A stretch of DNA of 63,289 bases, filler included, from Platydemus manokwari (Eukaryota): the NCBI GenBank assembly GCA_037951405.1. It is 5 parts of 5 records of this genome, joined end to end, with 100 filler letters (N's around TTAATTAATTAA, not from the genome) between each part and the next. Parts side by side here need not be neighbours in the genome. Positions count along the whole stretch, not along the records: positions 1 to 21,070 come from JBBMOY011444754.1; 4 more parts are not named here. One strand, given 5' to 3'. This document shows positions 1 to 63,289 of the stretch, one piece after another. Below the pieces are notes generated by a model. That model had not been told where the DNA came from. It was given only the letters and a program-made list of their open reading frames with translations, and did no database searches. A program made the translations under genes and the position numbers. The first letter of the stretch is position 1. Every line of letters begins with the position of its first letter.

Positions 1-3000
1 AATGTCATATCTGCAAATGGAAAATATTTTGATTGAATTTCATTAAATAAATATTTTAAAAAATGTTTTTGTTTTTTTAAAAAAAAGCCGGAATCATACT
101 AATACACCTAATACAAATGAAACTCTCTCTCAGTAAAGCTCGGCGACATTTGCTTCCAATAAGCAAGATTTAATAAAATAAGTTAAAACGCTTTGAGAGT
201 ACATGCTATCATAAATTTGCAAAAAAGGCACAATAACAAGCAAAAACTCTTCACACAACCGATTTCATTGGTTAAGGTAAAATAGAACTCGGAGTTTCAA
301 TCAAAATGAAGGTGGAAAATTCAATCACAATTTTTATTTTTGTATCTAAGAAAATACTCTTGGGTTTCTTTGTATCGATTTTATATTCTTCTTTATCAAC
401 AAAAGATTTCCTTATTTTGTAGTTAACTGGACTCTTCATTTACTGTTCAACTGGTGCTCTGTTGGTTTCATTAGTATTTATAATTGGAGTTTATGAGTCA
501 TTTATTATATTTATGAGATTTTCCTCAAACTATTACACCACTTTGTTCTTCTTGATTATTTCTATTAGCTTAGTTTTACTGATTATTAAATGGTAAATTG
601 TTTTTTGTCTATTTATTTTTGGTTTTTCGTGTGGCATTTTTTCATAATTTTCTTATTTCGGTACACGTTTCATAATTTACTGTTTTCTCGCATTATTTAC
701 GAAAAAAATTAAATATTCGAAATTAACACTAAAATAAAATAGTGCAAATTTTCGTTATGTTTATACATTTACCGAATACTTTTATACATTAATACGTTAT
801 AAAACAGGTTTTATCACTGATTTTCTGATTATTGTTTTTGATAGACCTTTTCGAATTGTTAATAGTTTTAGCACCTAACGTTTAGTTAACTATCAGAGTG
901 ATTGATTACCTGGCTTTTGTTGGTTTGAATCCAATACCAGGAAATTTATCTTTTCCTGGCTATCACTTCCATGTTTAGCCCTTCTTATGTCTTTATTGTT
1001 TACTCATAGTGCGGATTTTGTTCACAATTCTTTTTTGTAATTCGTACAGGGTTTTCTGACACGCCAATGAAGAATCTTAATTTATAGTTTTTTCATATGT
1101 CATTGCTTCTTATACTGTTTTTCTGATAACTTTTGTTATTTTTCATGATCTCAAGAGATAGCATCACTCTCACTACTGTCCTCCTAATACGATTAAATTT
1201 CAAAACAAACACCCATTATTTTTATCGATTTTTGTGATAGGTAGCAAATTGAAATATTAATCAATTCGAGTTACCATAAAAAAAACAAATAAGCAAAAAT
1301 AATGACTGTAGAGAGGTTTAGATAAAAACGCAACAATTATATAGCTGTTTGAGTTAGACGCGTGTCAGTTTAGAATTATCGAGACTAAATTTGGTCTCTG
1401 ACTGATCGTGAGCAACTGACAATGAACTGTATTTATTTTTGTGTTCTTAATTTATTCATTGGATATTTTATTGAATACTTATGGATCTATGGTGTAGTAA
1501 TCAATGTAGGCATGTTTATAAGCGTATATTGCTATAATTTATTTTATTGGTGTATAAAATTACAAAGGCACTTATTATTTGCTGGAAAACAATATGGTAA
1601 ATTTTATTATTCATCAAAATGCATTGGCATGAATTATTTTTTGCACAAACTTCGAAGAAGGTTTAAGATAAAATGGTACACATTAAATTTAATATTTATC
1701 AAAAAATATGCGAAATATTAAACACTCAAGATTAAAATAAAACCAGTGACCTTTTTAATCCAATGAAGAACTCGAGTAAATAGAAATATACCTACTAAAA
1801 ATATATTCAATATCAATAAAAAACAGTTGATAAGATTATTATGTCAACCAATCTGATGCAACCAAACAGTATAATAACACTGAAAAACATAGAACATGGG
1901 CTATAAATTAGAAAGAAAAAGAAGTCACAGTTGCAGAAAGTGAATTATTACTTGTCAAATATAGTTCAGAATCCAAAGATTATGTCTTTGTGAATTTTGT
2001 GGAGAACACCGACTAAGAAGACTACTCCATTAAAAATAACATTTGAAAAATCCATGATATATACAAATGTATTGCCTTATCGTACTATATAATTATGAAT
2101 TAACTGACATTAGGTTACATTAATAGTTCACAGTGTTTTATTCTAATTATTAATAGATTCATTTCACGTTTTGTCACCATAGATTATTAATAAATTCAGT
2201 CATTTTCATCATCTTTTTTGTTGCAAAGTTCATTGCTTTATAAATTGTAATCGCATTTGCTAACATTGATAAAGTTATCAGTTCCAGAGATTTATAAAAT
2301 CAATATTCACAATGTCGATAGTGTTTTAGCAGTATACCACTAGTGTTGCCACTCTCTTAATCTTCAAATTACTGATCGATTAATTGATTATGATACATCG
2401 ATGGCTTTCAATAATTTTAGAACCGCTTGAGACTGATTAAGACAATAGTAGCATCAATCAATAGTGATTCAACAATATAAAAATAAACTATATCAGCCCC
2501 GAATGTATGGAGCAAGTTGTTGTGACACATAATACGAACTGATATTCCATTCCATGAGCGCTGTTACAGATGTTGTATAGGTATATATAATTTTTCTTTT
2601 CATACTGTCACAACAGATGATGAACAAATGTCTAATACTATTCTCAAATGACTATAATAAATGCTTCCCTTGTATATCTAATCGTAATTCAAATTATATT
2701 GATCATTAAAATCGACTTAATCGACAATTTCGTTAACCATATATAAGTTTCAAATTGTAGTCAAGTTATTACAAGGTATTTATATAAAAATTCATTAGAT
2801 CCGCTTAAGAATTTAATGAAATCTTTCTCACAACTGAAAGAAACATTAGCTCGATTGAACTTGGAATATTATGGTCCACGATCTATGATCTCTGAACTTT
2901 TCAATCGAGGAAAACATAAATAAACACACTATGAATTTTTGCGATGTTGTTGTCATAGGAATTAATTTGTGCTTTGATTTGAATAAAATGGCATTCTCTT

Positions 3001-4113
3001 ACAGTATTATTGATTGCAGATAATTTTAAAAACCAATGACAAAACGTAAAAGACTTCTGGAATTAATGTGCACTGTTTTTTGTTATAAATTTCAATCCAT
3101 CCCACTCATGATTACGCATATTCAATCACATTCAAACAACATTTTTAGATCTGATAAACATATTCGATTCCTGTGGACAAAAGTACAATGATTCTGATGA
3201 ATCCTAAATTAATCAATAAATTTTGCATTTCAATCATACCAAACTGAGATCAACCGATTAAAAATCGAAATTCTTTTTTAACCGATCCATTATTTATGAT
3301 TTTCCATTTGATATCAAACTTATTTCTCGACGATTATCTGACTACTGTCCAAAAAGAAAAATAAACAATCTTGTTATGATAAAATCTGCTTGATAAATCA
3401 AAACCATTTTATAGGTGGAAAAAATCTATAACTTGTTAATGCCAAATATGTCGGGCAAAATTATGAAATTCTAAATAAAATAAGTTTTGTAGTAAGCATA
3501 ATTTATATGACAGCGCATTTGATTTATGTAGAACCAGTAGAACGATGTAGAACCAAAACACATCGAAATTAAGACTTGTTGTCCCAAATGTATTTGAAGA
3601 CTCGACACTTATTACGAGTATTACGATGATTTTAAAGTTTATATTTAAGACTATAATTATAAAATAAAGTAAGCTACAAATATATTTAAAAAAATATAAT
3701 TTGTCTGAATATTATGATTAAATATATTTTTCTGGTTGAACTTCTTAATTCTTTTTTAAAATGCTAGGTAATAATCAACAAGCATAATAATTATCACATA
3801 TAGACAATTGATTATTAAAGAACAATTTATTATCGATTTATCCAAGTCTAGGCTCAAAATTTTAATCAATCCTTTTGTTCAGTCATGGTATTTGTGTTTT
3901 AATGCTTTACCAAAAATTCAACTGGTCGTAAGTTTGTTTAATGCCTTGTTTCTATTCCTACTAGATAGTATAAGATTGAATCGCTATCAGCCTCAACTAT
4001 ATATATACAGAAATCGATTTGAACATCAAGAAATTTTAATCAATATTTAAAAGGGCACAAAAAATTCTTATCACTGTCAAATTTAAAATAAAAATTAATG
4101 GAAATCAAATTAC

Positions 4114-4191
4114 CTTGTGAATCCCATACTGTAACTCTTGATGGATAAATAAATGGTCCAGGAATACCTATTGGTCGATTTTGTATTCCAG
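4114..4191 (-). CDS. Orphan 78-bp internal exon (phase 1-1) of an unidentified gene
   Basis: Minus strand reads ttttag|CTGGAATAC...GATTCACAAG|gtaatt. The open frame is xGIQNRPIGIPGPFIYPSRVTVWDSQx, and it is richer in GC than its flanks. No family recognised. Confidence 0.45.
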
Positions 4192-4335
4192 CTAAAAGTA
4201 ATTGATCGTGCTCAAATTATTTATTCACAATTTGTACTTATTAGCTCAAATTAAGAATTCATAAACTGGAACGGCTAACTCTTTAAGCATAAGAGTACCT
4301 TGGACTAAATCTTATCTTATTAAAATACATCTTAA

Positions 4336-4406
4336 CACATTGACGGACAGTAGGAACAAATGAAGTTCGAAATTGACGGTTATAGATTCAAGTGTCCGTC
4401 AACGCG
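4336..4406. mobile_element. 71-bp piggyBac-type MITE or internally deleted remnant
   Basis: TTAA at 4332-4335 and 4407-4410 flank terminal inverted repeats cacattgacggaca / tgtccgtcaacgcg (12 of 14 bases match). A TTAA TSD is characteristic of piggyBac. Confidence 0.7.
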
Positions 4407-7400
4407 TTAATATAAAAATAACACAATATTAGTTGTGTTCATATAGCAATAATAACGATATTAACCTTGTAATATTTCAATAATATCGTTTGATAAACTT
4501 TGTCTTTCAAGTTCTCCAATGATTTTCATTAAATTCCAATTATTCTCGTCTACCATTTCCTCTTTGATTTATAATTATCATCTTTTGATTCCTTCAAGCA
4601 GCAAGTTTGCATATGCAGCTTTTAGTTATTTTGATTGTGTCGATTTTACCTCAACGCTTATATACTCGCTTAAAATATTAAATAGCTGACCAATAAAAAA
4701 ATTATTTTTTGTCGTCTCAAAAATAAACTATTTTCTTATTGAGTATTCTTCAAGGTCATCTTATATATAAGATGATGACTGTGTGTTTGATTGTGTTGGT
4801 TATCCTTGTTTCAGAAGGATTTGAATTGTTAAATTAATATTGAGATTTATTTTGTGCCTGACTCCAAAGGCTCACTAAAAGAAACGATAAAAATAACAAA
4901 ATAAATGAAAATATATAATTATTAGATCAAATGTTGTACAACAATATTGATTTGCAAATATTAAATAAAATGACAACAATCACTTGTTGAGAAATAACCA
5001 ACTTTCTAAATTACATTTTTTTTAATTAGCTGCTATTATTTTATGTTATATTTTAATAGTCCATTCTGCGCAGAACTGCGAGGCACTCAAATTTTATTTT
5101 AAGATAGTTGGGACCTATGAAATTCGGCAACTATATAGATAAGCGGATGGAAGTTTGATGAGTTTAGATTCTTACTGAAGGAGTGATTACCCGATGCCCA
5201 GGACACTTTTAATTAAAATATTCAAATAAATGGACTTTAGAAAATAAATTAAATCTGATTGAATAATAATAAAATTGCTGTGTAGGGCATCGGGTTTGCA
5301 AATAATAATTTCACTTTTCTTGTCTGTTATTATAATCGATAGGAAACTGCTTAAATAAGAGTTCGTGATTTGCTTTCTTAATATAATAATCACTTAAGAA
5401 TAATCTGTGGGCTTTAATACCTTTGCTTCTTGAAAAAATCACTTACCATTAATTTATAATAATCGAGGGCTTTTTGTAAAATAGTCGTATTGGGGGTTCT
5501 CTGAATCATATTTTTCTTTTCTTCTCTTTGGTGAATTATCTTTTAATTATATTTCATTTCTTTTAACAATATAACATATTTTTTAGTAGCCGATTATTTT
5601 ATAGATATTATTTTTCTACGGTTATTAGGTTATTATATACGGTTATTATATCCTGTCACCATCTTTTTACTTTAGTCGAAATATGATCAATAAATTTTGC
5701 AACTCGATTTTTTTTTATTGAAGAAAATGCTAAATTCTCTATTTTCAATCGCGTTTTGTTAGTTACAAAGTAAAAATTTTTCATTTTACCATAGCAATTA
5801 TCATCGCAATATACACTCTAGATAATGTATTTTTTTCTATTACAAAAGAAAAATTGCTCCATCTTGTTGATATTTGAGTTATTGTACTGTTGGGTAGAGT
5901 CTTTATAATAAACAGTAATAATAAATATACATAGCATTTTTTTCAATAAATGATAACTTAAAAATAAATAAATTCCAGAAATAGAATGATAATAATGTAA
6001 AATTAGAAACAACGTTAATAAATTACTAAAAATGACTCCAATAAATAAATACTAAAAATAATAATATAAAGTAAAGAAATATAGATAACAAACGAGGCAG
6101 ATAAGATAGAAAAGCCGCCTTTTGCTAACTACAATAACAATGTAATAATTATTCGATCAACAACCGTCAACAACTAGTTCGTTCTTATCGCTAATTGGAT
6201 TAGAGAACAATTATTTCAATTACTGCAATGAAAAAATTAACCAGTTTGTAATAGCCGAATTAAACATCCGGATATATAAGAGAAGAAAATAAATTTATAA
6301 AAATAAGCAAAATTTTCAGACCTTGTGGATTCCTGCCATATGCAAGAGACCGAGTTCCAGTAATTAAATTAGACCAGGAAAATTATTCCAAGTATTCGAA
6401 GATAAATTTAGACGTTGTCAGTCTTAACAATCAAATAAAAAGTTAAGCTAGCATTGTCCAAACTCACAACTAGAAATTAATTACTGTTTTGAATTCCGGA
6501 ATACCCCAACAAGTAACGTTTTTCTTATTACTAAATTGTTATTGGTATATCTGTTTTATTTGGTTATGGTTAATTATATTTCATTATTCGATAAGATTTC
6601 GATTTAGATATTGATTCTATGGGACTTCGACAACAGGTAGTGATGACCTTGTTCCCGGTATGATTATCCTTATATGAATTAACCTAAATGTTCCTAAAGC
6701 TAATCCACTGTTTAAGGGTTATATATATGTGTGTGTGAATTATTAAAGTAATTAATGAAATGACTAAGTGCTGCTTTGATAAAATCTAAATTTACGATAT
6801 AAATCAATAACTAAATAAAAAATAATAACAATTGTCGAAGATACAAACAAAAAAATGATTACAGTGCTCAGCGAGGCATGGAAGTGATTCGCTTAAGTCA
6901 GAGGCGGGCGGGGTAGAGAATCACCTTTAGAAGAGTTAATTTTGAAATAATTATTAAATATTGCATGAAGCTATTAAATTATTATTGTTGTTATTTTGAA
7001 ATAATGAAATAAATTATTATCAATCAAACAATAGCCTTACTCCGCACAGGTGTAAATTTTCTACAAAAATAGATATCCTTATAACCGAAAATCTTCCGTA
7101 TAATCCGCGTCACGCGTTCAAGAAAATAAATCCAAAATAATAGATTAGTGAATCACGAAAAATGTGGCTTGTAGTTAACTTTGACCAGGACATTGTTTTC
7201 AAATTCCAAAATCGACTTTCAAATTTATACTTTAGTATTGTATTTTGATTGTGTTGATGATGAATTTTTGATCGGATATTTATACTAATCATATGAAACA
7301 ATCTGTAAATTCATATTGTTTTATCTATCTATCTATCTATAATCAACAGTTTGCCAAGTGACAAAATAATTGTATATTTTATTTCATTATAATATTACGA

Positions 7401-9695
7401 TTTTGACTTCATAAATTTTGGTTTTATTGGATATTCTAATAATCATTTTCGTCATTTTAATTATATTAAAATCCTCTAGAATTCAATAAAACTACAATCA
7501 ATCACAAAAGAATATACTCGTTCAAAACTCAAAACCAGATACTCAAATAAAAAAAATTACTAAAAATCATTTACCGATAATCATTTACCGAGTTCTCTAC
7601 TATTGACTATTATTCTCTCTGGTGGACTCTTTACTTACCGTGTTTTGTATGTTTACTTAATGTTTAAAGTGTTATTTTCTATTAGTCAAAATTTCCTCAC
7701 TTATTTCATTGATAGATTTTTTTCAGTCTCTTGTATCATTGGTGTATTTTGATGTTCGTAGATTTCTGTAGGTGTGCATCAATTGGAAATCATAATCTAA
7801 TTGAAGAGTATTGATTTGAACGACTCAGATTGGATAGTAGCACGTGTATCTATTGCATCTATCTTTCTACCTTTTCAAAGTCGTTTCAATGATTTTTTAC
7901 ATGATTTCTGGTCAATTTTTGTGTCTTATTTCACTTATTTTCCCTTGCACTTAAAATTTTATAATGACTTATCCATGATAATTGAAATTAATTATAATTC
8001 TAATAACATAAATGATAATGATATTAGTTACAATATTAATCGATAATAGAGTACAACAATAGTAATAATAAGAAGAAAATGAATTTTCTTTGAAATCTTC
8101 AAGAAATACTTCGTTGTACCCATAATGATATATCAAAAATACTTTGAACGATAATGATATTATGATAATAATGATAGTATCATAATAATTTTGTCAATAA
8201 TTCGAAACATTTCATCAGGTATGAAATTAAGTTTTTGGTGTATTGAACTATGCCTGCTTCGAATTCTGTCAAAAGTTTCTTTCAAAAAACTTTTCTACAC
8301 TTCGCCTTTGCTTCGATTTTTAGCTCATTATCTCCCCTACAAACTCCTTTATCAATATGTGATTGTTTTTCATGTTAATGACAGGTTTTATTCCCAAACT
8401 ACCGAGTACCTTTGTTGAAACCAAGTCTCGAATTTCTTATGATTTGGGCAGATCGCCAGTTATTTCATCTTCATTTGATGATCATGATTGACTAGAATTT
8501 CAAGAGATAATGTATATTTATTATGATTTTATATTCATCTTCAGGATTTGTTGCAAGCTTTTCGTCAAATCCTTGTTATCGTTTGTCATATCCATTCACT
8601 AATTGTCTAGGAGTTATCAGTGGGTTCATCATTACTTTACCTTAATAATTGAAAATTGCCACTGAGACTGTTGATTTTTTTTTCAAGTTTTGATATTGAT
8701 GAATAATTGTTTATAGTTTTTTGTTGTGATAATAGTTCCTTATTCAAAGATGACATAAGCTTCAATTCCGTCGATTTTGGACTGATGTTCATGTTTAACT
8801 GTGCTGGTTTTTAATGACTTTGGGTGTCTACACATTGTTACGTTTTTATGAGCTTTTAATGAATGTTTTCACAAATTAAAAATAGTATTAATAACTCCAA
8901 ATTTGCTATAAATAAAAATTAACAATATATAAAATAAAATATACTTGAATATTAGAATAAATTAATATCAACAATTAAAAAAACTCAATTAGTTATTGAC
9001 AAACAACCAGGAATTGGTTAATTTATTATTGGAATTATTTAGTTCCTAGATACGCTAGGAGTCCTTAATGTTTTGTAATTTTTTAAAAAGTCTTCTGAGA
9101 AGTATCCAGCAGGAACTCTCTTATTTGATTTCGTGTGATTTTATAACGCCTTAATTTGAATGATGACAAATTTAAAATTTATATTTAATTATAGGTTCAA
9201 TTAGATTGCACTTATTTTTTATTAAAATATAGAAGTTTGCAATAAGATAGTTACATAGGAGAGAACGGAGAGAATCTCTTTCTGGAAATTTTTCTTCTAA
9301 TTTTTGCTTTTCTCTTTTTTTACAAGGCGGAAAGTGGATTATATACGCTATAAACGTCCAGATTTAGTCATCTACGAATTTCCAATATATCCAAATTTAG
9401 TAAGAACAGATTTTTGCAGAGTAAGCACTAGGTGCCTGATTTTCACGAGATATCGATTAGAATAGTTGTGGGCGTTCTTAGTCAGAATTCTATTTCATTT
9501 ATGACTTTGTGGATTATATTTTTGATGAATTTCTGGCTTGTTATTTTTAGTAGTGTTTTTTATGAATTATTATTTTTGTAATTTATTAAATATTTTTTTA
9601 ATTTTGGGTTAATTTCTGGTTATTTATGGACTAATTAATCATCATTTTATTATATATTTGACTTCTGCTAAAGTCGGGCTGGGCGATACCTAACA

Positions 9696-9736
<41 letters not shown>
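9696..9736. repeat. Compound (AT)n(TG)15 microsatellite
   Basis: Read directly: an AT run from 9696, then 15 TG units at 9707-9736. Confidence 0.95.
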
Positions 9737-9738
<2 letters not shown>

Positions 9739-9884
9739 GATACCCAAAAGAATCGAAGGTTGCAAACCATATTTTCGTTAACTCTTATTTTCGCCAAAAC
9801 TAGTGCATTGGTATCAATTATAAATTCATTATCATTTTATGAAAATGATTTCGTAATGAGGTAATCATGCTATTGATAGTGTAC

Positions 9885-12270
9885 TAATATTTATTCATAA
9901 ACATTGATATTCGAGATACCCATATATTAAAACATGGGATTTACATGGTTCTGTCTTTCAATCGATCCATGAATCACAGTTCGCTAGTTCAATCATACAA
10001 TCAATTCAACATTTCATTCAATTCTGTCTCCGTCATCCAGTCGATGTTGTCTTAAAAATCTTCTTCCCTTATTTTTAAGGCTGTCTTTGTTGCCGTCTTT
10101 TTCCCGTATGGAACTTTCATTGCAGATAGCTCGCATTTATATTCGACTTTATGCGGGCAAGAGCTATCTTATTTATCATTTTCTAGTTCATTCGTAATTT
10201 CTTTAGGACTATATCGTTCGTCTGTGTTTGCCAAGTTCCGAGAACCCCTACAACAAAAGTGAACTATTCCACAGTCCAGTCGGGCCACTTTTTTTTATCG
10301 AATTTCGGAGGTCTGTGTATTTTTCTATATTCTTTCAAGCTGTTTCGGCCATTAAAGCAGGTTCGCCCATGGGGCATTTTACATCGAGTCGGATGATCGT
10401 GGATTTTCGATCATTTATTAGTTGAAGATCTACCATTAATTTGGATTCCGTAAATTGACATTCTTTCTCTACAAAGACTCTGTAATCAGTATTGTTAACA
10501 ATTTCCTTGACCAGTATGTCCATGATTCTGTCATGTCTATAAAGTACAAAAGAGTGGAGTGGTTTGCTTCAGGTGAAGACATGTGTTTGCGATTCTACTT
10601 CATATAAACATGGATTGTATTGTATACTCCTCCGTCATGCTTCGTGGTCCACAAGCCACCGTTTGATTTTGTTGAATAGAGGTAATTCGTTGAGTAAAAT
10701 TTCGGTACACCAAGTATTTTTTTCAGATATTTTCTTATCACCACATCAAGCTGCAGTAATCTACTATAAGCGACATAGTAATTTCTCATGTAGAAGGTCA
10801 CTTTGGCGTGTACGAACAACTCCAAGGCCCTTAATTTCTGCCATGGTAATAAAATGCATTTTTCCAGTTTATTAATCAGATTTTCCAAGTCGAAGTACAG
10901 TGCTTCTGTTGAATTATGTAGCTTCAAAGAGAAATTCACTCCTAGGTAGCAATAGTGCTCTTCTAGACTGATTGTAGGAATTTTCTCATTGTGGATCAGG
11001 AGTTCCGTCGCATTAGTACTTGCTCTTTGATTATGTAAGTGCCCACATTTTGAGGGCTTGAACTTGAAACTAAGTTGGAACCCGAGCGCCGATCATCATT
11101 TGGAGACCATTTTGGTTTTTCGCAATAATTGTTATGTCATCTGCATAGGCAAGGCATGAAATTCGATGATTTGCAATTATCAGGCCTCCAATACGACAGT
11201 TGTTCATTTGTACCAAGATTGGATTGATGGCTATGTTGAATAAAAGCATGGAGATCGGGCAGCCCTGTTTGATCCCTTATCAATTTTAATTGGTTTCGTT
11301 TCATAATTTCCGTCTGTGTAGAGACTTCTTATGATTCTGATGGCTGTTTTAGTCAATCTCATATGCTCAAGGTTTGTGAACATCGCTTCAAGATCTAATG
11401 AAGGAAAGGCTTCTTCGATCTCTAAGAATCCGATGTGAACATTATCGATATTTTTCTTGCTGTGTTCTTCTATAATGGCTCGAAGTAAAAAGTTGTGTTT
11501 GGCACATCCGTCATTTGGACCTAGCCTCTTCTGGAGTGGATGTATTAAGTTGTTTTAATCAATCCAATTTTTCAGTTGTTTGTACAGAATTGTTATAGCT
11601 GCAGTCGAACAGAGCAATAGGGCGCCAGGAGTTGACTTGATGATAGTGACCTTCTTTCATTGGTTTCTGTATCATCAATGTTGTATATGTTTTCCATTCC
11701 TCTGGTATTTCTTGGTTATCTAGACATTTTGTGAAAAATTTGTGTATGATTTTTGTCTCTGGATCTGCATATAGAATATCTTTATAATTGATCTTGTTTT
11801 TTCCAGGAGCACTTGGGTCCTTTTTCAAAGGGTTGTATAAATTGTTTCTGGTTCTATTATGCTAAAGTCAAAAATTTTGGCTCCTTTTAGTAACTTTCTT
11901 TAGTGAACAAAAATTTTTACATGCTTTCGTACATGATCCTTCACAATCTGGAAGATCTGCTTTTTGCTTCTGTTTTTCTTCAAAATGTTTTTCGAAGCCT
12001 TTTTGAATAGGTCGACAGTCAACTTTTGTGTATTGGGTGGCTAATTCAAAGGAAGCATATGGGGCGTGGTTAAACAGTCTCCTTAGTTTTAGGTCAGTTT
12101 CACCTCTTTTTTCATCATTAGCTCTACCCAAGTATGTGTTACTTGATGATTTAATAGTGCAGACACAGCGAATAAATTCACAGTATTTGCCAAACGTTTC
12201 ATCTACTGTTTCATTTGTAAAGTTGTTAGCGACTCCTTCTGCTAATGATTTCCTGATTAAGTAAAATTCA
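9885..12270 (-). mobile_element. Decayed, 5'-truncated non-LTR retrotransposon of the RLE group (R2/R4/NeSL-like): RT plus restriction-like endonuclease
   Basis: Minus-strand motifs in order across frameshifts: SAPGKNKINY, IPEEWK...SWRPIAL, HPLQK...GCAKHNFLL, GIKQGCPISMLLFNIAI, LAYADDI (YADD at 11136-11147), KPSKCG, YLGV, GGL. These are followed by RHDRIMDIL...VDLQL...LDVKCP...EKYTDL...FVVGVLGTW (RLE PD-(D/E)xK). AATAAA lies near 9890 at the 3' end. There are multiple stops and deletions. Confidence 0.9.
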
Positions 12271-13860
12271 CGCTAAATTTTAGCTTATGCATATGATAAT
12301 TTTCTTGTTTGTATGCCATTTAATTAAAAATTAAAACAAGGTTTCAAGTAAAATATAATTTTTTTTAATCAATTCAATACCGACGGAACGTTGACAGTCA
12401 TCACGATTTCTGCTGATGGCTGTCTCTGAATTGGATATCTGTGTGGTAGTTAAGATAAAATTGAGTTTGAATTGAATTTATTTATTAATTTTTCATTATC
12501 CCAATCAAGAAGACGGAAATTGCGAGCTATTGAGCTCATATAGATATGGTGATTTTAATTATTTTTTTAATATTCATAATTTTTATATGACTTCTTGTTT
12601 ATTGTGCTTATTTTTTTTATTTTCACTGAATTTATTTCTTATTATCATATTTAAAATATAAGAAAGTATAATACAATTGTAAATAAATTGAAGTTATATA
12701 CAATGAGTTCATGCTTAGTTTGGATGGAACTCTTTTCTTAATTTTCCTTTGAAGTTTGTGATTCATTATATACTTGCATATTTTCCAGAATTGAATTATA
12801 CAGCTTGGATGAAATTCGAGCAGCTGGGTTGCGAGAGAATGTTTACAAATCTCAGATAATTAAATATCGTTGGAACGAAGAAGAGAGCTGTTTCAACGGC
12901 TATCGAAATTTAGTTTCGTGATCAGCATAGAAAATATCGTTTTCATGAAAATAAAACCAATGAAAATACTCCATTAAAATCGATGGTAAGTAGAGTAATT
13001 TCCTACGAAAATCATCCCCTGCTTTTGTTTGGAAAAGTGAGAGGATTGCTTCGTAGAATGATTTTCTATCATGTCGACAAATAGTTTATGAATTAATGTC
13101 ATAGAAGGAGACACGAATTGAGAATTTTATTTTTAAAATTTCTACGCTTAAGCAATATGGGAAAATATGTTTTAATCTAGAAATACTTGGAAAATGTATT
13201 TTATTTGAATAAATATTTTGTTCGTCAATGATTCTTCATCTAAATTAGAGACTGCTAAATATGAAAATTAGAATTATTCATTCTTGGATAAATTGTTTTT
13301 CAATAAAGCCAAATTTTTCTATAAGATGTCGATGACATCAATTGGCTGAATCGAAATAATTTCAAATTTTTTATTTAATTTGTTGAAAAATCTTATAAAT
13401 TTAGTATATGGGTGTGCTATGATAACAAGTTTGTGTTAAGATTATAATTTGTACATAACAAAATAAATAATATAATAAAAACACAATTATCTTGCTATTG
13501 TGATTTGTGTTAATTCTGAAATTTGAATTAAATATATTTTCTTTTCCCATTTCATACAATTCGAAAAATTATTGATTGATTCATGATAACATCTGGATTA
13601 ATGAATAAATATTATTTTTTTTAAGCTAAGCTCTATTTAATGTAAAATTTTTCTCGAATTGATTTATAATATTTTAAATAATTTTAATCGATCATTAATA
13701 AACCCACTTTGTCGTATTCAATTAATTGGATTTGTGATAACATGACTTATAAAGTGATTTAAAATCAATCCGGAACATATGCCATCAATAAGATGAGCTT
13801 GTATAATCAATTCATCGAAATGACAGTGATCATTTTCCATACCAATACTACTAGCCACTA

Positions 13861-13915
13861 AATCACTGCCAGGTTATAAAAACCGCTACTTCATCTTTTT
13901 AACTGATATACACAA
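13861..13915 (-). mobile_element. LTR 3' end with putative PBS, related to the solo LTR at 16284
   Basis: Shares accgctacttca with the end of the 16284 LTR. On the minus strand it is followed by TGGCAGTGA, a PBS-like TGG sequence (possibly tRNA-Leu). Confidence 0.4.
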
Positions 13916-16283
13916 TTATTTAAATATCTTAATAATATGTTATTTTATTATCATTTTATTATTAACTTAACTGGCTATGATTTAAAAAGACTTTTCACCG
14001 AAGTCTTGGGTGAAAAATCAGTCTACAAACTATTTGAGAAGAAAACAGTAAATAAATAGACAGAAAATAAATCCAAAATCAAGATCTGAATTATCCTATT
14101 TTAATATTCCCATAAAACAATTAGGATACACTAAAGATCATTTGCTTTCAAATATATTTGTTCTCTTTTTATTAATTATAAGTATTCTTATATTTTCTTG
14201 AGTTTTATTAGCAATGAAAGAAAATAAAATAAAAATACATTATTTATTAGGATTTCACTCAACCGACTTATCTCATTATTCAACGTTATGGTTTGTATGT
14301 CATTTCCACCTTCTTACCCTTTACCGCTTTTATAATTATTTTGCTGACGATTGCTTCTTCTTCATATGCTCTTAGGCTATAGCTGCCTTTGATATTTTGA
14401 ATAGTGTTGCATGTTCAGTTTTCTCCCTGGCTTTCAGTCTCTTGTTGAGTGTCATATGTCTCTCGTTGTATGAAGCGTTCGAGTTATTATTTCTTTAGCA
14501 ATTACAACAACCTGTTTTGTGCTGATTTTGAGCATCCTGGTTATTAGGCTTCCACTCTTCATTTTTCTCTGATGATGATCCTGTAAGGCTATTTTCCTCT
14601 CTAGATTTTTGATGGCTTTGTTCGTGCTTAACGATCGATCCATTTTTCATCGATGCCAAGATCTCAAGGCCTTAGCATTTTCTAATTCGGAATGAGTTCC
14701 TTTCTGGAAAACCAGACTAACAATTTATTAGTGCCTTGTTTATTGGAATTTGTTTTACTGGGCAGGTTTATTATTGGAAATTTTAATATTTTGATTTATT
14801 TTAATTGGTAGGTTTATTTTAAAGAAGATAAATGTATTTTTATCGCGTTTTCTTTCCGGAATCAATAAAGTTATTTTATAAACATTACATGGAAGTAAAA
14901 TATTATAAATAATAATATGTAATAATATTAATAGTTTATAAATAAATTGTTACAGAGATTTATCGGATCATTTTATACAACAATTCATTATACCTGTATC
15001 GATAAATAATAAATCAGGCCAATGTCAGATAGGCTGTTTTTGGATTGAAGAATCCTCGAACTCTATACCATGTTTTCATCATTTTTAATTTGTAATAATA
15101 TGTTTAAAATCTTAATATTGTTCAAAACTGATCAGCATTTATAAAGTTATCCCAAGTTTTTTATGATTGGTGAAGTTTTTTGGCTTGATTTGATTAGTTG
15201 TCGTCTGTATTGATAACTGTATCAATTTTTAGATGTGCCTCTTCCACTTTCTGCATCGATGACGTCAAGATCGATAGTAATTGTTCTGCGATGTTTACAT
15301 AACTACTTGGGATAAAGTTGTCTGCATCGTGGGATTAACTTAGCTTTTTTATTCCTTTTTACATATCATAATGTTCTTCCAAATATTTATCCAACCATGT
15401 TATCTCTTCTTCTTTCTCTTTCATCCAATTCTATTTTATTTATTGTTCTCTTTTCATATCGGCTTCTTTTTGCACCCGCGTCCACATTTCTTCTAAATTT
15501 TTTCTCTGTGTCTTCGTTTATGCCTCTCATTATATTTTCAATTCTTTCTATACACTCGTTTAGCAAGTTTTCAATTTCTTCAATAGTTATCTCTTCTCAT
15601 ACTTTTTCTTCACTTTTCACTTGCTGTATTCCACTTTATATCATTTTCTCTCGGTATGAGGTCATATTTACAATTTACTGTTTATAGACATTCTTTCCAC
15701 ATTTTCTTTTGTATTCTTTTAATAATTCACTTGAAGGTCTCTTTCCAGAATAACTGTTCTAATATCTGTGATAATTTTTTCAACATTCTAAATGCATTTC
15801 CTTCTAATTTTTCTTTCCATTTTATTTTTCATTATCGTTTTCATGATCCAGCCATTTATCTTCTACTGTTATTTATGCCTATTTTTGTTTTTATTTCATT
15901 GCTACTGTATCCAGTTCCACTCATCTTTCTTTATCCATTATTCCATTATCATTCTTAGATTTGTTCTAAAATTCCGTCCTGATTCTCCTAGTTTTTGTTA
16001 TACCGTGTTTGATCCGATTATGTCTCTAATTCCCATTATTTCTATGAATATATCTAATGCTTGTACTTTTTCTTTCAGTTAGAAGCTTATTATTGTGCGC
16101 CCACGGATTTTTTCTATTATTTTTCGTCATACTACTTAAGCATCTCAACTTCTTTGCAAATTTGTATTCATTAAACCACTGCGATTTACGATGTAAAAAA
16201 TGAAAAACCTCGTGGAGTTATTTTTAAAGCAGATTTATTCGTCTTCACAAAATTGAATTTTTACTGAGTCATATAGTGTAGTT

Positions 16284-16588
16284 TGTTAGTGACCGCTACT
16301 TCACTTGTTACTGGTTTTTCATCAAAAGAACTCATGACTAGGATTTTCCCAAATTTATTTAATGAAACAAATAAACATTATTTAAACAAATTTTGGAGAG
16401 CTTTATAATTTAATATTTACCTTGATCATGGTTATATATATAAATATTTATTTTAAAAATTTTACTTATAAAATTTTTAAAACATTTTAAAATTTTTTAA
16501 ATTCTTTTAAAACATTTTATATAAAAATATTAAAATTTCCAAATGTTTTAAAAGTTGTTATTTTAAATTATTTTAATTAATCCTCACA
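16284..16588 (-). mobile_element. Solo LTR (305 bp) with exact 5-bp TSD TAGTT
   Basis: Minus strand runs TGTGAGG...CACTAACA (TG...CA termini). TAGTT is present at both 16279-16283 and 16589-16593. Internal TATA-like and AATAAA motifs. Confidence 0.8.
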
Positions 16589-17089
16589 TAGTTAATGAAT
16601 TTTTTAGATCTATTTCTAATCTTAAAGGATATTACAACATCTCCTACATAAGTGGCATTTATTTTTTGGAAAATTCAGAGAGTTTAGGGAAAGTCCTTTA
16701 AGGCGGTTTGCCACATACCAAGGGATACGTAAAAAATAAATCATTAACAAATTATATATCAAATAAGTAGGTCACAAATAAATCATAAATTAAACTGTTA
16801 TTCAATATCAAACACATTATAAAATGGTTAATGACTAAATTTATAGCATGTATTTCGAATACAATCTGTGTCAAGAATCGAAAAAAGTTAAATACTTTCA
16901 AGAGAGAACAGCCATAAAAATTAAAAACCTCTAAGAAAAGAAAAAAAATATTTGAAAATTTATTTGACATAGATAAAGATGAATAAAACCGAGTCATCCA
17001 TTGATAATATCATCAAATAATATTGTTTCAACCAAATATAGTTTTAATATCATAATATCGTGTGTGATTTTTAGTTTTGTCGTGTGATC

Positions 17090-17922
17090 TCAGCTGCTCC
17101 GATCATAAATTTTCTGCTTTCTTGGAGTTAATAAAGAACCAATAGGCTTATTGAACTTTTTCGAATTATTCATATCTGATTTATCTAAAGTTTGTTTTCC
17201 TGTTACCACTTGGACTAAGCTGATTGGTGCTGGTTCCCGAATACGGACCGATTGCGATTTTCGAGTTTGATTGTTTGTTTTCGTTTGATGAAACAATTCC
17301 GTTTTCATTTTATTCGGATCCAATGTCAATGAGGAAAAATTAATACTTGTCGATATGCGTCCATTTAAGTAAACGGAATCTTTATTTTGTACCATCGATT
17401 TTTCTGATATCACCGAATTGGCGAGACTTTTACCGTAATTCGTGTTGGAATGATTTCGAATGTCTTTTCTTTCTGACGAAATTGGATTCAATGATTTTGA
17501 TCTCTCATGTGATTGAATTATCGTTGAGTTTTGAATGCGTTCCGATTTGGAATTCGATTCATTATCCTTTGTGACTTTTGGTCTCTGATAATAACGTAGA
17601 GTGTTCTCAAATTTGATTTCTCGCGAAAGAGTCAGAGCATTAGTTGAACCATTGTTTCGACTATTATTCGGCTTTGAAGATAATGTCAATGCTGTCGATG
17701 TCTCAGCTGGTGATTTCTCTTCGTTTCTATTACAATTAGGTGACAAACTAGTTGACCGATATCTGGGAGGAATCCAAGACTTGAGACTAGTGAATGCTGA
17801 AACGCGACCTCGACAAGAGGTCATTCCTTCAGCGTAAATAATGGAGAAAATACGTTGATTATCTAATGGTAATAACGATTTTTTGGATTTCACACATTTT
17901 TCAAAACATTCAACGGCTATTA
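17090..17922 (-). CDS. Large terminal coding exon (about 277 codons, Ser/Asn/Lys-rich, likely disordered) of an unidentified gene
   Basis: The acceptor tttatttctag at 17923-17924 opens a phase-1 frame IAVECFEKCVKSKKSLLP...YDRSS* that is continuous with the 267-aa ORF. No internal stops, in very AT-rich DNA. Confidence 0.7.
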
Positions 17923-17990
17923 CTAGAAATAAAATACAACGTTGTATTAACTATCAAATATTTAATAAAGTCCTGATAAAAATACTGAAA

Positions 17991-18084
17991 TACTCCAGAA
18001 AGATATTAATATATGTTAAATTTTAAAGGAAAGTCCTTACTCCAGAAAGATGATAATATATGTTATATTTTAAAGGAAAGTCCT
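17991..18084. repeat. 47-bp tandem duplication (2 copies)
   Basis: tactccagaaagat..taatatatgtta.attttaaaggaaagtcct at 17991 and 18038. Confidence 0.9.
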
Positions 18085-19413
18085 TTCACTATTATAAATC
18101 TATGGATGAAAGGCGCATTGAATCTTTTGATTCAAATTAATATCGTCTCAGTAGTTTAGTGAAAAATATTGATAACATTAATGAAAAAGTGATGAATTTA
18201 TGAATGTTCTCGCGTTAACTGACTTCGCTATATAATTGTGATTAAAAGCTAAGAGAAAACACTTAAATTGTATCTCAAATCATGACAATCAAGAATTGAA
18301 AAAAGCTATCGTTAAATTTAAATAAATAAAGTTTTGAGCTTAAGTTAAGAAAAAGGGTCCTTTAACCCAATTTTAAAGTAATGACTTTTCGTGAGTTTTT
18401 GATATTAAAATTTATTTGTAATGATTTTTTAATGAAATTTTTACATAAAATTCAATTTTAGATTTATAACCAAAATTGAACTCTAACAATCAAAAACCAT
18501 GTATTCGATACCCGCTACTATTTTTGGTACTTTCAAAACATTCATCGACAATTTCTATGACAACACTTAGTGCTGGAAATATATTTCTGTTTTAAGATAT
18601 TTTTTCAATGGCGAGAAATCTACAGATTTCGTTGTATCTCAATTAATAATTTTTGAATTGTTGGCTTTTATTTTAATAAAAATTGTCAACATTTGTTGCT
18701 TATTAGTTTACTAATAGATATAATTTTGTGTATATAATTTTTTTTGTGTGAGCCCAATGCACCAAATGTACTCTATTCAGAATGTCGAAAAGAGACAAAG
18801 CTGAGTTGTTGAACCTAGTCCTATTTGAATTTTGAAAATTATATTTGTGGTATTTTCATCTGTACGATTTATTTGATTTGGATCAAATTTTCATTTCATT
18901 ACAACATCGACAGGTTTGAGATCTATGTATTCAATCTATTAAATAGATAATAATATACTTATTTTGAGAGACAACACAAGAACCTTGTTCCTGGAACTTC
19001 TCAATAATTTAGAAGTCACTTTTTCATAAAATAACTCTAAAAGTCTTAGATATCATTCCAAATGCTTCTAATGTTAAAAGAAGGGGTCCTCGCTAATTTT
19101 CAAATAATTGCATTTTTACCTACTTTGACCAGTTTTTCTAATAATTAATTTTAAGGAGATTTTAAAAATCCTATGCACGTATTATTTGATTCTGTATATC
19201 TAAAATTTTACTCAAATATTTAAATAAAAAATTCAAAATGTTATTAAAGAATTTAATTAAATAATCTATATACACTCCATAATTTTAAAATTTTATTTTA
19301 AAACCCTTTTTTAACTCTATCCCATCATTGTACACCATTGTTTTTACCTATTTAAATTTCACATAAAATATATCTCTAGTAATAATATACAAATAAATGA
19401 AAATCAAATGTAA

Positions 19414-20260
19414 TGTTACAGATATGGTGTTATAATTATGACATAAGCTGTTTTGCGTTCTCTCTGTGCACTCACATAACCACTACAGATAATTCAACTT
19501 CTTGCGCACTCTGCTCTTCAATTGTACCCTTGAATTGTGAGGCTGAAATTTTTCGTTTTAGATTTGTGTGGTCCTTTAAAGTCACTGCATTTAATAATAC
19601 AATTGTGACTTCGTAAAAATGAGACTGGGCAGTAACTCTGTTTTGCCTTCTATATTAGTGTAGCGCCGTCTGCCTAGCAGCTGTTATGTCTTGAATAGCA
19701 TGACGGTTGCTGTGTCATTTTATCGGTAATTATGTTGAAGATACTCTCATATTTTCAAAGTTCCACTGTGTAATCTTCGACCACACGTGGTACTTTAATA
19801 AGTCCGTCGGATAAATCTTTTTCCACTGTTCTCCTTATGCAATCTCCTGATGTTCCTATTTTGCCACTGCATGTGACTGATTTTGTCCAACTCTGCTGCG
19901 AACGTTACTTTCGAGTCGATCCATAACCTTTTGTGAATTAATGCATCCTCATGTGCATTTGACGAGATTTCTACGCTTCATGTTATGAGTTTGGTGTCGA
20001 GCATGGTGGTAAGACTTCACGTTCCACAGTAATACTGAAGCACTGCTTTCGTGACTCGGCATTCTCGGATGTCTACTCCGTAAAAATTCAATTCTTGATA
20101 TATGAAATATGTCTCTTTTTTTCCTCTCGTAACGTTCATGATCGAAAATTCCATGAAATCGACCATTGAGCAGACTTTTTAATATTTCAGATTTTGACAA
20201 TCACACGCCATGAGTAATGATGATTTTCCGATTAAGTCGAATATCAAGAATAGTTTATGG
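19414..20260 (-). pseudogene. Decayed viral-type envelope glycoprotein, chuvirus/xinmovirus G-like (N-terminal ectodomain part)
   Basis: Manual translation: LFLIFDLIGKSSLLMACDCQNLKY*KVCSMVDFMEF...YFIYQELNFYGVDIRECRVTKAVLQYYCGT*SLTT...VEISSN, then a frameshift, then SVTCSGKIGTSGDC...RVVEDYTVEL*KYESIF...PSCYSRHNSC*ADGATLI*KAKQSYC. Cysteine spacing and the (A/G)YDC, YCG-x-x-S and G-x-x-x-x-x-G-x-C motifs follow the pattern I recall for chuviral G and its retroelement-captured copies. Confidence 0.7.
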
Positions 20261-20834
20261 AGTGTATTGAATGTTTCCCCATTCAATCTTCCTAAATCCT
20301 CCGTCAGTACGTGCTGTGTTTTCCCTTATTTAGTCCATTCTCCTTTGGTTTGGATAAATGGCCTCAGATATTGATCAGCTGTCTGGTCATACTGTTAACC
20401 TCAATTTGAAATTGGCTCATGTTGGCCCATGAGAGCAGTATCACCTTGTTTACTAAACAAGTGATGGCCAATTTAGCTCCGGTCTCTGTAAGAAGTTTAT
20501 CGAGTAATTCTTGAATTAATTGTCTTGGATCGGTTGTGTCCATATTACTCATGATATGCCTCATACAGAGAGTAATATTTTATTTCTACTATCAATGATT
20601 CGTATCTCGTCAAATCACTTTCTGGTAAGCGATTATTTCTTGGTTTCATTCCCTGAGCTAAGGTGATTAGATATTTTCCCATTTTCGATTGAGATATCGT
20701 TTTTGAGATATCTACATCGCTAAGTGTTTAAGTAACCTTTTTGAGATGGTTGATTAGCGGCTGGTTGTCCCTTCCCGGTCGGTTTTGTAGGAAATGCACC
20801 GGGTTGGCGTTGTTTACAAATCAAGAATATCGAC

Positions 20835-21070
20835 TGTGAGGTTTAAAATTTAAACCGAATTATATTAAATTTAATTTTTTAAATTAAAAAAATATTATAT
20901 TAAATTAAATTATAATTAATTAATTTTTTAAATAAAATTTAATAATTTAAAACAAAGAATATTTTTAATTAATTATATTTAATATTTATAGTGCTCAGAC
21001 CTGTACAGTAACCTCTGTACAGGTTTTAAAAAATTAATTATGAAATTTAAATGTGTTTAAAAATATGTTT
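20835..21070 (+). mobile_element. Probable LTR 5' part (TGTGAG family) running into the gap
   Basis: Starts TGTGAGG followed by an extremely AT-rich tract, like the LTR 5' ends at 16588, 32100 and 33773. Confidence 0.45.
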
Positions 21071-21170
21071 NNNNNNNNNNNNNNNNNNNNNNNNNNNNNN
21101 NNNNNNNNNNNNNNTTAATTAATTAANNNNNNNNNNNNNNNNNNNNNNNNNNNNNNNNNNNNNNNNNNNN
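21071..21170. other. Assembly gap with artificial linker TTAATTAATTAA (21115-21126)
   Basis: 44 N, a palindromic 12-mer giving TAA in all six frames, then 44 N. Confidence 0.97.
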
Positions 21171-21270
21171 TATAATGTAAGGTTATTGATAAGGTTATTG
21201 ATTATGTCATTCCAACCAAACAGAATAAAAATTAAGGCTTGTTCACACAAATCTTCCCTACTATCTTAAC

Positions 21271-21297
21271 GCTCATTTCATACCGGTACACCTGATA
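21271..21297 (+). mobile_element. Mariner-type terminal inverted repeat remnant
   Basis: Reverse complement is TA-TCAGGTGTACCGGTATGAAATGAGC. It resembles the TIR that ends the mariner transposase fragment at 32370-32394. Confidence 0.5.
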
Positions 21298-21825
21298 TTT
21301 ATTTCATAAACAAAGGATTTTAAGATGACTCTGGCTAACCAAGATTCCAAAGCTTGATCTGCATGACAAAACAGAATGAAATCTTTATTTATTTAATTTC
21401 ATAAATTGTGATTCTCATTTTTATTTTTGACGTTTTTTGATTGGACGAAAATCAAAATATTGATGAAGAATTAGCATTTAAACTCAAGGAAGATTGTTCC
21501 TCACTATCATTTATAGTTCAAAGACAGCACTGTAATGTTTTATAAAAATGACTGGGCTTCCTGGTAATTCCTATTTTAAAAAACACCATATATTTGTGAC
21601 ACCAACTCGTTTCTGTAATTCGGATATCTCGATAATAAACCTTTAATAATTGACAATATAATCACTTTATAAAAAATATTAATCAGTTAAAACAGAGACC
21701 TCGAGCCATTTTATTTTAATATCCCATCGAACGTTACTCTCACATCTCTCATATTCTATCAGCAATTATTGGAAAATCTATTTACAGCACTTTTATAACA
21801 TATATTATGAAGTTACTTTTTATAG

Positions 21826-22415
21826 AAAACAAACTTCGGTTAGAGTTGTTCATTGAGGAAAAAGATAAACTTTTGGAAAAGTATGTAAAAATTTTCATGT
21901 TTACACTCTACTGGATTCTACATCTAGAATAATTCAGCTGGAAAACAATATAAAAAAGCAGAGCGATTTATACTCAAAAAAATGTCGAGAGCTCGATCAA
22001 TTACAATCCGCTATATTGGATCTCGGTAGAGAAAATCAGAGTCTCCAAGTCGACCAATTAAATTTCTGTATCCGATTATAAATTTATCGATTATTTTATA
22101 GATATCAAAGGAAAAATTAACCAATCGTCAGTGGATTGGTGATGTGGATGCTGTAGATTGTTACACGTGTCACAAAAGTTTTTCACTCACGTTACGCAAG
22201 GTAGTTATTGGAGAAATATTAAAATAATACCCATTTTTGAGCAGCACCATTGCCGTAGTTGTGGCCAAGTTTACTGCCAGGATTGCTCTTCTAAATCTGC
22301 GAGTCTGGCGGCGTCCCGAAATCCAGTGAGGGTATGCGATGCGTGCTACATTGAAATCCAGTCACATCGAAAAAATAGCAATGTTTCATCAACGAGTATC
22401 GGTTTGCAAATGTGA
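21826..22415 (+). CDS. EEA1: Early endosome antigen 1, last four exons (coiled coil plus C-terminal FYVE finger); 5' part not found in window
   Basis: Exons 21826-21880, 21928-22048, 22102-22200 and 22245-22415, with phase-consistent GT-AG introns of 47, 53 and 44 bp. The protein ...[27 protein letters not shown]...[29 protein letters not shown]...PVRVCDACY matches the EEA1 signature (LGRENQSLQ directly before a terminal FYVE with WxxD, RKHHCR and RVC). AATAAA near 22445. Confidence 0.9.
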
Positions 22416-22569
22416 CATCGATGATTGTGGCTAATATTTCATAATAATAAATATTTATTTGCTATTTAATTTTTTCAATGAGTTGATGGCGTTTATTGAA
22501 AGAGAAAATGGGAAAAAGCATTAAAAATGAGATACAATTTTGTTCTTTTATTCAAGATTTCATTAATAG

Positions 22570-23150
22570 TTTAAGCCGCAACTACGTTTTAAATCACACA
22601 TTGAAAATTAAGTGACGAGTCACAACACAATTATTTACATCACTATAAATACATAAATAATTTAATATCTTGTGATAATAATTTATAAAAAATTTTAAAT
22701 TTCTAGACCTTCATCTACCTTTCTTTAAAATCTTTGACACTTTATATGCATTCCTAATTATCTCTATTAAATTCTGTAAACATTTATCTACATGAAAATA
22801 TCTATGTCTTCTTCGTATTTTATGTATTCTTCATACTTTCGATACGTCTTTCTATATTCACTTTATTTTCTTTATATTTTCCATACAAATTCTCTATATC
22901 TTATTTATATATATTTTCAATGTTTTCTATTTATATTTCTCATTCTTTATTATGCTTATTATACTCTCCTATTCGAATCTAATTACGTGGTCGCCATGTA
23001 AACCGCTATTATTAAATAAAAAACGCATTGAAAATCAACAGAAAGTCACAACACAAAATCATATATTTAACCACAATTATTTAAACAAAACTAATATATT
23101 TTGATAATAATTTATAAAATCTTTTAAATTTAGATTTCAAAATCCTTACA
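22570..23150 (-). mobile_element. Internally deleted LTR retrotransposon: 5' LTR, PBS, about 290 bp internal sequence, partial 3' LTR
   Basis: The 5' LTR at 22997-23150 (TGTAAGG...GGTTTACA) is immediately followed by TGGCGACCACG (22986-22996), complementary to a tRNA-Arg 3' end. A second LTR homologue lies at 22570 to about 22700. Flanks aatag and aattg give a 4-of-5 TSD match. Confidence 0.75.
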
Positions 23151-23499
23151 AATTGCTTTGATTTTAAAAAAAGAGATCATTTAATTATGGCAAGTAAATC
23201 TGAACATTTTAATAATTTTATGGTCAATTTGACCCGGTTAGTTTTTTGAAACCAACTAAAACTTTAATAATTTGAATACTTATACTAGAAAACTTCATGA
23301 CAGTGTTGAAGGTTTAAAAATTCTAAAAGTTTTAGTTAGATCGCTCCATGGTTTGACTCGAAAATGCGAATGGAACCAAATTTAAAACTTTTAATAATGA
23401 CTAGCAAAAATCAAAATGACGTATTGTGAAATGAGATTCACCTAAATCAAATAAATTATCAATTTCCGCTATCGAATCTGTCAATTGTCAAAGATAAGA

Positions 23500-26400
23500 T
23501 GGCAAATTTCTTTGAAGGATGAAAACAGACTCGAAAAGCAATTCATTAAACTACAATTTAAGAAAAAAACAATTTTCAACTAAAGAAAATAGGTAATTCA
23601 AGAAAACGTGTTCAGAAATATAATGTGTATTCAGGACAAATAAACATGGGCGAGCTTACTTTCTTAAAAGTTTGGGTAAATCAGATATAGAGCATAATAT
23701 ATCTTGTAACTGAAATGGTTATTAAAGAATTAACTACTTTTGATGCAGTCAGATATGCAAACTTTTGCGAATTCTGTCATGCAATCAGTATCGCTGATCT
23801 AGCAAAAAGAAACGATAAATGCAAATCCAAAAAGGAAAGACTTTACAAGATGCATAAACTAGGAGAAAGACTAAAAGAAATCTCGCAACAAGAGTCATCT
23901 GAATTTTCCACTTACTCTATTAGCATTGCTAAAGAGGCCATTCGCCAAGGTGCAAATGCTGTTATTTCAAATAAGGAATCTTTCACAATTCCTAAAAACT
24001 ATGCCTTGACAAATGATCCGAGGTGGAAGCAGAGATCTCCAAGTTATGCAAACTGCTCGGGGAAAGCTTTACCTCAAAAGGTAAAGTTAAGAATGCCACT
24101 ACATCTGAATTAAAAATACCAGATAACACAGTGATCCAGGAGAATCAAAAAATACCACCTGAGCCGGAGGCAAATACTCAAATCAATGAATCCCATCAAT
24201 CAGAAATGCTAGATAGTTTAGCACCCAACAACACATCAATTACAGAAAAAGATATCACAAATGAATACAACCAATCACCAATAAAAACTTACGAGAGAGG
24301 AAAATCAACAATGCTGTCAATATCCCTGATTTGGAAAAACGAAACAACTTTCTTAATCAACAATTAAAGAAACTTAATATGGAGAATCGTATTCCAGATA
24401 TTTTGGATGCTTGTCATACTATTTTTGCTGAATGCAAGCTTAACATTCGCCAAATTTCTGACAAACCTCTTCCGAATTCTCTGATTCTTCCAAATATTGA
24501 ATTGAAACAAATATTTCAAACTTTTCCAAAACTGGCAAAATACATGTTACTGTATCCAACAGCCTCAGATTCCGAAATTTCGAAACTTCTTGATGAATTG
24601 AAGTCAAATTCCAATTATCCGAAACACATAGACTATCAATCTTCAAAATTCATTTCAGCAAAATTACCAAGATCTGACAATCATGTATCTAAAGAATCTG
24701 ATCTTGTATGGAATATCGGGGGTTTCGACCTACTCAATATTTCTTTCTATGATAAAATCTTAAACCAAGCACTGCAGACTGAGAACAAATTTCAAAGAAT
24801 TATTGAGACCATCTTCCACACTAATACTCGATTTATCAACAATGAATTATTATATGAGCCCATCTTCAAAACAGACTGGGAAAGAAATCTAATTAGTAAC
24901 TCCGCGCTTCTATTATTAGGTAAGAAGCGAGTCGAACTATACGCTGATGATTACCTAAAATTTTCTCAAAGTGTTTTACAAAACTGTGTAGAGAACACTT
25001 ACCTGTGTCAAATTGTAAGAAACATCAGAAGTCATCTACAAACATCATCATTTTTTCGAATAGTCAGGGAATCTTTGAATCTTACTATAAAAAGTGCCAA
25101 TGACTGCTATAATGAATTCATCCAAAAATCTTTTCGCAGCTGCAAATCAAAAAATGAGAAATTATTCAAAATTCATGACCTTAAACAACGGCTAAAAGGC
25201 ATTCAGCAACAATCAGATCCTGCATTCTCCGGTACTGCTATTAACATTATTAAAGATGCGATTTGACAAAGTGCCAAGGCAGTCATTGCAAATGAAAAAT
25301 CGTACACAATTCCTCAAGATCGTCCTCTTTCAATAAATCGTTCAATTGAAATCGAAATAATCAATATATGCAACCATATTAGTAAAAAGTCAAAGGCGAT
25401 AAATGATAACACTGCGTCCGTCACGAACGAAATAATCATCGCTTCAAACTCAGGACAATTTATAATTTCAACAGAGATAGTCACTTCATCTCAATTTACT
25501 GAAATCTCTACACCAACTGATGTAATAAACGCTGCAGCAAAATGCATCCCAACTAGCGAAACATCAATTATAGAAGAAAATGTACCAGTTGCATATTCAT
25601 CAACAAAAATCTTGCTGGATAAAAAATATTGCAGAAAGTCATTAGGCAATATCAAAAAGAGACTCAGACCGACAAAATTATCTCTTCGTAGGCATGATTT
25701 TACTCAATCAACCAATCAATAACTGCTTGTGCCTGCACCAGCTGATAGCACACCGTCCACCAAGACTGGTGCAGAATGCACTACGCCCAAACTTTAGTGC
25801 TCAAACATATTCTGTAACTTCGATAAGACAGCTTGGTTCACTGATCAAGACCTCAACAACATTCTACAACTGATTGTTTCTGCACCACAATTCAGTTATG
25901 TGAATCCGTTGTTTGAATCGCACATTATTGCTGAAAGAGTTATCGATCCCAACTTTTTCAGCAATCATTCAGGCTCCAGTATTGTTTTCATCTCAGTTAG
26001 CATCATCAATAAACACTGGGTTCTATTTGTCTCGGATAAATTCAAAAACCTCAATTATTGGACTGATCCAATTGAAGACATCTACGAAATAATCCAGTCT
26101 CTCGTGATATGCATCGACTTGCATATTCAATTCAATAAACTTCTCTATACAAAACATGAATTTGAAATGTCTTCTCTCTCAGATGTTCGTTTCCAGAACA
26201 ACCAACACGACTGTGGGCCAATGGTATGGTTCATCAAATTGTCAATGGGCTAAGCTTATCTAACACCAGCGTGTCATTACAAGAATTCCGACACTTATCT
26301 CATCAATATAATCTCAACAAATCTGATCGGCTGCATTTTCTTAAATTAATTGGAGGAGGAACAACTATTTCAAATATCAAATCATTGATTGGCAATCTTA

Positions 26401-27871
26401 TTAATTCAATCAAATATTTATTCCAAGACTTCCAACACATTTGTTCTGGACTATGAACTGATTATCAGTATGTTAAATGGCAACCAAGACAACATACTCG
26501 ATAACGTTCGTTTATCCAAGTTTCGAAACATTGAACATGTCATTGGGATCAGACGATAACTTAATGAGCCATATCTGTATACAATTACAAAGAAAGATCA
26601 GCACTGATGTATAACTTGCTTGGAAAATCAATCATAAATGATGGTCTCGATGATGGAATGATTTTTGTTAAGTTATTGAACTCTTTCTTTGTTAATGGAT
26701 CAGCTATATTAACACCAGGATCCAAGCCATTTATAACGCCATCAACCGTTATGGATCTCACAACAATCTTACAGGCAGTCATTGGAATCATATCTGAAAA
26801 TATAAAGAAAATGGTACCATTCTCTAAGGATTTCATGCTGGAATTTTCAAGTGAATAAGAATTCAATGCCAAAGAGAATACTCGGTTGGTGAATAGCAAA
26901 ATGAATTTTGATTCCATCATGAAATTTGTGGAATCATTGAATTTGAATATGACATTCTCGATATTGGATCCAACAAGTTGTATGTCACTGTTTGAAGGTA
27001 ATTAGCAATACCTTACCACTTACCATAACATATCAACTTTGAAAAAATCACGAATCATATTTTGTCTAATATTCCCACCGGGCTTCCATCTATACCTGAT
27101 TATTGTGGACACTGAAACGTGGGAATATTATATCTTCAACCCAACATAGGTCAAAGTTAATCAAGACTTGACACTGTATGCATCGACTATCTTGGAGCAC
27201 TTTTCCTATTTTCTCTTGGAAGAAACAGTCGAGATTAAGAAAATAAATGTCCGTATCAAGTGAAGGGATCCGGTCTTTTTAGTCAGTTGTTGATCTGTGG
27301 ATACATTGAGCACTTTGTTCTTGATCAATCTCTTGAAATTATCGCCTTGGATTCATTGACAAGTAGAATTAACTCAACGCTAAAATTGGTCAACATCTGC
27401 ACCAAGACTTGTATCAAAACACCTGCATACATTGTCAAGCTTCCAAACTATAAAGAATTGGTTGAAAAATGCGACAAAATCATCGAGTCCATTCAAGATC
27501 TATCAGCAGAAGAAATCAACAACGTTCTCATCAATAACGTTCTAGTCCAGCCTAAATCAATGAATAACAATCCAAATCCCTATCTTGGTGAACAACAATA
27601 TACCCAACCGATAGAAAAATCGAAACTTCGTCTGCTATTTCGAACAAAAATGAAGATGACTATCGATAAAATTCTTCATTCATCTGACACCGATTTAGAA
27701 ATTCCATCGATTGAGAATATTTGTTAAACTTTCAAAACCAATGCTCCAAACTTCTCTGATTATCGACTACTTCATTCAATTACTCCGGTGACTAAGAAGT
27801 TGAAGGTCAATGAATTCACTTGTGAAGAAATTGTGGCCAAATTTAAAAAACTAAAAAATTGTGCACCTGGT
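23500..27871 (+). mobile_element. Decayed, rearranged NeSL/R5-like non-LTR retrotransposon ORF: unannotated N-terminal modules, two Ulp1-like protease domains, start of RT
   Basis: Ulp1 (C48) motifs AWFTDQDLN (25834), HWVLFV (26014), TDP and QNNQHDCGP (26194-26220). A second degenerate copy FDSIMKF..LDP..HLYLIIVD..FNP..CPYQ..LLICGY lies at 26903-27330. RT region-0 KLRLLF...EEIV.KFKKLKNCAPG ends at 27871. A Ulp1 protease upstream of RT is an established NeSL-clade feature. The 5' boundary is approximate. Confidence 0.75.
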
Positions 27872-28279
27872 TTCGGATTTATGCTGGATTTAACAACAAT
27901 ATTATAGTTCATTGTGGAGATCTTATCTGATAAAACAAAGAAAATTATACCGTTATCAAAGAATCTCATGCTGGAAATATTAAGTGATCAGGAATTCGAA
28001 ACTAAAGAAAATACTCGCTTGGTCAACAGTAAAATACATACCAACTCTGAAAAAATCACGAATCATTTTAATTGTTTAAGTAATACAAATTATTCAAACC
28101 AATTAATTCTCAACCTTCTGAAATCAATGGAGGACAAATTCAATATTGCTGTCTCAAACCTCGAAACGGAATTTCCAAATTATAAAGCTAAGTTAGAAAA
28201 CGAGGCTTTAAAAACTGAAAAAGACACATGTTTTCAAATTAAAAGTAATTTTTACAGGCTTCGGGTATTAAATTTAATT

Positions 28280-28689
28280 AAGATATTAAATTTCAAAATT
28301 TTAAAAATGATATTAAAAAAGATACGGCTGAATTTTTAATTAATAATAATAAAAATTCAATTAAAAATAATTCAGAAAATATTTGTTTAAGTAATCCACC
28401 ATTATTTAAACATTCCAATATCAATTCTGAAATGGCTAACCAAATCATTGAAATGATATCAAATTTAAATGCGAAATTTGATAATTTTGAAAAAAATCAA
28501 GATATTAAATTTCAAAATTTTAAAAATGATATTAAAAAAGATACGGCTGAATTTTTAATTAATAATAATAAAAATNNNNNNNNNNNNNNNNNNNNNNNNN
28601 NNNNNNNNNNNNNNNNNNNNNNNNNNNNNNNNNNNNNNNNNNNNNNNNNNNNNNNNNNNNNNNNNNNNNNNNNNNTCAATTAAAAATAA
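28280..28689 (+). repeat. Direct repeat with 219-bp period (73 codons) spanning an N gap
   Basis: 28280-28356 is identical to 28499-28575, and the sequence after the gap (tcaattaaaaataa) continues the repeat unit exactly. Confidence 0.85.
28576..28675. other. Assembly gap (100 N, no linker)
   Basis: Read directly. Confidence 0.98.
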
Positions 28690-30222
28690 GTTACCCGAAC
28701 TCGGTACGAGTTCGGGTACTTCCCGACCAGATGAATTTGACAAAACGAAACAGAAAAATAGTATAGAAAACACCAAGAAGAATAGAGTTCCTACTGACAA
28801 TGCTGTTCAAATGCACAACTCAGACGCATCAGTTAGTAAATTAAAGTTTTTACAGGACAGTTCGTTAACTCCCCCTACGGAAGTCAAGAAAACACAACCA
28901 TTTACTGGTGATTCTGGGAAAAAATTACCACCTTCAACCTCATTTCGGCAAAGGACATCGCCTCGTAAACAAAATCCCAAGATTGAATACCAACACAAAG
29001 ATTATTATTTCGAGACAAAAAAAGTTATTTCTCGTCAAATAAATAAAATAGAGCTAATCAAACTTAAAGAAATTCTCGGGAATAAGTGGATCGAAACTGG
29101 ATACTTGCCTAATGAAACCATGTATCAACATTCAGTCCGAGTGACAAACCTACTTAAAAAACTAAAAAGCCATCTTAGATTAATGAGCGTAACACCCTCA
29201 TGCTCCAGAATATATATGAGCAAAAACAAATTCTTCATAGAACAAGGTAATGTAACCGGAGCATACCCACAAAGACGAATTACAATATTCAATCATGGGT
29301 TGATTCGTAAATGCTCCCTTAATTCAGAGAACGAGATTGCTCCACAAGCAATGAGTGAATTTCTTTTTGCAAACTTTTTTGAATTTAGTGAGGCAGTCAA
29401 TATCGCAGATTTGAAAAAAAGAAATACATTCTTAAACCAACAATTAAAGAGTCTAAAAGAAGAAAGTCGTCTCCCAAATGTCTTTGATGTATGTCGAGCT
29501 TCATTCATCGATTGTAGACTTCATATACAGCAGATGTCGGAGAGAGCGTTAACAGAAACTGAAGAGGCTCCTACAGACGAATTAAAGAACTTATATAAAA
29601 GATTCCCAAAACTTGAGAATTTTGTTCTTGCAAATCCAAACGCGTCGGATACTGATATGTCTGTGCTTCTTGATGATTTGAAAGCCAATTATAAATTTCC
29701 AAAACACATAAACTACAAATCATCAAAATTTGTGTCTTCAATTTTACCAAAAAATCAAATCAAAGAATCAGAAGAACCTGACCTGGCATGGAATCTTGGA
29801 GGTTTTGACCTACACACAATTTCACTCAGTGACAAAGCCTTAAGTCAAGCTCTGAATATAGAAAATAAGTTTCAAAGAATAACCGAGTGTATTTTTTATA
29901 TTAATACTCGGTTCATTAACAATGAACTACCATATGAGAATATTAGCAAACCAGACTGGGGAAGAAACTTAGTTCGTAATTCTGCACTCCTGCTCTGTGG
30001 CGAAAAGGAAGTAGAGGTAATTTGTGATGATCACATCAAACTATCCGAAAAAGTTTTAGAAAATTGTGTGGCTAATTCATATTTATCTCAGATCGTCAAG
30101 AGAACCAAGGCCCATTTAGAAACGGCATCAAGTGTCAAACTAGTAAAGGAGTCGCTGGATCTTAATAAAAAGGGTGGCAATGACTTCTACAATACACTCA
30201 TCAAAAATCTTCTCAATAAGTG

Positions 30223-30322
30223 NNNNNNNNNNNNNNNNNNNNNNNNNNNNNNNNNNNNNNNNNNNNTTAATTAATTAANNNNNNNNNNNNNNNNNNNNNN
30301 NNNNNNNNNNNNNNNNNNNNNN
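30223..30322. other. Assembly gap with TTAATTAATTAA linker (30267-30278)
   Basis: Read directly. Confidence 0.97.
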
Positions 30323-31896
30323 TCAATATTATTATTATCAATATCATAATTATCTTTATTATCGTGTTTATAATCATTATTATTATCACTATTATTATAG
30401 TCAATCTTGAGATCAATTACAGATGCCACTGTAGCTCCATTAAATACGATAATATTAATTGCAAACTTAATAATTTGACCAATTTAAATATCTGATGGAA
30501 ATTAATATATTTTAATAAGCGAAAATTCTATTCAATCAATATCAACTTACTACTGGTATTTGACATGTAGGCGTTATGCTGTGAAATATCATCGCAATAT
30601 TTACAAGTACAATTTGGTTTGTTTTAATAAATTCGGACTTAGCAAGAACTATTTCGATTTTACCGCAACTTTAATTTTTTATTTTATATTGATAAGATCG
30701 CGATACTCAATCATCTGAGACCATTAAATTTAAAGTCCAAAATTTTCTATTTTATAAAAATAAATAATTACTAATCGTTAATAATAATTTTTTATTATTT
30801 TTAAAACTATATATTTTGATTAGCTCGGAATCAATCGATCATGTTTCATGAATCTTAGACATATTAACTAATCACATGGTAAACCAAATTGAAGGCAATA
30901 ATTTAAAATTGGAATATGAGTGCTCTAATTTTATATCGTCAAATGAAACATTCAGAACTGTATACAATAATTAAATCAATATTTTTTTAAGTCTCATTAA
31001 TCCTAACATTGCTTTGCGATGTTCACAGACAAGTTTCGAATTATACATCAATTGATACAGTAACACTTCATTCTATTATCCATTGGTTGATAACAAGGCA
31101 AATATAACTGAATCCTTTAATCCACCAATAAACGAATTATCAAATTATTTATTCCAACTCCAAACCCATACACTCATGATTTGAAATTTCTATAAAACTA
31201 ATGGGTATGAGCACTGCACACACATGATAGGATTGTTTGTCGATCGATAAACAAACTTTATAATAATTTTTAACCTATAATTATGTTGCGTATTAAAATT
31301 AAAATTTATTAATTTATAAAAGAAACAAATGATCTATACAGCTCTACATACGTTTGTCATGAACCGGAAAAACATTAACAATATCTCGGTAACATTTTTG
31401 ATTATCTATTCGGCATAAATAAAAAACGATTCACTTGATAAAAAGGGAGAAATTATACAAAATAATATATTTATGCCATAACAAAGAAAGTAATTTCTCA
31501 TCAATTTTGTTGAAATACAAAATAATTTTTGAAAAATTTATCTTTGTTGCCTCGTTTTATAATCATTACCGAATCAGCTTGTTTAAATTCACATTCCACA
31601 TTGTGAGGATTAAAAATTAAAAAAAAAATTATATTAAAAAATATGAGGTTGTCTTAAATGAACTTTGGCATCGCAGAACACGTCAAACATTAATAGTGTA
31701 TCTGCTTACAATGCTAATGCGCTGTAGACATTACCATATCGGTCACTTGGTCTCTCAGAATCAAAGGTTAATCATGACAAATTCAAAGTCACCGTTGAGT
31801 CTGACTCAATTAAGAGTGCCTATAAATTGTCACCGAAGTTTAGTTTAACTAATTAAGTTCAAATAGGTAAAGTAAAGAGGTTTGACAAATGAGTTA

Positions 31897-32100
31897 TGTA
31901 AGCCGCTCCTATTTTATAAAAAAAACGCATCGAAAACGAACTGAAAAGACTCGGCATTCAATTCTATTCAAAGACAATTATTTAAACAAAATAAATAAAA
32001 TTTAATATCAAATAAAATTCAATGTCAAAATTAACATCAAATAAAATTCAATATCAAACTAAATTCAATATAAATTCAAATTCAATTTGATATTCTCACA
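31897..32100 (-). mobile_element. Solo LTR (204 bp) with exact 5-bp TSD AGTTA
   Basis: Minus strand runs TGTGAGAAT...GCGGCTTACA. AGTTA is present at 31892-31896 and 32101-32105. Homologous to the LTRs at 22997 and 33612 (tgtaa.ccgc...aaaacgcat.gaaaa). Confidence 0.85.
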
Positions 32101-32124
32101 AGTTATACATGAACTGAATGAAAA

Positions 32125-32394
32125 ACAGAAACCTAGTCTCCACCAACTACTACTTATGCAATTTGGAGAACTTTTTATTAAGAAAAAATGTAATTCCTAT
32201 TGGCCTTACAAGAACTCATTGACTCTCATCCGCTAGGGATTTATATAATCGGTTTGAACAATTTTCCGCTTAAATGGCAAAAGTATACAGACAATATGGA
32301 TGCATGCTTTGATAAATGAAATACTTCCTTATAATTGTAATTAATCAGTCAACTTAGCCTTTATTCCACAAATTTCATACCTGACAAACTTATA
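32125..32394 (+). mobile_element. Mariner transposase C-terminal relic plus right TIR
   Basis: Frameshifted NLVSTNYYL.NLENFL...ELIDSHPLGIYIIGLNNFPLKWQKYTDNMDACFDK* resembles the mariner C-terminus (DLAP.DY...GI..LP.RWQKC...G.YF). It ends in aatttcatacctgacaaactta followed by TA. Confidence 0.65.
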
Positions 32395-33339
32395 AAGTGT
32401 TTAATTCTATTTTTAATTGTTGTCACATTTCAATGTACTTAACATAAACATGTAAAAGCTAAAACATACAATAACAAAATATTAAGAAATTCATAATTAT
32501 ATCAACATATTTTTACAGATTTATTAGGGTCTATTCGATTGTATCATTCTTATCAACTATCTTTCTCGTAAATTCTGAATTAAAAATCAAACTATAATCA
32601 TCATGTGAGCATTATAAATATCTGTTGATTATTAGTTTAGAATTGAGAAAATATTCATTAATATTTGTTAAGTATTTATGATTATTTAATGACTCCACGG
32701 CTCTGTTTTCGTGACACTTTCAAATCACAGCATAAATAATAGAACAATAGTCTTTTAAAAGTACGTTGGCGACTTGTTCGAGAAATTATTTCGAAACATA
32801 TTGATGTATCAATTGCTATTGATAACAGTATCTTGTTTCATCGGGTTTTTCTAGTTTCATGTTATTTAGTTATGTTTTAAAAAGCAAATATATTTATGGA
32901 ACTCAATATGCTCCATAAGGTCTTCAATCGAAGCTCAAACCAAGTAAATATAACATCAAATTAAGGAGGAATATCAGAAACATATACATTCAAATGATAT
33001 CGATGTCGACTGGATTACTATTTTCATTTATATTTTATAAAGTTCTTTGGAAATGTTTCTAAACGTGACAGTTTATTAGTGAATTTATATGTTCTTCTGA
33101 TTTCAATTTCTGGTCGTAGCTATTGTTAAATATAGAAAAAGACATTTGTTAAATAATTAAAATAAGCGAATACGCCTAGCAAACCCAATAATTGTACTCG
33201 TGATCATATAGAACATAGAAGGACGATATTTCTCTCAAATTCAAAGTTCCCATAACGTAACGAACGGTCAATTCATGATAAAAAAAATCGTAATTATTTA
33301 AAAATCCTTCTATTGAATTATATTAGCTTAAAGATCACG

Positions 33340-33773
33340 TCAATGGAGAAAATACCGATAAACTAATTCCTAAAATTACAAAATATTCTTCATGTACACT
33401 GTAATTTGTATTCTCAATCCTCTTTGTATTAAATATTCTACATTTTTATCCACATAAAAATCTCTAATTATTCTATCTTCATTACATAGTTTTATATCTC
33501 CTTTATACCTTTTTTACATCTTCTTTATATATTCTCAACATCTATCTATTTCTTTTCCATAATTTTCAGTCATTAATCTTCTCAGAATCGAGGTCAGACA
33601 CGTGATCACAACGTAAGCTGCTTTTTTCTTGCAAAGCACGAATTGAAAACGAGAAGAAAGTCACGACACCAAATCATATATTTCAATAGAATTATATAAT
33701 CAAATTAATATAATTTTATATAAAATCTTCATATTAAATTTTTAAATATTTAATTCATTTAAAAATTCTCACA
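33340..33773 (-). mobile_element. 5' LTR (33612-33773), decayed PBS and start of internal region; same family as 22570-23150
   Basis: The LTR begins TGTGAGAAT on the minus strand and ends gcagcttacg. It is followed by ttgtgatcacg (decayed TGGCGACCACG) and an A/G-rich internal tract similar to 22710-22985. Confidence 0.65.
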
Positions 33774-34537
33774 AGCTCGAAATCAATTATTTTGAAAATC
33801 GTTTTTTCATTTCCAGATATCTATCATCAATACAAATTATTCTCTCCTAATCATATGTGCCTCAATAGGAAATTAAACGATTAAAAAAGATTGTTAAAAT
33901 CCAGAAATACTAACAAAAATCCTCTTTAAATTTAATTGATAATTATATAAAATAAATATTTATATATAATTATATAAATCGATAAACTCTCTAGGCGACT
34001 TCTTCAAATAAAAGAATGTTTTCTACAAATCACAGAAATTGGTAAATTCTAGAGGACAAAAAATCGATGATAGAAATGATGATGTGTACGAAAAACTTTA
34101 TTTCATTTATTAAGATCAGATCATAATAATCAATGATATTATCAAGCTACTTTCAACAAGCAAGTCAATCGAGTTAGAATGTTGTTGTGCACCGTTTTCA
34201 GTAAAGCTACTTTGTATTACAGAATAAATATGCATTGATGTGAATGTTCATTCAGAAATTTACATAATGGATCGATTATGTAATACATATATTTATCATT
34301 TAACATTTTATCAACACGTCAGTATTTATTTGTTTTGGATTCAAAAACATAATCAATAATGTGAAAATGTAATCCATCGATTTTGAATTCCATAAATGTT
34401 CGGAAATTATCGATTACTGAAATCATTATATAAAAATTATATCAGTACATAGCAACAGTAACTATGTGGTGTATATGTTCGTGGAAATTAATTTGTCATA
34501 AAAAATATGGAAATATACGAATAAAAAACACAAAAAC

Positions 34538-37500
34538 CTGAACATTCAATGAAATCTGCAGCACCCATCTGGTCTGCTAATCGTTTGCCATCGTATTTAC
34601 TGACATATAAGTCACCATTCGACCGTGGATTTTTTGCTTTGTGATCATTACGTAAATCCATTTTTGTTGCCACTAAAATGATGGGCACGCTTTGGCAGAA
34701 ATGATTGGCCTAAAATATGGAAATCGTAAATTTTATCAAGATAATTAATAGATTAATCAACAAATCATCTCATAGTCATGACATACAAAACAATTAGTTT
34801 TCAATATATGTTTTGACAGATCTACAATTATATGAGACAAAATTCGAGAATTTAATAATATGATAGTACATTTATTATTAGATGTAACGATAAGAATAAT
34901 AATATTAATCAATATTGTTGAGAGACATGCTTAAATGAAACCAAATTGCAATAACTTGTCCCAATGTTAAATGGTAAAATTGATTGTGAAAGTGTGTGTG
35001 TTGCGTGTGTGAGATATTTGTGTGCATTCGACTCAGTCAATGGACGAATTATTAAAATGGTAATTGGTCTTTCTATCAAATATTGATGAATAAAATACTA
35101 TCAAGCCGATTTTTAGTAGACTACTTGTAATTGCCAATAGTGCAGTGCACGTTATTATATTAAAGGTATAAATTACCATTATTTTTATAGCCAATTTAAT
35201 AATTGTTTTTATAGTATTAATAATAATAATGATAATAAAATTTATAAAAATTATTTAACAATAATCAATCAATAATTACATCAATAATGAAACGATTATA
35301 TAGCGTGATGTATAATGATAAAATCAATGTAAATCTGAAAAATCTATCAAAAAATGTAATTATCAATTCAATTTCAATAACTGATAGTGCAAAATCTATT
35401 CATTGTTTATAACAGTAAATCAATGTGTTTTCTGAACCAGTGCAACTGATATTCGTATATGTCAATGATATAATTCAATGCAGAAATACCAAGTATCATC
35501 AACCATTTTAAATCAATAAAATTCATTTATTTTAATAAAAGTAATAATAAAAAATATTTATCGACAAAAATAATAGATCATATATGAATGTATGCTCACA
35601 CACAGGTTATATTATAAAATTAGAAAAATCGATTATCCAATCAGATTCGGATTAAATAAAAACCATTTAATTTATTTGAATGGTTGTTGACGAAATCATT
35701 TTGTGGCAATCAAACTTTGTTACAGAATAGAAATACTGTAGTTTTACACGGTTTGGATATTGGCTATCAAATTAAATCCATCTCAAATGCTTCATTTTAT
35801 TTTTGATAAAAATGTAGCTGCCTTAACAAACTGATATTGATAATGCTGTAGTTAAGCTTTGATTTTTGAGAGTGCTCAATTTATCACAAAAACATCTGGT
35901 TTGAGTGTACACAAAACATAACACATACTACTAATGAAGTAAAAAACCGTTTATAGGTGGTATAATTATCTTATTGAGGGGGAATTAAATAAGATCCATT
36001 TTTTAGGAGAAAACACAATGTAATTTTCTTCACTTTTCCTAGAATTAATCGCTCGTTCAAGTATAAAAATCTCGTTTTATGATTCAATACTTTTATATCG
36101 ACTGATAATTCAAAAATAATGGCTTTCTTTATAAGGTTACATCATTATCTCTGCAGTAAATATATCACGTTCCATTATGCACTTTCAAAATTTCTAATAT
36201 TTTAGAATTATTTTAGAAAATTTCAATGAAAGTCATTACAGGCATAATTTCCTATTCAATTTTAATTATAATATTTTCCAGTGTACCTCAGGAATAATAA
36301 TGGAACTTGACTTTGTTTAAGATCCATCATCTTATCAGTGATGATATCGATGTTTTGAATAATATGAAATGAATATTTTCTCGATTAATCTCTAATTTGT
36401 AAGAAACATAGAGAATTATCTAAAACAAAGATCTGTATAAAATAATAATAATAACGAAATGAAACTTATTGGAAACCGGAAAATCTTGGAAATGTCTTTA
36501 AAAAATATTCAATAAAGGATTTTATTATTTAGCAGTCATAAAATTTTCCATCTATTTCAACAACAATTATCAATTATTGTTTTGTTTTCCATTGACATTT
36601 TTATTGGTTAGAGAATAAATAAAGCTTATTTTAAATCTATGATTTAGTTTTATAAATATGATGAGCACGAAATCAAATATCGATCATGATTTCAATGTGA
36701 ACATCAAAGTACGAATTCTGTAAATTAGCGGCATACGAGGCACTGCTTTAATAAATCTGTCTACGAATGAGTCACATCGAGATGAATTTGAATTAAATAA
36801 TCTTTAATTGACCTTATAATTTTGCATGTAATGTTCCTTAGCACTTAAATACGCTATTTCAGTTCCATTGGCATATTCATTGATTTGCAGAATTAGATTG
36901 GTGTAGTTCCATTAAGATATTCCTATTTATTTGCGTGATATTAATTAGAATATAATGTGGATTCTTAATAAAACTGCGTCGATTTTGTAGGATTAATTAA
37001 ATGTGAGATAAGAAACTAATTTATCATTGGGATAGTTTTCCGGGAGTCAAAGATATCAGTTATAATAAATAGAGCCATTTTTTGTTTTCTCTGATAAGAG
37101 CATTTTCATAATCATAATATTATTATAAATTAATAATGTCTCGAATCATTTTGGAAAATCTTAATCCATTATAACTAAACTTATATTAAAATATTTTTAA
37201 TTTTATATTCATATTTCTATCCAAAAATTACTGAATATCGTCTTGGCAACAATCAGAACACATTAGTAACTCAATGGTTTCAAAATACAGTTATTCAACT
37301 TGACTCGCATATTTTTTACTTAAAATAAATCGAAAGCTTTTATTAAAGATTTAAATAAATTATCAATCACATATGGTGTACTGATAACGGTTGCCAGAAT
37401 AATTCTTTGAAATTTAATAGATATCGAGTACCGAAATTACCTAGCAGCATTGAAATGAATAAGCGTGTATATGAGTGTGTATGTTGAATTAGAAGATTTA

Positions 37501-40500
37501 TTCTAAAAATGCTGATAACGATATTCGATTTCTTCTTCATTATCAATTCGATTTTTTCTTAAATAAGATGTGCATTGCAAGCAAAAGGATGACATTTCAA
37601 ATTTACAGCAAAAAATGAGTATCTCTCATCAGAAAAAAGGCGTGTAATACATTAAAGAAAACAGAATATCTTTTATCAGTCCTAATGATAGAAAAATGTC
37701 TATGAATAACTCATTAGAAAACGGATCTCATATAATATATATACAATGACGTAACAAAGAGATCACAACTTACAAAATATTGTAATATGGAAAATTTTAG
37801 ATTTATTATTTTGAATTCAACTGATGGTATAAATCAGTTAAAAGCGAAAATAATTTGTTTTCTTGGCTTATATCGAGAAATGTTTCAAATCTAAATCGAT
37901 CACTAATGTATAGCAAGCTTGTTACACAACTATCGATGAAGATTAATTAGGAAATGATGCAGAAAAATATTATATATCGATTTTAATCACATTTGGGATC
38001 TATTAATAAATAATTTATAAAATTTCTGATGAGATCAATTTCCTATTTGGTATAACTCATAACAGGTGAAATCAATTTAATAAAATGCACAGAAAAAATG
38101 AATCACTGACTTAGTAATATAAATGTTTTGTCGTGATTATGATATAAACAATCCAGTCTATTGATCCATTTTAATGCACTTGACATCAATGTAGTTGAGA
38201 AATTAGAATTCTAAATGACAAACTTTACACCTTAAATAAATATAATTCAATAATTGAAATGCCATTATGCGACGCATTGGAATTTTATTATGAAACTCAT
38301 CAAATTCATTGAATTAATTTGTGAAAAATGAATATGTTTTCGAACAGAATTATATTGAATTTCCAGACTGTTGTGAGCGACAATGATTACAGACAAATCA
38401 ATGAGAAAAAAACGCACGGTTTAATGGAAAATATGTTACCATAGCATTGACCAATCACAATTAAGTCTGAAATAAATTAATGATGCGTAACACGTGATTG
38501 TAAAATCCACAACGGTGAATTAATTTAATATTTTTGCATCGATTAAATTAATCAAGTCCAAATTGTAGGCGTCGTTGAAATTTATTATTTGATTATATTT
38601 CGTGAAAGGGAGTAATAAATATCACAAAATTCCAGCAAAAATTCATCCAAGGTCTCAATTATGGATGAAAAAGCTTGAATTTATTTGGAGTGCGGCATTT
38701 TTTATAGCTTTGAATTTCAGATTCATAATAAAAGGTTTTACAATAAAATAACAAAGTTTTCAAGAATTTGAAAATCGGATAAAATTCAATGACACTACAA
38801 TGGGAAAGAACTCCCCTCTCAATGAATTTGTTGTTTTTAGTCAAATATTTCGGAGTTCTGTAATTGAAAAAACGATTTTTCTGTTGACAATGATAATAAT
38901 ATCATGTTATTTTCAATCTTATTTATTACAACATCAATGTCAATTGTATTAGAGCTGATAAAAATGAAAATGTGCACCAAAGTAGTGCTTTAATTAAAAT
39001 TTTATAAAAAATTGTTATAAATTGATAAAAACAATGCTTTTCATTTAATATTTATACGGGATAAGGAAGCAAATGTGATATTTATTAGAAAAATATCGAC
39101 TGTTTTATCTTTTACGGTTATTAAACAGTTACTTTAACGAATTTGAGCAACATCACAACACTAATTAGTGCTCTGGTTGTATTTTGTATCAAAAATAGTA
39201 ATAAATAATGACTGAGAATGACTTTAAAATCTACATTAATATTGTACCAAATCGAGGACATTGGTTTTGAATGGATATACGATGATTTAGTAATGAAAAT
39301 AAAATGAAAAATTAATGTACTCTTTGGTAAAAATAATAGGAATTTTTAAGTTTTGTTTTATACAAGCAAAATTTATTTTAAAAAAAACTAATTTTTCACA
39401 TTTTTCGAAATTGTGCAGTCACCATGGCAACCCGGGTTTTTAAAACTAATCGATTTAAACAATAACTGATTATTCTTGTATTATAAAAAAGAAGCTAAAT
39501 AGAAAAACCAGCGAACAGGATGTTCGAGCATAGGGATTTAATGATGCTCAATATTGGTCCAACGTGTTCTACGAAAATAGAGCCAATAAGATTAGAGAGA
39601 TATCTTTCGTAACAAAATCATCATTTCTCGGAAACCAAGTCCACCTAATTAAGAAAATCACCGGAAAAGCCGATTCGCTATGGTGTTATTATTAATTGTT
39701 GAAATATTTGACAGCAGAACCAGTGAAAAAAGAAAGGAAGAAAACTCACACAAATCGACAATATTTCTCATTCGATTTATTTGGCAATTACCAGAACAAG
39801 GAGACAGGCAGATAAAAGCGGGATAAAAATTGATAATAAATCACTCTTCGTCTAAACAACTAATCAACATTTGTCTCATCAGGATCTATTTATTATTTAT
39901 CAATAATTTTTTTTTCAATTTAAATCGTCAACTTGATTGGTTAACTCACTTCAGGAGCCCATTTTTCTCTCACATTCGTAACGCTGTCGACTGAATCGAC
40001 ACTGTAGCAAATTAAAATTACATCGGCATTAGCATACGATAATGGTCTTAATCGATCATAATCCTCCTGACCTGCAGTGTCCCATAATTCAAGTGATATC
40101 TGAAATCGTTTCAATTAACATAAGTTTAATAATTAACATAAAAATTTAATTGTATTTAAAGTGAAAATTAGAAAAATAGTTTACATCAATTTAATCTAAT
40201 AATAAAATATTCAAATTAATTTAAATATGAATTCCATAATTATAATTAATTATAACAAGCAATAAATAAGTTCAGATCAAAACATTTAAAATAAATAATA
40301 AAACTATTAATTTAAAAGCTTAAACAAAATTCCAATTAAATTTAATGTTACAGATCATATAAAAAACATACATTCATTTACTAATAATAGTAAATTGAAC
40401 TATAAAAAATATATATTTTTTAAAAATTCATTAAGATAACTTTGCGAAAATAATTACTTCTTTATTATTCCACATTACTGGTGTTGCATAAGTTTCAAAA

Positions 40501-40610
40501 ACAGTTGGAACATAAGTTTCTGGAAATGCATTATCTTTATAAACCATTAATAATGACGTTTTTCCGGATCCACCATCGCCAATGATGACCAACTTTTTCT
40601 TAATGAACAT
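34538..40610 (-). CDS. Rho-family small GTPase (RhoA/RhoF-like), exons 1-3; final exon not securely identified
   Basis: Exons 40458-40610 ([24 protein letters not shown]...YVPTVFETY...), 39950-40099 ([22 protein letters not shown]...KWAPE) and 34538-34709 ([20 protein letters not shown]...FIECS). Introns are GT-AG, phases 0 and 0, then a phase-1 donor. G1-G4 motifs and a Rho insert are present. Confidence 0.92.
39418..39431. promoter_or_regulatory. RFX X-box consensus match
   Basis: GTCACCATGGCAAC fits GTNRCC-AT-RGYAAC exactly. It lies in Rho intron 2; function is unproven. Confidence 0.35.
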
Positions 40611-40868
40611 TTCAAAATTACCTTTCGTGATTTTTAAAATACTGTATGATTTCTAAAGTTACAATGATTTAATAAAACAATGAAATTCGTGTTTAATATA
40701 AATAAAATTTAAAAACATTTATTTAAAATAAAAAATGTTTGTAAGGTAATTTATAGTGGGAAATTTTTTCTTTGTTAATTAAGTATAAATAACGATGTAA
40801 CTGTTCCAAAAAATTTAATGTAATACTTTACATATATGAATAATGTAAAAATTATGGATTTTGAAGTA

Positions 40869-40968
40869 NNNNNNNNNNNNNNNNNNNNNNNNNNNNNNNN
40901 NNNNNNNNNNNNTTAATTAATTAANNNNNNNNNNNNNNNNNNNNNNNNNNNNNNNNNNNNNNNNNNNN
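40869..40968. other. Assembly gap with TTAATTAATTAA linker (40913-40924)
   Basis: Read directly. Confidence 0.97.
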
Positions 40969-43900
40969 TTCCGATGGACATTACTTTGGATAACAGAATT
41001 GTACAAGATTTTCTTTAATAAACACTCAATTGTTCTAAAAAAATTATTTTTTAAGTTATAGACCCAATAAATGTCACCTACTTGTTTTCACCGAAGAATT
41101 TATGATGGCTGTATGATGATGATAAACCACTTGAATCTAAAATTATTCCTTTTGCTTAAAAATTACATAAGAAACGAAAAGATCTGTGATTCTAACAATG
41201 AACAGACTATTTTCTTTTTTCTATAGACGATTGACAAATAGCTTTTTCATATTCCAAACTTAAGTTATTGGTTTCCAATCCTTCCAAACTGATATCAAAG
41301 AATAATTATTAGATTGTTTCTTGAGAGCTTAATTCCATGGATAGCTTTGACAGTTGACGAATCTCCTTTTTAGATAAAATTTATTTTGTTATTCCTAATA
41401 AGTTATATAGTTCCACGAATGTATTCTTTATTGGGTTTCTAGTGGTTTTAATTATGTCCTTCTTCCATCATAATCTATGGAAGATAGTTGTTTGATTGAT
41501 TTCATAATTTTACTGAATTCTTTTTAATTCGACATAATTAATGTTCCTCTATTCTGATTGGTTGATTTATACAAACGAATATATTTGGTTGTAAGATTTA
41601 CTAACATGATTTATTATTGAAACTTCGAATTATTGTTCCGGATTCATCCATCTGGTCAATGAATATACAAACTTCCCTACTGAATCCATTTCAAATAATT
41701 GATTATTCAAAATAGGGGTTACATTGAACTATAATACCTGAAGTCATATGATAGACGTTACTCTGCCTCTCATATGATTTAATGATTAGCTTTTATGACC
41801 AATTACCTCAATTTGTTATTTATTGTATAATTTACTGGCTAGGCATATAATTTCTTTCAAAATATATCAAGGACGTCGAAATATGTGCTATGATATGATA
41901 TATTTAATTGTTTAATTTGTTTTTACCGTTTCTAAGGGACTTCGATAACGAGTATCAATGACTACGCAATCGGAAAATAATAACTATTTTGTTATGTTCA
42001 TGGCTTATTGATTTTATTGTTTTATAAAGCTTAATTCTATTTAATATCACTATTTTCTTAATCAACCTCTATGAACTCTTGATTAAATTCACAGGTGTAG
42101 TCTACCATATGCTGATGTTCCTTCACCTCGCACAATATTACTATGTGAAGACAATAGGTGGGGCAATAGTGATATTACCTAATTATCAGTCTCAATTAAT
42201 GTAACATATTTAAATTGGTAACTATTCTAATAACCATGATGACGAAAAATGATTTCTGATAACTATTTAATAAATAAATAATCCTTTCTACTATAAATGT
42301 TTATTAATAAATGACATCAATACAAATTGATTAATAAATAAAATAAAAATTACAAATGAATTTTAATACTACACTATACATCAACTTATAACGATTTCCT
42401 GAATAAAGGTCTTCTATTGTGCGTTAGTTGAATATAAAATAATGTCTTTCTCCGTAAATGAGAATTGATGTGACTTGTAACTGCGACTTCGGTTATGTAA
42501 AAATAATGGTAGTGTTAACTGTGATTTTTAACTTGGTGAATCACTCGCAGATATTCTTTGCGATTAATGATAATGCCAGTGAGTTTATTATTTTCTCATT
42601 GATATTTATTTATCGGTGAGAGAAATTCTCCGATTATATTCATTGTAAAGATCAACATTCTTTCTGATTACATTTAATCTAGTGATTAATTTTTTCAGCC
42701 ACATAATTTATTTGTCGATGTTATTGTGCAATAATAAATTGCGTATTGTTATTTCATAAATTAATTTATAATTTATGGGAATTTCAATGGATTTGTTCTA
42801 GGTGGGTTTTACTAATATTATCATGATACGTATTTATAAACAATAATTATTATAAATACTAATATATTACAATATTTTGAGCTGATTTCACTCAGATGTT
42901 CTGAGAATTGTTAAGATATAAAAGATATACACTGATTAAATAAGAATTAATATGATAATAATTAATGCATATTTCATCCATGTGATCATGCATTGCTATA
43001 AAAATTTATACAATGTTGCACATAGTTTTTCAATGTGAATTTATTGTTGGGTCAAACCCGAGAAATTTATCTAAAGGTCTAGAAGTTTTATCCAATGTTA
43101 ACGATATTATGCTAGTCATCTGAGGATAACAGCGTATCGCCTATTACTAGAATAAATCAACTTTAAAATATTGCTTATCTAATTGACAATAGTTATCGAA
43201 TTCTTATAGTTGCAATAAAAGATCAATAACTAAATTGGTATAAATAAATTTATTAAAGAATGAAATTTTTAACAAATATTAATGAATAAATAATAAACAA
43301 AACAATTTAGCTCGATGCCCAGTGTACCACGATAATGGATTGCTGACAATCTGAAAGCGGAGATAGAAAAGATTAAAATTACGTTGACAACAACAAATTT
43401 TGAAAATTTAATTAAAAATTAATTAATGTGCTTAATTACTGAATTATCGATCATGTTGTTAAAATAAAACATCATAATAACCTTACACCGCTCAAGTTGT
43501 TATGCTAATAAATTCTGAAGGGTGGTAAACTCCCTCAAAAATTATTCGAAAAATAATAATGTCGAAGCTTTTTATTTTTTGTGCTATTTTGGAATGTGGG
43601 GACGTTCTCGGCTTATTAATCGATATAATAATGTAGCTTTCACTCGTATAACAATTCCGATCAAGACTTTTGGTTGTAACTTTGTTGTACTAGTGATGGT
43701 GATTAACTAAGTGATTGGCGGGCTTAATTAAAAGCATTCTTGCCATTCCTTTCTCAATAATGTACTTTTCCTTAGTTATATTTATATTAAATTATAAGCA
43801 GTATTAAGCTGAATATATGAATGATAAATGTTTTCTTATTATTTTATGAATTTTAAAAGGTGATAAAGTTCATTTAAAAGCTTAAAAAGATTTATAATAA

Positions 43901-44463
43901 AACAAAGAAACTCAAATGATCTTAGTTTTGGGGTTTCCAAAAAGTAACATGTTAAAAACATTTTTGAAAATTTGTTGATTGTTGTAACTCACACGTCGGG
44001 TTATTTATAAAACAGTAATGCCTAAGCAAGTGAAAATCCAATAATTTGAAACTTCATAATGCTCAAAGAGTTAAGCAATGGGTTCTTCATTCGAATTATC
44101 ATGCCTTTCATTTCATTCTCATTAACAAAGGATTTAACGAGAGTTAAAAAATCTTGAAATTAAAATTATTCATTATCTAAATCCAATTCTAACAGTAATA
44201 CATCATCTTGAAAATTAGTCACTTTAATATAGGAATTAAACACCTTATGGTTTGGAAATAAATTAACCAACGTTCGTTCTTTTTTATTTGCTTTAAAAAT
44301 ATCAACATGGCCCTTGCCGACTTATTTCATTTTATATTCCGGATATATTTATCAATCATACTTTATCAAACATGATATTAAAATTAATATTTAATATAAA
44401 TAATCGATATATTAAATAAGGAAAATAATTTGAAGATAAAAATAAATAATTTTTGGAAAGAAA

Positions 44464-46485
44464 ATGGGAAGAAAATGTTACAAACGAAGAACTTCGAAAA
44501 AACGAAAAATTGGCCGATCTTTCAAGAAAAGAAATTCAAGGAGAAGCCGAAACCAAACAAAAACAAAATCAATAAAGGATATAAATATAAATATATCGGT
44601 AGATTTAAATGATTGCAGCAAACTGGAACCAAATAAGGAATCCATGACAACATGTGATTCTACCAATCAAAATACTCAAAAAATGAGTTTAAACGAGAAC
44701 CATGATGCACAAAATGTTCCAAACACTTCAAATACACAACCAAGTTGTACAGTTTCAAAGGCAGCAATAGAAACTCGAAAAAGAAAACTCCCATATAACT
44801 TTAGAAATAAATCTAAAAGGCAAAGAAATATTTTCAAAACAAGAAATCAACGATGTAATTATAAGAAATCTGTTAAGAGAAAATCTCGCAGGAGTCCTGA
44901 TAAAAGATCTTGTGATTCCAGGGGGAATTTACAAAAAACTAACGACAATAAAACAAACGAGAATAAAACTAATAATGCTGACAAATCCGTTGCAAATACT
45001 TCACAAGAAAATTCTACCTCGCTGAAAACAAAGTTTAAACTCGACGAGAAACAATCGTCGAATAAAAGCGATGAGATAACAAATAAACCCACTAATTTTC
45101 ATGAAACCTCTAATAAAACAATGAATCACAACGAAAATTTTAATAAACCATCAAATTTTTTTGGGAGTCTAATTAAACCGACTTATTCTAGTGGGTGTAC
45201 TTTTAAACCTGTTAACCAGCCTGGAAAAACAGGAACATTATCGAATAATTATGGGGGTTCGAGTCAATCAATGAATGTTAATAAAGGAGCAGATAAACTC
45301 GCTGGTAAAAATGGTGACTTTAGTAATAATATGATTTTAGATAAGCCAAATATTCTTAATAAGATAGTTAATAAACCAATTAATAATGGTAGCTCAAGCA
45401 AACCGCTTATTATTAATAGAGAGGTTGATAAATCAGCTAGTAATAATGAGACAATCAACATGTCTTCAACAAATCAAGAGACATCAAACAAATCTGACGA
45501 TCAAAATGAAACAATTAAGAAGTCAACAAATGATTCTGAAAAATCCTCAGCTGCAAATGAAAAGACAAATAATGCTTTGATTTCATCTTCAGCATTAAAA
45601 CCCGAATCAATTAATTCTTGCAAACAATTGTCAAGTCAGTCCAATTCTATTCCAGTACCAAGTTCATCAGAATCTAAAAACAGTACTGAATGTTCATCTA
45701 CAATTAATAAACCTGCCGAAGAGAATAAAATTAATGTTGACAATACCCAGATTAAATCAAGTTGTGACAGCGAGAAACAAAAAATGATTGCTAGTCAAGA
45801 TAAACCTTGTCCAAATCCGATAACGTTCAAAACGGGTTCCTGTGAAACTAATACAAATCCTTTGACTCCAACCACATCCACTAATGCAGCTCCTTCGTCT
45901 GTCACCGCGATAACATCAACGAATAATCAATGCATAAAAACTCAACCCAATACCACGTCGACATGCCCAGAAAATTTGACAAAAAGTAACTGTGCACCTT
46001 CAAATACTGTTCCGATTGTTATGAATAGTTGCCATTCATCGAATTCATCTTGTACCAATACAACTGCTCAAGTCACAAACGAAAATCCACCGCCTCAAAG
46101 TACTACAACTATGTGTACAAATAAACCCCAGAATACACCAAAATGTGAAGAAACGAAACCATGTCAAAACAATGCCATCGATGACAATTCGTCGACAAAA
46201 ATATGCCCGCCAATCGAAGATAAAAATAAAGATATCGAAACCAAATCCTGTGAAGTCAAAACGGAACCGACCGCGCCCGCCAAAGAAGGATGTACTTGTA
46301 CTTGTAAGAAACTCGAAAACAAGCCCAAAGAAAATCAATCGGTTTTCCAAGAAAATTGTCCCATCTGTTCGAAAAACAAATCCAACAACAATTTGAAAGA
46401 TAAAAACAAAAACAAAGGTTTGGAAAATAAAAATTTATTCGGCACTCCAAAAACAAAAGTCAATCGAGATGGGAAAATTGAATGA
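44464..46485 (+). CDS. Intronless 673-aa low-complexity orphan protein (basic N-terminus, Asn/Ser/Thr-rich middle, Cys-dotted C-terminal part)
   Basis: Uninterrupted 2-kb ATG-to-TGA ORF in very AT-rich DNA, with AATAAA near 46612. No domain recognised. Confidence 0.8.
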   Translation: MGRKCYKRRTSKKRKIGRSFKKRNSRRSRNQTKTKSIKDININISVDLNDCSKLEPNKESMTTCDSTNQNTQKMSLNENHDAQNVPNTSNTQPSCTVSKAAIETRKRKLPYNFRNKSKRQRNIFKTRNQRCNYKKSVKRKSRRSPDKRSCDSRGNLQKTNDNKTNENKTNNADKSVANTSQENSTSLKTKFKLDEKQSSNKSDEITNKPTNFHETSNKTMNHNENFNKPSNFFGSLIKPTYSSGCTFKPVNQPGKTGTLSNNYGGSSQSMNVNKGADKLAGKNGDFSNNMILDKPNILNKIVNKPINNGSSSKPLIINREVDKSASNNETINMSSTNQETSNKSDDQNETIKKSTNDSEKSSAANEKTNNALISSSALKPESINSCKQLSSQSNSIPVPSSSESKNSTECSSTINKPAEENKINVDNTQIKSSCDSEKQKMIASQDKPCPNPITFKTGSCETNTNPLTPTTSTNAAPSSVTAITSTNNQCIKTQPNTTSTCPENLTKSNCAPSNTVPIVMNSCHSSNSSCTNTTAQVTNENPPPQSTTTMCTNKPQNTPKCEETKPCQNNAIDDNSSTKICPPIEDKNKDIETKSCEVKTEPTAPAKEGCTCTCKKLENKPKENQSVFQENCPICSKNKSNNNLKDKNKNKGLENKNLFGTPKTKVNRDGKIE

Positions 46486-47749
46486 TGATTTTAATTTCTT
46501 TAAGGTTGTTTTCATTCCTTAGATATGTGGTGAATTATTATAATAATATTATTTATGGTGGACACTGTCAAAAATTCATCCACCAATCAATCATCACTAG
46601 GCAACCAGTGAAATAAAATTTGGATTTTTTAATCCATTTTATATGTTGTGATTGTTGTATATAATAGATAAAAAAATCATTTTAAAGAGAAATAACAATT
46701 TATTTTTTCGGCCTAATTTTGTGATTGTTTTTTCAACAAATAAAATATTGACTAACTTTTGAAAATTAATTATTTTACAACAGTTGATGCGGAATAGATT
46801 ATTTTTTGTAGAGAACAAATGACGTCATGAAGATCATAGTGATTTTCCATTATGCTGGAATTCGGATCGATATTAGCAGACATTCTTAAATATTGATTAT
46901 ATAGATGAATAGATTTAAATTAGAACGCTAACTGTTTAGATTAAAAAAAATCAGTTAAGACAACTTAAATGTCACTGGCTACATTTACATTCAACACAAC
47001 ACGAAATCAATGCTATGATTTTTCGGTTTTTAGGGTTGGTTATTCGTGATCTACGATTTACGTTATCGTTACATATTAAATGTACATAACAAATTATAAT
47101 AGCTCTAAATATTATATTTAATGGGATTATTTCTCCGTCACTTTGAAGTGTGCCCCGATCATTTGAAATGGGAATTAGTCACCAAAAATTTTAGAAAAAT
47201 TTTAACACGCATGATTAATTTCTTAAAATAATCAATAATTTTTCAATGAATATAACGACTGTAATTTCTAAGAGCTATTTTTAAACTGAAAACAATTACA
47301 AATTTCCCTACAGAAAGGTTGTGTCCTTGTTATTAGCTTACAAAATCTGTACCCGCCACATATCAATATTCGATCTGCTCTCTCCAGGGATTAATATATT
47401 ATTTTGGAATTTTATCTGAAAATAAATTAGCAGCTTTGAAAATAATGTGATGTAAAAAGGTGAAACTAAAATTTGAAAATTTTCTGAGCGTTGATATAGT
47501 GGATAAAATGATAATTATAAAATTAACCACAATTAACGAGTTAATTGAAACAAGGTTTGGTTGCTGTTACAAAAATTAGTCGAGCATCATCACATTACAA
47601 AGTAATTCAATTTGTTGCTGACATTCAAAAAGTTGATAAAATTATCTCTGTTTCTGGGTTTTAAATTTTATCTATTTTCGAGTTTACTGAGATATATATG
47701 TTGGAGAGAGAGAAAAGACCTTGATTCCAATCGTCATATTTGATTGAAA

Positions 47750-48850
47750 ATGCTCAGTTCTTTAGTAATTTTGATGGTTGTGTCTTTATAGTAGATATCT
47801 TTGGTAACTCTAGTAGAGTATGGGTTACTGTTTAATTATCGAATTATTACCCATAAGGTTTCGTTTGGCATTAAATCTTCAAACAACCGTTGTTTCGTGA
47901 ATTGCATCTTTTCATTTGAGCGGTTTTGGGAAATGAAGATTGACTTTAATTATACTGAGGCTCTTCGAGTGCAGCAATGAGTAACCGAAATTCACCCCAG
48001 TTAAATGTCCACATCGAACGTAGTACAATGTGTCAACATATAATAATACTCATGAATATTAAAAATACATTTGTTTGGATCGTAGGGGATATCTGTCCCT
48101 GAATGCTCATTGGATTTGTTGCATTATTTGTTCTCTTCATTTCACCAAGTCTTGATAGTGTTTTTGACATCAGTGTTGGCTTGAGATGTGATTGTACGAC
48201 TTCTTTGTGCCGTTTACACTTGTTGGCATATACCCAAATAGGGTGTACCGTAGAGTTTGTATCAATTAATTTCTTTGTAATTTAAAGACTGTAAAGGTCA
48301 ACTCAATTTCAGAGAAGTCCCGTTTATGCAAACCTTAGTTTCTAACACTATCTTTTCCTTTACCTTAATGGTGTGGTCTTGTTTGCTTTCATCATATTTG
48401 TCTTTCATCTACTCTTGTTGGTATTTTAACGAAAGTCTTGTCCTATGCTTCGGTGACCAATTTTTTAAAAACGTTCACGTACTTATCTTCTTCCATATAC
48501 TGTGAGAGCTTGTGTTCTATTTCCAAGACTTTTGGCATATGGCTGTACCTTAAAGTAAAATAGTGTGTTCCGTGTAATGGCCTGAACAACGTTGTGATAC
48601 GCAAATACATGACTCGATGAGCACATCATAGTCGGTCCCTTCGTCACCACAGTGTAAAATGCCAACATATTGGTCAATGTCCTATCATAATTTCAACTAA
48701 TTTATTGGTTTATGTGTGGTACAGCGATTCAATTCGGTTATCTTAAACATCTAGTTAATGGAATAGAAGATATTGTTGTCAAATTCGAATCCACTTTTTC
48801 AGTACCCTGTACCGATAAACAACACCCTCAACAAAGACTTTTAGCAAGCG
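47750..48850 (-). mobile_element. Gypsy-type integrase C-terminal relic followed by a Cys-containing, possibly env-like decayed ORF
   Basis: LTNMLAFY...HVFAYHNVVQAITRNTLFY fits the integrase core end (ML...FAY...T..TPF). Downstream fragments read VYANKCKRHK, CQKHY, YDPNKCIF...THCTTFDVDI and RCNSRNNGCL..ETLW. Boundaries are approximate. Confidence 0.55.
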
Positions 48851-49125
48851 TGCTAGCTTAGTTGTTCCGTATTCCCACATAAAATAATAATGACTAATAT
48901 TTCAAAATAACCGCTACAAATTAACCATCTTAAAATTTTAACAAGTGCAATACTAAATTTGAAAGCGTAAGGATTAAAATCATTTTGTAAGTTCAATGAT
49001 ATCTTAATAAGATTGTTATAGAAACATCTTACAAGCTGCATTAGAAAATTAACAAGTGGTCATTCATGATTTCTCATCTCGAGTCTATTAGTTTGTAGTT
49101 CACTTAGTGAGAACGATCGATCATG

Positions 49126-49447
49126 AATGGCAGATAATAATAAATCAATATCAGCATTAATCATCCAATCAAATGGCAGATAATAATAAATCAATATCAG
49201 CAGTAATCAACCAATCAAATGGCAGATAATAATAAATCAATATCAGCATTAACCAACCAATCAAATGGCAGATAATAATAAATCAATATCAGCATTAATC
49301 AACCAATCAAATAGCAGATAATAATAAATCAATATCAGCATTAGCCAACCAATCAAATAGCAGATAATAATAAATCAATATCAGCATTAATCAACCAATC
49401 AAATAGCAGATAATAATAAATCAATATCAGCATTAACCAACCAATCA
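49126..49447. repeat. Minisatellite, 7 x 46 bp
   Basis: Unit aat(g/a)gcagataataataaatcaatatcagcattaa(t/c)caaccaatca starts at 49126, 49172, 49218, 49264, 49310, 49356 and 49402. Confidence 0.97.
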
Positions 49448-49510
49448 AATCAATATCAATAAGACAAAAAACATCAAGCAGATAAAATAAAACTCAATAT
49501 TTTATTTTTC

Positions 49511-51989
49511 TCAAGCCTTCGTCGCTAATATTGATTCGGCTTCATCAATTTTGGCAAGCAAAGCACGAACATCCTCATCAAGTTCCTCCAGTTTGGAGCT
49601 CGTGAAATTCTTCATGACTGCTTGAACTGATTTGACAGCCAATTTTGCTGACGAATGATTGACGTCATAATCGATTGATCTGTCCACCAATCGCAATGCA
49701 GCAATAATCACTCGTTTGCACTGTGCCGGATCGAGCTCCCAGCCGGGTAAACACATGCCATGGTGAGCTCTCGACAAGCATTGGAGCACTTTGACCTTGA
49801 TTTCTTCTGATTGGTCGGCTTCACGGGCCAGTAAATCGGCATAGATTGTCCAGATTCGAGGATCTCGCCCATCCTTGCTAGCGATTCTCGCAAAAAGCTC
49901 CTTCAGCTTTGGAAGCAGCTTGTCTCCACCCTCAACAGTGCCATCAACGAACGCCCTCACCATGACGGCCAGCGTTGCTGGATCGCGATGTTGCTCCTTC
50001 AAATCCATCACTCGGTGGTAGCCCTTGATCGTCATGGTGAAATCACCGACAGAGGCCGACACAATGCAAATGTTATCCCAGACTCGCCAATTCTCGTAGC
50101 TGTACTTGGTGGCTTCCTTGAGCAGTGCCAGCGCGTTTTTCCTGAAAAAGAAGAGCCATCGTGATGCACAAAGCAGGAAAATCAATTCTTACGGCTCGCC
50201 AAGTTCGACGTGAGCGCTCGCGCAGTTATTCCAGGCCTCGAAATTCTAAAAAATCATCAATCGATCGACCGAACACGACACCACAAGGACTTACATCGGG
50301 CTCCAATCGTAGGCACTGCTTGAATCCATCGATCGCTTTGCGGTAGCTCTTCATCTGCAGACAGCAGCAGCCGTACGTGAACCACGTGTTCACCTGGAGC
50401 GTGTTGATGCGCAACGACGATTCGAAACATTCGCTGGCTCGCTCGTGATTCATGTCGACGAACATGAAGTGTATCGCCAAACTGCGCATCGCTCTCGCTG
50501 ATCTCTCCTTGGAAACGATCCAGGCGCGTTCGTAATGCGCTCTGTCTTTCGTGACGTCACCCAGACAACAGAGCAACTCAGCGGTTTCACCATCGGCTTC
50601 AATTCGCTCTCTAATCATTCGCTCGGCACGCTCACGCTGCCCAAGATGGATCAAGCAATCAATAATCGCTGGCCACTGATCCCAGGGCAAAAGCACATCG
50701 AGAGCGCTCTTTATCATGCCCATCGATGTGAGAACGCGAGCCAGTTTCAGCTGAAGCTCCCAAATGGAAGGCATTCGAGACAGGAAGAACCAATCGCGTC
50801 TGTGCTCGGCAGCCGGAATTGAATATGCGAACTGATTCGACAGTTCCTCCAGTTGCATCAGCGCTCGCTCAGTTCGTCTTGACGATTTCGTATTCAGCTG
50901 GCATCGCTGCAATAGCGCATCGCTCACCACTGGCCAAGTCGATTCTCTCGAGTTACCACTTCCGAGAGCTGTGGCGAGAATCGTGCTGCATTCCTCCATC
51001 GTCACTTCGTCTTTGGCGCGAGATAATTTGTGGATTTCGGCTTGTAAAACGAGCAACGCCTGCTCGGCTAAACTCGGTCTCGAGGTGACATTGAGATCGT
51101 CAACGAAGCTGGTCTCATCAAGAAGAACCTCATCATCGACCAGGTGATCATTGGGCAGATTCTTCGAGACAGATTTATTGAGGATATCATTGATGTTGCT
51201 GGCGCTGGAAACGTTTTCACGACGAACTTCGAGATATAACTGGCTGACATTGTCCACCTGGAATCGTGTTCGCTTGCCGAGAGCTCCTTTCAATTCAGTG
51301 GAGATGCCCAACAGCGATTGGCATTGATGGAATAATTGCTCGGAAAGGCGATATTCGTAATAAATCAAATGGAGATGACTCGCCAAAATCAATAATTGAA
51401 ACTCGTCCAACTCGTCAATCAAGCCGTCAGTATCGCTTTTTTTGCATTCGACAGCCTGTTTGAAGCATTCTTGCATTTGAGATTTCAATCGGCTTGAGCG
51501 CTCATCACGCAACGTTGCTTGGTGGAAATAAATGCATTTCAGATAATTTAGGCAACTTTTATAAATCTAATAATCATTATTTTTATTGGATTTCTTTTAC
51601 AAATAAATACGCTTTTTATGTTTGTGGTTTGACGCATTTTTTCCGAGACACATTTGGCAATCCACAACAAAATCAGGCCTTTGGTTTTGACAAATGGCAC
51701 TTCACCTTCGCATGTCAAATCGTCTGATATGAATTTTAAAATTTCTGATGAAGCATTTACTGATTCTTCAATTTTGCTATCAACGGGACCCGTAAAGTTC
51801 AACTGCAGAAACAGTTCGATACAATTGTCACAAATTTGTGATGGAGTAAAATTACTAAAAGGTATTTAGCAATAAATTTTTCATATTAATTTTAAAGAAC
51901 CTTTCTAGAATTAAATTAAATATAATTGAATCGTCTAGTTTTGATGACAGTGAAACTGTTCTAATAAAATTTAAAAATTCGTCTGACAT
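49511..51989 (-). CDS. TTC27: Tetratricopeptide repeat protein 27 (Emw1 family), 5 exons, 762 aa
   Basis: Exons 51901-51989, 51611-51854, 50295-51566, 50193-50245 and 49511-50141, with phase-consistent GT-AG introns of 46, 44, 49 and 51 bp. Family signatures FLQLNFTGP, LKGALGKRTRFQ, ERALMQLEEL, SARAMRSL, WFTYGC, EAWNN and YENWRVWDN. Confidence 0.93.
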
Positions 51990-53355
51990 CTAAAATTGTT
52001 GTGTGATAAAAGAAAATTTATTATTATTGAATCACGCAAATTTTAAAATTAATAAGAATATTTAAACAAAGTACCAATGATAAATACATTATTTAATCTT
52101 TAACAGATTTGTGCCAACTGAATGCTATTAAATTATATCCATACGTATGTACAAGCATTAAAATAACATAATCTAATTTTACTTTTGATTTACTTATAAA
52201 TAGAGATTAAAAATTTTTAATTTAAAAACTTATTATAATTTTTTTTTAAATTGTACTTGAAAATTTGCTTTGGGCTGGTTTGCTTTTTTATAACATTTAT
52301 TTGCTCACGAAATTATTAAGAATATATACTGATGACAACAGTTTACTACAGAAAATAGTTGTTTTTGCTCAATGAATGTTATTTATATTTTTAATATTTC
52401 TAATTTTTTATTCATCTGATTTCTTATTTAATTTAAATCATACTTTTTATTTTTGTTAATACTCTATAATTATAATAAAATATGATTTATATTGAAATTA
52501 ACATTATTTTACATAATAACAAAATAATTTTTCAAATATAATAAAATAGCTGCCATACCAATTTAATATTTGGATATTTCGATTGACTGTAAATTATTGA
52601 TTACATTTATATTTGTCATTAGATCAATAGTGGATTATTCTATATAAAATTTTGTCTTCTGATTTATTTATTAAAATGGTCATTAAATTTATTTGATTTC
52701 AAGTCAGATTTATCTTATACAAACTTCGGTGTTGGATAAGTACATAAAAATAAGATCTAATAAAAATATCTAAAACGGATTCAGAGTATTTAATTGTAAA
52801 CAATGATAATTTGAAAACGAGTCTATTTGACTATGATGTTATTACACAATTTTAGTTGATGCACTTTCAGTTTTGTTACCTTTAATTGATCTCCTCGAGT
52901 TTATCAATCATTTTATGATTTTCAAATAATAAAATAAAATAATTTAATTTTAATTGTGATCAAGAATTTAAAATTTCAAATTAATGTACCGGTTTTGTGC
53001 TCTTTTTTTTAGCTTATAGTTTTTAAAAAATATAAATGTGTTACAGTATCGTTTGACTAAAAGTTATTTTGGAAGAAGAGAGCAATAACATAATGAAAGT
53101 TTGCAATTTAATTATCACTTTATTAGGATAGAGTATCCATTTTTCAACTGTTTTGTAAAACCTGGAAGAAACACTATTAAATTGTCACACAATTACATGA
53201 AGAGACAATAGCTCTATCACTTACCGACGACTTTTATTTTAATAAGATATATGGTTTCGACGACTACTCTCAGTCACCAGTTGTATACAATTTTATCTTT
53301 GATTATTATCTCTTTTGTGTAGATAGAAAAAAGTATTAAGTTAAGTGAATTTCAG

Positions 53356-53573
53356 TCATCTGTTGAGTCTGATGAAATTCTGATAAAATAAAAACGAATT
53401 TGCACCCTTTGGTCTTTGTTTGAGCACTATAAACATCTGCATGCTTGCACAACCACACAGTATGGCAACCAGCCAACCACAGTGGTTGTTAGATGATAAA
53501 CGACAATTGTAAAAGGGAGCATAACCACACAACAACAAACACATAGGGATTGACCAATCCACTTCAGAAAAAT
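53356..53573 (-). pseudogene. Degenerate Ser/Thr kinase fragment (CAMK group, MNK-like)
   Basis: DWSIPMCLLLCGYAPFY resembles subdomain IX (D.WS.G..LYILL.GYPPF). It is followed by HCGW....C, like the MNK Cys insert (CGW....C..C). Spacing is corrupted. Confidence 0.4.
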
Positions 53574-53968
53574 CTTAAAAATCAATAGGATCATGGAAAA
53601 GCAAAGATCGAATTAAAATGTAACACATATGACACAAAAAATTACACATAAATCTCGAATATAAATATCGATACACAGATGGAAGTCAAGTTCTTTGTTG
53701 ATATTTTGTCAAGCATGTCAAGTCTTGTTACGTGTAATTTATTCCAGTGCAATTATTTTATGTCACTAAGAACGGTCATTAGCTAATGCACCAATTTCAT
53801 TGTCCTTTAAATTATATGCATATATATATAATCTATATTGTGCTAGATAATTATACTTTTGTTTTATTTTGATTATAATTACTGTTATTGTGATGAAATT
53901 AAACAATAGATGACCATATTTTAAGTAAAATTATGACTGATACTTTTTAGACTAATGGATTCATAATA

Positions 53969-54042
53969 CTGTAAAATCCCGTGTATAAGCTGCAGATGAC
54001 ATTTTTATAAAAATGTATTTTTTAGTCGTATAAACTACAGCA
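53969..54042 (+). mobile_element. pogo/Tc1-mariner-like terminal sequence at contig end
   Basis: TA followed by CTGTAAAATCCCGTGTATAAGCTGCA resembles CCGTA...CGTGTATAAG.CGCA pogo-type TIRs. The partner TIR is not in view. Confidence 0.45.
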
Positions 54043-54142
54043 NNNNNNNNNNNNNNNNNNNNNNNNNNNNNNNNNNNNNNNNNNNNTTAATTAATTAANN
54101 NNNNNNNNNNNNNNNNNNNNNNNNNNNNNNNNNNNNNNNNNN
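54043..54142. other. Assembly gap with TTAATTAATTAA linker (54087-54098)
   Basis: Read directly. Confidence 0.97.
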
Positions 54143-56122
54143 TGTTCAGCGTTATAACAATTTGTGTTAATAAAATACCTGCATAAAAACATGAATAACT
54201 TTTGACTCAACCTGGTAGTAGTAATTTATATTTGTGTATAAAATTAGTAATTTGTATTATGTAGGAAATTTTTTATATTTTTATAAATGTATCATTTCGG
54301 TTAAGGCAAGCTGAACAATGTTTTAGTTAATGTAACAATCTATATTTGGAAGAAATGTTTATAATTCGATACAATTTGAAAAAGACTTGTTACATTTCAG
54401 TTTTTCGATACACTTTAAAGTTGTATCGTTTTTACCACTTTTAGTCTGTTTAATTATTTGTGTTAAAGACCAAAAGATAGTTGATTTAAAATAATATATT
54501 GTTAAGTTTAGACCTACACTAACTCAACTGCTTGGTTAACTTCTTATCTGACTCCTATACTATAACCGGTGCACACTAAGATAAAACAATACAATCTTCT
54601 TGAAATATATTTTTAACTCAACATACACCGTAAATATTCAACAGGGAACACAAGTCCCTAAAAGTTTAGTTAATAAATCGAGGACTGGGTCTTGGTACTT
54701 CTCATGAATACCTTACCACAAAATCTACTCCTGGTTAATATTACACTACAATATTTTACTTCTAACTGGCTTAGCGCGCTGCTAAAACCGATACAAAGAT
54801 ACTTATATTATACACTACTCCCTTACATCTACACTGGTTGTAGGGCAAAATATACTACTGTTAATAGAAAACATCTTACCACTTGAAGTTTTACATTTGA
54901 ATGGTGAAAATAAAGATTTAACTCGCTCTTTATATACTTATTTCTCTATGCACCTCCCTCATGTGCATATCTGATTGGTTTATAATTTCTTCGTCCAGTT
55001 ACCGAATTTAACCGGTAATTGTTTAATTTAAAACCCAAATTCCTTTATAATTACTAATTTTGATATTTTTTAAAAATAAAGAAAACTAAACTCATTTATT
55101 ATTACGGGAATTAATTATTTATAAACTAAATTCATCAATTATGATAACTTGTCTGGTCTCAGCTAATATTGCTACCGGGCATTTGTAGAACGTTAGGATT
55201 TATTGTATGAAACTTATTTTATTTTATGGGTTAGTTTATTTTATTATCTTCTCATTAACTTTATCTGTTTATTTATATCTTTATGTTTCTTTCACGTTAT
55301 TGCGTCGTATTTTATGTTTTAATTTTGTATTCTGAATTCATCAATATAAATAATTAAATAAAATATTGGTTTTTGGCATAAAAGGAAAAAGGGAAAGAAT
55401 ATGAAATAAATATTCTTAATAATAAAATCATATAGTTATAGTTAAATATTAAACATTGAAGGGAATTCCTCGGGGAATTAAATAATATTGTTTCGAAATA
55501 AATCAATAAAACATGAAGAATAAATTTGATGTAAATGGAAGTTCAAAACATCAGAACCTGCCCATTTGCAACCATCAGGAAAGATTTGTGGAAGCCCATT
55601 AATTTACTGAAACCACTAGCTCGTAGTGCGTTATAAAAAAAGAGTATTGTTAGAATATTGCTCGTTAACAGTTTATGCCATTTGCCAATATTTAATTTGC
55701 CGTTACCAAGCATAGTAAGTTCGATTGTTCAGTAAACAACTGATTGTTACTATAGTATTTTATCTTATATTATCCGGCTATAGAGCTGTGCTCACCAAAC
55801 ACTCTGAAGAGAGGTAACTTAGTTTTACTCCTAGAGTTGGGTGTATTAACCGTCTTTTAATTTGCAATTGTAAGCTAGCCTCTATATAATTTCCAATATG
55901 CTTGAACAAATCGAATCGAACAAATAGTCTTAATCAATGATTCTGTTAATAATATATTGATTTCAAATTTAGTTTTAATAACAGTAATGACATAATAATT
56001 ATGTTGTTTATACTTCATAAAAATATATTATTAATTTATTACAAAATTTCAGTCTAGATGATTCAAATATGTTTTAATTTTAATTTTATTGTCAATCAAA
56101 TTTTATAAAATTGAAATTTTCT

Positions 56123-58024
56123 TTACCATCCTACTCGGATATTTAGTCTAGTATTTTCATTTTTTAACCACTTGTACAGAGGTTCAAAAAACTTCATCAG
56201 TGATTTAGATTGAATATCTTCTTGTCCAGTCAGAATTTTTATTGTTTCTCTCCAGTGTTGACTTTTACCTTGTTTCAACATTTCCAATAATTTTGATCCT
56301 GCTACTTTCGATTTATAAAAGTCACATCGATGTAAAGGGCCTTCATATCCACTCAATTTACACATTGATTCATAGAATTGGAATTGTATTATGAAACTAA
56401 CGAAATATCGAATATATGGAACACCAAATGCAATATGATATTTTGCACCTGGATCGAAATCATTTTCTGATCTTTCCACTGGCGGTTTCAATCCTTGATA
56501 TTTGTAACGTAAATCCCACCAATGTTTATTAAGGTCAGATATCGGTACAGATCCATTATAAACACCCCATATATAACTATCCATAGTTAATGCAAAAGGT
56601 AAAAATACAACTCTTTCCAAAGCTGTAATCATCAAATAATCGATATCGAAATCTTCACATTGTGGAATTCTATCAATAAGACCGATATTATAAAGATGTT
56701 TAGGAGTTTTGACAGATAATGCGATTGTATCTCCGATTGATTCGTGAAAACCTGGATTAGCTGACCCTCTATATAATATTGGTAAATGTCGATAAGCCAT
56801 AAAATATTCAATATGTCCCATTTCGTGATGAATTATTGTAAAATCATTAATATTTTTTTTGGTACACATTTTTATGCGAAAATCTTCACCATTTGATAAA
56901 TCATGTGCAGAACCGTGACAATTGACGATACGGTCTGCAGGTTGTTCCAGAACACTGCGTTCCCAAAATTTGTCAGTCATTCTATACATTCCTATTGATT
57001 CATAGAATTGTTCCGCTATTTCAAACATTTTTTTGACTGATAATTGTTGAAGATTATCATTTACTTTTTTTTGATAATCATAGGTTGGTTTGATTCCACT
57101 ACAATTTTTGATAATTGGAAATATATTAGTCCATTGTTGTCCCCAAACATTTCCAAATAAATGAGCGGGTATTGGTCCATTACTATCAAATCTTCCGGGA
57201 TAATGTTTCAGAAGACAATATCTCACATAACCATGTAATTCTTTATAAAGCGGTAAAATACTTTCATAAAGATTCATCACAGTATCCTTAAAATCTTTAT
57301 CATCGAAATCAATATCAACAATACATGAAGCAGCATCACTGCAACCATTTTCTTTTGCTCTAATATTTTCAAAATTCATTCGGTCAATGAATAACTGTCT
57401 GATTGGAGCTCCAGTAAAATTTCTCCAACTACTCCAATATTCTGACAATTTATCATAATCTTTTTCAGATTGAAACACTTTGGTAATTTCGGTAAAGTTA
57501 GGTCGCGCTTTATTATATATAGAATTAATATTTTTATTTATTTCGTAAAGTTTCTCAGAAATGGATTCATTCTTGCTTTTAAATTTTGGAGATAATATTT
57601 GAAATTTTCTTCTGATTTCTGGATTACGAAATTCTTTCCATTGAAATTTTTCAATTTTTGATTGAAAATTTCTTTCAATTTTAATATATTTTATTCTAAA
57701 TTCATTAATGATGTCGGAAGTCTCGTTGATTTCTTTTGTTAAAAATCGATATTTTATATTTTCTAATCGATTTATATTTCGAATTATATATTCATTGGTT
57801 TCATTCAACCATTTTTCAGCACAATCCTCATTCGAATATTCATCACAAACTTCGGGATAATCTTCTAAAGGTGTTAATTGCAAATAACTATCGAATATCT
57901 TTGATTTTTTATCAATATCATCGGAAATGATTTGATTGGTATTGTTTAAAATTTCAGATTTTATGGATTTCATCTCACTAATTATTAGCAAGACCCATGC
58001 GAGTAATTTCAAATTTAATTTCAT
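56123..58024 (-). CDS. ACE: Angiotensin-converting enzyme-like peptidyl-dipeptidase (peptidase M2), single domain, secreted, intronless
   Basis: Hydrophobic N-terminal signal, IPAHLFGNVWGQQW, CHGSA, FRIKMCT, zinc motif HHEMGH (HEMGH at 56813-56827), third ligand in ANPGFHESIGD, and FDPGAKYHI...PYIRYF. It ends RVGW* with no transmembrane anchor. Confidence 0.97.
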   Translation of the reverse strand: MKLNLKLLAWVLLIISEMKSIKSEILNNTNQIISDDIDKKSKIFDSYLQLTPLEDYPEVCDEYSNEDCAEKWLNETNEYIIRNINRLENIKYRFLTKEINETSDIINEFRIKYIKIERNFQSKIEKFQWKEFRNPEIRRKFQILSPKFKSKNESISEKLYEINKNINSIYNKARPNFTEITKVFQSEKDYDKLSEYWSSWRNFTGAPIRQLFIDRMNFENIRAKENGCSDAASCIVDIDFDDKDFKDTVMNLYESILPLYKELHGYVRYCLLKHYPGRFDSNGPIPAHLFGNVWGQQWTNIFPIIKNCSGIKPTYDYQKKVNDNLQQLSVKKMFEIAEQFYESIGMYRMTDKFWERSVLEQPADRIVNCHGSAHDLSNGEDFRIKMCTKKNINDFTIIHHEMGHIEYFMAYRHLPILYRGSANPGFHESIGDTIALSVKTPKHLYNIGLIDRIPQCEDFDIDYLMITALERVVFLPFALTMDSYIWGVYNGSVPISDLNKHWWDLRYKYQGLKPPVERSENDFDPGAKYHIAFGVPYIRYFVSFIIQFQFYESMCKLSGYEGPLHRCDFYKSKVAGSKLLEMLKQGKSQHWRETIKILTGQEDIQSKSLMKFFEPLYKWLKNENTRLNIRVGW

Positions 58025-59169
58025 GTCAAATTATAGAATTTCTTGCATTTCATTTCATATTTATTCATTCACGAAACTGATGTGTGCATAAATTCTTAAC
58101 CAATAGAATAATAATCAATATGATTGTTTAAAAATCAAAGCTTTTTTAGTTTAATTTAGTTCAGTTGATTGAATGTCTAAAATTTTTATAAATCAATAAA
58201 ATTTACTAAAATTCATTTAAAAATCAATAATGATTTCATAATATAAAATATATAAAATATTGATTTTTATTTATTAGATTTCGATTGAATTTTTATACAA
58301 TGTAAAGTATGTTTTATCAGGAATACCAAAATTTAAACAATTATTTGGAAATGATAAAAGAATCAATAATAATAAAATTAAATAATTCTAATTATTCAAT
58401 GAATGAAGTACATTTTTATCTTTCATTCCAAAATCAGTTTGAACCTTATTTAGCTTATATAAATTTTGGTAAAGTATTTCGAATTATACTTTAATTAAGT
58501 TTGAAATATTTTCAAATTTTATATTCTATATTTGATATCGATCTAAGTGCCCAAGAAAATTTTGGACCAAATCAATTTTGTGATTAATAGATGTATTATA
58601 ATCATTGAAATCGATAGTAATAATAAATTAAAATGTAAATCCTATTGTTGCATTCTTGAGGAAGTGATTTGACATATAATTTGTAGGTGTAAAAATGATT
58701 TTCGATCAGTTGTTGATATGCATTCTGCTGCATTTAATGAGAAATGCCTAAGGCTCACGAAAAATTAAGTGAAGGAATTAAATGAAAGAAAAGCCTTTTA
58801 TAATTTCTAAAAATAAGTTCTCAAGAATATTTCCATTGAAACATATATTTGAAACTTTAGAGATCTACAATCGATTATTTTTGATGATGATTAAATTAAC
58901 CCTAAATAAAAAAAGAGATTTTATGAAAATATTTTTCGGAACAAAATGATAGGAGAATTAACTATTAAATAACAGGAATTTCCGATGCCTGAATTAACTT
59001 TAAATCCCAAAAGTAAACTTGAATTATTGAAAAGATAACAAACTGATAAAGCAATCCAAGTTATTATTTATTCCAAATATTAGAAATGATATGGATATTA
59101 AGTAAAAACATAGTTTGCTTTCATTAAAATTTATTTATTTTAAAATCTTTCAATATCAAAACAAAACTC

Positions 59170-62056
59170 ATTTTTATCTTACTTCCTCTAATGTTGTTTT
59201 AGAGATATTTTTAGTCACTTAATTCTTTTGGCTGTTCCTGGAAATCAAGAAGCACTTGATGTGGGTTTAGGAATTTCAAAATTTTGTAATCTTTATAACA
59301 ATCTCTGTTCTTCTTTATCTTGTGTGGTTATTTCTTCACTAAAACTTCTTCTCTAACCGTGAAATTTCTACAACCTCTTTTATTAGCATCGAATTTCGAT
59401 AAGTCTGTGAATATTGATTTTAGATAGTTTTCCGTTCCTTCGATGGCATGGTAGTAGTTATTTGGTTCATTTGGTCGTAACCCAGGCATATTAATTCTTC
59501 ATCCAAACAATATTTCAAAAGGAAAATTTCTAATTGAGCTCTGATATGTTGCATTGATGATAAATTCTATCCCAGGTAATTATTTATTCGCAGTTTGTTT
59601 CTCTGACTCAATCGTTGTTGTAACCATGTTTCGAACCGTCCAAATAATTCTTTCAGCTAAGCCGTTTACCTGATGTTGATATGGGGAGGTAAATTCTTAA
59701 TTTATTCTCAAACGTTTAGCTAAGTCCTTCATTTCCTATCCCTTGAAGAATCTACCCCGATCATTGAGCATTGATTTTGGAGCACCATACCTATATATCC
59801 ATTTATCGATGATGGAATTCGAAATACTTGTTTCATCTTGTCGAATAAATGGCACTAAGCTTACTAACTTACTGAATCTATCTACAATAAGCAACAGATA
59901 TTTGGTTTTAGTCATGAATTCTCCAAAGTGAGCAATATAAATAATTATCTGGTTATAGGAGACCAAACTCTTCACTGGAAATCATAATTTCTTTAGTCCG
60001 TCCAGTGTCTACATTCCGTTTAGCACAAATATCACAATTCCGCACTTTGTTTTCGATGTTTCGAGACATATTTGACCAGAGATAAATCTTTGAACATAAT
60101 CGACCATTTTCTTATTACAAATGTGACAGAAATTCTCTTTTCCATTCTCATGATACATTAACAAATTCCCATAAAATTCGTATTTCTATAAACTGTTAAA
60201 ATATTGGCTTTTCTTGACTGCCAAATTGTCTCCTGCTTCCTTTTTTTGTAAAAATTTTCGAAAGAAACCAATGACAATATCTACCTGATGAATATTCCTT
60301 AGTTCGTCATTATTTGTAATATAATGCTCTACAACATTGCCTACTCTGACCAAAACGCTTAAACAAGCCTTGATAGTCCATCCACATGTCAATGATCTGA
60401 TCCCTTCGGATATATTGAAGTTCGAAATTAAATCCGGATAAGTTTGCAAACCATGTTTGAAACTGACGGCTAATCGGTTTGTTAATTTTTTGTGATCTGT
60501 GCGAGTCACAAATTGCTTTCCCACATTATAATGTTTAAAGTGTATAGCGAACTCGTGAATTGCTAAAAGCTCCTTTCTCACCACGCAATAACCTTTTCAT
60601 GAGTGTTAGGATTTCTTGAAGCATAGGCTACTACTCTCACTTTTCCAGTGTCATTCAACTGGCTTGGAAATCCACCAATCGCTCCTAAACTAGCGTCAGT
60701 ATAAAATCCATCTATGTTTGAATCAGGAGAGCTCAAAACGGAGCTTTCCATAATAGTTCACTTCAGTTTCTTGTCACTTCCAGTCATCGTCGCATATAAT
60801 GAAGCAGTAATTAATGCGTGGTCTTTGGTAAATCATTCGTAATAATTGCATAATCATAAGAACGATCCCAACTGAGTGATGCAACCGGGTTTTATTGCTT
60901 CCTTATTTATCTTTACTTTGTCGTTATTAGTTTCTGCACAAACCGTATAACTCAGAAAATTCAATTTTCTAGTACCAAAATTATATTTTTCGAGAATGAT
61001 TTTCAATTTAATCGAGTTCCTCTACTGTTCTAACATACACTAAAATATCGTCCAGATAAACTAGAACGCCTTTGTAAATCAAATCGTTGAATATCATATT
61101 CATTAGAATCTGAAGCGTTGCATCTGAATCAACACATAATTTAAAGGTAGTCTTTTAAAACAGAAATGCCCAGTTTCAATGTTAAACGCGGTTTTCAAAT
61201 TAAAATTTCCACTTTGACTTGATAATACGCTTGGCCTAAATCTATCGTTGTGAAAACTGTGACTCCACATACTGAGACCAATAAACTTAACAATAGACCT
61301 AACACAATAACTTGATTCACTTTTGGTTTAAATATTAGCTTCACTTCCCTCGTCGAACTATTGTTACCAGGCTTTCTGGCTAAATGACATTCACTGAACG
61401 AACGTCTATCTTTTCCACATATCAAAAATTGTTTCGCAAGGAACATTTAAACTTACTATGTCAAACCTCACCTTGGCAAAATGAACTTCCTGAATTTTAA
61501 TAATCATTGTAAAATTTAGATGCAATAGCCTTCATTAATCTTGCTGGTCTCGTAATGTTTGGAGATTCCATGTGATTAAACGGTGCCCGACGATATTGCT
61601 TATCACCGCAATCTCTTTCCTGCACGATTGGACTTGACTTTTTCAACGAAGTTACATTCTAATAGGTATTTCTTGGATCATTTTTGAAATACTAACTGAT
61701 AATATTTTTTTGATGGCGTTTATCAGTTTCGTCGAAGTTAGCTTCTCAAATTTGACAGGCATCTCTTTTCTTCTATTTTCGGACATTGCTGGGTCAAGAG
61801 TAAAAGACTCTTTCAATTTCTTGACATTTAGGCTTTGCAGAATAAATAATCTTGAAATTTCTTCAAGAGTGTTTTTTTGTCAAACACCTCCAAAACTAGC
61901 TTTTTTACCCGAAGTTCATAACTGCGGTATTTTTCATTTGGTCTTTGTTGCATTATTGCCAAATCCTGAATCTTGTCGTACATTGCTTTGGCATGTGAGA
62001 AGGTTTCCAACAACCATTTATCAATCTCTTCATTTGAAATAGCTTCTTTATCCAAG
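59170..62056 (-). mobile_element. Decayed Gypsy LTR retrotransposon: gag, (protease deleted), RT, RNase H, integrase
   Basis: Gag with zinc-knuckle remnant ICGKDRRSFSECH; FTTIDLGQAYYQV; LVYLDDILV (YLDD at 61048-61059); YTDAS...VVAYASR...KELLAI...RTDHK; LIVDRFSK...YGAP...DRG...SPYQHQVNGLAER. The RT-RH-INT order indicates Gypsy. A purine tract lies near 59182-59189. Confidence 0.92.
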
Positions 62057-62059
62057 TTT

Positions 62060-63289
62060 TAATGATTTTATAAGTTAGATAAAAATAAAATTTGTTTCAA
62101 TATTGACAGAAACGCGTGTGATTTTAATCGAGCTGTTAATCGAGCAAAGAGAAGAAAGACAGAGAATAATTCCTTATCTACCAAAAAACACTCAGAATTT
62201 ATTAATCCTGAAGCTGTCAATCGAAGATGCTAAAAATGGTTCCAGTTAGATAAAAAATGAGATAAAACCATCGATGTACTTTTGAAATAGAATAAAATAT
62301 TTATGGAAACGAGTTGTCTTTTTGTTGACCACGCCGAAATTAAGGCTCTGATTAGAGCTAAACGAGAAGAGAGGCAGAAAATTTTTGCAAATCTGTCACA
62401 AAAATAACAGGAGTTATTAATTCCGAAACCATACTTTTTCGATTCATCAATCCAAGATGCTGAGAAATGGTTCCAAAAAACCAAAGATTTTGCGACTTTT
62501 CATCAAATGGAGCTATCATTTGCATTTGACATTCTTTTGAGAGATGACGCCAAACAGCTGTGGCAAGAATTCGGCAGTTTCAAAGAGGCTGTTTGACAAA
62601 AAAACGCTCTTGAAGAAATTGCAAGATTATTTATTCTACAAGTGTTAAATATCAAGAAATTGAAAGTCTTTTACTCTTGACCCTGCAATGTCCAACGATA
62701 GAAGAAGAGAGTTAGCTGTAAATTTTGAGAAGATAACTCCGACGAAGCCCATGAACGCCATCAAGAAGACATATGCTTAATCGGTATTTCAAAGTGAACC
62801 AAGAAAGGCCTTTCAGAAGGAGACGTCGTTCAAAAAGCCAAGTACAATCGTGCAGGAAAGAGATTTTGGTGAAAAGGATTATCATCGAGTACCAGTTAAT
62901 TGCATTGAATCTCCAAACAATGAGAGACCAAGAAGATCCATGAAATCTATTGCCTCTAAATTTTACAACGATTGAAAAGGAAGACCCACACCACGTGGTG
63001 ATTATTTGAAACCAGGAGCTTGTTTTTGCTGTGGTGATCTTAGACACCGAATGATTGAAATTCCACTGCGGAATAAATGTTTGATATGCGGAAAAGAAGG
63101 ACATTCGTTCAGAAAATGTCATTTAGCCAGAAAGCCTAGTAACAATAGTCCGAGAACAATATTGTGCATCCATGACGAAGTGGATGAAGCCAATTTTTAA
63201 ACTGAAAGTAAGGCAAGTGATTGTGTTAGCTCACTTTCCATGGAAGACAAAAAAACTGGAATCAACCTCCTGTGCCTATCTCGTCAGTG
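62060..63289 (+). mobile_element. Second copy of the same Gypsy family in opposite orientation: probable LTR or leader plus decayed gag with two CCHC-type knuckles
   Basis: 62591-62770 and 63060-63230 are homologous to the reverse complement of 61703-61884 and 61298-61445. Translation includes CFCCGDLRH...CLICGKEGHSFRKC. Confidence 0.85.

Follow-up and report, generated by a model that had tools for sequence, protein, structure and literature searches.

A dead, truncated chuvirus-type envelope gene fragment, likely derived from a planarian-type GAG-ENV-POL Ty3/gypsy element

Burro and GYPSM1 are giant gypsy-like planarian elements (Jurka 2007; Grohme 2018, as described by Arkhipova and Yushenova 2019, PMC6431247), and the published Burro layout runs in one frame in the order Gag ... 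Ubl, BCL2-like, Env (with matches to mononegaviral fusion glycoproteins), and PR. The same account describes decaying Burro fragments with stops and frameshifts in Dugesia japonica, and an anti-apoptotic role has been given to the IAP region of Burro1, as cited in PMC13465017. Elements with a gB-type env and the order GAG-ENV-POL were reported from Platyhelminthes, Nematoda, and Bryozoa by Chary and Hayashi (eLife 2026, PMC13524379), including nine flatworm elements, of which the six from Schmidtea are present at 1-215 copies; env patterns linked to the host were reported there, and the main text carries no mention of Bcl or apoptosis. Outside the flatworms, mosquito BEL/Pao elements called Anakin carry a chuvirus-derived G (Dezordi 2020, PMC7642597). 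The six G endogenisation events described by Dezordi 2023 (PMC10084718) fall in insects, a crustacean, and nematodes, none of the six being in flatworms, and Table 1 of that paper lists a chuvirus from a flatworm host.

The locus examined here lies within a window of 63,289 nucleotides, by which we mean the whole stretch of DNA that was analysed, filler included. The whole remnant forms a GC-richer island with sharp AT-rich edges at 19,450-20,850 (1.4 kb; GC 38.5% vs 29.7% for the window). One Logan contig of run X1 is identical to it over 19,321-20,852 (0 differences, 0 gaps); as run X1 may be the source of the assembly, this match is not independent support and shows only that the breaks described below did not arise from a scaffolding slip. 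The fossil env is carried on the minus strand in two pieces. Piece A (19,879-20,253), delimited by Pfam, phmmer, tblastn, and a stop census, is a pseudogenised leader and N-terminal part of a gB-type/PF24664 fusion glycoprotein with three stop codons (at 20,181, 20,019, and 19,980). Piece B (19,608-19,868) continues in another frame 3' of a single frameshift positioned between 19,879 and 19,868, contains three further stop codons (at 19,757, 19,676, and 19,652), and was recognised by BLASTP as collinear with piece A in the relatives P0010, P0013, and P0005. The first frame holds MACDCQN, IYQE, VDIREC, YYCG, and VEIS, and the second holds GDC, VVEDY, and a three-cysteine block. A hydrophobic leader (20,209-20,262, minus strand) precedes the first cysteine motif, as judged from the sequence, the alignments, and its position within P0010, P0013, and P0014. 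Intact relatives carry this leader within a longer reading frame, so that it likely serves as an internal signal or anchor and not as an N-terminal signal peptide.

A sequence-only reading of this DNA had proposed a hydrophobic leader followed by a collinear series of such motifs on the minus strand, broken by stops and one frameshift, over about 230 codons. All of these motifs are present in that order at 20,280-19,416, divided between two frames, and the count of lesions came to six stops and one frameshift within about 212 codons. The proposed span holds for its larger part, with homology from 20,253 to 19,608 (about 215 codons), but its last stretch does not: between 19,607 and 19,400 the scores of all five relatives compared are like background (100 to 355 of 578 control windows equally high), which leaves a tail of the island at 19,414-19,607 (minus strand) that contains the word TGTAACA and has no detectable env homology. 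In the other direction, the feature probably extends upstream beyond the coordinates first given, to about 20,850. Homology ceases at 19,608, where piece B ends at about 36% of the P0010 env length, so that about 64% of the env, membrane anchor included, is lost from the fossil; the C-terminal parts of P0010, P0013, and P0014 have no counterpart anywhere in the window. At 36% of the env length, the fossil lacks an open frame with a full ectodomain and a C-terminal membrane anchor. Six stops, a frameshift, and the missing membrane anchor exclude a working protein, and this copy is unable to make a fusogen.

The family assignment was investigated with both pieces. For the piece A peptide (P0001), PF24664 was the top Pfam family (E 0.0018, 16.8 bits, profile positions 7-123), but below the cut-off of 27 bits, and the piece B peptide (P0002) alone gave no Pfam match. 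Searching P0001 against 1.84 billion proteins with phmmer returned nine matches at E 0.001 or better (best 2.6e-12). Eight of the nine pass the PF24664 cut-off at 33.8-303.9 bits, and the ninth, P0011, was dropped as a spurious match to a tandem repeat protein. Membership of the fossil in PF24664 thus holds through its relatives. This assignment is further strengthened by piece B, which never served as a query for finding them, and yet matches the next collinear segment of P0010 (E 1e-11), P0013 (2e-12), and P0005 (9e-11) at 33% identity by BLASTP. When the eight relatives were compared with the whole window by tblastn, each reached its best E-value (7e-8 to 2e-28) at this locus only, at 22-47% identity to the fossil, against a best E of 0.29 for four reversed proteins used as a control. 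With P0001 as the query, a word-indexed homolog search gave 33 candidates, none reaching E 0.1, and a search of PDB sequences gave 0 matches; an IMG/VR scan with P0005 found no locus, and Rfam reported 0 hits over the whole window.

Six of the eight true phmmer matches come from contigs of 767-1508 bases and, being fragments, offer little context, and the two long ones, P0010 (1582 aa) and P0013 (2296 aa), both place env ahead of aspartyl proteases in the same frame. In P0010 the env occupies residues 146-761 and the proteases follow it, and in P0013 CCHC knuckles lead into env and then into four aspartyl protease matches, giving the order Gag-Env-protease in the latter and Env-protease in the former, with the window copy truncated on both sides. 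In both proteins, env is followed by a tandem run of three to four aspartyl protease domains with no RT in the same protein, and neither an RT nor an integrase was seen within the P0010 and P0013 sequences. A second homolog search added P0014 (860 aa) and P0015, two matches among 7999 candidates scored. A metagenome scan with P0005 gave 113 pattern matches but one locus, its own contig L001 (positions 1-1508), on which a Bcl-2-like piece (3-305) stands directly upstream of a frameshifted env; L001 is a second decayed member of the family of the fossil.

The claim that the motif order is that of a chuvirus-type glycoprotein was borne out by these profile scores and by the structural model of an intact relative, P0014. 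The mean pLDDT of this model is 47.6, with values of about 75-90 over most of residues 231-380. Foldseek matched it to herpesvirus gB, baculovirus GP64, and thogotovirus GP in the PDB (E 5e-8 to 1e-6) and to chuvirus G in BFVD (E 7e-23), where chuvirus, qinvirus, and xinmovirus G proteins were listed at 19% identity or less. From the model of P0014, the Env of the relatives is thus predicted to fold as a class III fusogen. Jingchuvirales G proteins and the EVEs derived from them share the PF24664 profile family and the class III fold with the fossil and its relatives, but the viral G proteins are at most 19% identical to P0014 among the matches listed. With 22-47% identity to its relatives, the fossil is much nearer to them than P0014 is to the viral G proteins sampled.

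A nearer counterpart was found among the published flatworm elements. By eye, residues 58-133 of P0001 and the Smed_errantivirus_4 env share 32 of 76 positions without gaps (Supplementary file 2, PMC13524379), and a 57-residue stretch of P0002 shares 19 of 57, likewise ungapped. The patterns YQE...EC and EDY.VEL..YE are common to the fossil and the six Schmidtea rows of the same file, again by eye, and are absent from the insect, nematode, bryozoan, and tunicate rows compared, which form part of its 230 rows. This manual row comparison places the fossil with the C1a-type Env of Platyhelminthes. Envelope patterns and their spacing are accordingly shared with the Smed_errantivirus_4 group (Platyhelminthes C1a, HSV/gB-type env, Ty3/gypsy), in which env stands before the protease, as it does in the long relatives of the fossil. 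The Smed_errantivirus elements are intact (PMC13524379), whereas the fossil is a 1.4-kb pseudogene with 36% of an env and no gag, pol, or LTR. The comparison with Burro is one of published layout and not of sequence: its BCL2-like-Env-PR arrangement recurs in the relatives and its decayed fragments resemble the fossil, while the giant size of Burro, its LTRs, and its cargo of BIR, MATH, and ankyrin domains (PMC6431247) are not visible in the fragment.

Just upstream of the env, a helical Bcl-2-like domain may persist as a decayed copy in two frames (20,328-20,520, minus strand), a tentative feature based on a frameshift-aware score. Against the N-terminus of P0010, the interval 20,281-20,800 scored 54, a value reached by none of 222 control windows. 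The score against P0014 was marginal (reached by 6 of 222), the signal against the L001 piece was absent (144 of 222), and the sum over the three queries was reached by one of 222. Pfam Bcl-2 gave no match on the upstream frames of the window itself, and the window locus was not among the matches listed for two-sequence and three-sequence HMMs of the upstream domain. Taken together, a decayed Bcl-2-like remnant upstream of the fossil env is somewhat probable. An integrase zinc-finger reading of the same frames, suggested by a His-rich motif, gave no Pfam match and was rejected.

The domain is clearer in the relatives. In L001, the open piece that immediately precedes env has Bcl-2 as its top Pfam family (E 3.9e-5, 24.6 bits, cut-off 31.4), and its atlas neighbours, none scoring above 0.89, are without exception members of the Bcl-2 clan. 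In shuffling tests the piece proved homologous to the N-terminus of P0010 and to that of P0014 (0 of 2000 shuffles in each case), and these two are homologous to each other (1 of 1000 shuffles). Residues 1-125 of P0010 match Pfam Bcl-2 at E 0.0071, and a motif near residues 106-113 resembles the BH2 region. As judged from sequence, therefore, two relatives (P0010 and L001) have a Bcl-2-like domain just 5' of env. P0014 gave no Pfam Bcl-2 match, and the region upstream of env in P0013 showed no similarity to the domain (43 and 423 of 1000 shuffles). A homolog search with an alignment of two of these N-termini recovered only its own two members among 1668 candidates, and a PDB profile search with that alignment returned no Bcl-2 protein among its 4 rows; the atlas search with P0010 1-125 was uninformative (best score 0.81). 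The model of the same residues is poor (mean pLDDT 49); the rows listed by Foldseek were Bcl-2 family chains only (E 0.26-1.3), and VIA-align placed no Bcl-2 chain among its top 50 (best Z 6.8). Bcl-2-like cargo was also considered as a novelty of this locus, which was given up, as such cargo is already in print (PMC6431247).

The flanks of the fragment were then set against the structure of a retroelement. No LTR, gag, or pol was detected beside it; searches of the window with the Gag, protease, and C-terminal env regions of the relatives gave no match (best E 0.25), and Pfam recognised no family, N or L included, in the three minus-strand frames of 17,900-19,420 and 21,171-23,270. The absence of N and L says little, because most such EVEs are G-only, and the absence of an LTR, primer-binding site, RT, or integrase beside the fragment is expected of an internal fragment. 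With no gag, pol, or LTR adjoining, the parent element has to be read from the relatives. As the word TGTAACA at 19,414, which had been likened to an LTR end, is found at 14 places in the window and lacks a partner repeat, it offers no evidence for such an end. On the 3' side, the remnant is abutted by an unrelated, highly repeated element (18,330-19,320) without a minus-strand Pfam match, recognised from run X1 depth: thousands of run X1 contigs match there, and their summed depth, which is not a copy number, reaches about 160,000 vs about 13.5 on the remnant. On the other side, a gap at 21,071-21,170 begins 220 bases upstream of the island, and the sequence beyond it may not be a true neighbour. 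Two run X1 contigs with a summed depth of about 780 match a short stretch at 19,584-19,719, with differences at 19,662 and 19,665, and may represent a multi-copy env relative or a chance match.

Considering these observations together, the fossil is best explained as what remains of a chuvirus-type (class III) envelope gene, now dead and truncated, that likely came from a planarian-type GAG-ENV-POL Ty3/gypsy element of the Burro or Smed-errantivirus kind, with a probable Bcl-2-like remnant, a reading to which we give a probability of about 0.88. Of the two origins first offered, a viral integration or the env of a retroelement, the second is favoured, the long relatives being protease-bearing polyproteins and the nearest sequence in print being Smed_errantivirus_4. 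The 'planarian' type would follow from the env type and from the host-linked env patterns reported in PMC13524379. The flatworm host first suggested agrees with the env type. The fragment is an ordinary one, because this kind of element is already described in planarian flatworms.

The intact parent would have been one polyprotein, in which the hydrophobic leader would direct Env to the ER and secretory pathway, with the Bcl-2-like domain remaining tethered on the cytosolic side. Entry of particles into neighbouring cells is established for Drosophila errantiviruses, whose env differs from the gB type; a class III Env would likewise mediate fusion with adjacent cells and give access to stem or germ cells, and apoptosis of the cell that makes the particles would be suppressed by the Bcl-2-like domain. 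The present copy would have been inserted by retrotransposition, then deleted in part or interrupted by other repeats, and left to neutral decay.

Among the alternatives, a directly integrated, non-retroviral EVE, formed when a host reverse transcriptase copied in trans the G gene of a free chuvirus-like negative-strand RNA virus, accounts for the PF24664 family match and for a fragment with no retroelement genes alongside; it also agrees with the modelled fold of P0014, whose best viral matches are chuvirus G, and with the flatworm-host chuvirus listed in PMC10084718. The closest relatives of the fossil were nevertheless not free-virus G proteins. Those with context are protease-bearing polyproteins, no stand-alone full-length G (about 650 aa) occurs among the nine phmmer matches, the identity of 22-47% to the relatives stands against the 19% or less of P0014 to any viral G listed, and the sequence 5' of env resembles the upstream domain of the relatives. 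Direct integration is therefore unlikely, and the framing of the locus as a negative-strand RNA virus fossil gives way to one in which its closest relatives are planarian-type GAG-ENV-POL Ty3/gypsy elements (PMC6431247, PMC13524379). A more specific version, in which the fragment came from a free flatworm negative-strand RNA virus whose glycoprotein gave rise to, or was sister to, the env of planarian errantiviruses, and which already had a Bcl-2-like gene next to G, is very unlikely; if true, it would identify the virus from which the Burro envelope module came, a source so far missing.

A BEL/Pao env like that of Anakin, or a separate capture of env in this host, was also considered. Mosquito BEL/Pao elements do carry a chuvirus-derived G, so that the broad glycoprotein family is the same and the carrier is likewise an LTR retrotransposon (PMC7642597). 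The stretch of P0001 that shares 32 of 76 residues with Smed_errantivirus_4, however, shares only about 9 of 76 with the env of mosquito BEL-71_CQ (both by eye), the superfamily and the arthropod host are different, and the env of the relatives precedes the protease, which is the published planarian gypsy order. The fossil env is thus not close to mosquito BEL env, and no pol, BEL/Pao or otherwise, is present beside it. Nor is an unrecorded capture supported, in that the element types of its closest relatives were in print in 2019 (PMC6431247) and 2026 (PMC13524379), and a BEL/Pao env or an independent capture is highly improbable. Retention of a solo env by the host, for a putative protein function or as a putative source of small RNAs against related elements, would suit a fragment that appears low-copy and isolated and has a precedent in the solo glycoproteins proposed to be antiviral in mosquitoes (PMC7642597), but the six stops, the frameshift, and the missing membrane anchor exclude a working protein. 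Such retention is extremely improbable. A fortuitous spacing of cysteines in AT-rich DNA, or membership of a cysteine-rich cellular family, might be read into the Pfam score of piece A, which alone is under the cut-off, and into the first word-indexed search, empty among 33 candidates, but is refuted by the phmmer, BLASTP, and tblastn matches with their reversed-protein control and by both frames matching the same proteins collinearly, leaving it a negligible probability.

Elsewhere in the window, a decayed Ty3/gypsy pol in three frames occupies 59,000-63,289 on the minus strand (RT E 0.01, RNase H E 1.5e-7, integrase zinc finger 6.2e-5, integrase core 3.1e-6), with its upstream part inside a long inverted repeat (about 61,350-61,890 vs 62,590-63,150, 80-90% complementary). 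This remnant, at 59-62 kb, was considered as the parent of the fossil and rejected, being 40 kb away and having no env match. A fragmented non-LTR reverse transcriptase lies at 10,500-12,300 (minus strand; RVT_1 E 0.032), which we take from its motifs to be R2/NeSL-like. Several broken ORFs with an internally repeated domain occur at 23,700-30,270 (plus strand), among them a weak Ulp1 protease match (25,798-26,250, plus strand; PF02902 E 0.072).

The remaining features of the window are of other kinds. An intronless, single-domain, animal-type angiotensin-converting enzyme (ACE) of 635 aa from stop to stop is encoded at 56,123-58,030 (minus strand; Pfam E 1.2e-191) and marks the host as an animal. 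A gene for a TPR protein, presumably TTC27-like, lies at 49,511-51,865 (minus strand) with a GC content of 49%, which is odd for the surrounding DNA in a window of 30% GC; its ORFs are only about 40 bases apart, which suggests very short introns. Near it, a tandem array of about nine copies of a 46-base unit spans 49,080-49,496. An ORF of 679 aa at 44,446-46,485 (plus strand) is of low complexity, has a basic N-terminus, and gave no Pfam match.

Overall, the fossil adds one more decayed fragment to a family already described in print, both in layout (PMC6431247) and in env type (PMC13524379). PF24664 matches in non-arthropod genomes should be checked for an errantivirus origin before they are counted as chuvirus infections. 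If the host lies outside Dugesiidae, the locus would extend the range and the age of the Bcl-2-plus-env module.
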